Shown here piece by piece: positions 1 through 27,899 of a DNA stretch of 27,899 bases. Below the pieces are notes generated by a model. That model made no database searches. It was not told the DNA's origin and saw only the letters and a list, made by a program, of their open reading frames with translations. Where the stretch lies: IMG/VR virus record IMGVR_UViG_3300042563_002362; one strand, 5' to 3'. This DNA comes from a virus (taxonomy: Duplodnaviria; Heunggongvirae; Uroviricota; Caudoviricetes). The position numbers and the translations under genes were made by a program. Numbering within the stretch: the stretch's first letter is position 1; each line of letters opens with the position of its first letter.

Positions 1-35
1 GAAAGCCAAAACTATGTCAACTGAGAAATTTTCAT

Positions 36-122
36 GCGTCAGTAAAGCAAGCGGCTCTTGCAGCGAGACTGTAAATCTCGTCCCTTCATTGGGGAGTGGA
101 TCGACACCACACTGGCGCACCA
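36..122 (+). tRNA. tRNA-Tyr(GTA)
   Basis: Acceptor gcgtcag/ctggcgc, loop CT-GTA-AA, long variable arm, CCA; atypical T-loop ATCGACA. Confidence 0.85.
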
Positions 123-131
123 TTTTCTTAT

Positions 132-211
132 CCTCCAGTAGCTCAGTTGTGGTTAGAGCACCTGCCTTATAAGCGGGAGGTCGTGGGTTCGAGCCCCCAC
201 CTGGCGGACCA
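132..211 (+). tRNA. tRNA-Ile(TAT)
   Basis: Cloverleaf; anticodon arm cctgc CT-TAT-AA gcggg; CCA. Confidence 0.88.
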
Positions 212-260
212 AATAATTTGGTTTCTACATGGTAACTTGCATACCTAATGAAATCATTAG

Positions 261-351
261 GCAGCATAATATGATAGCTCAAATGATAAAGAGCTCTCCT
301 TTGCAATACAGGAGACGATGGATTGGTAATCGGAATCCTCATATATGCTGC
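261..351 (+). ncRNA. tRNA-like RNA with extended (about 13 bp) acceptor stem and non-canonical loops
   Basis: gcagcat/atgctgc plus atatga/tcatat; D arm gctc/gagc; arm tctcct/aggaga; T-like arm ggatt/aatcc; no CCA. Confidence 0.55.
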
Positions 352-366
352 TAACAATTTTCATAA

Positions 367-441
367 CCACCTGTAGCTCAGAGGCAGAGCAATCGGTCGA
401 TAACCGATAGGTCGTGATATCGTAATTCACCAGGTGGACCA
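367..441 (+). tRNA. tRNA-Ile(GAT)
   Basis: ccacctg/caggtgg; atcgg TC-GAT-AA ccgat; CCA; atypical T-loop. Confidence 0.88.
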
Positions 442-450
442 TTTCATAAT

Positions 451-525
451 GCGGGTTTGGTGTAATGGCTAACACGCCTTCCTTCCAAGTAGGAGCCAAG
501 GGTTCGATTCCCTTATCCCGCACCA
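451..525 (+). tRNA. tRNA-Gly(TCC)
   Basis: Cloverleaf, loop CT-TCC-AA, GGTTCGATTCC, CCA; A73. Confidence 0.88.
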
Positions 526-533
526 ATTTAATT

Positions 534-609
534 GGGCGCAAAGCATTGATGGCTGATGCACTCGGCTCTTACCCGAGAGAAGCCGGCTCGAGTCCGGATG
601 CACCCACCA
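534..609 (+). tRNA. tRNA-Lys(CTT)
   Basis: ctcgg CT-CTT-AC ccgag; CCA. Confidence 0.85.
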
Positions 610-620
610 ATTTCAAATAA

Positions 621-719
621 CGTCGCGTGTCCGAGTTTGGTTAAAGGAACTCCGCTTGGAACGGAGTGCGAGCAGCATGGGGCTGTTTGCCGTGGGTTCG
701 AATCCCACCGCGGCGACCA
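621..719 (+). tRNA. Class II-shaped tRNA with TGG (Pro) anticodon
   Basis: cgtcgcg/cgcggcg, A73, actccg CT-TGG-AA cggagt, 9-bp variable arm, canonical T arm, CCA. Confidence 0.8.
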
Positions 720-735
720 ATTTCAAAAATCTAAA

Positions 736-804
736 TCGAGTGCTGAAGAATACGGTTACTTCACTTATAAACGAAAAACCCACCGTGTTCGTTTGTTGCC
801 TCGA
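736..804 (+). ncRNA. Y-RNA-like hairpin RNA, family copy 1
   Basis: tcgag/ctcga, GC[T]GA/TTGC bulged helix, gaatacggt/accgtgttc, loop TTACTTCAC..AAACGAAA..CCC; paralog at 1711. Confidence 0.6.
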
Positions 805-808
805 ATAT

Positions 809-884
809 GCCACGTTAGGAGACCGGTAATCCGCCTGCCTGCAAAGCATGGAGATAGTCTGTTCGATTCAGACACGTGGCTCCA
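809..884 (+). tRNA. tRNA-Cys(GCA)
   Basis: gccacgt/acgtggc, loop CT-GCA-AA, U73, CCA; bulge in anticodon stem. Confidence 0.82.
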
Positions 885-890
885 ATTTTC

Positions 891-1046
891 AAATCTAAAT
901 CGAGTGTTGAATGCAGGCCGACCACTAAAGGTTTGTGTTATTCTGATGAAGTAAAATATCGGATGTCGCTTATTAAAAAAGAACTTTATAAAGATCCTAC
1001 TAAGAATCCGATGTATGGTAGGAAAAAGGTGTTTGATGTAAAGGAA
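891..1046 (+). pseudogene. Relic of a homing-endonuclease NUMOD3-type segment
   Basis: Short open frame reading KGLCYSDEVKYRMSLIKKELYKDPTKNPMYGRKK, no start codon; runs into tRNA-Trp. Confidence 0.45.
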
Positions 1047-1100
1047 GCATAACGGTCTCCAAAACCGTTTGTAGGATATCGTAATTCCTAGCACCTGCCA
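1027..1100 (+). tRNA. tRNA-Trp(CCA)
   Basis: acggt CT-CCA-AA accgt; G73; CCA. Confidence 0.87.
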
Positions 1101-1117
1101 ATTTCAATTTCAAACAT

Positions 1118-1192
1118 GCGCGTGTAGCTCAGAGGCAGAGCAGCTCCTTTACACGGAGAAGGCCGGGGTTTCGATATCCTCCATGCGTACCA
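1118..1192 (+). tRNA. tRNA-Val(TAC)
   Basis: Loop TT-TAC-AC; cloverleaf; CCA. Confidence 0.87.
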
Positions 1193-1201
1193 CTTTCAAA
1201 T

Positions 1202-1275
1202 CGCGGGGTAGAGTAGCGGCAACTCAACGGTCTCATAAGCCGTGCACGTGGGTTCGAATCCCACCCCCGCAACCA
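1202..1275 (+). tRNA. tRNA-fMet(CAT)
   Basis: C1xA72 mismatch (cgcgggg/ccccgca), CAT anticodon; lacks the full 3 GC anticodon-stem pairs. Confidence 0.8.
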
Positions 1276-1285
1276 ATTTCAATAT

Positions 1286-1361
1286 GCACACGTACTTTCA
1301 ATGGCAGATGGTTTGATTGTCAATCAAACGGATGCAGGATCGGTACCTGTCGTGTGCGCCA
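1286..1361 (+). tRNA. tRNA-Asp(GTC), divergent
   Basis: gcacacg/cgtgtgc, gtttga TT-GTC-AA tcaaac, G73, CCA; atypical D and T loops. Confidence 0.7.
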
Positions 1362-1370
1362 CTTTCAAAT

Positions 1371-1447
1371 AGAGCCGTAGCTCAGTTGGTCAGAGCGCTT
1401 GCCTGTCAAGCAAGAGGTCGCGGGTTCAAGCCCCGTCGGTTCTGCCA
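1371..1447 (+). tRNA. tRNA-Asp(GTC)
   Basis: Canonical cloverleaf, CT-GTC-AA, G73, CCA. Confidence 0.93.
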
Positions 1448-1456
1448 CTTTAATAT

Positions 1457-1532
1457 AGACATGAACGCACCACGGTTGGGCGGTCCGGTTGTTACCCGGT
1501 TGAATTTGGTTCGATCCCAAGCATGTCTGCCA
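1457..1532 (+). tRNA. tRNA-Asn(GTT), divergent
   Basis: agacatg/catgtct, loop TT-GTT-AC, G73, CCA. Confidence 0.72.
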
Positions 1533-1540
1533 AGTTTAAT

Positions 1541-1617
1541 GCCGCAGTAACCGAATTGGTATAGGTACTTGCCTTAGAAGCAAGGTTTTGTGGGTTCGAG
1601 TCCCACCTGCGGTACCA
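1541..1617 (+). tRNA. tRNA-Leu(TAG), short variable loop
   Basis: cttgc CT-TAG-AA gcaag; A73; CCA. Confidence 0.88.
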
Positions 1618-1631
1618 ATTTAATTCTTAAC

Positions 1632-1706
1632 CCACCGGTAGCTGAGACGGATTAGCGCTAGCCTGAAGAGCCTGAGAGATTGGATCGTTACCAATCCGGT
1701 GGACCA
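1632..1706 (+). tRNA. tRNA-Phe(GAA), mismatched anticodon stem
   Basis: ccaccgg/ccggtgg, loop CT-GAA-GA, CCA; two mismatches in anticodon stem. Confidence 0.72.
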
Positions 1707-1710
1707 TTTT

Positions 1711-1785
1711 ATCAAGTGCTGAAGAACAGTGTTACTTCACATGAAACGAAACCCAAACCCAACATTGTTCGCCTATTGCCTTGAT
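1711..1785 (+). ncRNA. Y-RNA-like hairpin RNA, family copy 2
   Basis: atcaag/cttgat, GC[T]GA/TTGC, gaacagtgtt/aacattgttc; stems differ from copy 1 but pairing is kept. Confidence 0.6.
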
Positions 1786-1797
1786 ACTTTCTTTAAC

Positions 1798-1874
1798 GGG
1801 ACATTCGACAAGTGGCCTAAGTCAGAACTCTCATAAGGTTCCATCCGTTGGTTCGAATCCAACATGTCCTACCA
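1798..1874 (+). tRNA. tRNA(CAT), elongator Met or Ile2
   Basis: gaact CT-CAT-AA ggttc; paired 1:72; CCA. Confidence 0.85.
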
Positions 1875-1884
1875 ATTTAGACGT

Positions 1885-2008
1885 AATGTTGAACATAGCA
1901 TAGATGATAATGCGCCTCTGATTTGCAGAGGAGAAGGTGCTTAGACCACATGATACATAAGTCCTTCAGAATTTCGGTGATCTGAAGAGAAAGAAAACAC
2001 CGTACATT
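1885..2008 (+). ncRNA. Structured element: degenerate cloverleaf plus H-type pseudoknot
   Basis: cttcaga/tctgaag hairpin whose loop cggtg can pair with downstream caccg; upstream hairpins gcat/atgc and cctctg/cagagg. Confidence 0.4.
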
Positions 2009-2014
2009 TTCAAA

Positions 2015-2100
2015 TCCCAAGTAATTCAATGGTAGAATGCAGCGCTGTTAACGCTGAGGCCCTTATAAGGTTAATGTAGGTTCGACCCCTACCTTGGGAG
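2015..2100 (+). tRNA. tRNA-Asn(GTT) with long variable arm, no encoded CCA
   Basis: tcccaag/cttggga, cagcg CT-GTT-AA cgctg, G73. Confidence 0.82.
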
Positions 2101-2127
2101 CTTTCCCCATGTTAGGATATGAACTAT

Positions 2128-2135
2128 TATAAATA
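2128..2135 (+). promoter_or_regulatory. T4-type late promoter TATAAATA
   Basis: Exact motif 4 nt before the ATG at 2140. Confidence 0.75.
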
Positions 2136-2139
2136 GTTT

Positions 2140-2814
2140 ATGTTCTATACGGTTTACAAGATAACTAATTTAATCAACGAAAAGATTTACATTGGAGTTC
2201 ATAAGACAGATGATCTCAATGATTCATACATGGGTTCTGGTCTCTTAATTAAGCATGCTATTTCAAAATATGGCATTCAAAATTTCGTAAAGGAATACAT
2301 TGCAATTTTTAATAATCCTGAAGAAATGTTTAGTATGGAGTCCGAACTCGTTAATGAGGAGCTGATAAAGTCTGGACATTCTTATAATCTAAAAGAAGGC
2401 GGATCTGGTGGTTGGGATTATGTAAACTCTTCAGAAAAAAACATTTATGGTCTAAATGGAAAGACGCCAGATGCCATTGCTAATTTAGCTAAAGGATTAG
2501 AAACTCAAAGATATCTTAGAAAGAACGATCCTGAGTGGGCTGCACGTGTTCATGAAAACCAGTCTATTGCCGCAGTGAATAGAAATAAAAAGTATGGCAA
2601 TGGTTTCAAAGGTAAGTCACACACAGAGCAAACAAAAGCTAAATTACGAAAGCCACGTCCAGCATCCGCTGGAGATAAAAATTCTCAGTTTGGGACGATG
2701 TGGATAACTAATAAGATTTTGAACAAAAAGATTTTGAAAACCGATCCAATCCCAGATGGTTGGATGAAAGGTATGACTCCGAAACAATTAGTGACGGAAA
2801 ATAAATTTAGATGA
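2140..2814 (+). CDS. GIY-YIG (Seg-like) homing endonuclease with NUMOD3-type C-terminus
   Basis: YTVYKITNLINEKIYIGVHKT...YMGSG; GKSHTEQTKAKL; KNSQFGTMWITN. Confidence 0.9.
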   Translation: MFYTVYKITNLINEKIYIGVHKTDDLNDSYMGSGLLIKHAISKYGIQNFVKEYIAIFNNPEEMFSMESELVNEELIKSGHSYNLKEGGSGGWDYVNSSEKNIYGLNGKTPDAIANLAKGLETQRYLRKNDPEWAARVHENQSIAAVNRNKKYGNGFKGKSHTEQTKAKLRKPRPASAGDKNSQFGTMWITNKILNKKILKTDPIPDGWMKGMTPKQLVTENKFR

Positions 2815-3025
2815 CGGCGTGGAAAGCAGACACGCAGGAACAACGACTGGCCGAAACCCTAGGCGGAGATGCACCAAGATGCGCTAGGTTAGTAATCCGG
2901 TCGTGACCGTAGAGAAGAGCCGTGCATGGCAAGTAAACAGAAAGCAAACCGACTTTGAATCGAGAGGCTTGTCCTGTTGATCGGGGTACCCGATGTCAAA
3001 TCCGAGTAGCGACGGATTCATCTAA
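2807..3025 (+). ncRNA. Large RNA with tRNA-like ends and a structured insert of about 140 nt
   Basis: ttagatga/tcatctaa terminal stem, D-like arm gcgt/acgc, caggaacaa/ttgtcctg stem, 3' hairpins. Confidence 0.5.
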
Positions 3026-3026
3026 T

Positions 3027-3101
3027 TGCTCTGTAGCTCAAAGGAAGAGCGCTTGCCTGACGTGCAAGAGGTTTGGGTATCGTGATCCCACAGAGCAACC
3101 A
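3027..3101 (+). tRNA. tRNA-Val(GAC)
   Basis: cttgc CT-GAC-GT gcaag; CCA. Confidence 0.85.
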
Positions 3102-3109
3102 TTTTTAAT

Positions 3110-3184
3110 GCCGGCATAGCTCAGAGGCAGAGCAGTTACCTTGTAAGTAACAGGTCGAGATTTCGAAATTCTCTGTCGGCTCCA
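3110..3184 (+). tRNA. tRNA-Thr(TGT)
   Basis: gttac CT-TGT-AA gtaac; U73; CCA. Confidence 0.9.
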
Positions 3185-3192
3185 CTTTCAAC

Positions 3193-3248
3193 GCTCCTTA
3201 AGCATAGATGGCGATGCGCTGATTTCGTACATCAGAAAGGACGGCTCG
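3193..3248 (+). pseudogene. 3'-truncated tRNA-Thr(CGT), broken in the T-loop
   Basis: Acceptor 5' strand, D arm, ctgat TT-CGT-AC atcag, gacgg ctcg, then HNH leader; no 3' half found. Confidence 0.75.
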
Positions 3249-3263
3249 TAAGCTCGATATTTG

Positions 3264-3271
3264 TATAAATA
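3264..3271 (+). promoter_or_regulatory. Late promoter TATAAATA
   Basis: Exact motif 5 nt before ATG 3277. Confidence 0.75.
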
Positions 3272-3276
3272 CTTTC

Positions 3277-3900
3277 ATGGATTACAAACGCATCTATGAT
3301 GAGCTTATAGCATTTAGAAAGGTTAACATTCCTTCAGGATATGTTGAGCGACATCATATAATCATGACCTCACTAGGAGGCAGTGATGATGCTGATAATT
3401 TAGTTAAGCTAACTGGCCGCGAGCATTGGATTGCTCATCTTTTACTTCACCAGATCTATCAACGATCTGAAACCGCATATGCTTGTCATATGATGGCAAT
3501 GCGATGTGAAGAGCGTGAAATACCATGTATCAAAAGTTCGCGGGTCTATGAAAAGATACGAAAGGAATGTGCTAAATTAACCTCAAAGACAATGAAATTT
3601 CATCAAGCTGGTGAAAGAAATTCGCAATTTGGAACCCGCTACATATGTAATCTTGATCTTAAACAAAATAAAAAGATTAAGAAGACAGACAATATTCCTG
3701 AAGGATGGATTGCCGGTCGTAATAGATGGAATATTGAGTCCAAAGTATCTAAGCCTAAGTATGTACATACTGAAGAGCATAAACGTAACATATCTGTTTC
3801 TAATAAAGGGAAACCAAAAACGGAAGAATGGAGAACACAGATTTCAAACATTCAACGTGGTAAGATTCGAGGACCTTACAAAAAAGCTAACGTCGCATAG
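3277..3900 (+). CDS. HNH homing endonuclease (MobE-like), copy 1
   Basis: ERHHII..SLGGSDD..NLVKLTGREHWIAHLLL; C-terminal NSQFGT and HTEEHKRNIS modules. Confidence 0.9.
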   Translation: MDYKRIYDELIAFRKVNIPSGYVERHHIIMTSLGGSDDADNLVKLTGREHWIAHLLLHQIYQRSETAYACHMMAMRCEEREIPCIKSSRVYEKIRKECAKLTSKTMKFHQAGERNSQFGTRYICNLDLKQNKKIKKTDNIPEGWIAGRNRWNIESKVSKPKYVHTEEHKRNISVSNKGKPKTEEWRTQISNIQRGKIRGPYKKANVA

Positions 3901-3964
3901 CTGGCCAATTGCACATGTTTCGTAATCATGTTTTTCGTGAGTTCAAATCTCACCGTTAGCTCCA
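3886..3964 (+). tRNA. tRNA-Thr(CGT), overlapping the HNH stop codon
   Basis: gctaacg/cgttagc, loop TT-CGT-AA, U73, CCA. Confidence 0.85.
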
Positions 3965-3971
3965 CTTTTAT

Positions 3972-4049
3972 CGGGTATTAGCGTAGCCTGGCTAGCGCGC
4001 CTCATTTGGATTGAGGAGGTCGTAGGTTCGAATCCTACATACCCGACCA
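3972..4049 (+). tRNA. tRNA-Pro(TGG)
   Basis: C1:G72, cctca TT-TGG-AT tgagg, CCA. Confidence 0.9.
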
Positions 4050-4053
4050 CTTT

Positions 4054-4139
4054 ACAGTAAGTCGAAGGCGGATTACTCCACCCAGCCAATTTAGTTGGGA
4101 CTGTATGAATACATTGAATAAACACTCCCTTCTTACTGT
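4054..4139 (+). ncRNA. Y-RNA-like candidate with GTCGAAG motif
   Basis: acagtaag/cttactgt terminal stem, bulged GTCGAAGG, internal hairpin cccagc/gttggg. Confidence 0.5.
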
Positions 4140-4144
4140 TTTAT

Positions 4145-4235
4145 GGAGCGGGCCCAGGCTGGCCGATGGAACATACCTGGAAAGTATGTGGACCCTACAA
4201 AGGTCTCAGGAGTTCGAATCTCCTCTGCTCCGCCA
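4145..4235 (+). tRNA. tRNA-Ser(GGA)
   Basis: Loop CT-GGA-AA, long variable arm, G73, CCA. Confidence 0.88.
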
Positions 4236-4242
4236 CTTTAAT

Positions 4243-4316
4243 TGAGGATTAGCATAATGGTAATGCTCGCGACTTTGACTCGCGCTATAAGAGTTCGATT
4301 CTCTTATCCTCTGCCA
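4243..4316 (+). tRNA. tRNA-Gln(TTG)
   Basis: cgcga CT-TTG-AC tcgcg; U1 mismatch; G73; CCA. Confidence 0.9.
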
Positions 4317-4317
4317 A

Positions 4318-4425
4318 CTTTAATAGTGTAATGGCAGCACGCCTTGATAGGGTTGTTGAGGTTCGATTCCTCTTGAATATGGTAACGTAAATCCGCACAG
4401 GGAAGAGCGGTTCGATTCCGATTTC
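4318..4425 (+). ncRNA. Aberrant tRNA-like element with one D arm and two T arms
   Basis: gtgt-aatggca-gcac D arm; gagg TTCGATT cctc; cgg TTCGATT ccg. Confidence 0.4.
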
Positions 4426-4427
4426 TT

Positions 4428-4526
4428 TGGGTATGATGTAGTGATAGCATGACACCTTCCAGGTTGAGAGGCACTTGCTTCTCTTTATGATAAAGTCAGC
4501 GTACGTTTGATTCGTGCTGCCCAACA
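4428..4526 (+). pseudogene. tRNA-Gly(TCC)-like with insertion of about 30 nt in the 3' anticodon stem
   Basis: tgggta/tgccca, loop CT-TCC-AG, inserted agagg/ttctct hairpin, T arm gtacg TTTGATT cgtgc; ends ACA. Confidence 0.5.
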
Positions 4527-4559
4527 ATTTTCACAATGACTGTTACATGTCGATACGTA

Positions 4560-4703
4560 GGGCATGGACGACCGACGGGGATGCTGGTAGGTGTGCGTCG
4601 GCCTTAACTCGCGCGTTACGTGAGGTAAAGGGGACCAGCATAATATGTCAAAACTGAAACTGCCGAGGGCACGGCTGTAAAACGGTGAAACTCCGATGTT
4701 CCA
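4560..4703 (+). ncRNA. Structured RNA with T-arm-like 3' end and CCA
   Basis: atgctggt/accagcat stem, alternative ccgacg/cgtcgg pairing, cgg-tgaaact-ccg, ends TCCA then the usual AATTT spacer. Confidence 0.45.
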
Positions 4704-4709
4704 ATTTTC

Positions 4710-4873
4710 ACAATGTGTTGGCCGTGATGATGTAATTTACGAGGCCACAAGAATAGATGACTGCGAGTGCGAATGACGAAGTAAGTCTTTTAGACCGAAA
4801 CAAAACAATATCTCGACAAGACCGGATACTTGAACAAATTTCTACTATTCAAACTTCATCGTAAACACATTGT
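4710..4873 (+). ncRNA. Orphan structured RNA
   Basis: 10-bp terminal stem acaatgtgtt/aacacattgt enclosing several hairpins. Confidence 0.45.
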
Positions 4874-4876
4874 TTT

Positions 4877-4919
4877 GCTCGTAGGTGATTCTATGATTCG
4901 TTCATTGTTGCCTACGAGT
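4877..4919 (+). ncRNA. Hairpin element
   Basis: ctcgtagg/cctacgag; 3' TTGTTGCC as in the copy at 736. Confidence 0.35.
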
Positions 4920-5040
4920 TCTAAAATTTACCTAAACGGGCTCATGAAGCGTAGGGACGGGCTCTTCCAACAGCGTGATGGCTGAAGTCTTCGGACGAAG
5001 AGTATGTATATCTTGCAATAAGCGCTTTAATACTTTCAAA

Positions 5041-5115
5041 CGGGGTGAAGCTTTAATGGTGAAGCAGCAGGCTTTTAACTTGCAGAACTGGGATCGTTAC
5101 CCAGCGCCCTGACCA
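5041..5115 (+). tRNA. tRNA-Lys(TTT)
   Basis: gcagg CT-TTT-AA cttgc; T-loop ATCGTTA; CCA. Confidence 0.85.
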
Positions 5116-5134
5116 CTTTCAATATAATTAAACC

Positions 5135-5347
5135 ATGAAGCCAATACTTGCTACAAGTCAATTCTGCGGTCCTTGCAAACTGCTTAAAGACCGCCTTGAT
5201 CCGAACTCTTATGAGGTTCGAGACATGGAAAAAGACCGTGATTTTTTCATCGAAAACGGCATCCGTGCTGTTCCTATGCTCATCATAGGAACCGTGAAAA
5301 TCACAGGAATGGACAAAATCATCGCATATTTCGACGAAAACCCATAA
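5135..5347 (+). CDS. Glutaredoxin/NrdH-like thioredoxin-fold protein
   Basis: CGPC motif, GIRAVPMLII cis-Pro segment, 70 aa. Confidence 0.8.
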   Translation: MKPILATSQFCGPCKLLKDRLDPNSYEVRDMEKDRDFFIENGIRAVPMLIIGTVKITGMDKIIAYFDENP

Positions 5348-5399
5348 CCCATTGGTTTTCAACGGAATGAAAAAAAGTGAAAAAAAGTGAATTTTTTTG

Positions 5400-5428
5400 T
5401 TTACATTTGACCAAATTTGGTTTATAAT
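5400..5428 (+). promoter_or_regulatory. Sigma70-type early promoter TTTACA-N17-TATAAT with upstream A/T tracts
   Basis: Exact motif; the same motif recurs six more times in the window. Confidence 0.8.
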
Positions 5429-5503
5429 AATTCTGTAAGGCAACCCTCGAAGATTCCGACAGACAACTGACAACAGTTCCTGAAAAAATCCAAAAGAAAA
5501 CCC

Positions 5504-5532
5504 TTTACAAGCTGACAGAAACCTGTTAGTAT
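5504..5532 (+). promoter_or_regulatory. Second tandem promoter TTTACA-N17-TAGTAT
   Basis: Same -35 and spacing as 5400. Confidence 0.5.
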
Positions 5533-5603
5533 TAAACATAATCAATTCGGTGGTTCGTTCCGCTAAGTTGGTTACCTTCAGAAAAGAGTTTCTGATTGTA
5601 TCC

Positions 5604-5614
5604 GTTCTTTGACA
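5604..5614 (+). promoter_or_regulatory. boxA-like antitermination element GTTCTTTGACA
   Basis: Resembles rrn-leader boxA (E. coli TGCTCTTTAACA); lies between tandem promoters and the RNA array. Confidence 0.5.
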
Positions 5615-5802
5615 TTTTCTAACTTTGAAAGGAGCACTTCGGTCCCTTTCACCATACAAGACTACAATGCAAATTGTGTCTGATTAGTACGGCCCGGGAC
5701 GGGTTGGGAACATCAGTATGTCAACCGATAAATTTTCATGGTGCCGCCTCGCGAAGTCGGTGGTTAAATGTACGAAGAGAGCAGCCATTATTTTTTTGAG
5801 TC

Positions 5803-5923
5803 GAGTTTAGAACGCGAAGAGGTCAAGTGTGCAACGGTAAAATCTAGAGAGTAACCCTGCATGCGAGCGTAACCTTCCCTACATCGCATAGGGCGCAACA
5901 GGTGCGATTCCTGTAGACTCTCA
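5803..5923 (+). ncRNA. tRNA-like ends with large internal domain
   Basis: gagttta/tagactc; T arm acagg TGCGATT cctgt. Confidence 0.5.
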
Positions 5924-5932
5924 ATTTTCAAT

Positions 5933-6043
5933 AAGAAGGTGGAAACAAAAAGCTGGCGACGGTCAGTGAACAAAGCCAAGCGGTATGGCATCGGACTAAT
6001 TACTCCGATTTCTTCAAGGGTTCAAATCCCTTTCTTCTTTCCA
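5933..6043 (+). ncRNA. tRNA-like RNA with about 35-nt insertion before the D arm and an 8-nt anticodon loop
   Basis: aagaagg/tcttctt, gcc-aagcggtat-ggc, atcgga/tccgat, aaggg TTCAAAT ccctt, CCA. Confidence 0.55.
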
Positions 6044-6052
6044 ATTTCAAAT

Positions 6053-6129
6053 GGGGCGCACAATCCAAAGTGCCTACGTTGTAACTCAACGCAGAGGGCA
6101 AGCCGATTGGGTGTCGGGCCGCTCCACCA
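6053..6129 (+). ncRNA. tRNA-like RNA with Ala acceptor identity and no canonical anticodon loop
   Basis: GGGGCG/CGCTCC gives G3.U70; A73; CCA; 5-nt loop cgttg-taact-caacg. Confidence 0.55.
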
Positions 6130-6139
6130 ATTTACAACC

Positions 6140-6215
6140 GGGCTCGGTATGAATGGCGATGTTCTCAGTGGGATTAAGTTCCCGCCTTCGGGTTGCTGAG
6201 GTTGTATGCCTGCCA
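6140..6215 (+). ncRNA. Small structured RNA ending in CCA
   Basis: ctcag/ctgag stem with two hairpins, one with a UUCG loop; ends TGCCA. Confidence 0.35.
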
Positions 6216-6230
6216 AAGTTCATACACAAT

Positions 6231-6305
6231 GCTGCTATCGTCTATCGGTTAGGACAAATGGTTTTCAACCATTAGAGCGGGGTTCAACTCCCCGTAGCAG
6301 TACCA
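6231..6305 (+). tRNA. tRNA-Glu(TTC)
   Basis: aatgg TT-TTC-AA ccatt; CCA. Confidence 0.9.
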
Positions 6306-6313
6306 ATTTTCAA

Positions 6314-6506
6314 CTGAATCGGAGATTAGAGGTAAGTTGAGTAACAACGCCCCGCTAGGTTAATAGGCAAACCGGCATGCTTCTGTAAGTGCTCGAGCTA
6401 AAGGAAGCCATGTGTGTACAGCATGAAAACGCAGTTCTGGGTTCGATCCCCAGGCGGGGCTGCTCTAATAAACAACGAGGCGTCATTCCACGCCTACAAG
6501 ATTCGG
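6314..6506 (+). ncRNA. tRNA-like domain embedded in a long closing stem
   Basis: Core gccccgc/gcggggc with D arm ggtt/aacc and T arm ctggg TTCGATC cccag; outer attagag/ctctaat and ctgaatc/gattcgg. Confidence 0.6.
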
Positions 6507-6516
6507 AAATTTTCAA

Positions 6517-6591
6517 CAGGATGTGGCTTGACTGGGAAGCGCTTAGTTTGGGGCTAAGAATATGAAGGTTCGAATCCTTTCATCCTGACCA
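6517..6591 (+). tRNA. tRNA-Pro(TGG)
   Basis: caggatg/catcctg; cttag TT-TGG-GG ctaag; CCA. Confidence 0.88.
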
Positions 6592-6598
6592 ATTTCAT

Positions 6599-6683
6599 GG
6601 GCTGGTGTGGCCGAGCTGAGCTGGCGATCATCATGATAGTTCGAAAGAACCTTAAGGAAGTTTGAATCTTCCACTGTCCACCA
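6599..6683 (+). ncRNA. Degenerate class II tRNA-like gene, anticodon undetermined
   Basis: D arm gcc/ggc, variable arm gttc-gaaa-gaac, T arm ggaag TTTGAAT cttcc, CCA. Confidence 0.5.
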
Positions 6684-6694
6684 ATTTTTCATAT

Positions 6695-6780
6695 GGGTAG
6701 GTATACCGTTAAGGAGACGGTTCGGACTGTAAATCCGACGCTTTCGAGCTCGCTGGGATCGTTCCCCAGACTGCCCACCA
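6695..6780 (+). tRNA. tRNA-Tyr(GTA)
   Basis: tcgga CT-GTA-AA tccga; variable arm; CCA. Confidence 0.88.
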
Positions 6781-6873
6781 TTTTATAAATTCGTTCACGT
6801 GGTGGTGACGACTACAGGAGCCTAGGTCCCTACAGCAATGCTAATGCATGCAACCTTTAATTTTCAAAACAAT

Positions 6874-6958
6874 GCGTGTGTGGGCCAATGGTCGGTCATC
6901 TGACTCTTAATCAGCGGAAGAAATTCCTATGCAGGTTCGAATCCTGTCGCACGTACCA
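6874..6958 (+). tRNA. tRNA-Lys(CTT) with long variable arm
   Basis: ctga CT-CTT-AA tcag; extra gga/tcc arm; CCA. Confidence 0.85.
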
Positions 6959-6966
6959 ATTTCAAT

Positions 6967-7041
6967 GGGCTGTTAGTATAACGGATAATACGCTGCGCTA
7001 CGAACGCAGAGATCCAGGTTCGATTCCTGGGCGGCCTACCA
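6967..7041 (+). tRNA. tRNA-Arg(ACG)
   Basis: ctgcg CT-ACG-AA cgcag; CCA. Confidence 0.92.
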
Positions 7042-7051
7042 ATTTCAATAT

Positions 7052-7128
7052 CCGAGAGTAGCTTTAATTGGTAAAAGCCCTCCCTGTGAAGGAGCACAAT
7101 GTGGGTTCGAGTCCCACCTCGCGGACCA
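7052..7128 (+). tRNA. tRNA-His(GTG) with A73 and no genomic G-1
   Basis: ctcc CT-GTG-AA ggag; 3' end ctcgcgg-A-CCA; base -1 is T. Confidence 0.85.
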
Positions 7129-7166
7129 ATTTAGCTGACATATACGTCATGACGGTATGTTGGCAA

Positions 7167-7239
7167 TTTACACCAGTGAAGCGGGCAGAGATGCCAGCGA
7201 AGTATTCGTCACCAGTGAAAGTCGGTTTAACGGTGTAGA
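7167..7239 (+). ncRNA. Mini-cloverleaf structured element
   Basis: tttacacc/ggtgtaga enclosing three short hairpins. Confidence 0.35.
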
Positions 7240-7277
7240 TCATTTTCTCGATGTGGTTTGCAGACTGCATCGGACAA

Positions 7278-7407
7278 GTAAGCGAACATAAGAACGCATG
7301 ATGCTGCAACTGATTGCAAGTAAGGTGAGGTAATCGTCTAATAGAAGGACACCAGCTAGAAAAGCTGGGAACATTGGTGCAAATCCAATTTACTTTTTGT
7401 CGCTTAC
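7278..7407 (+). ncRNA. tRNA-like domain (7327-7396) inside a long closing stem
   Basis: gtaagcga/tcgcttac; core gaggtaa/ttacttt, ccagc-tagaaaa-gctgg, attgg TGCAAAT ccaat. Confidence 0.5.
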
Positions 7408-7420
7408 AAGTTTTTCAAAT

Positions 7421-7502
7421 GGGGCGCGGTAAAGCGTAAGGCAGGGTTTTTGTAATTGATTCATTTCAAGCCCGGGAGGTTAGATTCCTCTGCGCTCCAC
7501 CA
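7421..7502 (+). ncRNA. tRNA-like RNA with Ala acceptor identity and 18-nt anticodon loop
   Basis: ggggcgc/gcgctcc (G3.U70), A73, CCA; gggttt/aagccc stem; gagg TTAGATT cctc. Confidence 0.6.
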
Positions 7503-7514
7503 ATTTTTCTTTAT

Positions 7515-7590
7515 GGGCTCGCATGTTCCTCGGGGGCGAGAAGCACTTGCAATGCATCTGTGGCCGGTTCGATTCCGGTCGGGTCCACCA
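7515..7590 (+). tRNA. tRNA-Ala(TGC)
   Basis: G3.U70, loop CT-TGC-AA, A73, CCA. Confidence 0.82.
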
Positions 7591-7600
7591 ATTTTCAAAT

Positions 7601-7690
7601 GTGGTTCATCGGAAGCAGTCTTTAGGTGGGCTGAGGTGACTGTCGGTAAAACTGTTAAACACCCTATGCCAGTCCCTCCCGATGAACTAC
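7601..7690 (+). ncRNA. Orphan long-stem RNA
   Basis: 12-bp gtggttcatcgg/ccgatgaactac stem with inner helices. Confidence 0.45.
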
Positions 7691-7697
7691 GCCTTTT

Positions 7698-7803
7698 GGG
7701 TATAGCAGCGGTGCGGAAGAAGGTTCGATTCCTTCATGATTCATTGAATCAACATGGTGTTGCGGCGACGGCCACCTTGGGTTCAACTCCCAATATATCC
7801 ACC
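7698..7803 (+). ncRNA. tRNA-like RNA with two T arms
   Basis: gggtata/tatatcc; gaagg TTCGATT ccttc and ttggg TTCAACT cccaa. Confidence 0.5.
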
Positions 7804-7817
7804 TTTTCTTAGTTAAT

Positions 7818-7892
7818 GCTGGCATCGTCTAATGGTCAGGACATCTGGTTTTCAACCAGCAGATCGGAGTTCAATTCTCCGTGCCAGTACCA
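7818..7892 (+). tRNA. tRNA-Glu(TTC)
   Basis: ctgg TT-TTC-AA ccag; CCA. Confidence 0.9.
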
Positions 7893-7897
7893 ATTTA

Positions 7898-7975
7898 GAG
7901 CGGCTCTTGTGTCTAGGAAGAGTCTCCAAAGAGTCAAGGATATGACTTGCTGCCGTTAACTCGGAACGGATTCCA
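7898..7975 (+). ncRNA. Multi-hairpin element ending TCCA
   Basis: gctctt/aagagt, agtca/tgact, ccgtt/aacgg; shares CTCTTGTGTCTA with the 9525 element. Confidence 0.35.
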
Positions 7976-7982
7976 ATTTTAT

Positions 7983-8073
7983 GGAGGTATGACAGAGCGG
8001 TAACTGTGTCTGTTTGCTAAACAGAAGCCACCCTTGATCGGGTGCGTCGGTTCGATCCCGGCTACCTCCGCCA
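7983..8073 (+). tRNA. tRNA-Ser(GCT)
   Basis: tctgt TT-GCT-AA acaga; variable arm; G73; CCA. Confidence 0.9.
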
Positions 8074-8081
8074 ATTTCAAT

Positions 8082-8158
8082 CGCGGGTTCGACAGGAGGT
8101 GGTTCCTGCCGGGTTTCATAAGCCTAGTACGTCGGTTCGAGTCCGACACCCGCAACCA
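8082..8158 (+). tRNA. tRNA-fMet(CAT), second copy
   Basis: C1xA72; loop TT-CAT-AA; CCA. Confidence 0.78.
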
Positions 8159-8170
8159 ATTTTCTAACAT

Positions 8171-8226
8171 GGCCCGTTCGTTTAATGGATAGGACTGCTC
8201 CCTTCTAAGGAGACAATAGAGGTTCG
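8171..8226 (+). pseudogene. 3'-truncated tRNA-Arg(TCT), broken in the T-loop
   Basis: D loop with A20, ctcc CT-TCT-AA ggag, agagg ttcg, then HNH leader. Confidence 0.75.
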
Positions 8227-8241
8227 TAAGTTCGGTATTTG

Positions 8242-8249
8242 TATAAATA
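8242..8249 (+). promoter_or_regulatory. Late promoter TATAAATA
   Basis: Exact motif 5 nt before ATG 8255, inside palindrome gtattt-gtat-aaatac. Confidence 0.75.
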
Positions 8250-8254
8250 CTTTC

Positions 8255-8938
8255 ATGGATTACAAACGTATCTATGATGAACTTATTGCTTTTAGACAAG
8301 CTAACATTCCGTCCGGTTATGTTGAGCGTCATCATATTATCATGCGTTCTCTCGGTGGTTTGGATGATTCTATAAATCTTGTCGCATTAACTGGACGAGA
8401 GCATTGGATTGCTCATTTACTTCTTCATAAGATATATCGACGTTCTGAAACTGCTCATGCATGTAATATGATGGCAATGCGGTGTGAAGAACGCGGCATT
8501 GGATACATTAAGAATTCTAGAATGTATGAAAAGATTCGTAAGGAATGTGCGAAGCTAACTTCGATTAGAAATTCAGCTTCTCAATCTGGAGAACGCAATT
8601 CCCAACACGGTACACGTTGGATATGCAATATTGACCTTAAAGAAAACAAGAAGATTCTAAAGACTGATGCGATACCCGAAGGATGGATTGCTGGACGCGA
8701 TCATTGGAATCGTTTTATTGAAAAACAATGTTTGAAGTGTAAAACGATTTTCTTTGGTAAGCGCCTTGTCAAATATTGTTCTTCGGCATGCAGATCTCGT
8801 AAGTTAACGGACGAAGAAAAACATCATTTATCCAGGCAAGCTTTGCTATCAGGAAGAAATTCCGGTAAAAACAATGGCATGCATAAATCAAAACTTTCTC
8901 GATTGGCCTCGGTATCGGAACGTGCTTCTAACGCGTAG
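8255..8938 (+). CDS. HNH homing endonuclease (MobE-like), copy 2, with extra Cys-rich module
   Basis: N-terminal part highly similar to 3277 ORF; CLKC...YCSSAC. Confidence 0.9.
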   Translation: MDYKRIYDELIAFRQANIPSGYVERHHIIMRSLGGLDDSINLVALTGREHWIAHLLLHKIYRRSETAHACNMMAMRCEERGIGYIKNSRMYEKIRKECAKLTSIRNSASQSGERNSQHGTRWICNIDLKENKKILKTDAIPEGWIAGRDHWNRFIEKQCLKCKTIFFGKRLVKYCSSACRSRKLTDEEKHHLSRQALLSGRNSGKNNGMHKSKLSRLASVSERASNA

Positions 8939-8983
8939 AACCGTAATGGAACGATGTAGGTTCGATTCCTACTCGAGGCGCCA
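8906..8983 (+). pseudogene. tRNA-Arg(TCT)-like lacking a D arm, overlapping the HNH C-terminus
   Basis: gcctcgg/tcgaggc, 7-nt connector, acgtg CT-TCT-AA cgcgt, long variable region, canonical T arm, CCA. Confidence 0.6.
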
Positions 8984-9023
8984 CTTTCTGTAATAAGAGA
9001 CCTGATCAGAACTAATTTTCAAT

Positions 9024-9101
9024 GGCCGTGTAGCCCAATCGGCAGTAGGCAACAGACTTAAAATCTGTAAAGTGTGGGTTCGAGTCCCACCACGGCTACC
9101 A
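9024..9101 (+). tRNA. tRNA-Leu(TAA), short variable loop
   Basis: acaga CT-TAA-AA tctgt; CCA. Confidence 0.9.
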
Positions 9102-9108
9102 ATTTAAT

Positions 9109-9184
9109 TGGGGTGAGGCTTAATGGTATCAGCTCCCGACTCATAATCGGTGGATAGCGGGTTCGATTCCCGTCGCCCCTACCA
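9109..9184 (+). tRNA. tRNA(CAT), Met or Ile2
   Basis: ccga CT-CAT-AA tcgg; CCA. Confidence 0.82.
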
Positions 9185-9193
9185 AACATCTTA

Positions 9194-9294
9194 GCAGTAG
9201 AGAGGGAAAAGCAACCATGATGGTTGCCGGCGTCCCTCAGAGGGAGTCGTGTTCCTCTTAGTGTAAATGTCAAGACACGAACAAAGCACACTGC
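9194..9294 (+). ncRNA. Orphan multi-hairpin RNA
   Basis: gcagt/actgc; gcaacc/ggttgc; tcgtgt/acacga. Confidence 0.4.
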
Positions 9295-9305
9295 AAAATT
9301 TCAAA

Positions 9306-9338
9306 TCCTGAGTAGCTCAGTGGTAGTAGCGGGAGCCA
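9306..9338 (+). pseudogene. tRNA 5' fragment (acceptor and D arm only) ending GCCA
   Basis: tcctgag tagctcagtggtagtagc ggga gcca. Confidence 0.45.
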
Positions 9339-9347
9339 ATTTTTAAT

Positions 9348-9424
9348 TGTGGGAAGCTAATTGCAGCGATAGACGATTTCTGATCGGACGTCTATGAGAG
9401 GTTTAAGTCCCTGTCTCACAGCCC
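9348..9424 (+). ncRNA. Degenerate tRNA-like RNA with 13-nt anticodon loop
   Basis: tgtggga/tctcaca; atagacg/cgtctat; gg TTTAAGT cc. Confidence 0.45.
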
Positions 9425-9432
9425 TTTCTTAT

Positions 9433-9519
9433 GCCGCAGTCGCATAGTGGTCGATTGCACCGGTTTTGTAAACCGGATTGGAAACAACTCCGTCGGTTCG
9501 AATCCGACCTGCGGCTCCA
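9433..9519 (+). tRNA. tRNA-Thr(TGT) with long variable arm
   Basis: ccggt TT-TGT-AA accgg; ttg-gaaa-caa arm; U73; CCA. Confidence 0.88.
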
Positions 9520-9524
9520 AACTT

Positions 9525-9613
9525 TATGAAGCGACACTCTTGTGTCTAACGGCGGACGTTCAGTTAGTCCGATGATGGCCATCCTGTTGCAAGCAAACTA
9601 TATGTGCTTCATA
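9525..9613 (+). ncRNA. Orphan multi-hairpin RNA
   Basis: tatgaagc/gcttcata enclosing gacac/gtgtc, ggac/gtcc, gatg/catc. Confidence 0.45.
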
Positions 9614-9631
9614 ATTCTTTTCGTGGTGATA

Positions 9632-9764
9632 TATGACAGTTCCTTCTATTGTTACAGATGAGGTGGAGGTTCGAATCCTTCTGCTGCTGCAAAGTGCATA
9701 CCTAAACCGAATGCATTTCGTAGCGGTATAGCTTAATGGTTAGAGCGCGAAAAATACTGTCGTA
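9632..9764 (+). ncRNA. yrlA: YrlA-type Y RNA (circularly permuted tRNA mimic)
   Basis: Order: closing stem tatgacagt, T arm ggagg TTCGAAT ccttc, acceptor-like gctgctgc/gtagcggt capped by a hairpin, D arm gct-taatggtta-gagc, GCGAAAA, closing strand actgtcgta; Ro60 gene in the window. Confidence 0.78.
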
Positions 9765-9781
9765 GCCAGTTCCCGAAACAT

Positions 9782-9857
9782 GCATCTGTAGCTCAGTGGT
9801 TAGAGCACCTCCTTGATAAGGTGGGGGTCGTTGGTTCAAGTCCAACCAGGTGTACCA
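9782..9857 (+). tRNA. tRNA-Ile(GAT)
   Basis: Loop TT-GAT-AA; CCA. Confidence 0.88.
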
Positions 9858-9868
9858 ATTTTCAATAT

Positions 9869-9943
9869 CGGCGCTAAGCTTTAATGGTGAAGCATCAGGT
9901 TTTTACCCTGAGGAACTCGGATCGTTACCGAGAGCGCTGACCA
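9869..9943 (+). tRNA. tRNA-Lys(TTT)
   Basis: tcagg TT-TTT-AC cctga; CCA. Confidence 0.85.
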
Positions 9944-9950
9944 CTTTAAT

Positions 9951-10025
9951 GCTTGTGTAGCTCAACGGTAGAGCACGGAATTCTAACCTCCTGTGGTATG
10001 GGTTCAAATCCCATCATAAGCACCA
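9951..10025 (+). tRNA. Putative amber-suppressor tRNA (CTA)
   Basis: gcttgtg ta gctc aacggta gagc a cggaa TT-CTA-AC ctcct gtggt atggg TTCAAAT cccat cataagc a cca; canonical numbering puts CTA at 34-36. Confidence 0.68.
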
Positions 10026-10033
10026 CTCTCAAA

Positions 10034-10041
10034 GATAAATA
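10034..10041 (+). promoter_or_regulatory. Late-promoter-like GATAAATA
   Basis: One mismatch to TATAAATA, 5 nt before ATG 10047. Confidence 0.55.
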
Positions 10042-10046
10042 CAAAT

Positions 10047-10667
10047 ATGAAAACAAACGCATAGGTACAGAATGTTCTTGATGACATGTCGAGAACTCAA
10101 CAGACGGAAACACAAACGATATTGGATCATGGCTTAAGTGTGTGGTCTTTCTCAGAACGAATCTTGAGGAAGGATACCGATGGCATGAAGATACCAACTT
10201 GGTTCACTGATCATTATGGTTTTATACTTGACAATTTGCATAACGTTGAGATCATCAAAGAATACAACGTAATGCATGATTGTGGCAAGCCATACTGTTT
10301 AGAGATTGACGAGAATGGTAAAAGACATTTTCCTAATCATGCTGCTGTTTCCGAAAGAACTTATCGCGCTTTACCAGATTCCAAAGATGAGGTTGCACGC
10401 CTAATTGGTCTTGATATGTTGTTGCATACTGCAACCGCCGAAGAGGTCAATGCGCTCCGCCTAAGCATCGCTGATGCATTTACTTTGCTCCTAACTGCTT
10501 TCGCTGAAGTTCATTCAAACGCAAGTATGTTTGGAGGTACCGATAGCATATCCTTTAAGTCAAAGTGGAAGAAACTTGACCGAAGAGGTAAGATGTTAGT
10601 TTTAGATTTTTATGGAAGTCGCCCGGATGGACGAGGACACTGTCTTGAAAACAGCTGGGGCCTATAA
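10047..10667 (+). CDS. HD-domain-like phosphohydrolase with in-frame TAG at codon 6 (10062-10064); uninterrupted ORF from 10086
   Basis: ILDHG...MHDCGKPYC...HFPNHA motifs; MKTNA*VQNVLDDM is in frame with 10086; 3' end overlaps tRNA-Ser. Confidence 0.6.
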
Positions 10668-10702
10668 AGCCCTCGTGGGTTCGAACCCCACGGCTTCCGC
10701 CA
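10614..10702 (+). tRNA. tRNA-Ser(TGA)
   Basis: ctgt CT-TGA-AA acag; variable arm; G73; CCA. Confidence 0.9.
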
Positions 10703-10707
10703 ATTTT

Positions 10708-10796
10708 GGGTGTTGCTGAGGTTGGCTCCTCAAACGATTTCGAAAATCGTAGTGACCCTATGAAGGTCAGCGGTTCGATGCCGCCCTCACCCGCCA
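10708..10796 (+). tRNA. tRNA-Ser(CGA)
   Basis: acgat TT-CGA-AA atcgt; variable arm; G73; CCA; imperfect acceptor stem. Confidence 0.8.
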
Positions 10797-10927
10797 CTTC
10801 TCTAAAATGAGGAAATCCCGGACTTTACGGGTAAATATCCGCATAGGCGGCAAATTTTCCCCGAATTTCCTCTTTACGGCCATTTTTCCGCATTTTGAAA
10901 CTTTTTTCACGTTTGTGAATTTTCTTG

Positions 10928-10956
10928 TTTACATTTGCCGCAATTTGGTGTATAAT
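10928..10956 (+). promoter_or_regulatory. Early promoter TTTACA-N17-TATAAT
   Basis: Exact motif 8 nt before ATG 10965. Confidence 0.8.
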
Positions 10957-10964
10957 GGCGCTGT

Positions 10965-11297
10965 ATGGAACCGCTAAACATGAAAACGCTAGCCGATCAG
11001 GTTGCGCGCATTCAGGCGATTTTCGACACGCTTACGCCACATGCGCGTATAAGCACCGATTATGCGCCTGCCGATGACGGGTACCTGTCAATCCCTATCT
11101 TCATTGAGGGAGCTGATCTTGATTACCCAGCATACATTGAATTGGCTCCGCCAGATGATTATGATGAAACAGCTGCGCTTGGCATTGACGCGCAAAACGT
11201 ATTTGAGAAATTTCAATATTCCGCAAATGCGCTGAAGGGCATCAAAGAAAAGCACGCTCGACGCCTGCTTGATTTGGCCGCCGATTATATGCTGTAA
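10965..11297 (+). CDS. Hypothetical acidic protein
   Basis: 110-aa ORF directly after a promoter. Confidence 0.7.
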   Translation: MEPLNMKTLADQVARIQAIFDTLTPHARISTDYAPADDGYLSIPIFIEGADLDYPAYIELAPPDDYDETAALGIDAQNVFEKFQYSANALKGIKEKHARRLLDLAADYML

Positions 11298-11309
11298 TTG
11301 AAAACACAC

Positions 11310-11987
11310 ATGGCAAAAAATATCACAAAAATCATTGATGATTGCGGGAACATTCGTGTCACCCTCAATCAGGTGCATTGGCGCCGTATGCATTGCATTC
11401 AGCGTACATATGCTAGGCTGTTCGGCATTTCCGTAAAGGTGGCCGCTGGCTTGAATCAGTATTTCCATTACAAAGGTGGCGGGTACCCTCGTGAAAATTC
11501 ACCGCCTCGTTATGCTGATGCTGCTGACAAGCTTGCAAACATGTTCATTGGCGCTGATTACATTGGTGAAGGCCATGTAATTAACAAGTACCTTGAGCGT
11601 AATTTCGGGCTTAAGTTGGTGCGCACAAAGGCTGCTCCGCCGCTGAAAATGCGCAAAATCACAAAGGACCTTAACAAGAACTTTGTGGCAGGCAAGCTTG
11701 AGCACCTTAAGGGTATTACCGATCCTCAAGAAATGTTCATTGCACTGTTGCATGAAATGGACGCTACACAAGGCACCATTTGTCAAATGTCCGATCAAAT
11801 CAAGTACACTGGCTTTGCCAATGCTTCAAGCCAAATGAAAAGCGGCAAGCTTAAGAAAAGCTCGTTCTTGAAAATCGTTGGCACAAAGGCAGCTGCAATA
11901 CGCTCGACAATTAAAGGCACGCAGCGTAAGCGTGATTCAATTGACGACGCAGTGCTGATGTGCGACACGCTTAAGGACTGTGTATAA
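11310..11987 (+). CDS. Hypothetical basic protein
   Basis: Long ORF after 10965; ATG at 11310 preferred over TTG at 11298. Confidence 0.72.
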   Translation: MAKNITKIIDDCGNIRVTLNQVHWRRMHCIQRTYARLFGISVKVAAGLNQYFHYKGGGYPRENSPPRYADAADKLANMFIGADYIGEGHVINKYLERNFGLKLVRTKAAPPLKMRKITKDLNKNFVAGKLEHLKGITDPQEMFIALLHEMDATQGTICQMSDQIKYTGFANASSQMKSGKLKKSSFLKIVGTKAAAIRSTIKGTQRKRDSIDDAVLMCDTLKDCV

Positions 11988-11990
11988 ATA
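11983..11990 (+). promoter_or_regulatory. Late promoter TATAAATA for the Ala/tmRNA block
   Basis: Exact motif overlapping the stop codon; followed by hairpin gcggggc-gcaa-gccccgc. Confidence 0.65.
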
Positions 11991-12025
11991 AATTTCAACG
12001 CGGGGCGCAAGCCCCGCTGCATTAT

Positions 12026-12101
<76 letters not shown>

Positions 12102-12107
12102 CTTTAT

Positions 12108-12444
12108 GGGGATGTTTTGGTTTCGACATAATCGGAGAAACAGCATCTGCAATCAAAGGTCTGCACGACCTCTTAAGTGCAAAACAACAAAAGGCGAAAA
12201 TACCTTAGCTCTCGCTGCTTAAGCCGCGATCGTTTGTCAATGACTCCTCTATTTGATAAGCGAACGACAGAGGATATCATGCATAGAGAAATTATGCTAC
12301 GAAGTGTATAAGAGATGATACACTCGGGCGCTGTTCCGTTATGCAGATAGTCAGTAAGATGACAATAAACTCTTAATATGATTGTAGGACAGATGCTGAT
12401 GCACTGGTTGTGGACGCTGGGTTCAACTCCCGCCATCTCCACCA
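12108..12444 (+). ncRNA. ssrA: tmRNA, tag probably (A)GENTLALAA
   Basis: GGGGATG...TTTCGAC 5' end; 3' GGGTTCAACTCCC-GCCATCTCCACCA with G3.U70; internal frame ending gct ctc gct gct taa (12193-12222). Confidence 0.92.
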
Positions 12445-12455
12445 ATTTCTATAAT

Positions 12456-12530
12456 GCGGGTATGGTCTAATGGCTATGACGCGACCTTGCCAAGGTTGAG
12501 ATGAGGTTTCAATTACCTCTACCCGTACCA
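12456..12530 (+). tRNA. tRNA-Gly(GCC)
   Basis: cgacc TT-GCC-AA ggttg; A73; CCA. Confidence 0.88.
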
Positions 12531-12538
12531 CTTTTAAT

Positions 12539-12612
12539 TGCCCATTAGCCTATTGGTAAGGCACATGTCTCTGAAACATGGGAAGAATGTTCGATTCATT
12601 CATGGGCTGCCA
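12539..12612 (+). tRNA. tRNA-Gln(CTG)
   Basis: catgt CT-CTG-AA acatg; G73; CCA. Confidence 0.88.
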
Positions 12613-12620
12613 TTTTATTT

Positions 12621-12741
12621 GCTCCTATAGCTCAGAGGAAGAGCGCATCCTTTTGATAAATATAATTGATGAAAACTTCAATATGTGAAATATGTTTGAG
12701 TATGGATGAGGCCGAGATTTCAAAATTCTCTAGGAGCTCCA
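12621..12741 (+). pseudogene. tRNA-Thr-like gene with a 46-nt insertion in the anticodon loop
   Basis: Intact acceptor gctccta/taggagc, D and T arms, catcc/ggatg stem enclosing 53 nt; U73; CCA. Confidence 0.72.
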
Positions 12742-12746
12742 CTTTC

Positions 12747-12770
12747 GTGCATGTGGTGTAATGGTAATTA
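12747..12770 (+). pseudogene. Duplicated 5' fragment of tRNA-Leu
   Basis: gtgcatgtggtgtaatggtaa nearly identical to gcgcttgtggtgtaatggtaa at 13098. Confidence 0.6.
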
Positions 12771-12793
12771 CATCTATTTAATAAATAACAGAT

Positions 12794-13093
12794 ATGCATC
12801 ACAAACCAAACTCAATATTTGAAGCTGCTTCGCAAATTCTATTTTCTGAAAATCAAGAACAAAAATTTCATCAAGTTCGAATTAAAGAAATTAAGAAGAC
12901 TATTGCTTCAACTGAAGCAGATAAGAAATCTCTTGAATCGATGATTTCCAAAATGGAGAAATCTTTAGCTAAGCTTGTCTCTAATCATGACAAGCTTAAG
13001 GCTAAACTTGATAAGTATAAGACACTTCTAGTCGCTGTTGAAGACGATCCAAATTACAAATTAACTGGGAGTCTCGATGCTCTTAAGTTTTAA
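12794..13093 (+). CDS. Small coiled-coil late protein, possibly a virion internal protein
   Basis: AATAAATA 6 nt upstream; K/E-rich heptads; SIFEAASQIL resembles the N-terminus of 13415. Confidence 0.7.
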   Translation: MHHKPNSIFEAASQILFSENQEQKFHQVRIKEIKKTIASTEADKKSLESMISKMEKSLAKLVSNHDKLKAKLDKYKTLLVAVEDDPNYKLTGSLDALKF

Positions 13094-13097
13094 TTTT

Positions 13098-13185
13098 GCG
13101 CTTGTGGTGTAATGGTAAACACGTCATCTTGAGAAGGTGATGCGGCATGTTCCGCGTGTGGGTTCAAGTCCCACCATGCGCACCA
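13098..13185 (+). tRNA. tRNA-Leu(GAG)
   Basis: tcatc TT-GAG-AA ggtga; variable arm; CCA. Confidence 0.9.
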
Positions 13186-13257
13186 AGATCTTATAGAACA
13201 AATTATAGAAAAGTTCTATATGAGTACATGATAAATGATAGTATATGATATAATAAG

Positions 13258-13339
13258 GGGACGATCTATTCTGTCGTTGACGGAGTGTAGGCCACACTCT
13301 ACGAGGCAGCTCTGGATACAGCACGCGTGCCGTCCCGCA
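13258..13339 (+). ncRNA. Orphan structured element at the end of the array
   Basis: gggacg/cgtccc; gagtgt/acactc; gcac/gtgc. Confidence 0.35.
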
Positions 13340-13378
13340 ATTTTCCAAATTCTTAGCTTATTGTCAAATTAGAAGTAA

Positions 13379-13386
13379 TATAAATA
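13379..13386 (+). promoter_or_regulatory. Late promoter TATAAATA
   Basis: Exact motif upstream of 13415. Confidence 0.7.
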
Positions 13387-13414
13387 CAATACAACTACTT
13401 CCTAAATAAACAAA

Positions 13415-14038
13415 ATGAGCAACTTTACTCACTATAACGGCGATCCTCTATATGCAGCAGCTGCAGCAATTCTTGAGGGCAAACAAATCGAAACTCCATC
13501 TGAACTTGAAGAAGGCGTTGAAGAAATCAAGAAGAAAGCTGAAGGACTAAAGGTTGGTGATAAAACTAACTTTGGTGCTGTTGTTTCTATCGACAGCAAT
13601 TCAATTACCTTCAAGGCTAAGGATCTTCCAAAGACAAAGATCTCCTTCAATCAACGCAAGATGGGTTCAAGAGATTTTGTTCTTGACCGTCTAATGAAGC
13701 TTAAGGAAGATGTTACCGAAGCATACAAAAAATCACCAGCAGATGATTATGATTTAGAAATGGATAACCTTGAGCGTGATAAGAAGATTATAAAAAAGCT
13801 TGATAAAAAAGCTATAACTTCTCTTTTAAAGTATTATGGTGCAGACGCTTCAAAAACAAAAATGTCAGCTTATAGCGGATTGACAACATATAAGGCTTAT
13901 ATGAATGCGTTTAATAAACGCGCCATTGAATTAGGTATTAAGGAAAGCGCTGCGCTTGAAGAATTATTGGGCGGAGACATTCCACAACTTGACGAAGATT
14001 TCATTAAGAAAGTTAACGATGCACTTTCTAATCGTTAA
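13415..14038 (+). CDS. K/E-rich late protein, putative internal head protein
   Basis: Late promoter; several (I/L)-X-E sites like T4 gp21 cleavage motifs. Confidence 0.65.
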   Translation: MSNFTHYNGDPLYAAAAAILEGKQIETPSELEEGVEEIKKKAEGLKVGDKTNFGAVVSIDSNSITFKAKDLPKTKISFNQRKMGSRDFVLDRLMKLKEDVTEAYKKSPADDYDLEMDNLERDKKIIKKLDKKAITSLLKYYGADASKTKMSAYSGLTTYKAYMNAFNKRAIELGIKESAALEELLGGDIPQLDEDFIKKVNDALSNR

Positions 14039-14067
14039 AGATATTCATAATTATTTACGGTAATCAT

Positions 14068-14102
14068 AAAATCCCTGCTAGGTTTTCTTAGCAGGGATTT
14101 TT
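14068..14102 (+). terminator. Rho-independent terminator, probably bidirectional
   Basis: aaaatccctgcta/tagcagggatttt hairpin plus T tract. Confidence 0.8.
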
Positions 14103-14158
14103 GTCGTATATATAGATTTGTATTAAAAATTCATTTAATACATAACACACAAACAAAC

Positions 14159-14347
14159 ATGAATAAAAACGCGTACGAAATTAGATTAGACGTCCTGGGA
14201 ATTGCACATTCGGATTTGATGCATGCATACTATGAAGCAATCAATCTTGAAGCTGACCCGGTTGAAAAGCAAAAGTTACTTAATAAGTTGCCAACCACTG
14301 ACGAGATCATCAATAGAGCAAATCTACTGTATCAGTTCATCAACTAA
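14159..14347 (+). CDS. Small hypothetical protein of a type seen in T4-like phages
   Basis: MNKNAYEIRLDVL N-terminus; family recalled, not searched. Confidence 0.7.
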   Translation: MNKNAYEIRLDVLGIAHSDLMHAYYEAINLEADPVEKQKLLNKLPTTDEIINRANLLYQFIN

Positions 14348-14365
14348 TCACCTCAAAACACAAGC

Positions 14366-14404
14366 ACTCCGCTAGGAATCTTTTTTCTAGCGGAGAATTT
14401 TTTT
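14366..14404 (+). terminator. Rho-independent terminator
   Basis: ctccgctag/ctagcggag hairpin then T tract. Confidence 0.7.
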
Positions 14405-14405
14405 G

Positions 14406-14434
14406 TTTACATTCCGTGAATTTTTGATTATAAT
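14406..14434 (+). promoter_or_regulatory. Early promoter TTTACA-N17-TATAAT
   Basis: Exact motif. Confidence 0.8.
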
Positions 14435-14457
14435 AATATCATAATCAAACGGACCAT

Positions 14458-14712
14458 ATGCAAGTTACCGCACAGCAAATTCTCAAGGTTGAAATTGGTA
14501 AAGAAGAGCAACGTCGTATTGCGATTCAAACAATTAGAAACGCCGCAAAGTGGGTCTCTGGCAATTTCGTTTCAGATGGCAAATTGATGCTCCGTGAAAA
14601 TTATGCCACTTCGCATAGTTGGTCCGAAGATCTTGTTGTCCGTGACGCAACTCCGCTTGATCTTGCAACTGATCTATTGATTAAACATATTCTTTCTTCA
14701 CAATCTGTATGA
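14458..14712 (+). CDS. Hypothetical protein
   Basis: 84-aa ORF, ATGA-coupled to 14709. Confidence 0.72.
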   Translation: MQVTAQQILKVEIGKEEQRRIAIQTIRNAAKWVSGNFVSDGKLMLRENYATSHSWSEDLVVRDATPLDLATDLLIKHILSSQSV

Positions 14713-15227
14713 GCGTATATTTTATAGGAGATCCGCATCTAGGGCATAAGAACATCGCTAAGTTCAGACCTTGGGTCAAAAGCACGGCACATAACACCGA
14801 ACTCTTTACGAGCGAATGGGAACGCATGATTAACAAGCGTGACGTTGTTTACATGATGGGCGACGTTGCATTTGATTACCCATCACTTGATCTGATTGGT
14901 AACCTGCCAGGACGTAAGATTCTGATTAAAGGTAATCATGATGACTTTGTACTAACCTCTCGACAGTGCGATGTTTTTGAAGAAATTCATGGCATGCTTA
15001 AGTACAAAGGGATGTGGCTTACGCATGCGCCCATACATCCAGACGAAATGCGTGCACGCAAATGTAACATTCATGGTCACGTTCATAACGCAACAATCAT
15101 GCGTGGATGGGGTCCTTGGCGCAAGCCTGACCCTCGGTACATCAACACGTGCGTAGATGTCCTATGGCCACAACGTAACTCTTTCTTCATCTCACTGGAT
15201 GAAATCAAGAAAATGACAGGTTGTTAA
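14709..15227 (+). CDS. Calcineurin-like metallophosphoesterase
   Basis: GDPH, MGD, KGNHD, THAP, HGHVH motifs. Confidence 0.9.
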   Translation: MSVYFIGDPHLGHKNIAKFRPWVKSTAHNTELFTSEWERMINKRDVVYMMGDVAFDYPSLDLIGNLPGRKILIKGNHDDFVLTSRQCDVFEEIHGMLKYKGMWLTHAPIHPDEMRARKCNIHGHVHNATIMRGWGPWRKPDPRYINTCVDVLWPQRNSFFISLDEIKKMTGC

Positions 15228-15235
15228 TTTTCTCA

Positions 15236-15264
15236 TTTACATCTGACTTATTTTTGATTATAAT
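15236..15264 (+). promoter_or_regulatory. Early promoter TTTACA-N17-TATAAT
   Basis: Exact motif; followed by mini-ORF MKLEINSI (15271-15297). Confidence 0.8.
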
Positions 15265-15305
15265 AAACGTATGAAATTGGAAATCAATTCCATTTGACAA
15301 TTTAA

Positions 15306-15416
15306 TGCCGTGGTGCATGATTCGGTTGCATCAATATAAGAAAAACAACTAGCTGGCAGTGTAACTAAAACCATCTGTCAGCAAAAACAAACCTCCGACT
15401 CAGACTATTCCCGGCA
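15306..15416 (+). promoter_or_regulatory. Structured 5' leader of the vWA-PurA operon
   Basis: tgccg/cggca enclosing tggtgca/tgcatca and gctggcag/ctgtcagc hairpins. Confidence 0.4.
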
Positions 15417-15438
15417 CAACTTCTATTAACCAAACACT

Positions 15439-15804
15439 ATGACTGAAACTGATACCAACATTAGCGAGATTGATGATAATGACCTTAAAGGCGCATTCTT
15501 CGACAATCTCAATCGTAATAACCGTAGCATCAAGCGCGATCGTGCAGTTGCTATTACTGAGGATGCTAAGCTTCTTTACAAGCGTAACATCGAAGACCTG
15601 GAAATGCAGATGAAGAAGCTTGCGCGTGAACGTGTCAACATGCTTGACCTTTCTCCGACAAGTGCCGATTCGCTGATCCTTGCATCTGACTTTGATGCAC
15701 CCGCCTTCGTCAAGAAGGATATTGAGCTTGGTGTCAAGATTCGTACTCTTCAGATTACGCTTGACATTGCTAAGGAAAGCTACGGTAAACTGTTCGGAGA
15801 ATAA
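15439..15804 (+). CDS. Hypothetical helical protein
   Basis: 121-aa ORF with good codon usage; first gene of the operon. Confidence 0.78.
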   Translation: MTETDTNISEIDDNDLKGAFFDNLNRNNRSIKRDRAVAITEDAKLLYKRNIEDLEMQMKKLARERVNMLDLSPTSADSLILASDFDAPAFVKKDIELGVKIRTLQITLDIAKESYGKLFGE

Positions 15805-15808
15805 TATC

Positions 15809-16696
15809 ATGGGTTGGACTTCTTACTCTACCGACGCACGTACTCTACGTGCAACCGCTGCTTGTTATGCCAGTGCTCCCGTTGACGTAACATTTACGCA
15901 GCAACGCGAACGTCGTGTTCATGAACAAATGGATTCGACTAAGGTTGTGTTCCGTGAAGCACGTGATAGTGAAGCTCATCCAAACAGCTTCCCAATCATT
16001 CTTGCTCTTGACGTGACTGGTTCCATGGGCGCTATTCCTCGAATGCTTATTGCTGATGGTCTGCCAAAGATCATGGGTCGTATCATTCAAAACGGATGTC
16101 CTGATGCTGCTCTTTGCTTCCTTGCAATCGGCGACCACGAATGTGACCGCTATCCTGTCCAAGCTGCGCAGTTCGAAAGCGGAGACTCCGAACTTGACAT
16201 GTGGCTTACTCGCACTTACCTTGAAGGTGGCGGCGGAGGCAATGCAGGTGAAAGCTATCCACTTGCATGGGACTTTGCGGCAAATCGTGTTCAAACTGAC
16301 TCATGGGATAAGCGCAAGGAAAAGGGTCTGCTCTTCACAATTGGTGACGAACCGTTCCTGAAGAACTTTCCAGCAAATGCGTTTAATGGAATCTACGGCT
16401 CTAATGGTCTGCATCAAAAGACTGTGACCGCTGAAGAACTGTTCCAAGCTGCATCTGAAAAGTTTGACATCTATCACCTTAGCTTGGATCACGGCTATCG
16501 CAGAACCGACTCTGCATGGGTACAGTTGCTTGGTCCTAACTGTGTGATTCTGAATGATCACAATGAAGTTCCAAATACGATTGCACAAATTGTCGAGCAG
16601 CGTATGCAAGGTAAAACCGTTCAAACTTCTGAACGTAAGCGTGAATCCGTGACGGTTCCTAGTGAGGATAGCGATGCGGTATCTCCGTTGCTGTAA
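15809..16696 (+). CDS. vWA-domain protein
   Basis: DVTGSM MIDAS motif, GGGGN.GESY, FTIGDE; start 15809 chosen because 15680 overlaps the upstream gene. Confidence 0.85.
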   Translation: MGWTSYSTDARTLRATAACYASAPVDVTFTQQRERRVHEQMDSTKVVFREARDSEAHPNSFPIILALDVTGSMGAIPRMLIADGLPKIMGRIIQNGCPDAALCFLAIGDHECDRYPVQAAQFESGDSELDMWLTRTYLEGGGGGNAGESYPLAWDFAANRVQTDSWDKRKEKGLLFTIGDEPFLKNFPANAFNGIYGSNGLHQKTVTAEELFQAASEKFDIYHLSLDHGYRRTDSAWVQLLGPNCVILNDHNEVPNTIAQIVEQRMQGKTVQTSERKRESVTVPSEDSDAVSPLL

Positions 16697-16699
16697 AGC

Positions 16700-17884
16700 A
16701 TGAAAGCGCAAATTGTAATTGACACCTCTTTTGGTGATGGTGGTAAAGGCCTGACGGTGGATAATCTCTGCCGTCAGGCCGTCCTCCGCGGCGAGTCTGT
16801 AGCAGTTGTTCGCTTTAGTGGCGGTCAGCAATGCGGTCATACTGTTATCCGCGAAGGGATTAAGCATGTCTTTTCTACGTATGGTTCCGGAACTCTTCAA
16901 GGTATTCCTACCTATTATACTGAACATGCGACGATGAGTCTGCAGGCAACACTGACAGAGTATTTTGCTCTGCGTGAAAAGTGTATAGAGCCAAAGCTGT
17001 ATTTCCATCCTCAGACACGTCTCACTACACCATATGATGTTGCTTACAATCGTGCAAAAGAAAGTGCTGCTTACTCTGGCGGTCGTGCAGGTGATGTACG
17101 ACATGGGAGCTGTGGCATGGGAGTTGGCGCTACTCTAAAGCGTCATGACGAAACACCATACAAGATTTATGTAAGCGATTTGCTTTATCCTCAACTATTA
17201 AGACAAAAGCTCGACGGCATTAAAATGTACTATGCACGTAAAGTTCATTCTGAAGCTCTTAATGATAGTGACGGTCTTGGACACGGTCAATCGTTTTACA
17301 GTGCTTTTCATTCTGAAGTAAACGAGCAACTTGAATCTTTCGAAGCAGCTCTTGAACTAAGCAAAGAACATGTCGCGTTTGAAATTGCTAACCTTTACCC
17401 AAACCAATTTCGCAATTTGATCTATGAAGGTTCTCAGGGAGTTCTTCTTGACATGGATCATGGTATCTTTCCAAACGTAACTTACGGTAATACGACGTGC
17501 AAGAACGCAATTGAACATGCGTCGCGCTTGGGTATTCGTGACATCGAATTATTCTATGTGTCGCGTTGCTATCTCACACGTCATGGTCGCGGATGGATGC
17601 CAAATGAAACTGAAATCAAATTGGTCAATACCGATGAAGAGATTAATGTTACTAATCCCTGGCAAGAACATTTACGAATTGGAGAACTTGACTATGATTT
17701 GATTGACTATGCCTTGACGGTTGACAATGGATATCATCGTGATTCCTATCGTCGTAACATGGTGATTACTTGTCTTGATCAACGTCCTGATTGGAAACTT
17801 GACACCACTCGTCTTCCATACTACATTCAAGGAGTCTACACAAATGCATCTCCGCAAGCTGACTCTTGGGTGCTTGCGAAATAA
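16700..17884 (+). CDS. purA: Adenylosuccinate synthetase-like protein (divergent PurA family)
   Basis: FGDGGKG, RFSGG..GHTV, HGSCGMG, EGSQGVLLD, SRCYLTRHG.G. Confidence 0.85.
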   Translation: MKAQIVIDTSFGDGGKGLTVDNLCRQAVLRGESVAVVRFSGGQQCGHTVIREGIKHVFSTYGSGTLQGIPTYYTEHATMSLQATLTEYFALREKCIEPKLYFHPQTRLTTPYDVAYNRAKESAAYSGGRAGDVRHGSCGMGVGATLKRHDETPYKIYVSDLLYPQLLRQKLDGIKMYYARKVHSEALNDSDGLGHGQSFYSAFHSEVNEQLESFEAALELSKEHVAFEIANLYPNQFRNLIYEGSQGVLLDMDHGIFPNVTYGNTTCKNAIEHASRLGIRDIELFYVSRCYLTRHGRGWMPNETEIKLVNTDEEINVTNPWQEHLRIGELDYDLIDYALTVDNGYHRDSYRRNMVITCLDQRPDWKLDTTRLPYYIQGVYTNASPQADSWVLAK

Positions 17885-17907
17885 ATTACATCAGTCATAA
17901 ATTTTTA

Positions 17908-17936
17908 TTTACATCTGTCACATTTTTGATTATAAT
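17908..17936 (+). promoter_or_regulatory. Early promoter TTTACA-N17-TATAAT
   Basis: Exact motif 6 nt before ATG 17943. Confidence 0.8.
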
Positions 17937-17942
17937 AAACAC

Positions 17943-19250
17943 ATGAAAACAAACATTAAGAATACTCCGAAGAACTTCACCCACGAAGGCGCGGTTGCGA
18001 AAAACATCAATGCAAAGCAAGAATTGCGACGCACCGTTATGTCGTGTTTGCTGTGGGAAAATAGTTTCTATGAAAGCGGTGTCGATATCGCTTCACGCAT
18101 CGCAGATCTTGTTCCACGCGTAAGCGGTAAGGAAGCAATGGAGATTGCAATTGAATGTCGATCCTCAATGAAGCTGCGTCATACGCCGCTTTACATTGCT
18201 CGACTTATGGCACAAAACGCGCATCAGCGCGAGTATGTTGCACAGACGTTGTATGCAGTCATCCAGCGTGCAGACGAACTCTCTGAGTTCCTTTCTCTCT
18301 ACTGGAAGAATGGCCGTGTCCCAATTGCTAAGCAGGTCAAGAAAGGTCTTGCGTCGGCGTTCACCAAGTTCAATGAATATGCTCTTGCAAAGTATAATCG
18401 TGATGGTGCAATCAAGCTGCGTGACGTCTTGTTCATGGTACACGCTAAGCCAAAGGATGCCGAACAGGCTGCTCTTTGGAAGCGCCTTGTCAACGACGAA
18501 TTGAAGACTCCAGATACCTGGGAAGTTGAATTGTCGGCTTCGTCTGACAAGAAGGCTTCTTGGACTCGTCTGTTGTCCGAAAATAAGTTGGGTGCATTGG
18601 CGCTGTTGCGTAACCTTCGTAACATGAAGAACGCTGGTGTGGACGACATGCTAATTCGTGACGCATTGCGTAATATCAATGCAGATCGTGTTCTTCCATT
18701 TCGTTTCATCAGTGCTGCGCGTCATGCACCAAGTCTTGAAGCTGAACTTGAAGCTGGTATGTTTAAGTGTTTGGAGGGACACGCTAAGTTGCCAGGTAAG
18801 ACTGTAGTGTTGATCGACGTCTCTGGTTCGATGATTTGGAAGATCAGCGACAAGAGTGACATCAACCGTATTGACACTGCATGTGGACTTGCTATGCTGC
18901 TACGTGAAATTTGTGATACCGTCGAGGTTCATACTTTCTCAACTGCAGTTCGTGAAGTTGCACCACGTCGTGGTTTTGCACTCGCCGAAGCTATCAATCG
19001 TTCTCAGCCATACGGCGGAACTGATCTTGGGCATGCGGTTAAAACGGTCAATGGAATCAACTGTGATCGTCTAATCGTTATCACCGACGAACAGAGCTCG
19101 ACACGAGTTCCAGATCCAGTGTGCAAGAAGAGCTACATGATCAACGTTGCTTCTTACAAGAACGGTGTTGGTTATGGCCCTTGGACTCATATTGACGGTT
19201 GGAGCGATTCAATCGTTACTTACATCCAGGCGCTCGAAAACACGCATTGA
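17943..19250 (+). CDS. rsr: Ro60/Rsr TROVE-domain RNA-binding protein
   Basis: THEGA, ELRRTVMSCLLWE.SFYE, KYNRD...LRDVLFMVH, TPDTWE, ALLRNLRNM, vWA DVSGSM and ITDEQ. Confidence 0.93.
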   Translation: MKTNIKNTPKNFTHEGAVAKNINAKQELRRTVMSCLLWENSFYESGVDIASRIADLVPRVSGKEAMEIAIECRSSMKLRHTPLYIARLMAQNAHQREYVAQTLYAVIQRADELSEFLSLYWKNGRVPIAKQVKKGLASAFTKFNEYALAKYNRDGAIKLRDVLFMVHAKPKDAEQAALWKRLVNDELKTPDTWEVELSASSDKKASWTRLLSENKLGALALLRNLRNMKNAGVDDMLIRDALRNINADRVLPFRFISAARHAPSLEAELEAGMFKCLEGHAKLPGKTVVLIDVSGSMIWKISDKSDINRIDTACGLAMLLREICDTVEVHTFSTAVREVAPRRGFALAEAINRSQPYGGTDLGHAVKTVNGINCDRLIVITDEQSSTRVPDPVCKKSYMINVASYKNGVGYGPWTHIDGWSDSIVTYIQALENTH

Positions 19251-19269
19251 GAACCTACGGCATATAGGT

Positions 19270-19479
19270 ATGAGTAAGCGGCAAAGAACATGCGGAAATT
19301 GCAAACATTTTATCCGAGTCAAAACTTGGGAAAAGGGGCGCAATGGTATGTGTGATAAGCTTGACTACAACTGTCATTCTGACAGTCGTTACGCTCGCCG
19401 CTGCTCATACTATCAAGCCGAAAAGTATACTCGTCTACGACAATCTCTTTTGACATTCCAACTCCGATCTTTTGGATAA
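19270..19479 (+). CDS. Small Cys-rich protein
   Basis: CGNCKHF...C...C...C; ATG at 19270 after the Ro60 stop. Confidence 0.65.
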   Translation: MSKRQRTCGNCKHFIRVKTWEKGRNGMCDKLDYNCHSDSRYARRCSYYQAEKYTRLRQSLLTFQLRSFG

Positions 19480-19540
19480 CCGCTACAATCATTGCGATCA
19501 TTTTATTGAATGCGCTGATGAATTTAATCTATCCTGACAA

Positions 19541-20350
19541 TTAAAGCGTGTCTAACTTGTAACATTTCAGCGGCACATCATACAACCAGTGAGCACAATT
19601 GCTGAAGGTTGATCCCCAGTTATGCACTGAAAATTGGTGTATAGCTTTTGCGGTTTTTAGAAGGAAGAAGTCAACGAGTGTGTCGGTCACTCCAGACGTA
19701 TCATCTACTTCAACTATGTTCATATGAACCGATCTTGCGGCGGTAGGATGGACATTACATACAGACGTAAGCTCTTTTTTGACTGCATCTGAATCACACA
19801 TAATAATCAGCTTATTGCTAGTCTGCGATGAAATTTCATTGATCTTATCAATAATGTATTTCATCATGCTGTCACGATCAACATCAACTGTAAAATTGAT
19901 TGCGGTGGAATATGCTAGCTTATCTCCAGTTCTCACGTGAATCACTTCATATGGCTCGGTTGGAGTCACTTCATCAATCATGCTTTGCAGTTTATCATTA
20001 GGAGTAAATGCATGACTAACGAATAACTTAGTATGTCGATTCAAAGGGAATGATGGGAATGTATTACAATGAACTCCGATTGTTGGATGTCTACCTCGAA
20101 GTCGACTTCTAAATTCAGACAGCTTAGCGCGCAAGTCCGTTAAACGATTACATTGATTGTTTAAGTTATTGATGTGTACATCTGGCACGCTTCCGCGAGG
20201 TATGATAAACTCGCCGATTGGATGATCTTTAAATGTTATGACATACGGTGTTCGGCCAGATGTGCATAGTTGATGGCATGCTAATGAGCCTCTTAGGAAG
20301 TCTCCAAGACCCATGCCGCCTGGTGTTTGTATGTATGAATGTACTATCAT
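19541..20350 (-). CDS. GT-B glycosyltransferase, fucosyltransferase-like
   Basis: GMGLGD N-terminal motif; HVRTGD (HxRxxD); DFFLL...STFS. Confidence 0.7.
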   Translation of the reverse strand: MIVHSYIQTPGGMGLGDFLRGSLACHQLCTSGRTPYVITFKDHPIGEFIIPRGSVPDVHINNLNNQCNRLTDLRAKLSEFRSRLRGRHPTIGVHCNTFPSFPLNRHTKLFVSHAFTPNDKLQSMIDEVTPTEPYEVIHVRTGDKLAYSTAINFTVDVDRDSMMKYIIDKINEISSQTSNKLIIMCDSDAVKKELTSVCNVHPTAARSVHMNIVEVDDTSGVTDTLVDFFLLKTAKAIHQFSVHNWGSTFSNCAHWLYDVPLKCYKLDTL

Positions 20351-20354
20351 ATTA

Positions 20355-21680
20355 TTAAAATGCTAAGATGTCTAATTGTGGATCGCTGATAACTGAATTT
20401 ATTGGGTATGTGATAATGTTTTTGTAACCTGCGGATTTAACAAAATTTAGAATGTCATCTGCGGTATGACCGTTTTGTGATAATGCTCCATGATTTATTT
20501 CAATGAAAAGCATCGGCTTATGCGTATTGATACTATCTTGCATACCTTGCAATGCATGGATTTCCCAGCCTTCAACATCTATTTTAATGAAGTCTGGTTT
20601 TGGCAGATCAAGCGTATCGAGTTTGACGGCCTTCACCTTTATTTCTCCATTCTCAGATATGCGACTTGCTCCTACATTGGCTAATGTTTCAAATGTAAGC
20701 TCGTCATCCTTTGAGTTTGCAGCTAGGTTATAGTTATGAGAGTCTGGACAGTTATGACATAAACATTCATATGCTAATGGATTAGGTTCAAATGCATAAA
20801 CCGTCTTACCCATGTCTAAGTATGCACGTGTATGGTCTCCAATGTTTGCTCCAATGTCCCAGACGCACTGTGCCTTATCAAGATATGGTTTTAAGAATTT
20901 GAACAAGTATGGATCGGTTATAATGTTGCGGTGCTCCTTTGCCCAAGTGCTAAGATGTGTATCATTGGACAAAATCATTTGTCCGTTTTGTAAAAATTCA
21001 AAGTTTGGATTTTCCAGTATCTGTTTAATTTCTTCAAGGTTCTCATCAGCAGTATCACCCCATATCTTAAACTGCCTCACCGGTGCATCACCGATACCAT
21101 CATCTGTGTTAATCCACGTGAATGCATCGCGATGATACAACCAACAATAAAAACCAAGAACATTCCATTCAGTGAATACTCCTTTGTCAAGCGGATATTG
21201 TTTAAGCGATTTCCCATGAGTTTTTAAGCAATATTGTTGAATATCCTTTAGAACATAACGTGGAAACATGAAAGGCTGACGTCTCATAAATTCAAACGGC
21301 GACTCAATTCCACAAAAATCATACATTGACTTACTCCAATGATTTAAAGTGTTGCGATTATTAGCAGGTAACGATTCGTCATTGAATATAGTGCTAAACG
21401 GAGTCATGTACCAAATCGGTTTTCCATCAGCCATAAATGATTCAGGTGTCACTGGCTCATTAAACAGTGTATCGGAATCAGTGACCAATATGAAGTCAGC
21501 ATCAGTGTATTCGTCTGCATGCATCTTTATGACTTGCTGATAGATGTATCCGTTTTCATGCTCGCCTTCAACTACAACGGTGTTTCTAAATCCAGTGCAA
21601 TACTTTTTAATGGACTGTAGGCAATACTCGTGATATTGCTTATCGTGATTGCATGTCTTAATAAAAATATCAGTAATCAT
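20355..21680 (-). CDS. Fusion of GT-A-like domain and FkbM-family methyltransferase
   Basis: N-terminal ILVTDSD (DxD); C-terminal WDIGANIG, FEPNP, IKIDVEGWE; start 21680 preferred. Confidence 0.82.
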   Translation of the reverse strand: MITDIFIKTCNHDKQYHEYCLQSIKKYCTGFRNTVVVEGEHENGYIYQQVIKMHADEYTDADFILVTDSDTLFNEPVTPESFMADGKPIWYMTPFSTIFNDESLPANNRNTLNHWSKSMYDFCGIESPFEFMRRQPFMFPRYVLKDIQQYCLKTHGKSLKQYPLDKGVFTEWNVLGFYCWLYHRDAFTWINTDDGIGDAPVRQFKIWGDTADENLEEIKQILENPNFEFLQNGQMILSNDTHLSTWAKEHRNIITDPYLFKFLKPYLDKAQCVWDIGANIGDHTRAYLDMGKTVYAFEPNPLAYECLCHNCPDSHNYNLAANSKDDELTFETLANVGASRISENGEIKVKAVKLDTLDLPKPDFIKIDVEGWEIHALQGMQDSINTHKPMLFIEINHGALSQNGHTADDILNFVKSAGYKNIITYPINSVISDPQLDILAF

Positions 21681-21686
21681 ATTAAC

Positions 21687-21694
21687 TATATATA
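21687..21694. promoter_or_regulatory. Palindromic TATATATA between divergent genes; putative bidirectional late promoter
   Basis: 5 nt from ATG 21700 (+) and 6 nt from ATG 21680 (-), the same spacing as other TATAAATA sites. Confidence 0.5.
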
Positions 21695-21699
21695 ACATT

Positions 21700-22346
21700 A
21701 TGTTTAAGGACTTTACTATATGCACGTCAGATTATTTAGAAATGTCCTACCAACTGCAACTTGCAATTTTAGAACAATGCGGTGTTCAATTAGAAATTGT
21801 GCAATGTGATTTACCTTCGGGTGATTTTATGACTTCGCACTTTTACGATGTCGTAAAGTTTAAGATACAAACACTCCTAAAAAATCTCGAGGCCACTTCG
21901 TGTTCAATGGTTGCTTACTTTGATAGCGACATTGTCATAAGAGGTGACGCCGTATCGGCTATGCGCAAATCTATAGGAGAACATGACATATGTTTTCAAC
22001 GTGATCGAGGAGATTTTTGTAGCGGAATGTTCATTGCTAAAAATAACGAGAAAATCATTTCATTCTTCACCGAAGTATTAAATCGTCTTAATCATCTAAA
22101 GGGCGAATATGTTCATACTGCAGCCGATCAGACTGTCATAAATAACATGCTACATACTGAAGAAATTGATTTAGATTTTGGGTTTCTTGACGATTCATTC
22201 ACTACATACGGAAACATAAACTCCGAAGTTGAACGTTGGGAGGTGAAGAATTCTTATTAGAAGACAACGTTGTCGCGTTTCATGCAAATTTTACTATAGG
22301 AGTGCAATCAAAGCTTAAACTGATGGATTACGTTAAATCAAAATGA
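21700..22346 (+). pseudogene. Nucleotide-diphospho-sugar transferase (GT77-like) with a 1-nt frameshift near 22240
   Basis: YFDSD, DQTVIN motifs; shifted frame continues GEEFLLEDNVVAFHANFTIGVQSK and ends at a TGA overlapping ATG 22343. Confidence 0.72.
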
Positions 22347-22969
22347 TTGGAATAATACTTGCTCATGGAAAAGCACAAAAGATGTTCGACTTACATCTAC
22401 CAAATTGGGAAGCTGTCTTTGACAAAATATGCGTGGTGTGTCCATTAGACGACATTGTTGAATACCACAGTGAGGTACATTCGCTCGGTCTATCTGAACA
22501 TCATGGATACTGGAATTGTGAACGTATGCGTTATGCATGCCAAATTGCAAGTTCATACGCAGACGCATGCATAGTTGAATATGATACGTTAATTTACAAC
22601 CTACCATATACCGATGATACTTTACGTGGATGTGGACCAATGTATGACTATGAGCCAAATTTTGTAGCACCATGGTTTACTCATAGTCCGTGGATGACAA
22701 CGAGGGAGAACTTCAATGCGATTTCAAAGTATGAGGTACTTGAAGGTAAGCATGAATACTGTGATCGTTGGTTAGCTGAAGCATGTGTCGTTCTTGGTAT
22801 AAAGCCGTCAAATTTAGAGTCTTACTACACTCCATGTTGCGGATACATACGCGATGCAAATGAATGGAAGAACATGGTGACATCTGCGCATTCTAAGAAT
22901 CTAAGCGCGATTCATGGAATTAAAGAGGAATTTCTCTCAAAAACTATTTCTGCAATACGTAAGATTTAG
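22343..22969 (+). CDS. Hypothetical, possibly glycosyltransferase-like protein
   Basis: 208-aa ORF in the glycan cluster; IVEYD motif. Confidence 0.65.
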   Translation: MIGIILAHGKAQKMFDLHLPNWEAVFDKICVVCPLDDIVEYHSEVHSLGLSEHHGYWNCERMRYACQIASSYADACIVEYDTLIYNLPYTDDTLRGCGPMYDYEPNFVAPWFTHSPWMTTRENFNAISKYEVLEGKHEYCDRWLAEACVVLGIKPSNLESYYTPCCGYIRDANEWKNMVTSAHSKNLSAIHGIKEEFLSKTISAIRKI

Positions 22970-22970
22970 A

Positions 22971-22999
22971 TTTACATTCCGTCATAACTGTGGTATAAT
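22971..22999 (+). promoter_or_regulatory. Early promoter TTTACA-N17-TATAAT
   Basis: Exact motif 5 nt before ATG 23005. Confidence 0.8.
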
Positions 23000-23004
23000 T
23001 TGGC

Positions 23005-23931
23005 ATGCGCCAATTACGCCTCGGTCTTGTTTGTATTTCTGAAGTTCTTAAGAATAGCCGCAAGGTTGCTTTTAAGACAATGACACGCAAGCAGTACCTA
23101 AGTATGCCACGCGAGCGCGCGCTGCAAATCTTAAGCGCTCGTACATTGCATAATGCGTCCACTATTCGATGCGATATCTTGCCACATCTATCAGCGGTTG
23201 GTATTTCTCATTACCGCGTCAGCAGCTCAATGTTCCCACTAGTCACCGATAAGACTCTCGGACTGTGTTATGATGATCTTCCAGACATGCAACTTATTCG
23301 CGACAATCTTGCGGCTGCTGGACAGTTTGCACGCGTAAACAATATCAGCATCAGTTGTCATCCAGATCAGTATAATGTACTTGCTTCTTACAGCGAGGAT
23401 GTTGTCATCAATTCAATTAATGAGCTGAATCATCAGAGCAATGTTCTTGACATGATGGGGTTGCCTCAGGACCTTTCTTCGTCCATGTGCTTGCATCTAA
23501 ACGCTAGTCCAAAGTTTAAGATTGAAGACTGCCTTGGTTATCGTCAACGGTTCATCGACAATCTTGCGCGTTGTAATGACGGTGTACGTGCACGCCTTGT
23601 TCTTGAGAATGAGGACAAAGGATTTTGGAATTGCGACAACCTTTACGCTTTCTTCCACGACGTTCGTCCGCTTGTTTTTGACAATCTGCATAACGCATGC
23701 AATCCGTCTGAGTATGTTGAAGACGTGTATGCAATTATGTTTTCTTCTACTTGGCGGCAACATCGACCAATTTTCCACTGGAGCGAAGGTATTGACGGTA
23801 CGTCGAAGCATGCTCGTCGCGCATCGCATATCCCGGAAATCGTCAAAAACAACGGCGACATATGCACCTGGGAAGTCGAACTGAAAGACAAAGACTATGC
23901 AATTTTGGAGATTTTGGAGAAATTTTCATAA
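23005..23931 (+). CDS. uvsE: UV-damage endonuclease (UvsE/UVDE)
   Basis: RLGLVC, YRVSSSMFP, SCHPDQYNVL, RLVLENED, VFDNLH, WEVELKDKDYA. Confidence 0.92.
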   Translation: MRQLRLGLVCISEVLKNSRKVAFKTMTRKQYLSMPRERALQILSARTLHNASTIRCDILPHLSAVGISHYRVSSSMFPLVTDKTLGLCYDDLPDMQLIRDNLAAAGQFARVNNISISCHPDQYNVLASYSEDVVINSINELNHQSNVLDMMGLPQDLSSSMCLHLNASPKFKIEDCLGYRQRFIDNLARCNDGVRARLVLENEDKGFWNCDNLYAFFHDVRPLVFDNLHNACNPSEYVEDVYAIMFSSTWRQHRPIFHWSEGIDGTSKHARRASHIPEIVKNNGDICTWEVELKDKDYAILEILEKFS

Positions 23932-23957
23932 AAAGTGAAAATTTATGAATTTTCTTG

Positions 23958-23986
23958 TTTACATCGGTCGGTTTTCCGTTTATAAT
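23958..23986 (+). promoter_or_regulatory. Early promoter TTTACA-N17-TATAAT
   Basis: Exact motif. Confidence 0.8.
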
Positions 23987-24011
23987 GATCTTGTAAGCAA
24001 ACCACCACAAT

Positions 24012-24317
24012 ATGAGCCTCGACAAAGCAATCAAAAGCGGTAAGGAACACCGCAAAGAATACCGCGATTCTCGCCGATGTGACTACACTTGCCGCAATCA
24101 TGGCAGCTGCAGCTATTGTGAAAGAAACCGAACAATCTTCGACAAGCGTGCTCGCACCCGCGCTGAAGGACAGGTCGACGAATACTTCGGCTATTGGTTT
24201 ATGCCTGATCCGTATGATGCGATGCAGGCTGCAGCTGAGGAGAATTACCGTAAGATGGGCATCGATCCTAATGATTGGGATACGCTCGTCGAACTTGGAG
24301 AACTAATCAAAGGATAA
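24012..24317 (+). CDS. Small basic Cys/His hypothetical protein
   Basis: MSLDKAI..GKEHRK...CRNHGSCSYC. Confidence 0.78.
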   Translation: MSLDKAIKSGKEHRKEYRDSRRCDYTCRNHGSCSYCERNRTIFDKRARTRAEGQVDEYFGYWFMPDPYDAMQAAAEENYRKMGIDPNDWDTLVELGELIKG

Positions 24318-24320
24318 TAC

Positions 24321-24464
24321 ATGGACCGTTACGAATCATTAAAAGAAATTGAAGACGAAATTGCTGAATGGGAAGCTGACGATGTATATCCTGGTGATCG
24401 CGGTTTTCAACGATTGCTTGAACGTCGCAATGAGATTCTAGAAGAACTTGACGAAGAAGAATAA
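24321..24464 (+). CDS. Small acidic hypothetical protein (47 aa)
   Basis: MDRYESLKEIEDEIAEWEAD...; fills the operon gap; below the ORF-track cutoff. Confidence 0.6.
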   Translation: MDRYESLKEIEDEIAEWEADDVYPGDRGFQRLLERRNEILEELDEEE

Positions 24465-24467
24465 TTT

Positions 24468-24626
24468 ATGGATGCTAAACAACTACTTTCATTGCTAACA
24501 ACACAAGACTTTGAGGATTGGTATCGAACTGATCTTGAGGACTACATCCGTGGCGAAGAAAACGCAAAGACAACCGAACAAATGCTCGCCGATCTCCAGA
24601 ACTTTATCAATCAACAATCACGATGA
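24468..24626 (+). CDS. Small hypothetical protein (52 aa)
   Basis: MDAKQLLSLLTTQDFEDWY...; ATGA-coupled to 24623. Confidence 0.62.
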   Translation: MDAKQLLSLLTTQDFEDWYRTDLEDYIRGEENAKTTEQMLADLQNFINQQSR

Positions 24627-25384
24627 CTAATCATTCAATTACTACCCACCCTTCCTTCGAAAAATGCCGCGGCCGTTTGCTCTGCGAACTTATCGGCGGA
24701 TCTACTCTTTATGGTCTCAATACGCCTGACAGCGACATTGATTACCGCGGCTTGTTCTTCGCTTCAGATAAGCAATATGTTGCAGGCTTTGACAGCATCG
24801 AGAGCATCGTTCAAACTGGTGAAGTTGATTCGGCTTACTATGAGCTGACTCATTACCTGAAACTGCTGCGCAAGTCCAATACCCAGGTGCTTGAAATCCT
24901 CTTTGCTCCTGAACATTCATTCACTGTGACTTCTACGCTGTTTAAGCGCATCCGTGAAAATCGTTATAATCTCATCGACAGCTATGTGCTGAAGGGCAGT
25001 CTTAAAGGCTATGTCTTTAGCGAAATGCGACTTGCGACTGGTGAACGTAGCGGCCGCCTTGGCGGCAAGCGTAAGGAAGTAGTTACTCAATACGGCTTTT
25101 CTCCGAAGAACTTCGTCCAGATCATGCGTCTTTGCCGTGTCGGTCAGCGGCTCTTTACGGACGGCGATTACATGGTGAACGTGCAGTTGTCCGATCCATC
25201 GTTTCATGAGGAACTGATGGACATCAAAACCCAACCGCAGAAATACACCGTTGAGCAGCTTAAGGCTCGTGTTGCCTCTGAATATGATCTTCTTGTTCAG
25301 GCAATGGACAACAGCTCTGTCAACTACTCATTTGACTCCGAACTTGCGGCTGACTTGATCATGACCGCTCGTGATAATTACTAA
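24623..25384 (+). CDS. Pol-beta superfamily nucleotidyltransferase (RlaP/YcgL-like)
   Basis: GGSTLYGLNTPDSDIDYRG signature; LLRKSNTQVLEILF. Confidence 0.85.
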   Translation: MTNHSITTHPSFEKCRGRLLCELIGGSTLYGLNTPDSDIDYRGLFFASDKQYVAGFDSIESIVQTGEVDSAYYELTHYLKLLRKSNTQVLEILFAPEHSFTVTSTLFKRIRENRYNLIDSYVLKGSLKGYVFSEMRLATGERSGRLGGKRKEVVTQYGFSPKNFVQIMRLCRVGQRLFTDGDYMVNVQLSDPSFHEELMDIKTQPQKYTVEQLKARVASEYDLLVQAMDNSSVNYSFDSELAADLIMTARDNY

Positions 25385-25385
25385 T

Positions 25386-26072
25386 ATGAATCTCGTTAAA
25401 CCAATTTACATTCTCGGCGACGTGCACGGGCAATTTGCTCGTCTACGCGAAAACATTGACAAGTATGATCTGCGCGATTGTTACATCATCTGCGTCGGTG
25501 ACTTGGGAATTGGTTTTCAGCATCCAGCAAAAGGAGAACTTAGTGGATGTCGCAAGCTCAATACGTTCTTCTTGGGTCGGAACATTCACTTCATGAGTAT
25601 CCGAGGCAATCACGATGATCCTCAATACTTCAATGGACCAAATCGCATCGAGTTGAGTAACTTACGGTTGCTGCCTGACTATCACGCCGAAACATTCAAT
25701 GGAGAACGCTTCCTGTTTGTCGGTGGCGCCGTAAGTATCGACCGTCTCTATCGCGTTGAAGGTCGTTCATATTGGCCCAATGAAGTCTTTGTTTATGATG
25801 AATCTAAAGTCACTCCATGTGATGTACTAATCACGCATAGTGCTCCGCCTTGGATTGGTCCTTTTGACAAAGAAGGGCTGTCAAGTTGGTGTGAAAAGGA
25901 CAAGACTCTATGGGACTTGTGCTATCGTGAACGTGTTGATCATGATAAACTAATTCAAGCGTGTGGTGCTAAGCGTCATTACTGTGGTCACTTCCATGCT
26001 TATCACTGGGTTGACTTCCGTGATTGTTACAGCACTATCCTTGACATTGATCAATTCAAAGAACATCGTTAA
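25386..26072 (+). CDS. Metallophosphoesterase
   Basis: GDVHG, VGDLG, RGNHD, GGAVSID, THSAP, GHFH. Confidence 0.9.
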   Translation: MNLVKPIYILGDVHGQFARLRENIDKYDLRDCYIICVGDLGIGFQHPAKGELSGCRKLNTFFLGRNIHFMSIRGNHDDPQYFNGPNRIELSNLRLLPDYHAETFNGERFLFVGGAVSIDRLYRVEGRSYWPNEVFVYDESKVTPCDVLITHSAPPWIGPFDKEGLSSWCEKDKTLWDLCYRERVDHDKLIQACGAKRHYCGHFHAYHWVDFRDCYSTILDIDQFKEHR

Positions 26073-26073
26073 T

Positions 26074-26379
26074 ATGAAAACCAAGCAACCTGTCTATGTA
26101 ATTGATCGCAAGGATTTTGATTATGTATTTCCTATCCCTCGCTCAGGGTGGGCATATGGTCTTTATTTTGGAACTATCACATGTGCCGAAGATTGGCAGG
26201 CGATGCGTGATGAAATTAAGTTTGATGAAAACGATCAAGCGTTGATTTCAAAAGTGATGGAAGCAATCAATGAAAGATATAATCACAAGTTGATCGGGCG
26301 GTCGAACGGGCGGTCGAACGGTGCGCTCGTGCATCTCAAAAAGCAGATAAATTATCGCAGAAAGCCAAAAGATGTCTAA
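26074..26379 (+). CDS. Hypothetical protein
   Basis: ATG at 26074 just after the upstream stop. Confidence 0.65.
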   Translation: MKTKQPVYVIDRKDFDYVFPIPRSGWAYGLYFGTITCAEDWQAMRDEIKFDENDQALISKVMEAINERYNHKLIGRSNGRSNGALVHLKKQINYRRKPKDV

Positions 26380-26441
26380 GTACGAAACATCAAATACACA
26401 TTAAACGTTAAGACTTGAATAAAACAACTATAAAATAAATT

Positions 26442-26834
26442 ATGACTCCAGTATACATTATCATCGACGAATACGGAAACAAGTATTACTACAAGGACAA
26501 AGCAATGACGATACTTCATCGTGAAGATGGTCCTGCAATTGAACTTGCCGGTGGAGGTAAAGCTTGGTACATCAATGGAAAACATCATCGTGAAGACGGT
26601 CCTGCGGTTGAACTTGCCGGTGGAGATAAATCTTGGTACATCAATGGAAAACGCCATCGTAAAGATGGTCCTGCAATTGAAGATGCCGATGGACATAAAG
26701 AATGGTACGTCGATGGAGTGAAACACGATGAACGAGAATTCCTTCTTAAAACCGCTAAAGAAATCGTCTTGACGATTGACGAGATTGCATCTAAGTTTGG
26801 CATTGAAGTCAGCAAGTTGAAGATCCAGAAGTAA
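26442..26834 (+). CDS. HREDGPA-repeat (MORN-like beta-hairpin) phage protein, copy 1
   Basis: Three HR(E/K)DGPA(I/V)E...WY.NG repeats. Confidence 0.85.
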   Translation: MTPVYIIIDEYGNKYYYKDKAMTILHREDGPAIELAGGGKAWYINGKHHREDGPAVELAGGDKSWYINGKRHRKDGPAIEDADGHKEWYVDGVKHDEREFLLKTAKEIVLTIDEIASKFGIEVSKLKIQK

Positions 26835-26853
26835 CGAACACGAAACGAACATT

Positions 26854-27330
26854 ATGACTCCAGTATACATTATCAACGAATACGGAAACAAGCATTACTA
26901 CAAGGACAAAGCAATGACGATACGCCATCGCGCAGCGATACGCCATCGCGCAGACGGTCCTGCAATTGAATACGCCGATGGAGGTAAAGAATGGTACGTC
27001 GATGGAAAACTTCATCGTAAAGATGGTCCTGCGGTTGAATATGCCGATGGGAGTAAAGTTTGGTACGTCGATGGAAAACGCCATCGTGAAGACGGTCCTG
27101 CATATGAAGGAAGTAATGGTCATAAAGAATGGTGGCTGAATGGAAAGCGTCATCGTGAAGACGGACCTGCCATTGAATACGCTAATGGTGATAAATCTTG
27201 GTATCTCGACGGAGAGAAACTGTGGAACCGCGAATTCCTTCTTAAAACTGCTAAAGAAATCGTCTTGACGATGGACGAGATTGCATCTAAGTTTGGGATT
27301 GATGTTAGCAAGTTGAAGATCGCTAAATGA
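26854..27330 (+). CDS. HREDGPA-repeat phage protein, copy 2
   Basis: Four repeats; N- and C-termini nearly identical to copy 1. Confidence 0.85.
   Translation: MTPVYIINEYGNKHYYKDKAMTIRHRAAIRHRADGPAIEYADGGKEWYVDGKLHRKDGPAVEYADGSKVWYVDGKRHREDGPAYEGSNGHKEWWLNGKRHREDGPAIEYANGDKSWYLDGEKLWNREFLLKTAKEIVLTMDEIASKFGIDVSKLKIAK
26918..26953 (+). repeat. 18-bp perfect tandem duplication
   Basis: cgatacgccatcgcgcag twice, in frame. Confidence 0.9.
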
Positions 27331-27333
27331 AAT

Positions 27334-27897
27334 ATGTTATATAATTGCCCACATTGTTTTAGTAATACGGACACATGGTTTGACCGCAGTTGTATGCATG
27401 ATGAAAATGGAAAGTCTATGCCTTATGAGGAGTTCCCATTTCGTTGCAGCGACTGCGGTCGCAATGTAGATGCTCCGCGTTCCTATTATGGACTGTCTGA
27501 AATTCGCAAAGTTCCGTTTCACGTGTATCTGCCTGCAACTAAAGCTGATCCAAAGACTGGACAACCTCTTGATGCACGGTTTGTCGAGACAGTTGAGATT
27601 CCAGTGTATGGAAATTTTAATGATGACTTTCTGACTCCTGAGGCACATCTTATCATTGAAGGCAGCAAGCTGCGTGCTTTGTTTAAGCTTCTAAATGATC
27701 CGTCACGTGGTGACGTTTTCTTGCCAGATGGATACGATGTATTTATGAATACACCAAATCACCAGTTTCTCGATGGATTGACCGTTAATGAAGCACTGCG
27801 GACATATGATGGCCAACGTGCATGCATATGTCTTGCAGCTGATCTTGGTCTTTATAAGCCGTTTAACAATTCTCTTCCAAAATCAAAAGACTGTTAA
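27334..27897 (+). CDS. Hypothetical protein with N-terminal Zn-ribbon-like CPHC...CSDC
   Basis: 187-aa ORF after copy 2. Confidence 0.7.
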   Translation: MLYNCPHCFSNTDTWFDRSCMHDENGKSMPYEEFPFRCSDCGRNVDAPRSYYGLSEIRKVPFHVYLPATKADPKTGQPLDARFVETVEIPVYGNFNDDFLTPEAHLIIEGSKLRALFKLLNDPSRGDVFLPDGYDVFMNTPNHQFLDGLTVNEALRTYDGQRACICLAADLGLYKPFNNSLPKSKDC

Positions 27898-27899
27898 GA

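What the first reader, a model, noticed from the sequence alone, without database searches (positions are those of the whole stretch)
736..1785. Two-copy hairpin ncRNA family resembling classical Y RNAs
Seen: 736-804 and 1711-1785 share a terminal stem, a GC[T]GA/TTGC helix with a bulged pyrimidine, a 9-10 bp upper stem whose sequence differs but whose pairing is kept, and a loop TTACTTCAC..AAACGAAA..CCC. Established: animal Y RNAs have a GUC[C]GA/UUGAC bulged Ro-binding helix and a pyrimidine-rich loop. Inference: these are further Ro60 partners, so the phage may run one Ro60 with several Y RNAs. A third 5' copy (aaatctaaatcgagtgttgaa) at about 891 is disrupted.
Basis: partly seen in the sequence, partly recalled or inferred. 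Interest (0 to 1): 0.78.

Follow-up and report, generated by a model that had tools for sequence, protein, structure and literature searches.

The report
Hairpin Y RNAs for phage Ro60
Two small hairpin RNAs between the tRNA genes of a freshwater phage are stripped-down members of the Y RNA family, the partners of the ring-shaped Ro60 protein that this phage also encodes, so this is a new member of a known RNA-protein system and not a new kind of system.

Summary
Windows 733-808 and 1709-1788 (+ strand) are two homologous 70-75 nt hairpins. They share a basal stem, a GC[U]GA/UUGC bulged helix, a 9-10 bp upper stem with three compensatory changes, and a UUACUUC...A-rich loop. A third copy at 891-916 is truncated, and its intact ortholog exists in the nearest relative.

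A covariance model built from the two copies finds homologs directly upstream of the Ro60 gene, on the same strand, in 13 related phage contigs. A Ro60-blind motif scan of viral contigs returned more than 120 stretches. Of the 80 fetched, 70 encode Ro60 in the flank (median 181 nt downstream). The same stem encloses sub-threshold Rfam YrlA matches in Caulobacter and Xanthomonas phages.

The hairpins are therefore minimal members of the bacterial/phage Yrl Y RNA family, of the YrlB/Yrn2 type without a tRNA-like domain. They carry the published GNCGAAG-type Ro60 motif (here GCUGAAG) and the YUAY motif.

The window also holds a YrlA-type member (9616-9782), a divergent member (15303-15420) and an intact Ro60 gene (17943-19250). 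What is unusual is their place inside the tRNA array, 16-17 kb from Ro60. Binding and expression are untested. This scan has reported similar phage Ro60-plus-RNA loci in other genomes.

The parts
733..808 (+). Hairpin Y RNA, copy 1. The stem is 736-804: basal stem 736-740/800-804, bulged helix GC[U]GA 742-746 with UUGC 796-799, upper stem 748-756/782-790, loop 757-781 starting UUACUUC.
   Evidence: R2 70.5 bits, E 4e-22.
1709..1788 (+). Hairpin Y RNA, copy 2. The stem is 1711-1785, with the same bulged helix, a 10-bp upper stem 1726-1735/1761-1770, and a loop starting UUACUUC.
   Evidence: R2 69.7 bits, E 7e-22.
891..916 (+). Truncated third copy: leader, basal stem and GUGUUGAAUGCA only. A pseudogene.
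   Evidence: The intact ortholog in the relative is L066:832-903 (R2 70.1 bits).
917..1100 (+). Replacement segment that cut copy 3: about 110 nt of homing-endonuclease-like coding remnant plus tRNA-Trp (1027-1100).
   Evidence: Homology to the relative is lost after 916. Window 948-1111 is about 84% identical to tRNA regions of T5-like Salmonella/Escherichia phages. tRNA-Trp is called.
9616..9782 (+). YrlA-type Y RNA. It has the same basal and upper stem, with a permuted tRNA-like insert (T arm, long hairpin, D arm). It abuts tRNA-Ile, which starts at 9782.
   Evidence: R2 34.3 bits, E 1e-9. The MFE fold reproduces the stems and arms.
15303..15420 (+). Divergent family member with a hairpin insert, 2.5 kb upstream of Ro60. 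Its motifs are degenerate (GGUGCAUG, UUGCAUC).
   Evidence: R2 38.8 bits, E 4e-11; fold.
17943..19250 (+). Ro60 gene (TROVE + vWA, 435 aa), the presumed protein partner.
   Evidence: Pfam TROVE 1.9e-16 and vWA_Ro60. The closest solved structure is Thermus phage phiLo Ro60, 9KOP/9L5Y, E 1e-24. It is 93% identical to the relative's gene over its full length.
621..719 (+). tRNA directly upstream of copy 1. Its CCA end is 16 nt before the stem.
809..884 (+). tRNA-Cys, starting 4 nt after the copy 1 stem.
1632..1706 (+). tRNA directly upstream of copy 2. Its CCA end is 4 nt before the stem.
   Evidence: Rfam tRNA 39.6 bits; sequence.
1798..1874 (+). tRNA-Met, starting 12 nt after the copy 2 stem.

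Best explanation
The two hairpins are minimal Y RNAs of the bacterial/phage Yrl family, the non-coding partners of Ro60. They keep only the Ro60-docking part of a YrlA-type RNA. That part is a basal stem, a bulged helix (5' G-U-G-C-[U]-G-A-A-G against 3' U-U-G-C-C, with a G.U wobble that is invariant in the family), an upper stem, and the conserved UUAC(UUC) that starts the loop. The tRNA-like domain is replaced by a 25-30 nt loop that is pyrimidine-rich and then A-rich.

Shown here: sequence homology, structural covariation, and tight genomic linkage of the family to Ro60 genes.

Inferred: the RNAs are transcribed on the + strand as part of the polycistronic tRNA array. They are released by the tRNA-processing machinery, with RNase P cutting at the 5' end of the tRNA that starts 4 or 12 nt after each stem, and 3' maturation of the upstream tRNA freeing the 5' side. 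They then bind the outer face of the phage Ro60 ring through the 5' strand of the bulged helix.

By analogy with Deinococcus and Salmonella Rsr, and with Thermus phage phiLo Ro60, they would gate the Ro60 cavity and/or tether Ro60 to a host 3'-5' exoribonuclease such as PNPase. Together with the YrlA-type RNA at 9616-9782, this would give one Ro60 several alternative RNPs.
For: 1) Model R1, built from the two copies only, hits 20 sites in 13 Ro60-selected relatives. All are on the Ro60 strand and within about 660 nt upstream of the gene.
2) Covariation in 25 members: 93.9% paired, 16 of 18 pairs compensatory, G.U invariant in 25 of 25. An independent RNAalifold run agrees.
3) A Ro60-blind motif scan of viral contigs gave more than 120 stretches and 88 distinct sequences. 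Of 80 loci, 70 have Ro60 in the flank, and 76 of 82 motif copies lie upstream on the same strand, median distance 181 nt. Two further loci have TROVE elsewhere in the record.
4) The same scan of bacterial genomes gave 48 of 80 loci with Ro60, with 52 of 53 copies upstream on the same strand.
5) R2 stems enclose Rfam YrlA matches in Xanthomonas phage MET23-P3 and Caulobacter phage CcrColossus.
6) The motifs match the published GNCGAAN0-1G and YUAY (PMC4201824).
7) The stems are identical between the window and its relative, while the loops and the neighbouring tRNA-Cys diverge.
8) The same 3-hairpin + YrlA-type + Ro60 layout is kept in the relative.
9) Hairpin Y-like RNAs of a phage were shown to bind its Ro60 and host PNPase (PMC12135203).
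Against: The hairpins lie 16-17 kb from Ro60, whereas family members are normally within a few hundred bases (and within 4 kb in Chen et al. 2014).

The C of the CGAA core is U in both copies. The equivalent C8U change lowered phiLo Ro60 affinity about 3-fold, although many Ro60-adjacent relatives also carry U there.

Neither Rfam YrlA (RF02553) nor any other Rfam family, the animal Y_RNA model included, scores the hairpins at E <= 10.

Two viral genomes estimated complete carry a family member but have no detectable TROVE gene, so the RNA can exist without a phage Ro60.

There is no direct evidence of expression, RNA ends or binding.
Confidence: 0.85

Rival explanations
1. The hairpins are Y-RNA-derived, but they act without the phage Ro60. 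They might be decoys or sponges for a host factor such as host Rsr, PNPase or another RNase that recognises the stem or the UACUUC loop.
For: Two viral genomes estimated complete carry a good family member (R2 54 and 48 bits) with no TROVE match. Yrl RNAs of phiLo bind PNPase on their own. Here the hairpins are far from Ro60.
Against: This phage and its relative both keep an intact Ro60 alongside the hairpins. In 70 of 80 unbiased viral loci the RNA is next to Ro60.
Confidence: 0.08
2. The hairpins are decaying duplicates (pseudogenes) of a Y RNA that were scattered in the tRNA array by homing-endonuclease traffic and no longer function.
For: One copy (891-916) is clearly truncated by an insertion. 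The array is full of homing endonuclease genes. The CGAA core is UGAA.
Against: The stems of both copies are fully paired. They are identical, or changed only from G.U to G-C, between the window and the relative, while loops and neighbouring tRNAs diverge. The two copies differ by compensatory changes. Their R2 scores are the highest of all members found.
Confidence: 0.04
3. The hairpins are structural or processing elements of the tRNA precursor, such as spacers, RNase entry sites or attenuators, or odd tRNA remnants, and have nothing to do with Ro60.
For: They sit between tRNAs with short spacers, and no promoter or terminator of their own was found.
Against: ARAGORN and the Rfam tRNA model find no cloverleaf. 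No U-tract follows them. The same RNA occurs next to Ro60 in genomes where no tRNA is nearby; only 12 of 80 viral loci have a tRNA within 1 kb.
Confidence: 0.03

Closest known systems
YrlA (Rfam RF02553), the tRNA-mimicking Y RNA of bacteria and phages (Chen et al. 2014, PMC4201824)
   Same: The 5' Ro60 motif of the GNCGAAG type, the YUAY that follows the stem, closure by pairing of the 5' and 3' ends, and linkage to Ro60 on the same strand. R2 stems enclose Rfam YrlA matches in two cultured phages.
   Different: The hairpins have no T arm, D arm or acceptor-like hairpin. Rfam YrlA gives no match at E <= 10. The 3' strand of the Ro helix is conserved here, whereas Chen et al. say only the 5' strand is recognisable in the Salmonella and M. 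smegmatis RNAs.
YrlB (Salmonella, M. smegmatis) and Yrn2 (D. radiodurans): second, hairpin-type Y RNAs
   Same: [quoted passage not shown] This is the same architecture and the same division of labour as here.
   Different: Those RNAs lie within 2 kb of rsr. These lie in a tRNA array 16-17 kb away.
Yrl1 and Yrl2 of Thermus phage phiLo (PMC12135203)
   Same: Phage-encoded hairpin Y-like RNAs with a CGAA motif, next to a phage Ro60 that is the closest solved relative of the window's protein. They were shown to bind Ro60 and host PNPase.
   Different: The published RNAs were picked upstream of the gene by the CGAA motif. R2 does not match that upstream region. Instead it matches two elements just downstream of the phiLo gene. 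The window's copies have UGAA, not CGAA.
Animal Y RNAs (Rfam RF00019)
   Same: A bulged Ro-binding helix made by the RNA ends: A-U, G.U wobble, bulged pyrimidine, then C-G (GGUCCGA/UUGACC against GUGCUGA/UUGCC). A pyrimidine-containing loop. Several paralogs per Ro60.
   Different: No detectable homology (no Rfam match). Animal Y RNAs are separate Pol III genes with a U-tail bound by La. These are embedded in a bacterial-type tRNA operon.

Membership tests
Bacterial/phage Yrl Y RNAs (Chen et al. 2014) | GNCGAAN0-1G motif near the 5' end | tested here: inconclusive
   Both copies read GCUGAAG, that is, the motif with U in place of C. Ro60-adjacent relatives read GGCGAAG, GGUGAAG or GGYGUAG. The position stays a pyrimidine, but the literal consensus is missed by one base.
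Bacterial/phage Yrl Y RNAs (Chen et al. 2014) | Encoded near the Ro60 ortholog on the same strand (within about 4 kb) | tested here: inconclusive
   Met at family level: median 181 nt upstream, same strand. In this window the strand and genome are the same, but the distance is 16-17 kb.
Bacterial/phage Yrl Y RNAs (Chen et al. 2014) | Long stem formed by the 5' and 3' ends that holds the Ro60 site, plus a loop | tested here: met
   the structure is supported by 15-16 compensatory pairs.
Bacterial/phage Yrl Y RNAs (Chen et al. 2014) | Conserved YUAY after the stem | tested here: met
   UUAC in both copies. (U/A)UACUUC is near-invariant in the family.
Bacterial/phage Yrl Y RNAs (Chen et al. 2014) | Bound by Ro60/Rsr in vivo or in vitro | not testable with these tools
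   The tools offer no RNA-protein prediction or assay.
YrlA proper (Rfam RF02553) | tRNA-like domain (T arm, acceptor-like hairpin, D arm) and a score at or above the gathering threshold | tested here: not met
   No T or D arm in either hairpin. No RF02553 match at E <= 10. The element at 9616-9782 does have these arms.
Animal Y RNA (Rfam RF00019) | Match to the family model; GGUCCGA/UUGACC helix | tested here: not met
   No match at E <= 10. The helix is only analogous (GUGCUGA/UUGCC).
tRNA | Cloverleaf recognised by ARAGORN or Rfam RF00005 | tested here: not met
   neither hairpin is called.

The most novel reading that the evidence does not exclude
In this T4-like freshwater phage the Y RNAs have moved out of the Ro60 locus into the tRNA operon. 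They would then be made and trimmed by the same machinery and in step with the phage's 40-odd tRNAs. The Ro60-Y RNP would act on that tRNA pool, either as quality control of misfolded or odd phage tRNAs or as handling of tRNAs cut by host anticodon nucleases, together with the neighbouring RlaP-type nucleotidyltransferase and phosphoesterases. On this reading the minimal hairpins would be pure 'gates', and the YrlA-type RNA would be the 'tether'.
Probability: 0.15. Interest if true: 0.6.

Novelty: new member of a known kind. Interest (0 to 1): 0.36.

Why it matters
Y RNAs without a tRNA-like domain were previously found only by immunoprecipitation in three bacteria and were said to elude bioinformatic discovery (PMC4201824). 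The stem model built here from two phage copies recovers hundreds of them next to Ro60 genes in phages and bacteria. It shows that both strands of the Ro-binding bulged helix, with an invariant G.U, are conserved, as in animals. It also ties the hairpin type and the YrlA type together as one family with exchangeable inserts. For this phage, it shows one Ro60 with at least four RNA partners embedded in a tRNA array. That is a convenient system for asking what different Y RNAs do for one Ro60. The concept itself is established: phage Ro60 with several Y RNAs is already known.

Tried and rejected
- An exact 25-base motif of the two copies found nothing else in viral contigs.
- A looser 16-base motif gave 43 loci, all unrelated coding sequence or chance matches.
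- My first in-window motif search had the wrong spacer length and found nothing.
- BLAST of 600-2100 against cultured phages found only tRNA-level similarity and the T5-like segment.
- Rfam at E <= 10 gave no family for either hairpin.
- Whole-record searches with R1 through the genome search missed members that cmsearch found in the same relatives. Those zeros are a sensitivity limit, not evidence of absence.
- Reads. No RNA run holds the region well. One freshwater metatranscriptome has a single 153-nt contig identical to 646-798, running from the upstream tRNA into copy 1. The other 'RNA' runs are probably DNA of relatives. This shows neither expression nor RNA ends, and the uncovered parts mean nothing.
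- ORFs around the two Ro60-less family members gave no Pfam hits.
- The ORF 556-954 that overlaps copy 1 runs across tRNAs and is taken as spurious.
- No promoter or terminator of note flanks the hairpins.

Full report
**Setting.** The window is part of a 60.5-kb viral metagenome record, estimated about 28% complete. It recurs in lake-water metagenomes. Positions 1-13200 of the + strand hold about 45 tRNA genes and a tmRNA (12108-12444), interrupted by GIY-YIG and HNH homing endonuclease genes. Downstream on the same strand lie an adenylosuccinate synthetase gene, a Ro60 gene (17943-19250; TROVE 1.9e-16 plus Ro60-type vWA), a UvdE endonuclease, an RlaP-type 'RNA repair pathway' nucleotidyltransferase and metallophosphoesterases. 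The closest solved structure to the Ro60 is that of Thermus phage phiLo (9KOP/9L5Y, E 1e-24).

**The observation.**
- Copy 1 (stem 736-804) and copy 2 (stem 1711-1785) align at 84% identity.
- An asymmetric internal loop follows, then a 9-10 bp upper stem and a 25-30 nt loop. The loop begins UUACUUCAC and continues with an A-rich stretch.
- Between the copies, three pairs are changed on both sides and still pair, and one more pair is changed on one side.
- RNAfold recovers the hairpin on the + strand with z = -3.3 and -3.7. The - strand gives only -1.6 and -1.4. The + strand is the strand of the tRNAs and of Ro60.
- The third copy at 891-916 repeats the leader and the first 20 nt of copy 1 and then loses homology.
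- In the nearest relative (Ro60 93% identical) the same position holds a full-length hairpin, L066:832-903.
- In the window, the rest of copy 3 has been replaced by about 110 nt of endonuclease-like coding remnant and a tRNA-Trp. This segment is about 84% identical to the tRNA regions of T5-like phages.

**What it is.** A covariance model made from the two copies alone (R1) was run on 17 loci that had been fetched only because they encode a relative of the window's Ro60 (41-93% identity).
- It found 20 further matches in 13 of them. Every match is on the Ro60 strand and within about 660 nt upstream of the gene, often as two or three tandem copies.
- In the resulting 25-sequence alignment, 93.9% of cells are paired and 16 of 18 pairs show changes on both sides. 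The G.U next to the bulge is invariant (25 of 25). Neither shuffling nor sliding the partners comes near these values.
- That alignment was fitted to the model, so I repeated the test with a plain MAFFT alignment of 19 short members and RNAalifold. It gave the same structure, with 15 of 16 pairs compensatory.

**Is the link to Ro60 a selection artefact?** The relatives had been chosen through Ro60, so I scanned the viral collection with a DNA motif taken from the RNA only (GTGGYGWAG-N8-TACTTC-N22-52-TTCCC).
- I had estimated only a handful of chance matches.
- Of the 80 loci returned (88 distinct motif sequences), 70 encode a Ro60 relative in the fetched flank.
- Of 82 motif copies in those loci, 76 lie upstream of the gene on its strand, at a median distance of 181 nt.
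- Two more loci have Ro60 elsewhere in the record, one of them just across the ends of a record with terminal repeats.
- The same motif in bacterial and archaeal genomes again hit the limit. The hits are mostly in Acidobacteriota and Alphaproteobacteria.
- There, 48 of 80 loci have Ro60 in the 8-kb piece, and 52 of 53 copies are upstream on the same strand. Many of the remaining loci are cut off on the downstream side.

**Relation to known Y RNAs.** Chen et al. 2014 (PMC4201824) define bacterial Y RNAs by three things. These are a GNCGAAN0-1G motif near the 5' end (likened to the GGUCCGA contacted by Xenopus Ro60), a conserved YUAY after the stem, and, for YrlA, a tRNA-like domain.
[quoted passage not shown] They say such RNAs eluded bioinformatic discovery.
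- The family found here reads G-U-G-(G/C)-Y-G-(A/U)-A-G at that place. That is GGCGAAG in many members and GCUGAAG in the window. It is followed after the upper stem by (U/A)UACUUC, which contains the YUAY.
- A second model built from the 25 members (R2) was run on cultured phages. It finds five tandem members upstream of Ro60 in Xanthomonas phage MET23-P3.
- It finds about nine upstream of Ro60 in Caulobacter phage CcrColossus, and others in a Brevundimonas jumbo phage, crAss001 and a Rhizobium phage.
- Several of these carry T-arm and D-arm inserts. Three coincide with sub-threshold Rfam YrlA matches of 37-52 bits.
- The stem is therefore the docking module of YrlA-type RNAs, and the window's hairpins are that module with a minimal loop.
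- Rfam itself gives nothing for the hairpins at E <= 10.
- R2 also shows that the window holds a YrlA-type member at 9616-9782, with T arm, long hairpin and D arm, confirmed by an independent fold. It holds a divergent member at 15303-15420.
- The relative keeps the same layout: three hairpins, a YrlA-type RNA 8 kb further on, and Ro60 about 17 kb from the first hairpin.

**How it most likely works.**
- Shown: membership of a structured RNA family whose genes are tied to Ro60 genes, and conservation of the stems. Between the window and the relative, the stems of copy 1 are identical while its loop and the adjacent tRNA-Cys differ. Copy 2 differs in its stem only by G.U to G-C.
- Inferred, processing: no promoter or terminator of note flanks the hairpins. 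The next tRNA starts 4 nt after copy 1, 12 nt after copy 2, and immediately after the YrlA-type RNA. I therefore infer co-transcription with the tRNAs, with RNase P cleavage of the downstream tRNA setting the 3' ends.
- Inferred, binding: binding to the outer face of Ro60 through the 5' strand of the bulged helix follows from the Xenopus and phiLo work (PMC4201824, PMC12135203). In phiLo, hairpin Yrl RNAs bind Ro60 at about 17 nM, each CGAA base matters about 3-fold, and ternary complexes with host PNPase damp its activity.
- Open: the role of the short UACUUC/A-rich loop. It could gate the Ro60 cavity or contact an exoribonuclease.

**Caveats.** The hairpins are unusually far from Ro60. Their motif has U for the C of CGAA. 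Expression is not shown: the only trace is one 153-nt contig in a freshwater metatranscriptome, identical to 646-798, which proves nothing about ends or abundance. Two viral genomes estimated complete carry a good member but have no detectable TROVE gene. Some phages may therefore use the RNA with a host protein, or without Ro60.

**Verdict.** The thing is a new, minimal member of a known kind, the bacterial/phage Y RNAs of the YrlB type. Several Y RNAs per Ro60 is the rule, and phage Ro60-Y RNA pairs are published. The modest novelty lies in two points. The docking stem defines a large family that Rfam does not detect and that includes hairpin members. In this phage lineage the Y RNA genes sit inside the tRNA operon. 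Earlier notes of this scan describe similar phage Ro60-plus-'handle' RNA loci in many other genomes, and a first-stage note had flagged the YrlA-type element at 9632-9764, which I recovered independently.

Noticed in passing
window 9616-9782: A YrlA-type Y RNA. It has the same docking stem as the hairpins, with a permuted tRNA-like insert (T arm, long hairpin, D arm), and directly abuts tRNA-Ile. Rfam YrlA does not report it at E <= 10.
   Followed up: partly
window 15303-15420: A divergent family member (R2 38.8 bits) with an internal hairpin. It lies in the gap before ORF 15439-15804, 2.5 kb upstream of Ro60. Its Ro motif and UACUUC are degenerate.
   Followed up: partly
window 4050-4144: A stem-loop between tRNA-Pro and tRNA-Ser with a literal GUCGAAGG and a following AUUACUCC. 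R2 does not score it, so it may be a Y-like RNA of a different layout.
   Followed up: partly
window 917-1111: A homing-endonuclease-like coding remnant plus tRNA-Trp, about 84% identical to tRNA regions of T5-like Salmonella/Escherichia phages. It replaced the 3' two-thirds of the third Y RNA copy. One metagenome contig of a relative joins 913 directly to 1105.
   Followed up: partly
L192 (Thermus phage phiLo) 3979-4047 and 4184-4235: Two matches to the family model (25 and 11 bits) with GGGUACUUC lie just downstream of the phiLo Ro60 gene and overlap the annotated CDS phiLo_25. The published Yrl1 and Yrl2 were chosen upstream by a CGAA motif, and R2 finds nothing there.
   Followed up: no
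L190 (Caulobacter phage CcrColossus) 1242-2440: About nine tandem family members fill the unannotated 1.2 kb before the Ro60 gene, with varied inserts. One overlaps the annotated tRNA-Gln (1655-1722), which may be a Y RNA's tRNA-like module.
   Followed up: no
L196 (G006:47993-48063) and L197 (G008:25978-26050): Two viral genomes estimated 100% complete (82 kb and 50 kb) carry a well-scoring hairpin member but have no detectable TROVE gene. Neighbouring ORFs have no Pfam match.
   Followed up: partly
window 24623-25384 and 23005-23931: An RlaP-family nucleotidyltransferase ('RNA repair pathway') and a UvdE UV endonuclease lie a few kb downstream of Ro60, with two metallophosphoesterases (14709-15227, 25371-26072). 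This looks like a damage/repair gene neighbourhood.
   Followed up: no
window 12108-12444: A phage-encoded tmRNA (117 bits), directly after a tRNA-Ala in the array.
   Followed up: no

Follow-up and report, generated by a model that had tools for sequence, protein, structure and literature searches.

The 27,899-nucleotide stretch of freshwater phage DNA analyzed here (hereafter referred to as the window) very probably contains two homing-endonuclease cassettes lodged inside tRNA genes, each composed of a T4-type late-promoter leader, an HNH gene and a complete tRNA whose anticodon is that of the interrupted gene. The two units, at 3193-3964 (Thr-CGT, labeled W1) and 8171-8983 (Arg-TCT, labeled W2), can be read in the sequence as the same succession of elements: the 5′ stump of a tRNA gene, the leader, the HNH gene, and an overlapping carried, or spare, tRNA. 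From this reading, the cassette proper appears to span from T-loop position 57/58 of the resident tRNA gene to the 3′ end of the carried tRNA. The features of the two units are:

3193-3248, + strand: 5′ stump of tRNA-Thr(CGT), positions 1 to about 57, T-loop end CTCG (from the sequence)
3249-3276, + strand: leader 1, TAA-GCTCG-A-TATTTG, late-promoter-like TATAAATA (3264-3271) and the 5-nt spacer CTTTC (pattern exact at two sites, and kept in relatives)
3277-3900, + strand: HNH-1, a Mob-like HNH homing endonuclease of 207 amino acids, ATG at 3277 (PHROG 655, Pfam, invariant residues, annotation of relatives)
3886-3964, + strand: complete replacement tRNA-Thr(CGT) (ARAGORN; Rfam tRNA, 48.8 bits; 62% identical to the stump)
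8171-8226, + strand: 5′ stump of tRNA-Arg(TCT), T-loop end TTCG, final bases GGTTCG (from the sequence, and intact homologues in two sister contigs, G001 and G002)
8227-8254, + strand: leader 2, TAA-GTTCG-G-TATTTG-TATAAATA-CTTTC, a copy of the leader 1 pattern
8255-8938, + strand: HNH-2, 227 amino acids, with the nuclease and linker module of HNH-1 and a different, zinc-finger-like C-terminal DNA-binding part (PHROG 655, identity, tree)
8906-8983, + strand: replacement tRNA-Arg(TCT), of a rewired class (Rfam, 34.3 bits without D arm; model R1; covariation)

Each stump is a 56-nt 5′ piece of a tRNA, whose last base is the fourth base of the T-loop. The Thr stump retains the acceptor strand, the D arm, the anticodon arm (loop TTCGTAC, anticodon CGT), the variable loop, the T-stem strand GACGG and CTCG, and when supplied with artificial 3′ strands it is called as Thr-CGT by ARAGORN. 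This completion method is noisy, with some call obtained in 23 of 79 coding controls, and calls were accepted only when supported by many registers (27 to about 200, most ≥60) and checked by eye. An earlier note on this DNA had described a tRNA-Thr(CGT) broken in its T-loop and followed by TAA-GCTCG, a promoter, the HNH gene and a divergent full tRNA-Thr, all of which is read directly in the sequence. The overlap that it had reported between this tRNA and the HNH stop codon is also borne out, as the HNH-1 ORF ends inside the spare, the first 15 nt of which encode the HNH-1 terminus; in the second cassette, the first 33 nt of the tRNA-Arg(TCT) encode the end of HNH-2.

Could these units be interrupted tRNA genes (intron-containing, split or permuted), with the halves joined as RNA? 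The 5′ pieces are well-formed as far as the T-loop, and a different tRNA of the window, Thr-GGT at 12621-12741, has a short insert in its anticodon loop. However, a search of the 60.5-kb contig revealed no complementary 3′ half (acceptor and T-stem) for either stump, and a search with Rfam identified no intron or ribozyme in either unit. The downstream tRNAs possess their own, different acceptor stems, and in relatives with empty sites the genes are simple and uninterrupted. The probability left to this explanation is negligible, and I regard it as ruled out, in agreement with the earlier note, which had stated that the original 3′ halves are absent and that the units are not introns.

Both enzymes match PHROG 655 (E 7.6e-39 for HNH-1, 9.3e-34 for HNH-2), and relatives of HNH-1 are annotated as Mob-like or MobE. 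In Pfam, HNH-1 matches NUMOD3 (20.9 bits, cut-off 20.4) and, weakly and under the cut-off, HNH_5 (16.2 bits). Residues H26, H27, N41, H50 and H54, forming an HNH catalytic motif (HH..N..H..H), are invariant in 12 relatives. HNH-1 and HNH-2 are sisters in the tree (support 100/94), with 76% identity over residues 1-165 and unrelated C-termini beyond. CxxC...CxxC motifs are present in HNH-2 and in most relatives, pointing to a modular DNA-binding region (NUMOD3, zinc finger). As to the beta-beta-alpha-metal fold of HNH (His-Me finger) enzymes, an AlphaFold model has a pLDDT of 76.7 overall, and >90 over residues 1-70. A sequence profile search of the PDB gave only motif-level HNH matches (McrA and Cas8-HNH motif, E 0.03-0.05), a Foldseek search of the PDB with the model returned only weak HNH-containing rows (E 0.1 or worse) and no significant match, and a wide VIA-align search yielded helical noise (Z 5.6 or less), again with no significant match.

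A further endonuclease gene lies in the same tRNA array:

2140-2814, + strand: GIY-YIG (Seg-like) homing endonuclease gene (PHROG 314, E 8e-44; weak Pfam SegE_GIY-YIG match)

Its product has the NUMOD3/IPEGW linker module in common with the HNH proteins, and is 48% identical to residues 101-150 of HNH-1.

Empty sites and probable decay relics

The earlier note had called for a comparison with related phages lacking the insert, which G001 and G002 make possible. Both are without the two HNH genes, and hold an intact tRNA-Thr and an intact tRNA-Arg(TCT) at the same array positions. The tRNA-Thr(CGT) of G001 (L054:2194-2269) is 100% identical to positions 3193-3247 of the window, and continues into the missing T-arm and acceptor strands; over its whole length the Thr stump is identical to this gene at 55 of 56 positions, but only 62% identical to its own spare. 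In G002, the intact Thr homologue is followed by Pro, a spacer and Ser(GGA), as in the window. The Arg(TCT) gene is intact in both G001 (L060:1768-1843) and G002 (L021:2168-2242), flanked by the same neighbors as in the window, and the Arg stump is 80% and 71% identical to these homologues, respectively. For both cassettes, similarity to the sister contigs picks up again at the 3′ end of the carried tRNA. Presence and absence of the cassettes is therefore a polymorphism with sharp borders, which coincide with T-loop base 4 on one side and the 3′ end of the tRNA on the other. Together with the recurrence of the layout in other phages, these intact genes and the identity pattern of stump and spare support the core proposal of the earlier note, namely that a mobile cassette breaks a gene and supplies its replacement.

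The cassette-bearing form is present, with no differences, in contigs from four lake metagenomes (2016-2024), and these contigs are interrupted where the leader is repeated (3261-3287 and 8239-8265). No contig joining the cassette-free junction at either site was found in these metagenomes, which does not imply its absence, since contigs drop rare variants. A blastn search of the region against cultured phages returned generic tRNA matches only.

Two other tRNAs of the window resemble the carried type:

9433-9519, + strand: tRNA-Thr(TGT), cassette type, without endonuclease gene, probably the relic of a lost cassette (identity, synteny)
12456-12530, + strand: tRNA-Gly(GCC), without endonuclease gene (alignment; 73% identical to the spare of the related cassette L009, and 64% to its stump)

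The tRNA-Thr(TGT) is 92% identical to the tRNA located behind the HNH gene of cassette L021, in G002, and occupies the position of the L021 stump plus HNH gene. At this site, G001 has kept the last ∼31 HNH codons, fused to a cassette-type Thr(TGT). At both the Gly-GCC and the Thr-TGT sites, the spare-type allele of the cassette-free genome begins exactly where the stump begins in the relative. This counts against the cassette reading, and implies either that stump and endonuclease gene were lost together with precision, or that the polarity was reversed at these sites.

Recurrence in other phages and the alternatives

The arrangement of stump, HNH gene and same-anticodon tRNA is repeated in 15 or more other distinct cassettes, which represent 10 anticodons between them. 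A stump broken in the T-loop and paired with a spare of the same anticodon is found in W1, W2, L005, L009, L010, L012, L013, L015, L021, L022, L072, L073, L074, L101 and L119, and these fifteen HNH cassettes (10 anticodons) have a common junction, at T-loop base 4-6 and followed by the conserved leader. In three others, L065 (a Thr-TGT cassette of the cultured Vibrio phage VB_VaC_SRILMA, PP083314, 71601-72290), L086 and L088, the break is near the anticodon loop instead. As a rough estimate, treating the anticodons as independent draws from about 30, the chance of 15 matches in 16 is near 1e-20. The ORF stop lies inside the tRNA, or a few bases off, in about 28 distinct relatives. In the tree, a clade of 17 rows (support 99/95) includes 16 that are linked to a tRNA, while 34 more distant Mob-like rows are without a nearby tRNA. 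The anticodon arm and variable loop of the L021 stump are present in >120 viral contigs, and all 80 copies examined are in a tRNA-like context with no HNH leader behind; judging from these sequences, the stumps appear to derive from ordinary tRNAs. I found no description in the literature of tRNA-breaking HNH cassettes with a spare tRNA.

Several observations count against this reading. In L004, a Phe(GAA) stump is associated with a carried tRNA-Gly(TCC), and a recognizable stump is missing in seven or eight tRNA-linked relatives; in the cultured Rhizobium phage LG08, for example, the HNH gene and tRNA overlap without one. In the window itself, a late ORF that is not an HNH gene (12794-13093) is preceded by a Leu(GAG) 5′ stump and followed by a complete Leu(GAG), and an HNH gene in cis is therefore not strictly needed for the layout.

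This last case fits an explanation in which the endonuclease is mere cargo, and cassettes of a late gene plus tRNA enter the arrays by homology-guided or copy-choice recombination using tRNA genes. The anticodons would match because one crossover falls in the homologous tRNA, and the second would be an illegitimate junction inside the resident tRNA, favored at the conserved T-loop. The complete Leu(GAG) is the orthologue of the G001 gene, the break points do vary (D-loop for Leu, anticodon loop in the three cassettes mentioned above), and the arrays are mosaic between the sister contigs, all in favor of this explanation. However, one junction and a conserved leader across fifteen HNH cassettes and 10 anticodons speak against it, as does the tie of the layout to one HNH clade, and in W1 the resident orthologue is the stump rather than the downstream tRNA. 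Moreover, a GIY-YIG enzyme with exactly this T-loop segment as its target is already known (SegB, PMC2330249), and a neighboring endonuclease is reported to be able to move defunct elements in trans (PMC2790892), which could explain the non-HNH case. I therefore consider the cargo explanation unlikely.

The leaders deserve separate consideration. They are near-identical, 28 nt long, with the arrangement TATAAATA-N5-ATG, and 26 of the 28 bases are shared by leader 1 and leader 2, whereas the two HNH genes are 70% identical over the ORF and 53% at third codon positions, a sign that this element is constrained. Within the window the 42-nt leader pattern has exactly two occurrences, where 0 would be expected from 100 shuffles. 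An exact scan of IMG/VR with the 33-nt leader gave no match, and the relatives were reached by protein search instead. The earlier note had proposed that the 5-nt repeat (GCTCG or GTTCG, on both sides of the TAA) tracks the target tRNA and arose on insertion. This is not supported: the second pentamer belongs to the conserved part of the leader in the relatives (consensus AAGTTCR), and in six of the seven informative cases (L010, L012, L015, L022, L072 and L074) it fails to change along with a variant T-loop. W1 is the single match, with the variant C of the Thr stump T-loop mirrored in its leader pentamer. I also rejected a target-site duplication, as the copies lie together on one side of the insert, separated by 3 nt, instead of flanking it.

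The mirrored base in W1 and the conservation of the adjoining leader could nonetheless indicate that the tRNA piece is a selected working part, not a scar: a left homology arm, a decoy site, or an RNA-level insulator or processing signal acting where the upstream tRNA precursor gives way to the endonuclease mRNA. The stumps are indeed nearly full length, up to the T-loop, though the enzymes have diverged to 40-65% identity. Nevertheless, the stump is reduced or absent while the ORF is intact in L023, L077, L066, L083-L085, L089 and L125, and a homology-arm role is already contained in the cassette explanation. RNase P processing requires a tRNA fold, which a stump lacking the 3′ acceptor strand cannot take. 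A selected role for the stump is improbable, more so than the cargo explanation.

The carried tRNAs and a proposed mechanism

The earlier note had reported the same arrangement for Arg(TCT) as for Thr(CGT). The layout is indeed the same, but the Arg spare is a rewired tRNA, and no simple divergent copy. The element at 8906-8983 is not called by ARAGORN, and its Rfam tRNA alignment lacks the D arm and includes an extra 16 bases ahead of the T arm. Only 7 nt separate the acceptor and anticodon arms, leaving no D arm at the canonical position. It does however keep a 7-bp acceptor stem, an anticodon arm with U33 and purine 37, a T arm with TTCGANT, and the discriminator plus CCA, and it matches model R1, built without it, with 51.3 bits (E 3.6e-12). 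In this class, the anticodon arm lies between the two D-stem strands and a D-loop-like strand comes after the second of these, and the 3 nt following TAT covary with the 3 nt following AGAAA. Because of these covarying pairs, I dropped the possibility that the Arg spare is a decayed, D-armless pseudogene; on the sequence evidence it appears not to be defective, and rather to be a member of a covariation-supported class of structurally non-canonical, rewired tRNAs. Other members are located behind L012, L119 and an unrelated HNH gene of Limnohabitans phage DC31, and the class is found, unannotated, in cultured phages of Streptomyces, Microbacterium, Agrobacterium, Stenotrophomonas and Limnohabitans, among them Streptomyces phage Mildred21 and Agrobacterium phage Atu_ph04. 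All seven Arg copies retain an A after GG, like the ArgRS identity base A20.

I propose the following mechanism for the cassettes. The enzyme would be expressed late, from a transcript starting at or beside the ATG. In a mixed infection, its variable C-terminal DNA-binding part would recognize the intact gene for the same tRNA in a cassette-free relative, and the conserved HNH module would cut this DNA in or near the T-loop segment. The break would be repaired from the cassette-bearing genome, with homology arms provided by the 5′ stump, which matches the target exactly, and by the sequence past the tRNA 3′ end, and the 3′ third of the target would be swapped for the leader, HNH gene and spare tRNA. 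The stump would be without the site, and the spare would be too different for recognition (about 62% identity, altered spacing or architecture); the invaded genome would therefore be immune while keeping its decoding capacity. Later, the endonuclease gene may decay or be deleted, leaving the spare allele behind. As the Arg stump and Arg spare share AGGTTCG around the presumed cut, and probably the rest of the T-loop, judging by the intact relatives, any immunity of this spare must come from sequence farther upstream.

It is tempting, if rather speculative, to suggest that homing-endonuclease pressure remodels tRNA architecture, with an immune spare keeping the RNA function but losing the likeness to the target at the DNA level. 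The rewired tRNA may be one such solution, as the rewiring would put the anticodon arm about 20 bp away from the putative T-loop cut site. If charged and active in decoding, the rewired RNAs would be functional tRNAs whose core topology is without known precedent in cells.

In the usual view, homing endonucleases gain access to essential genes only inside self-splicing introns or inteins, and otherwise sit harmlessly between genes. The cassettes would represent a third route, available for short RNA genes, in which the gene is broken and a working, presumably immune substitute is brought along, with no intron required. If this reading is true, endonucleases directly drive tRNA allele turnover, duplication, pseudogenes and structural oddity in phage tRNA arrays, with a bearing on why phage tRNAs differ from host tRNAs. 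The cassettes also matter for annotation, since the stumps and rewired tRNAs are missed or miscalled. The family may further be seen as a natural nuclease series, with one cutting module and exchangeable DNA-binding parts presumably directed at different tRNA genes; a single genome here holds two sister enzymes with different tRNAs as presumed targets. Carriers exist in culture, and both the cassette and the rewired-tRNA proposals can therefore be tested at the bench.

Comparison with known systems

One of the closest known systems is T4 SegB, a phage endonuclease encoded in a tRNA array, which recognizes the conserved T-loop segment GGTTCRANTCC of tRNA genes and causes the tRNA region to be preferentially inherited in mixed infection (PMC2330249). 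SegB is however a free-standing GIY-YIG enzyme, encoded between intact tRNA genes, which breaks none and carries no replacement (PMC2330249). In contrast, the cassettes described here encode HNH enzymes, sit inside the target gene, leave a 5′ stump, and provide a full same-anticodon tRNA, the 5′ end of which doubles as the end of the ORF. With the T4 Mob and MobE-like enzymes they share the PHROG 655 family, the N-terminal HNH module, the NUMOD3-type linker, the variable C-terminal DNA-binding part and the late-promoter context. The known Mob genes have protein genes as their neighbors, on one side or both, the nrd genes for instance (PMC2790892, PMC2988022), whereas the tRNA-linked HNH clade is a distinct branch with its own insertion logic. 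Neither copy in the window is a free-standing gene of the Seg or Mob type, located between intact genes and disrupting none, as both replace the 3′ third of a tRNA gene. They also differ from group I intron-encoded endonucleases, which come with a ribozyme intron and both exons: there is no Rfam intron, and no 3′ exon in the contig.

Prophages and genomic islands also integrate into tRNA genes, and the tRNA sequence that they carry keeps the gene working and leaves a partial duplicate. They do so by means of an integrase, a site-specific recombinase, with an attP that includes only the 3′ part of the tRNA, and reversibly. In the cassettes no recombinase is involved, the leftover is the 5′ part, and a full, divergent tRNA is supplied.

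The design is also reminiscent of the mORFs of fungal mitochondria, which generate gene hybrids in Allomyces atp6 and in Glomus atp6, atp9, cox2 and nad3 (PMC3630166). There too, an endonuclease ORF lies inside a gene, carries a foreign copy of the part that it displaces, and adjoins the native remnant (PMC3630166). In both systems, the remnant resembles the element-free relative more closely than the carried copy does, with 91-98% versus 64-81% for the mORFs (PMC3630166) and 98% versus 62% here. The cassettes are hybrids of this type in design only, with no sequence relationship to the mORF enzymes. The mORFs target organelle protein genes, encode LAGLIDADG or GIY-YIG enzymes, and have the replaced C-terminus fused in frame and the remnant downstream (PMC3630166), whereas the cassettes target a phage RNA gene, encode an HNH enzyme, bring in an entire new gene, and leave the 5′ part upstream as the remnant.

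HNH cassettes in the tRNA array

The window derives from a 60.5-kb IMG/VR viral contig (completeness estimate 28%), and its tRNA array, spanning positions 1–13,200, possesses ∼42 tRNA genes and one tmRNA. Two places in the array show the same organization, with a 5′ tRNA piece (hereafter referred to as the stump), a leader, an HNH gene, and a complete tRNA borne by the cassette (the spare).

Features of the tRNA array
3193–3248: 5′ part of tRNA-Thr(CGT), well-formed, with acceptor strand, D arm, anticodon arm, variable loop, T-stem 5′ strand and 4 T-loop bases
3886–3964: complete tRNA-Thr(CGT); the 207-codon ORF stops 15 nt within it
8171–8983: second cassette, same layout (5′ piece of Arg(TCT), 28-nt leader, 227-codon ORF)
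9951–10025: tRNA with anticodon CTA (amber-reading)
12108–12444: phage tmRNA (Rfam, 117 bits)

The Thr stump is followed, in order, by TAA, GCTCG, a short spacer, TATAAATA, 5 bases and the ATG of the 207-codon ORF, and the 28-nt leaders of the two cassettes are identical at 26/28 positions. Both proteins hit PHROG 655 ('homing endonuclease') at E 7.6e-39 and 9.3e-34, and in each the invariant HNH-nuclease residues HH..N..H..H are present; cultured T4-like phages hold relatives annotated as Mob-like or MobE endonucleases. On account of this and of the layout at both sites, the two stump-leader-HNH-tRNA units reported in the earlier note, at 3193–3964 and 8171–8983, are correctly described.

The proteins of the first and second cassettes (HNH-1 and HNH-2) are 76% identical across residues 1–165, and unrelated beyond that. 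Relatives were collected by protein-guided IMG/VR scans (42, then 80 loci). The tRNA-linked enzymes group together in a nuclease-module tree, with 16/17 rows tRNA-linked in one clade (support 99/95), while none of 34 more distant Mob-like rows has a tRNA close by. HNH-1 and HNH-2 are sisters (support 100/94), and close relatives differ in target tRNA.

A GIY-YIG (Seg-like) homing endonuclease gene is located in the same array (2140–2814). Its protein and the HNH proteins have in common a 50-residue NUMOD3/IPEGW linker module (48% identity), which suggests that endonuclease families may swap modules. Further along, the ORF at 16700–17884 matches PHROG 1211 (library name '2-aminooxy adenylosuccinate synthetase', E 6.3e-51). 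It is read here as PurZ-like, and 2-aminoadenine may replace adenine in the phage DNA; such a replacement would matter for what its endonucleases are able to cut.

Sister contigs, relatives and the leader

Two IMG/VR contigs, G001 (holding locus L009) and G002 (holding locus L021), have the same array order as the window, and provide the comparison with insert-free relatives that had been proposed as a check, as both possess intact Thr and Arg(TCT) target genes. G001 has an uninterrupted tRNA-Thr(CGT), with 100% identity to window 3193–3247, continuing into T-loop, T-stem and acceptor strands that are absent from the window. In G002 an intact Thr homologue (anticodon TGT) precedes tRNA-Pro, and after this come the spacer and tRNA-Ser(GGA) that the window also has. 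The intact tRNA-Arg(TCT) of both contigs is flanked by the same neighbours as the second cassette. For both cassettes, similarity to the sister contigs breaks off at T-loop base 4 and picks up again at the point where the downstream tRNA ends (3′), and what was inserted, or replaced the older sequence, is therefore exactly the leader, the HNH gene and the new tRNA. The Thr stump matches the G001 gene at 55/56 positions, but the Thr spare at only 62%; in fungal mitochondria, such a contrast of native and imported identity was used to demonstrate gene replacement mediated by endonucleases (PMC3630166).

The design recurs. Among relatives with ∼40% or more identity, the HNH ORF stops inside a tRNA gene or within a few bases of one in ∼28 distinct cases; cultured examples are Vibrio phage VB_VaC_SRILMA and Rhizobium phage LG08. 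Fifteen distinct cassettes have a T-loop-broken 5′ tRNA piece upstream of the ORF, with the anticodon of the downstream tRNA (Thr-CGT, Thr-TGT, Arg-TCT, Arg-ACG, Gly-GCC, Gly-TCC, Val-TAC, Trp-CCA, Tyr-GTA, Ser-GCT), and in three more, that of the Vibrio phage among them, the break is at or near the anticodon loop. L004 is the single anticodon mismatch (Phe stump, Gly spare), and seven or eight relatives have no recognisable stump upstream of the tRNA-linked HNH ORF. The stumps are ordinary tRNAs: that of L021 has an anticodon arm and variable loop found in >120 viral contigs, and none of the 80 copies examined, all in tRNA-like context, has an HNH leader behind it. In the Gly(TCC) cassettes (L073:174–941, L074:1501–2268, L004:3001–3750), the 3′ end of the HNH ORF contains most or almost all of the spare (54 nt in L004, ∼70 nt in L073 and L074), and this DNA codes for both protein and tRNA.

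At two sites the presence is reversed, with cassettes in G002 (Thr-TGT) and G001 (Gly-GCC) and none in the window. The window Thr-TGT tRNA is 92% identical to the L021 spare, its Gly-GCC tRNA is 73% identical to the L009 spare versus 64% to the L009 stump, and each of these spare-like tRNAs starts exactly at the stump start of the relative. In G001, the last ∼31 HNH ORF codons remain, fused to a cassette-type Thr(TGT). I read the Thr-TGT and Gly-GCC sites as later stages, in which the endonuclease decays and is lost while the imported allele stays, although change of the opposite polarity is conceivable.

Across relatives, the junction consists of a T-stem strand, TTCG, (A/T)AA, GTTCR, 4–6 bases, TATAAATA, 5 bases and ATG, and no Shine-Dalgarno sequence was found in these leaders. 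The 5-nt repeat (GCTCG or GTTCG) does exist, but not as the insertion product that had been suggested: its second copy belongs to the conserved leader and does not track variant T-loops (L010, L012, L015, L022, L072, L074), and a target-site duplication was therefore rejected. Only in the Thr copy of the window is the unusual C of the T-loop mirrored in the leader.

In the full contig, 13/20 NATAAATA motifs have an ATG 4–6 bases downstream, without Shine-Dalgarno (for example at window 3264–3279, 8242–8257 and 10034–10049), and wherever the spacer is of 5 bases a long ORF opens. By analogy with T4 late promoters, transcripts would begin at or beside such an ATG. Such mRNAs would lack a leader and be made late, and leaderless or near-leaderless mRNAs may serve late gene expression in this phage.

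The Arg spare and its class

ARAGORN makes no call on the Arg spare (8906–8983), and in its Rfam alignment the D arm is deleted. The complete same-anticodon tRNA noted behind the second HNH gene is thus present as an Arg(TCT) tRNA, but not in ordinary form; it is a rewired tRNA, not a wreck. Its plan, common to the L012 and L119 spares and further copies, consists of a 7-bp acceptor strand, TAT, 3 bases (H5′), 1 base, a normal anticodon arm, (A/T)GAAA, 3 bases (H3′) pairing with H5′, a 13–14-nt strand TAA..GG...ATG resembling D-loop plus variable loop, and finally T arm and acceptor strand. The anticodon arm lies between the two D-stem strands, and all of these precede the D-loop-like strand.

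Copies of the rewired tRNA
Window 8906–8983
L012:3732–3808
L119:2185–2261
L013:6173–6249
L147, L148, L161, L166 and L196
MF155946, about 94857–94933
MF403007, about 112818–112893
PQ492658, about 44884–44959

H5′ and H3′ covary (CGG/CCG, GCC/GGC, ACC/GGT, CTC/GAG, CCC/GGG), and in a gap-free MAFFT alignment of eight copies they pair in 93% of cells, versus 68% when shuffled and 39–51% with partners slid. The window's copy (8906–8983) scores 51.3 bits (E 3.6e-12) with a covariance model from which it had been left out. In an alignment of 12 copies fitted to the model, pairing in helix H is complete (100%), and each of its three pairs shows double-sided changes. All four helices of the class covary. 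The anticodons are Arg-TCT, Arg-ACG and TAT, and the base after GG is A in 7/7 Arg copies and T in 5/5 TAT-anticodon copies. A20 is an identity base for ArgRS, which this pattern fits.

The class is unannotated in >50 cultured-phage records and missed by ARAGORN. Cultured carriers are Streptomyces phage Mildred21 and >40 relatives, Microbacterium phage Zooman, Agrobacterium phage Atu_ph04, Stenotrophomonas phage SOVA965 and Limnohabitans phage DC31. In this last, a cultured freshwater phage (PQ492658; L269:909–1270), an HNH ORF from another family (HHLDP...CANCH) stops 2 nt before a rewired tRNA-Arg(TCT), a second, independent pairing of endonuclease and rewired tRNA. Rewired tRNAs are also found away from any endonuclease gene. 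The rewired order retains every tRNA helix and the conserved loop bases, but in the DNA it shifts the anticodon arm away from the T-loop by ∼20 bp; as a speculation, rewiring could let the spare escape an enzyme binding upstream of its cut site.

Other units of the array and known systems

The tRNA-Thr(GGT) (12621–12741) has a 47-nt insert in its anticodon loop, holding GATAAATA and a short ORF start. The gene is uninterrupted in G001, and the insert is polymorphic, since it is missing from contigs of three lake metagenomes, in which 12652 is joined directly to 12700. A 110-nt stretch at 7689–7800 is likewise an indel polymorphism, as contigs of all four metagenome runs compared skip it.

A stump-ORF-spare layout without endonuclease is present at 12747–13185, where a 21-nt 5′ piece of tRNA-Leu(GAG) is followed by AATAAATA-N6-ATG and a late, non-HNH ORF (12794–13093, 99 codons, coiled-coil-like). 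The downstream complete tRNA-Leu(GAG) is the orthologue of the G001 gene. This unit lends some weight to the main rival explanation of the HNH cassettes, in which recombination between tRNA genes carries the endonuclease along as a passenger; that explanation is weakened by the T-loop junction, constant among the HNH cassettes, and by the tie of the layout to one HNH clade. Homing with a carried replacement is the best-supported reading of the sequences. The mobile cassette of the earlier note, replacing the tRNA gene it breaks, is upheld by mobility at the comparative level, by the borders and by the recurrence; where the enzymes cut, what their C-terminal parts are specific for, the repair route and immunity are inferred.

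No account of endonuclease cassettes breaking tRNA genes while bringing a spare with the same anticodon turned up in the literature searched, and none of the rewired tRNA, a striking side product of these cassettes. A phage endonuclease able to aim at T-loop DNA is already known in T4 SegB (PMC2330249), and replacement of part of a gene by an endonuclease element is known for the fungal mORFs (PMC3630166). The cassette is a real feature, and represents known homing endonuclease elements in a new variant form.

What the first reader, a model, noticed from the sequence alone, without database searches (positions are those of the whole stretch)
9632..9764. YrlA-type Y RNA (permuted tRNA mimic) in the tRNA array of a phage that also encodes Ro60
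Seen: the tRNA modules are in permuted order (T arm, acceptor-like stem capped by a hairpin, D arm). A 9-bp terminal stem replaces the anticodon arm, and GCGAAAA lies on the 3' strand. Established: this is the YrlA architecture, and bacterial Ro60 (Rsr) binds Y RNAs through a GNCGAAN0-1G-like helix and is linked to RNA decay and repair. Inference: Rsr at 17943 has its own early promoter 8 kb away and forms an RNP with this RNA, which is co-transcribed with the tRNAs.
Basis: partly seen in the sequence, partly recalled or inferred. Interest (0 to 1): 0.88.

Follow-up and report, generated by a model that had tools for sequence, protein, structure and literature searches.

The report
Phage Y RNA inside a tRNA array
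The flagged stretch is a real, conserved small RNA that displays a rearranged tRNA look-alike on a stalk. It belongs to an RNA family that in other phages almost always sits just in front of the Ro60 gene, so it is a further, oddly placed example of a known protein-RNA partnership rather than something new.

Summary
Its order is T arm, capped acceptor-like stem, D arm, closed by a 9-bp stem.

A covariance model built only from RNAs next to Ro60 genes in other phage contigs, with no window rows, scores it 77.4 bits (E 2e-18). The best tandem-tRNA false positive scores 35.8 bits. Over 15 family members 96% of modelled pairs form, and 19 of 27 pairs carry compensatory changes. The tRNA 15:48 Levitt pair covaries.

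An RNA-only scan of viral contigs gave 27 loci with the RNA. Twenty-five also hold a Ro60 gene, and in 22 it starts 22-704 nt downstream. ORF 17943-19250 is TROVE+vWA, and its closest solved structure is the Thermus phage Ro60 that binds Y-like RNAs.

Rfam's YrlA model gives only 17.5 bits against a threshold of 69.

What is unusual is the position: 8.2 kb from Ro60, inside the tRNA array, ending 3 nt before tRNA-Ile. Binding to Ro60 is inferred, not shown. This scan has noted phage Ro60/Y-like RNA pairs many times on other DNA.

The parts
9619..9778 (+). Whole YrlA-architecture Y-like RNA, about 160 nt from the first to the last base of the outer helix.
   Evidence: Leave-out model R2 gives 77.4 bits, E 2e-18, over 9616-9781. 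The minimum-free-energy fold reproduces all helices.
9619..9626 (+). Handle, 5' strand: outer helix H1 UUUCG (9619-9623), bulged U9624, then G9625-G9626.
   Evidence: All five H1 pairs show two-sided changes over 15 sequences. The GG/CC extension is paired in 37/38 and 38/38 rows, with GC>AU three times, GC>CG twice and GC>UA once.
9625..9632 (+). GGUGAUAU: the counterpart of the family's conserved 5' GGYGUAG(A) box and the likely relative of the published GNCGAAN0-1G motif.
   Evidence: Alignments A2, A4 and A5. The motif definition is from PMC4201824.
9632..9640 (+). Closing stem H3, 5' strand (UAUGACAGU). It stands where the 3' strand of a tRNA anticodon stem would be.
   Evidence: Five two-sided compensatory changes against L009. 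The five modelled H3 pairs all covary in the family.
9641..9664 (+). V region. It begins UCCUUC (relatives have UUACUUC, the YUAY box), holds a weak 3-bp hairpin (9645-9647 with 9656-9658) and ends with U48 at 9664.
9665..9681 (+). T arm: 5-bp stem and the loop UUCGAAU.
   Evidence: The helix is 100% paired with 4 covarying pairs.
9682..9728 (+). Acceptor-like stem: 9 bp (9682-9690 with 9720-9728), capped by an 8-bp extension hairpin.
   Evidence: L009 has a different sequence but the same 9 bp plus extension. Relatives have 6-8 bp with a small loop.
9729..9746 (+). U8-A9 followed by the D arm (GCUU / AAUGGUUA / GAGC), with A14, A15, G18 and G19.
   Evidence: A15 with U48 forms the Levitt pair, which is G15:C48 in six relatives.
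9747..9755 (+). A-rich linker GCGAAAAAU.
   Evidence: Relatives have GCUAAAAUCU, GCUAAAAAAGA or GUUAAAAUAG here, so CGAA is not conserved.
9756..9764 (+). Closing stem H3, 3' strand (ACUGUCGUA).
9765..9778 (+). Handle, 3' strand: GCCAGUU (family consensus CGCYUGUU), then C9772-C9773, then H1' CGAAA (9774-9778).
9782..9857 (+). tRNA-Ile(GAU). It starts 3 nt after the RNA, so RNase P cleavage at its 5' end would set the Y RNA's 3' end.
   Evidence: The same 3-nt spacing occurs in L009. Processing itself is inferred.
9587..9615 (+). Sigma-70-like site TTGCAA-17-CATAAT just upstream of the RNA.
   Evidence: 9 of 12 matches, which is weak. It is absent in L009, where the RNA follows a tRNA by about 12 nt.
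17943..19250 (+). Ro60 homolog, 435 aa, with TROVE and vWA domains and an intact DxSxS MIDAS motif.
   Evidence: Pfam TROVE E 1.9e-16; VWA_2 28.3 bits; vWA_Ro60 27.5 bits against a cut-off of 27.7. Matches phage phiLo Ro60 (9KOP/9L5Y) at E 1.3e-24 over residues 13-432.
17908..17936 (+). Promoter-like site TTTACA-17-TATAAT, 6 nt before the Ro60 ATG.
   Evidence: 11 of 12 matches. It belongs to a class with 6 copies in the window against 0.05 expected.
733..807 (+). Short, handle-only Y-like RNA (YrlB-like) between tRNA-Pro and tRNA-Cys.
   Evidence: R2 35.8 bits. Fold z = -2.6. Ortholog at G001 61104-61175.
1709..1787 (+). Second short, handle-only Y-like RNA, a paralog of 733-807, 10 nt before tRNA-Met.
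   Evidence: R2 26.0 bits. Fold z = -3.7. Ortholog at G001 61926-62007.

Best explanation
Window 9619-9778 encodes a non-coding RNA of about 160 nt belonging to the phage family of Ro60-linked Y-like RNAs with YrlA architecture.

Shown here:
- A two-part stalk carries a circularly permuted tRNA-like domain: V region, T arm, capped acceptor-like stem and D arm. The stalk is an outer helix with a bulged U, a conserved asymmetric loop (5' GGYG-UAG, 3' CGCYUGUU), and an inner helix.
- The tRNA elbow contacts are preserved: G18-G19 opposite the T loop, U8-A14, and a covarying 15:48 pair.

Inferred from family-wide gene linkage and from published work on Rsr/YrlA and on Thermus phage Ro60/Yrl RNAs:
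- The conserved handle is the docking site for the phage's own Ro60 (17943-19250).
- The RNP then acts on RNA turnover or quality control during infection, probably by tethering a host exoribonuclease such as PNPase. The tRNA-like module would be the part offered to tRNA-recognising proteins.

Special to this phage lineage: the RNA gene is not in front of Ro60. It lies 8.2 kb upstream, inside the tRNA operon. It is therefore probably made from the tRNA precursor, or from a weak promoter of its own. Its 3' end would be set when RNase P cuts the 5' end of tRNA-Ile 3 nt downstream (inferred).
For: 1. Anatomy can be read directly, and the MFE fold reproduces it.
2. Independent homology: model R2 was built from 13 RNAs lying just upstream of Ro60 genes in eight other contigs, with no window or L009 rows. 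It scores the window RNA 77.4 bits (E 2e-18) and L009 57.3 bits. The best tandem-tRNA false positive scores 35.8 bits.
3. Covariation over 15 members: 96.1% of cells are paired, against 41-49% when partners are slid. Nineteen of 27 pairs change on both sides, and 0 of 500 shuffles reach this. The Levitt pair is A15:U48 in 5 sequences and G15:C48 in 6.
4. Against L009 (77% identity) there are about 14 two-sided compensatory changes.
5. Linkage: all 16 other distinct contigs found through Ro60 carry matches, mostly 1-4 tandem copies, just upstream of the gene. In an RNA-only pattern scan, 25 of 27 loci with the RNA hold a Ro60 gene, and in 22 it starts 22-704 nt downstream on the same strand. 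Cultured phages CcrColossus and Xanthomonas phage Sopo carry 8 or more and 5 copies before their TROVE genes.
6. Rfam YrlA recognises the Ro60-adjacent relatives below threshold but significantly: 39.1 bits (E 4e-5), then 35.5, 32.8 and 32.3.
7. The protein is TROVE+vWA. Its nearest solved structure is phage phiLo Ro60, which binds two Y-like RNAs encoded upstream of its gene and assembles with host PNPase (PMC12135203).
8. Y RNAs in phages, and their tRNA mimicry, are established (PMC4201824).
Against: - Rfam RF02553 gives only 17.5 bits (gathering score 69). In this genome tandem tRNA genes reach 17-18 bits with the same model.
- The published 5' motif GNCGAAN0-1G is not met. The window has GGUGAU and L009 has AGUGAU.
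- The handle of the window/L009 lineage is the most degenerate in the family: 3' AGCCAGUU and AGACUGUU against the consensus CGCYUGUU.
- The YUAY box reads UUCC in the window.
- The RNA lies 8.2 kb from Ro60, outside the 4-kb rule used to define YrlA genes.
- There is no expression, end-mapping or binding datum for this phage.
Confidence: 0.8

Rival explanations
1. The RNA is a Ro60-independent tRNA mimic. Having moved away from Ro60 and weakened its handle, it would now work alone inside the tRNA operon. It might act as a decoy or sponge for host tRNA-targeting nucleases, tRNA-modifying enzymes or RNase P.
For: - It lies 8.2 kb from Ro60 and is embedded among about 40 tRNA genes.
- Its handle deviates most from the family consensus.
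- The tRNA elbow elements are perfectly kept.
- The acceptor-like stem is lengthened in this lineage only.
Against: - Both phages that have the relocated RNA keep an intact Ro60 gene at 89% DNA identity.
- The handle helices are still maintained by compensatory changes.
- In 25 of 27 independently found loci the family travels with Ro60.
- No Ro60-less carrier was seen.
Confidence: 0.12
2. It is a decaying relic: a former YrlA gene, or the inner halves of a tandem tRNA duplication, that is no longer functional.
For: Sequence motifs of the family are degenerate here (GGUGAU, UUCC, AGCCAGUU). The tRNA array around it holds several broken or odd tRNAs, according to other first-reader notes.
Against: - About 14 two-sided compensatory substitutions against L009 keep every helix, which requires selection on structure.
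- The stalk helices H1 and H3 have no counterpart in a tRNA pair.
- It scores 77 bits with a model that holds no window or L009 rows.
Confidence: 0.05
3. It is an artefact: the T arm of one tRNA and the D arm of the next are being read as a permuted tRNA.
For: Tandem tRNAs do give false YrlA-like hits. Examples are window 1285-1428 and 1549-1686 at about 36 bits with my models and 17-18 bits with Rfam. Chen et al. warn of this.
Against: - No tRNA is called on either side within 9520-9781.
- The segment between the T and D arms is one continuous hairpin whose base pairs like an acceptor stem.
- The ends close in two covarying helices.
- Its score is 40 bits above the false positives.
Confidence: 0.02

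Closest known systems
YrlA (Y RNA-like A; Rfam RF02553; Chen et al. 2014, PMC4201824; Salmonella Typhimurium, Mycobacterium smegmatis and 22 phages)
   Same: - Stalk formed by the 5' and 3' ends.
- V region, T arm, closed acceptor-like stem and D arm in that permuted order.
- tRNA tertiary nucleotides, including a covarying 15:48 pair.
- A partner Ro60 gene in the same genome on the same strand.
- A conserved purine-rich box on the 5' strand of the stalk.
   Different: - It fails the Rfam gathering score (17.5 vs 69 bits).
- The 5' box is GGUGAU, not GNCGAA.
- There is an extra outer helix with a bulged U and a conserved 3' CGCYUGUU-CC element.
- The acceptor-like stem is lengthened to 9 bp plus an 8-bp extension.
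- The gene lies 8.2 kb from Ro60 instead of within 4 kb.
Ro60-adjacent Y-like RNA arrays of phages (Caulobacter phage CcrColossus, Xanthomonas phage Sopo and the IMG/VR contigs L010-L025)
   Same: Same family by covariance model (77 bits), with the same handle, V, T, AS and D layout.
   Different: Those RNAs form tandem arrays of 1-8 copies directly upstream of the Ro60 gene. Here and in L009 the copies are scattered through the tRNA array, each followed within 1-10 nt by a tRNA, and other genes lie in front of Ro60.
Thermus phage phiLo Ro60 with Yrl1/Yrl2 (PDB 9KOP, 9L5Y; PMC12135203)
   Same: It is the closest solved relative of the window's Ro60 (E 1.3e-24). It is a phage-encoded Ro60 that binds phage-encoded Y-like RNAs and joins host PNPase.
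   Different: As described in the paper, Yrl1 and Yrl2 are stem-bulge-stem RNAs with a CGAA motif, encoded upstream of the gene. No tRNA-like domain is described in the passages I read. I did not compare their sequences.
Deinococcus radiodurans Yrn1 / Rsr / PNPase (RYPER)
   Same: It is the working model for function: a Y RNA tethers Ro60 to an exoribonuclease, and Yrn1 also has a T-arm-like element.
   Different: The order of the tRNA-like elements differs and the origin is thought to be independent (PMC4201824). It is bacterial, not phage.

Membership tests
YrlA (Chen et al. 2014 / Rfam RF02553) | Score at or above the Rfam gathering threshold (69 bits) | tested here: not met
   17.5 bits, E 0.34 on 271 nt. 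Tandem tRNAs in the same genome score 17-18 bits. Ro60-adjacent relatives reach 32-39 bits.
YrlA (Chen et al. 2014 / Rfam RF02553) | Nearly invariant T-like and D-like stem-loops, in the order T then D | tested here: met
   GGAGG/UUCGAAU/CCUUC at 9665-9681 and GCUU/AAUGGUUA/GAGC at 9731-9746. Both helices are 100% paired across 15 sequences.
YrlA (Chen et al. 2014 / Rfam RF02553) | A closed stem-loop (AS) between T and D, in the place of the acceptor stem | tested here: met
   9 bp plus an extension hairpin, -19.8 kcal/mol. L009 has a different sequence but the same pairing. Ten of 13 relatives have a hairpin of 5-8 bp.
YrlA (Chen et al. 2014 / Rfam RF02553) | V region upstream of T that begins with YUAY | tested here: inconclusive
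   The window reads UUCC. L009 and most relatives read UUAC. The V hairpin here is only 3 bp.
YrlA (Chen et al. 2014 / Rfam RF02553) | tRNA tertiary pairs possible, with a covarying Levitt pair 15:48 | tested here: met
   A15:U48 in the window, L009, L021 (two copies) and L010. G15:C48 in six others.
YrlA (Chen et al. 2014 / Rfam RF02553) | GNCGAAN0-1G near the 5' end | tested here: not met
The window has GGUGAUAU at 9625-9632 and L009 has AGUGAUAU. Relatives have GGCGUAG or GGUGAAAG, one or two mismatches away.
YrlA (Chen et al. 2014 / Rfam RF02553) | Encoded within 4 kb of Ro60 on the same strand | tested here: not met
   Same strand, but the RNA ends at 9778 and Ro60 starts at 17943, 8.2 kb apart. 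L009 shows the same separation.
YrlA (Chen et al. 2014 / Rfam RF02553) | Bound by Ro60/Rsr; T-loop and D-loop modified by tRNA enzymes | not testable with these tools
   No RNA run holds this DNA, and there is no RNA-protein docking tool.
Phage Ro60-linked Y-like RNA family (defined here by model R2) | Full-length match to a model built without the candidate | tested here: met
   77.4 bits, E 2e-18, model positions 1-137.
Phage Ro60-linked Y-like RNA family (defined here by model R2) | Handle: 5-bp outer helix, bulged U, GG/CC, then 5' GGYG box and 3' CGCYUGUU | tested here: met
   UUUCG-U-GG...CC-CGAAA is present and is predicted by the MFE fold. Helix covariation is shown. The loop boxes deviate at 2 of 8 positions on the 3' side.
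Phage Ro60-linked Y-like RNA family (defined here by model R2) | A Ro60 (TROVE+vWA) gene in the same genome | tested here: met
   ORF 17943-19250.
Ro60 / Rsr protein family | TROVE (HEAT-repeat ring) domain followed by a vWA domain with a MIDAS motif | tested here: met
   TROVE 60.8 bits (cut-off 23); VWA_2 28.3 bits (cut-off 27); vWA_Ro60 27.5 bits (cut-off 27.7). DVSGS and TDE motifs align with phage phiLo Ro60 over residues 13-432. No structure was predicted.

The most novel reading that the evidence does not exclude
In this phage lineage the Y RNA genes have been uncoupled from the Ro60 gene and turned into passengers of the tRNA operon. Each copy sits 1-10 nt before a tRNA, so tRNA processing (RNase P, and perhaps RNase Z or E) makes the Y RNA ends. 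Y RNA dosage would then follow tRNA expression rather than Ro60 expression. With its degenerate handle and lengthened acceptor-like stem, the tRNA-like copy may have gained a Ro60-independent job, for example as a decoy for tRNA-directed host defences.
Probability: 0.15. Interest if true: 0.55.

Novelty: new member of a known kind. Interest (0 to 1): 0.35.

Why it matters
Ro60/Y RNA particles are conserved from bacteria to humans, yet their role in phage infection is barely explored. This locus adds a well-supported phage example. It shows that Y RNA genes can lie far from Ro60, so the usual 4-kb neighbourhood searches and the Rfam YrlA model miss them. It also points to a simple route for making their ends through tRNA processing. 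The handle described here is a concrete target for binding studies: an outer helix with a bulged U, a covarying GG/CC step, and conserved 5' GGYG and 3' CGCYUGUU loops. None of this changes the known picture of what such RNAs are.

Tried and rejected
- Rfam at gathering threshold gave no Y RNA in the window or in eight related loci. At the E-value threshold the candidate's YrlA score equals that of tandem tRNAs, so I set Rfam aside as a test for this RNA.
- Megablast of 9000-13000 against cultured phages matched only a tRNA segment.
- I first paired GGYG with CGCY as a 4-bp helix. Broader counting favoured G10-G11 pairing with the CC next to the outer helix, so I replaced that helix.
- L009 has a 350-nt insert between the PurA-like gene and Ro60. 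It holds no Y-like RNA and is a small ORF.
- Sequencing runs: no RNA holder is listed. The DNA is held by lake-water metagenomes that may be its source. I did not lay reads.
- The supplementary tables of Chen et al. 2014, which list the phage YrlAs, are not held. I could not confirm which phages they reported.
- I did not predict the Ro60 structure or attempt a complex, because no tool docks RNA to protein.

Full report
**What is there.** The window is a 27.9-kb piece of a lake-water phage contig (60.5 kb, estimated 28% complete). It carries about 40 tRNA genes and a tmRNA, all on the + strand. The flagged stretch has no tRNA call and no ORF of 60 aa or more.

Read directly, it contains these elements in order:
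- a T arm (9665-9681, loop UUCGAAU);
- a 9-bp acceptor-like stem (9682-9690 with 9720-9728), capped by an 8-bp extension hairpin;
- U8-A9;
- a D arm (9731-9746, loop AAUGGUUA);
- a 9-bp closing stem (9632-9640 with 9756-9764).

Comparison with relatives shows the RNA is longer. An outer 5-bp helix (9619-9623 with 9774-9778) is followed by a bulged U and a GG/CC step. The minimum-free-energy fold of 9616-9781 forms all of these (z = -2.3).

**Rfam test.** Rfam RF02553 is the best family hit but gives only 17.5 bits against a threshold of 69. Over the whole contig the same model gives 17-18 bits to tandem tRNA genes. Chen et al. 2014 warn of exactly this false positive. Rfam therefore says nothing either way about this RNA.

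**Relatives.** ORF 17943-19250 is a TROVE+vWA protein. I used it to fetch 17 related viral loci.
- L009 is the closest, with Ro60 93% identical. It has the same RNA at the same relative place, at 77% identity.
- Between the window and L009, the closing stem has 5 two-sided compensatory changes, the acceptor-like stem 6, the outer helix 2 and the GG/CC step 1. Every helix survives.
- In the more distant loci a permuted T-AS-D element lies directly upstream of the Ro60 gene.
- These elements share with the window RNA a 5' GUGGYG-UAG box, GGUUACUUC, and a 3' CGCYUGUUCCC box.

**Independent model.** I built model R1 from seven sequences and used it to collect 13 RNAs from eight contigs other than the window and L009. 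From these alone I built model R2. The 13 rows were picked and aligned with R1, whose seed included the window and L009 RNAs, so R2 is leave-out in its rows but not fully independent in how they were chosen. R2 scores:
- window 9616-9781 at 77.4 bits (E 2e-18);
- L009 at 57.3 bits;
- the best tandem-tRNA false positive in the window at 35.8 bits.

Rfam's YrlA model recognises the Ro60-adjacent relatives below threshold but significantly: 39.1 bits (E 4e-5), then 35.5, 32.8 and 32.3. This links the family to YrlA.

**Covariation.** On 15 members, 96.1% of cells pair, against 41-49% when partners are slid. Nineteen of 27 pairs change on both sides, and no shuffle in 500 reaches the observed values. 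This alignment was fitted to the model, which favours it, but the margin is large.
- The tRNA Levitt pair covaries. It is A15:U48 in the window, L009, L021 (two copies) and L010, and G15:C48 in six others. Chen et al. reported the same signature for YrlA.
- My first 4-bp GGYG/CGCY helix showed only one-sided changes. In 38 rows the first two G's pair better with the CC next to the outer helix. Those pairs form in 37/38 and 38/38 rows, with GC>AU three times, GC>CG twice and GC>UA once.
- The handle is therefore a 7-bp helix with one bulged U, then a conserved asymmetric loop.

**Link to Ro60.**
- All 16 other distinct contigs found through Ro60 carry matches, mostly one to four tandem copies, upstream of the gene.
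- A scan of viral contigs with an RNA-only pattern, followed by R2, gave 27 loci. Twenty-five hold a Ro60 homolog, and in 22 it starts 22-704 nt downstream on the same strand. The two without a hit have under 600 nt of downstream sequence held.
- Caulobacter phage CcrColossus has 8 or more copies before its TROVE gene, one of them annotated as tRNA-Gln. Xanthomonas phage Sopo has 5.
- The nearest solved structure to the window's protein is Ro60 of Thermus phage phiLo (E 1.3e-24). That protein binds two Y-like RNAs encoded upstream of its gene and assembles with host PNPase (PMC12135203).

GCGAAAA (9747-9753) lies in the linker between the D arm and the closing stem. Relatives have GCUAAAA-type sequences there and L009 has ACGAAAA. 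The published motif GNCGAAN0-1G is a 5'-strand element. Its counterpart here is GGUGAUAU at 9625-9632, which does not satisfy the motif. The window/L009 handle is the most degenerate in the family.

**Expression signals.**
- Ro60 is preceded by TTTACA-17-TATAAT (11 of 12 matches), ending 6 nt before the ATG. This extended promoter type occurs six times in the window, all on the + strand, against 0.05 expected. "Own promoter" is therefore reasonable; "early" is untested.
- The RNA has only a weak sigma-70-like site upstream (9 of 12). L009 lacks it; there the RNA follows a tRNA by about 12 nt.
- In both phages a tRNA starts 3 nt after the outer helix. Co-transcription with the tRNAs and a 3' end set by RNase P are the simplest reading, but they are inferred.

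**Other copies.** The window holds two short handle-only RNAs, 733-807 and 1709-1787. Each is flanked by tRNAs and conserved in L009's contig. There is also a weaker candidate at 15303-15419.

**Verdict.** This is a real, selected RNA with YrlA architecture that belongs to the phage Ro60-linked family. It fails three strict YrlA criteria: the Rfam threshold, the 5' motif and the 4-kb rule. I therefore file it as a divergent relative rather than a member of RF02553. Phage Ro60/Y RNA pairs have been in print since 2014, and this scan has noted them on many other genomes. What is new here is limited to the placement inside the tRNA array and the refined handle.

Noticed in passing
window 733-807 and 1709-1787: Two short (75-79 nt) RNAs have the family's handle but no tRNA-like domain, so they are YrlB-like. 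Their handle step reads GC/GC where the long form has GG/CC, which is a compensatory change. Each sits between two tRNA genes, 1 and 10 nt before the next tRNA. Both are conserved in L009's contig (G001 61104-61175 and 61926-62007).
   Followed up: partly
window 15218-15432: This 215-nt stretch is absent from L009. It holds a near-identical copy of the Ro60 promoter and start (15236-15264, then ATG and a mini-ORF of 8 codons). It also holds a 117-nt RNA candidate (15303-15419) with the handle layout UGCCG-U-GGUG...UAUUCC-CGGCA around an 8-bp hairpin. That candidate scores only 15.7-23.3 bits with my models. It lies 2.5 kb upstream of Ro60 in the leader of the three-gene operon that ends just before the Ro60 promoter.
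   Followed up: partly
window 5400, 10928, 14406, 15236, 17908, 23958 (+ strand): A phage promoter class, TTTACA-N10-TTTTGATTATAAT, occurs six times against 0.05 expected by chance. At Ro60 and at 15236 the ATG follows the -10 box by 6 nt, which suggests leaderless or nearly leaderless mRNAs.
   Followed up: partly
L026 (Caulobacter phage CcrColossus) 242-1439: At least eight tandem Y-like RNAs fill the unannotated 1.2 kb before the TROVE gene. One of them (649-817) overlaps a feature annotated as tRNA-Gln, which is probably the tRNA-like domain of a Y RNA.
   Followed up: partly
L064 7384-7527; L055 279-545: Two exceptions to the usual order. In L064 the Y-like RNA lies directly downstream of Ro60. 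In L055 two copies lie divergently upstream of it.
   Followed up: no
window 9520-9618: A roughly 100-nt spacer lies between tRNA-Thr and the Y RNA. It has no Rfam match and no counterpart in L009, and it contains the weak promoter-like site. Its origin is unknown.
   Followed up: no
window 16700-17884: An adenylosuccinate-synthetase-like gene (Pfam E 1e-36) sits directly before the Ro60 promoter and is conserved in L009. Its role in a phage is unclear.
   Followed up: no
window 12108-12444: A phage-encoded tmRNA (117 bits) lies directly after tRNA-Ala and is conserved in L009.
   Followed up: no

What the first reader, a model, noticed from the sequence alone, without database searches (positions are those of the whole stretch)
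9951..10667. Putative amber-suppressor tRNA directly upstream of a late gene with an in-frame TAG at codon 6
Seen: canonical numbering places CTA at 34-36 with U33 and A37. The TCT (Arg) register pairs worse and the Arg determinant A20 is absent. 21 nt after its CCA, GATAAATA-N5-ATG opens MKTNA-TAG-VQNVLDDM, in frame with an HD-domain-like ORF, with the same promoter-to-ATG spacing as other late genes. The other genes look intact in code 11, so this is not genome-wide recoding. Inference: a local readthrough switch in which a phage suppressor tRNA licenses or meters one enzyme. The anticodon stem has 2 mismatches, so suppression may be weak.
Basis: partly seen in the sequence, partly recalled or inferred. 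Interest (0 to 1): 0.9.

Follow-up and report, generated by a model that had tools for sequence, protein, structure and literature searches.

The report
Suppressor-tRNA-gated phage HD enzyme gene
A freshwater phage that otherwise uses the normal genetic code keeps a UAG stop at codon 6 of a tRNA-related enzyme gene, right behind its own UAG-reading tRNA. The same lock-and-key pair recurs in dozens of distant phages, so the enzyme is probably made only when that tRNA overrides the stop.

Summary
A tRNA with anticodon CUA lies at 9951-10025. Twenty-one bases after it, ATG(10047)-4 codons-TAG(10062)-7 codons-ATG(10086) runs in frame into an HD-domain ORF ending at 10667.

In 76 non-redundant homologous loci the first in-frame stop upstream of that Met is TAG in 67, against 44 of 241 neighbouring ORFs. 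In 64 of the 67 an ATG lies 1-8 codons before the TAG.

- The peptide between TAG and Met evolves like protein.
- Homologs without a stop carry it as an ordinary N-terminus.
- Some homologs have no Met there, or have half a PTH2 domain between the TAG and the annotated start.
- tRNA-CUA travels with the gene, also in cultured phages XacN1, RAS14, Xoo-sp13 and pT24. The XacN1 authors reported finding no target for it.
- One relative has a TGA lock and a tRNA-UCA.

The window's phage is not genome-wide recoded. Best reading (about 0.7): amber-gated translation of a tRNA-end enzyme. No expression data exist.

This scan has reported the same module on other DNA. I found no paper describing it.

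The parts
9951..10025 (+). tRNA with anticodon CUA (amber suppressor type), CCA encoded. It has a short variable loop, G1-C72 and A73. Which amino acid it carries is unknown.
   Evidence: ARAGORN and Rfam tRNA at 60.1 bits. Orthologous tRNA-CUA sits directly upstream of the HD gene in L005, L007, L008, L009, L010 and L012, with substitutions elsewhere but CUA kept.
9983..9985 (+). Anticodon CTA (positions 34-36), flanked by U33 and A37.
   Evidence: Shifting the register to TCT does not give a pairing stem, either here or in L005 (read from the sequence).
10034..10041 (+). GATAAATA, a motif like a T4 late promoter, 5 nt before the leader ATG. Its function is unverified.
   Evidence: One search shows the same spacing before ORFs 2140, 3277 and 8255. 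An ATAAATA core is kept in L005 and L007-L009 but is absent in L010 and L012.
10047..10061 (+). Leader codons ATG AAA ACA AAC GCA (MKTNA), the proposed true start of the HD gene.
   Evidence: Relatives have MKTNA, MNTNT, MNTNA, MKNNNA or MKHT. Family-wide, an ATG lies 1-8 codons before the TAG in 64 of 67 loci. In XacN1, Xoo-sp13 and RAS14 the Shine-Dalgarno sequence sits before this ATG, not before the annotated start.
10062..10064 (+). In-frame TAG (codon 6), the 'lock'.
   Evidence: Conserved in all 7 close relatives. TAG is the first upstream in-frame stop in 67 of 76 family loci, against 44 of 241 control ORFs. The base after the TAG is A in 44, G in 15, C in 8 and T in none.
10065..10085 (+). 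Seven codons (VQNVLDD) between the TAG and the conserved Met. They are translated as part of the protein.
   Evidence: Differences by codon position are 50:22:83. Codon differences are 41 synonymous and 60 non-synonymous in frame, against 10/99 and 1/107 in the other two frames. There is no ATG, GTG or TTG in this stretch in 6 of 7 relatives. The same x-L-I-x-D-M motif appears in homologs that have no stop. AF2 places residues 5-16 in one confident helix.
10086..10088 (+). Conserved Met codon, which is the start called under the standard code. It may serve as a fallback internal start.
   Evidence: ATG is at this position in 70 of 76 loci. Non-start codons (CTA, TTA, GTT, GTA, GGG, CTC) are there in 6.
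10047..10667 (+). Complete read-through ORF: 206 codons including the TAG, encoding an HD-domain protein of a phage family related to tRNA 3'-end enzymes.
   Evidence: The AF2 model has pLDDT 93.5. The best PDB fold matches are the Aquifex A-adding tRNA nucleotidyltransferase entries 3WFO-3WFS, with TM 0.52-0.57 normalised to the query. Weak sequence-profile hits go to the same enzymes.
10074..10096 (+). Tentative 9-bp hairpin with AUG 10086 in or next to its loop. It could hinder independent initiation at that AUG.
   Evidence: Predicted by folding. In the 7 relatives 85.7% of cells are paired, against 25-52% with slid partners, and one pair shows compensatory changes. However 34 of 500 shuffles do as well, and the folding z-score is 0.54. 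Support is weak.
10614..10702 (+). tRNA-Ser(UGA), which overlaps the last 54 nt of the HD ORF. The ORF's last ~17-20 codons are an accidental run into this tRNA.
   Evidence: Homologs end at about 177 aa. The tail has low confidence in AF2. L005 has the same overlap.

Best explanation
This is an amber-gated gene with its own key.

Proposed mechanism (inferred):
1. Ribosomes start at AUG 10047, the first AUG after the tRNA's 3' end and after an A/T-rich promoter-like motif. This phage has no Shine-Dalgarno sequences.
2. After MKTNA they meet UAG.
3. If the phage tRNA(CUA) encoded 21 nt upstream is present and charged, it decodes the UAG. Translation then continues through VQNVLDD-M... to give a 205-residue HD-domain enzyme.
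4. Otherwise release factor 1 ends translation after five residues.

Enzyme output is thus tied to the amount of working suppressor tRNA. Because tRNA and mRNA are probably made together, this forms a coherent feed-forward loop.

The enzyme belongs to a phage family that occurs alone or fused to a PTH2 peptidyl-tRNA-hydrolase domain. It resembles the C-terminal HD/body region of CCA/A-adding enzymes, so it most likely acts on tRNA 3' ends.

Shown: the anatomy, the conservation, coding-type selection across the stop, and the co-occurrence with tRNA-CUA.
Inferred: that UAG is actually decoded, by this tRNA; which amino acid is inserted; the enzyme's substrate; and what the gating is for.
For: 1. 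Close clade. All 7 contigs (64-95% protein identity) have tRNA-CUA directly upstream plus ATG-(3-5 codons)-TAG-21 nt-ATG.

2. The 21-nt stretch after the TAG evolves as coding sequence in this frame only. Codon-position differences are 50:22:83. Synonymous/non-synonymous counts are 41/60 in frame, against 10/99 and 1/107 in the other frames. It has no canonical start codon in 6 of 7 relatives.

3. Family-wide. In 76 non-redundant loci the first upstream in-frame stop is TAG in 67, TGA in 6 and TAA in 3. For 241 control ORFs the counts are 44, 75 and 122 (Fisher p = 8e-29; the loci are related, so the p-value is only indicative). The full leader pattern is present in 64 of 76 loci against 6 of 241 controls, and at least 2 of those 6 are PTH2 genes.

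4. Homologs without a stop (L063, L026, L093, L035, L082, L054, L068) carry the same N-terminal extension and motif as ordinary protein.

5. Some members cannot make the conserved N-terminus without read-through.
- RAS14 has CTA at the Met position.
- L077 has CTC and L071 has GTA there.
- In pT24 and other forms with PTH2 at the N-terminus, the first half of the PTH2 domain lies between the TAG and the first ATG.
- Read through, pT24 matches PTH2 profile positions 5-115 of 115 at 32 bits.

6. In XacN1, Xoo-sp13 and RAS14 the Shine-Dalgarno sequence precedes the leader ATG.

7. tRNA-CUA is the commonest anticodon within 1.5 kb of the gene (31 tRNAs, against at most 10 for any other anticodon). 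It is present in 27 of 76 loci, and in 10 loci it is the only tRNA. RAS14, Xoo-sp13 and pT24 each encode one. XacN1 has two suppressor tRNA genes in each terminal repeat, and its authors could find no target for them (PMC5852040).

8. Stop codon and anticodon covary. The PTH2-HD gene of L079 has ATG-6 codons-TGA, and that record carries a tRNA-UCA.

9. The base after the TAG is never T and is A in 44 of 67. From established E. coli work, recalled rather than tested here, a 3' A favours suppression.

10. AF2 folds residues 5-16 of the read-through product as one confident helix spanning the TAG position and Met14.
Against: - There is no direct evidence of translation, read-through, tRNA charging or transcript ends. 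The one RNA run laid (X17) covered only the tRNA-Ser part.
- The Met at 10086 is conserved in 70 of 76 loci, so internal initiation or re-initiation could supply protein without suppression.
- The tRNA's anticodon stem has two non-standard pairs.
- Only 27 of 76 loci show the tRNA within the 1.5-kb flanks fetched. The rest were not checked genome-wide.
- Four loci without a stop still have CUA tRNAs nearby or in the record: L035, L082 and L093 and L054. The tRNA therefore has other roles or other targets.
- The loci are related, so counts overstate independence.
- The selective advantage of the lock is unexplained.
Confidence: 0.7

Rival explanations
1. Upstream mini-ORF with re-initiation. 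MKTNA-stop is a regulatory leader peptide. Ribosomes terminate at UAG and re-initiate at AUG 10086 (or start there independently), so the functional protein begins at that Met. On this reading the neighbouring tRNA-CUA is linked to the gene only by shared tRNA biology.
For: The Met is conserved in 70 of 76 loci. Almost all called homologs start there. The spacing from TAG to ATG is short, 15-42 nt in most loci. Very short ORFs are known regulatory devices (general knowledge).
Against: - A leader ORF could end in any stop, yet TAG is used in 88% of loci against 18% of controls.
- The stretch after the stop shows coding-type substitution and a conserved peptide motif, which is also present in homologs without a stop.
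- Six loci have no start codon at the Met position.
- In forms with PTH2 at the N-terminus, half a domain lies before the first ATG.
- In one case a TGA leader goes with a tRNA-UCA.
- A possible hairpin buries AUG 10086 (weak).
Confidence: 0.15
2. Leaky lock with two products. Both routes operate: a basal short form from AUG 10086, and a longer form with a 13-residue N-terminal helix made only with the suppressor. The two forms would differ in activity, partner binding or stability.
For: It reconciles the conserved Met with the conserved TAG. AF2 gives the extension a defined helix that the short form lacks.
Against: Members without a Met at that position cannot make the short form. There is no evidence for either product. 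The phage has no Shine-Dalgarno sequences, and nothing marks 10086 as a start.
Confidence: 0.1
3. Genome-wide TAG reassignment (code 15). On this reading the TAG here is just one of many sense TAGs.
For: The phage encodes tRNA-CUA. One distant homologous locus (L006/L068) has a TAG inside the HD gene body.
Against: - In the 60.5-kb record, reading TAG through gains less open frame than reading TAA or TGA through.
- Seven of 51 long ORFs end in TAG.
- Other ATG-TAG patterns occur at the background rate: 8 of 48 for TAG, against 26 of 127 for TAA and 13 of 111 for TGA.
- The cultured relatives are annotated normally under the standard code.
- The position of the TAG is fixed at codons 2-9 across the family.
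Confidence: 0.02
4. A nonsense mutation or assembly error in a decaying gene.
For: None beyond the presence of a stop codon.
Against: - The sequence is identical in contigs from three runs taken years apart.
- The TAG is conserved across 64-95% relatives and family-wide.
- The HD catalytic residues are invariant.
Confidence: 0.01

Closest known systems
Stop-codon-recoded phages with phage-encoded suppressor tRNAs (TAG read as Gln, 'code 15'; Lak and crAss-like phages; bioRxiv 10.1101/2021.08.26.457843)
   Same: A phage tRNA(CUA) decodes in-frame TAG in phage genes while the host uses the standard code. It has been proposed as a way to time the expression of particular genes.
   Different: In those phages tens to hundreds of genes carry many TAGs, and TAG is abandoned as a stop. 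Here the genome is standard-coded and TAG still ends genes. A single TAG sits at a fixed place (codon 2-9) of one enzyme family, across very distant phages. This could be a precursor of recoding, a relic of it, or independent of it.
'Orphan' suppressor tRNAs of standard-code jumbo phages, e.g. XacN1 (PMC5852040)
   Same: The same kind of tRNA-CUA in a tRNA-rich phage. XacN1 ORF364 is a homolog of the window's HD protein at 48.6% identity.
   Different: The XacN1 authors read through annotated amber stops and found no target. The target proposed here lies upstream of an annotated start (ATG AAG TAG before ORF364), so it could not be found that way.
Programmed stop-codon read-through in viruses (Q-beta A1 protein, retroviral gag-pol; general knowledge, not tested here)
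   Same: A stop codon is decoded as sense to make a longer product.
   Different: Those cases extend the C-terminus of a complete protein, at a few percent efficiency, using host near-cognate tRNAs and mRNA signals. Here the stop is at the N-terminus, termination yields only a pentapeptide, and a dedicated cognate tRNA is encoded beside the gene.
Engineered amber-suppressor gating and feed-forward 'leak dampeners' (PMC7969014, listed; abstract only read)
   Same: The logic is the same: an early amber codon in the target plus a co-regulated suppressor tRNA removes leaky expression.
   Different: That system is synthetic. This would be a natural, evolutionarily conserved counterpart.
HD domain of class II CCA/A-adding tRNA nucleotidyltransferases (PDB 3WFO-3WFS)
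   Same: These are the best fold matches (TM 0.52-0.57 by query) and weak profile matches (E 0.04; TIGR02692 at E 0.009). The H...HD...D residues are conserved.
   Different: There is no nucleotidyltransferase head domain. The scores are far below family cut-offs. The protein stands alone or is fused to PTH2. Its activity is untested.

Membership tests
tRNA with amber-reading anticodon (suppressor tRNA) | Cloverleaf that passes a tRNA covariance model | tested here: met
   Rfam RF00005 at 60.1 bits against a gathering score of 29. ARAGORN calls it.
tRNA with amber-reading anticodon (suppressor tRNA) | CUA at positions 34-36 with U33 and a purine at 37, kept in orthologs | tested here: met
   CUA is kept in 7 of 7 clade members despite changes in the stems.
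tRNA with amber-reading anticodon (suppressor tRNA) | Is aminoacylated and suppresses UAG in vivo | not testable with these tools
   Needs a reporter assay or acid-gel northern blot. BLAST to E. coli tRNA genes gave no match and no paralogue in the array exceeds 73% identity, so the amino-acid identity is unknown.
Pyrrolysine system (ARAGORN labels CUA tRNAs 'tRNA-Pyl') | Atypical tRNA-Pyl architecture plus pylS and pylBCD genes | tested here: not met
   The tRNA has a standard D-loop with GG, a GTTCAAATC T-loop and a 5-nt variable loop. The ten ORFs scanned against Pfam include no synthetase-like gene. The ARAGORN label is only a naming convention. The features of tRNA-Pyl are recalled from knowledge.
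Genome-wide TAG-recoded phage (code 15) | Many genes interrupted by in-frame TAG, coding density rises when TAG is read as sense, and TAG is not used as a stop | tested here: not met
   on the 60.5 kb held (about 28% of the genome).
Programmed read-through / amber-gated gene | The in-frame stop is conserved at the same place in homologs | tested here: met
   67 of 76 loci have TAG, and 64 have the leader ATG.
Programmed read-through / amber-gated gene | Sequence on both sides of the stop is under protein-coding selection in one frame | tested here: met
   for the close clade. The motif is shared with homologs that have no stop. The PTH2 domain spans the gap in pT24.
Programmed read-through / amber-gated gene | The read-through product is detected | not testable with these tools
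   No proteomic or ribosome-profiling data. The RNA runs did not cover the site.
HD-domain metal-dependent phosphohydrolase | Conserved H...HD...D metal-binding residues | tested here: met
   H15, H64-D65, H85, D110 and H114 are invariant in 32 and in 40 sequences; H81 is invariant in the 32-sequence alignment and nearly invariant in the 40-sequence one.
HD-domain metal-dependent phosphohydrolase | Passes the Pfam HD (PF01966) gathering score | tested here: not met
   15.6 bits against a cut-off of 22, E 0.02. This is a divergent subfamily (PHROG 14850, function unknown).
PTH2 peptidyl-tRNA hydrolase (fused partner in relatives) | PTH2 domain present in the window's gene or record | tested here: not met
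   No PF01981 match in the record held. The domain is present in XacN1 ORF364 (25.3 bits) and in pT24 (32 bits).

The most novel reading that the evidence does not exclude
The tRNA(CUA)-amber lock is a sensor circuit. Because the enzyme (HD, and PTH2 in relatives) works on tRNA ends, its synthesis is made to depend on whether a phage tRNA is intact, CCA-tipped and charged. That would let the phage read the state of its own tRNA pool, for example under attack by host tRNA-cleaving defences, and set repair or hydrolase levels accordingly. The same single-gene lock may also be the evolutionary foothold from which full TAG reassignment in phages arose.
Probability: 0.2. Interest if true: 0.92.

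Novelty: new variant of a known kind. Interest (0 to 1): 0.82.

Why it matters
Suppressor tRNAs are common in large phages that use the standard code, and their purpose has been an open question. The XacN1 paper states that no target could be found.

A conserved, position-specific amber codon at the start of a tRNA-related enzyme gene gives these tRNAs a concrete, testable target. It also shows that public annotations of this gene family start at the wrong codon: the N-terminal helix is cut off, or in pT24-like forms half of the PTH2 domain.

If read-through is confirmed, this would be:
- a natural translational AND-gate of the kind synthetic biologists build;
- a possible intermediate between standard and recoded genetic codes;
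- a source of natural suppressor tRNA and leader pairs from many hosts.

Tried and rejected
- tRNA identity. BLAST of the tRNA against E. coli genomes gave no match. Against phages it gave only six weak partial hits, one of them under an annotated tRNA-Met. The best paralogue in the array is 73% identical (tRNA-Val). The inserted amino acid therefore stays unknown. A TCT (Arg) register does not pair (read from the sequence).\n- Other gated genes in this record. ATG-TAG-open-frame patterns occur at the background rate and none looks conserved.\n- Back-up stops. The next in-frame stop after a TAG stop is a median 7 codons away, against 11-13 for the other stops. With only 7 genes this is too few to use.\n- RNA evidence. 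Run X17 (a river metatranscriptome) covered only 10612-10700, the tRNA-Ser part, within a contig that continues into unrelated sequence. It says nothing about expression.\n- Foldseek against the PDB gave no match at E <= 0.001. The 3WFO-3WFS similarity is moderate.\n- The hairpin at AUG 10086 has suggestive pairing but is not significant.\n- L070's 'ATG TTG TGA' leader turned out to be the end of the preceding gene in the same frame, so it is not a TGA lock.\n- No suppressor was seen among 41 of 60 tRNAs in the L063 record or 23 of 26 in the L026 record. It was rebuilt without those rows.

Full report
**What is in the window.**
ARAGORN finds 40 tRNA genes on the + strand of the window. One of them, at 9951-10025, has anticodon CTA. 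Rfam's tRNA model scores it 60.1 bits (gathering score 29). It marks two non-standard pairs in the anticodon stem: 27-43 C.U and 31-39 A.C.

Twenty-one bases after the encoded CCA, and five bases after GATAAATA (10034-10041), an ATG at 10047 opens MKTNA. Then come TAG (10062-10064), VQNVLDD and ATG (10086). This is in frame with a 193-codon ORF that ends at 10667 and overlaps tRNA-Ser(UGA) at 10614-10702. TATAAATA-N4/5-ATG also precedes the ORFs at 2140, 3277 and 8255.

**The phage.**
The window lies in a 60.5-kb viral record estimated to be 28% complete. Near-identical DNA occurs in many lake and freshwater metagenomes. Contigs from three runs (2016, 2023, 2024) match 9900-10700 without a single difference, so the TAG and the CTA are not errors.

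Genes in this record have no Shine-Dalgarno sequences. Many ATGs sit 4-6 nt after TATAAT or TATAAATA-like motifs, which suggests leaderless or near-leaderless mRNAs.

The standard code is in use:
- Reading TAG through gains less open frame than reading TAA or TGA through.
- Seven of 51 de-overlapped long ORFs end in TAG.
- ATG-TAG-open-frame patterns occur at the background rate.

**The protein.**
The ORF matches Pfam HD only weakly (E 0.02) but matches PHROG 14850 strongly. More than 500 metagenomic homologs exist, in two forms: about 177 aa alone, or about 280 aa fused to a PTH2 peptidyl-tRNA-hydrolase domain.

The H...HD...H...D residues are conserved: H15, H64-D65, H85, D110 and H114 in both alignments, H81 in one and nearly so in the other. 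AF2 gives a confident model with pLDDT 92.9. Its best solved-structure neighbours are the Aquifex A-adding tRNA nucleotidyltransferase entries 3WFO-3WFS, with TM 0.52-0.57. Weak sequence-profile hits go to the same enzymes and to a CCA-adding enzyme model.

A role at tRNA 3' ends is the best guess, but it is not shown.

**The apparent refutation.**
Of 31 called homologs, 28 start at the Met aligned with 10086. The annotated XacN1 and Xoo-sp13 genes do too. It does not hold up once the DNA upstream is read.

**Close relatives.**
Six further contigs have proteins 64-95% identical to the window's. All carry a tRNA-CUA directly upstream, a leader of ATG plus 3-5 codons, a TAG, exactly 21 nt, and then the ATG.
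- The 21 nt differ among them mostly at third codon positions (50:22:83).
- Codon differences are 41 synonymous and 60 non-synonymous in this frame, against 10/99 and 1/107 in the other two frames.
- In 6 of 7 relatives the stretch contains no ATG, GTG or TTG.

So this stretch is translated in the HD frame, and the only in-frame way into it is through the TAG.

**The whole family.**
I fetched 80 IMG/VR loci at 33-95% identity, plus four cultured phages.

Among 76 non-redundant loci, the first in-frame stop upstream of the conserved Met is TAG in 67, TGA in 6 and TAA in 3.
- The TAG lies 15-42 nt upstream in most loci, or about 370 nt upstream when a PTH2 domain comes first.
- An ATG lies 1-8 codons before the TAG in 64 of the 67.
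- The base after the TAG is A in 44, G in 15, C in 8 and never T.

For 241 neighbouring ORFs in the same loci, the bounding stop is TAA in 122, TGA in 75 and TAG in 44. The full pattern occurs in 6 of them, and at least two of those are PTH2 genes. Fisher tests give p = 8e-29 and p = 3e-47. The loci are related, so these values are only indicative.

**Members that need read-through.**
- RAS14 has CTA at the Met position, and its annotators started the gene 18 codons later.
- L077 has CTC and L071 has GTA at that position.
- In pT24 and seven other loci with PTH2 at the N-terminus, the first strand and helix of the PTH2 domain lie between the TAG and the first ATG.
- Read through, the pT24 product matches PTH2 profile positions 5-115 of 115 at 32 bits. 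The annotated start cuts the domain.
- In XacN1, Xoo-sp13 and RAS14 the Shine-Dalgarno sequence sits before the leader ATG.
- Seven homologs with no stop have an ordinary ATG and a continuous N-terminal extension with the same x-L-I-x-D-M motif.
- AF2 folds residues 5-16 of the window's read-through product as one confident helix running across the TAG position and Met14.

**Link to the tRNA.**
Within 1.5 kb of the gene, CUA is the commonest anticodon: 31 tRNAs, against at most 10 for any other.
- A CUA tRNA is present in 27 of 76 loci, and in 10 loci it is the only tRNA.
- RAS14, Xoo-sp13 and pT24 each encode a tRNA-CUA. Of pT24's four tRNA matches, ARAGORN typed three, and one of them is the CUA tRNA, about 2.5 kb upstream of the gene.
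- XacN1 has two suppressor tRNA genes in each terminal repeat. Its authors wrote that they could not identify target genes (PMC5852040).
- In L079 the PTH2-HD gene has ATG, six codons and then TGA, and that record carries a tRNA-UCA.

**Mechanism and rivals.**
The best reading is amber-gated translation. Ribosomes start at 10047, the phage tRNA decodes the UAG, and otherwise translation ends after five residues.

The main rival is a leader ORF with re-initiation at the conserved Met. It explains the conserved Met. It does not explain the TAG specificity, the coding conservation after the stop, the members without a Met, or the TGA/UCA case.

A mixed model, with a short basal form plus a gated long form, remains possible.

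A 9-bp hairpin (10074-10096) that holds AUG 10086 is paired in 85.7% of cells across the seven relatives. It is not significant against shuffles, 34 of which (of 500) do as well.

Nothing here shows expression, charging or the inserted amino acid. Why the lock is kept is an inference. Feed-forward control or sensing of tRNA integrity are the candidates.

**Novelty.**
Phage suppressor tRNAs that decode in-frame TAGs are known from recoded phages. A single, position-fixed amber codon in one enzyme family of standard-code phages is a different use. Three searches found no paper describing it.

After I had reached this reading, a look-up showed that this scan has reported the same HD/PTH2 module on other genomes several times. 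Those are unchecked AI notes. The counts above are my own.

Noticed in passing
L006 2975-3540 (= L068; IMG/VR contig of 359 kb): This distant HD homolog has a normal Shine-Dalgarno sequence and ATG start without an N-terminal TAG, but it has a TAG inside the gene body (…GDP-TAG-IAKLIG…). A neighbouring PTH2-like ORF (L068 261-641) has an ATG TTG TAG leader. The phage may be partly or fully TAG-recoded.
   Followed up: partly
window, e.g. 17903-17945, 22965-23007; also the record outside the window: No Shine-Dalgarno sequences appear anywhere. Several genes have TTTACA-N17-TATAAT followed by 5-6 nt and then ATG, and others have TATAAATA-N4/5-ATG. This suggests widespread leaderless or near-leaderless mRNAs in this phage.
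   Followed up: partly
window 3264-3900 and 8242-8938: Two paralogous endonuclease-like genes lie inside the tRNA array. The first has a NUMOD3 motif. Both have an identical promoter-like 5' end (TATAAATA-ctttc-ATG GAT TAC AAA) and both end in TAG. ORF 2140-2814 has a weak SegE GIY-YIG match.
   Followed up: partly
window 17943-19250, 24623-25384, 23005-23931, 16700-17884: There is an RNA-repair theme beside the tRNA array: a Ro60/TROVE-vWA protein and an RlaP nucleotidyltransferase (RNA repair pathway family). A UvdE UV endonuclease and an adenylosuccinate synthetase are also present.
   Followed up: no
window 10614-10667: The HD ORF runs 54 nt into tRNA-Ser(UGA). The last ~17-20 residues are absent from homologs and are disordered in the models. 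L005 has the same overlap.
   Followed up: yes
window 9977-9993 and the orthologous tRNAs in L005, L007-L010 and L012: All seven CUA tRNAs of this clade keep a non-standard 27-43 pair (C.U, A.G or A.A), and five keep a non-standard 31-39 pair (A.C or C.C). The loosened anticodon stem looks conserved rather than decayed.
   Followed up: partly
L035, L049, L050, L059 (two CUA tRNAs each): Some phages carry two different CUA tRNAs side by side with unrelated acceptor stems. Several CUA tRNAs in the set have U1-A72 and G73, which are glutamine-like features by recalled knowledge. Others, like the window's, have G1-C72 and A73. The suppressors may have several origins and may insert different amino acids.
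   Followed up: no
L005 5012-5347: The 95%-identical relative has a tmRNA gene (tag AKTQKAKIP) inside its tRNA array. ARAGORN lists none in the window.
   Followed up: no
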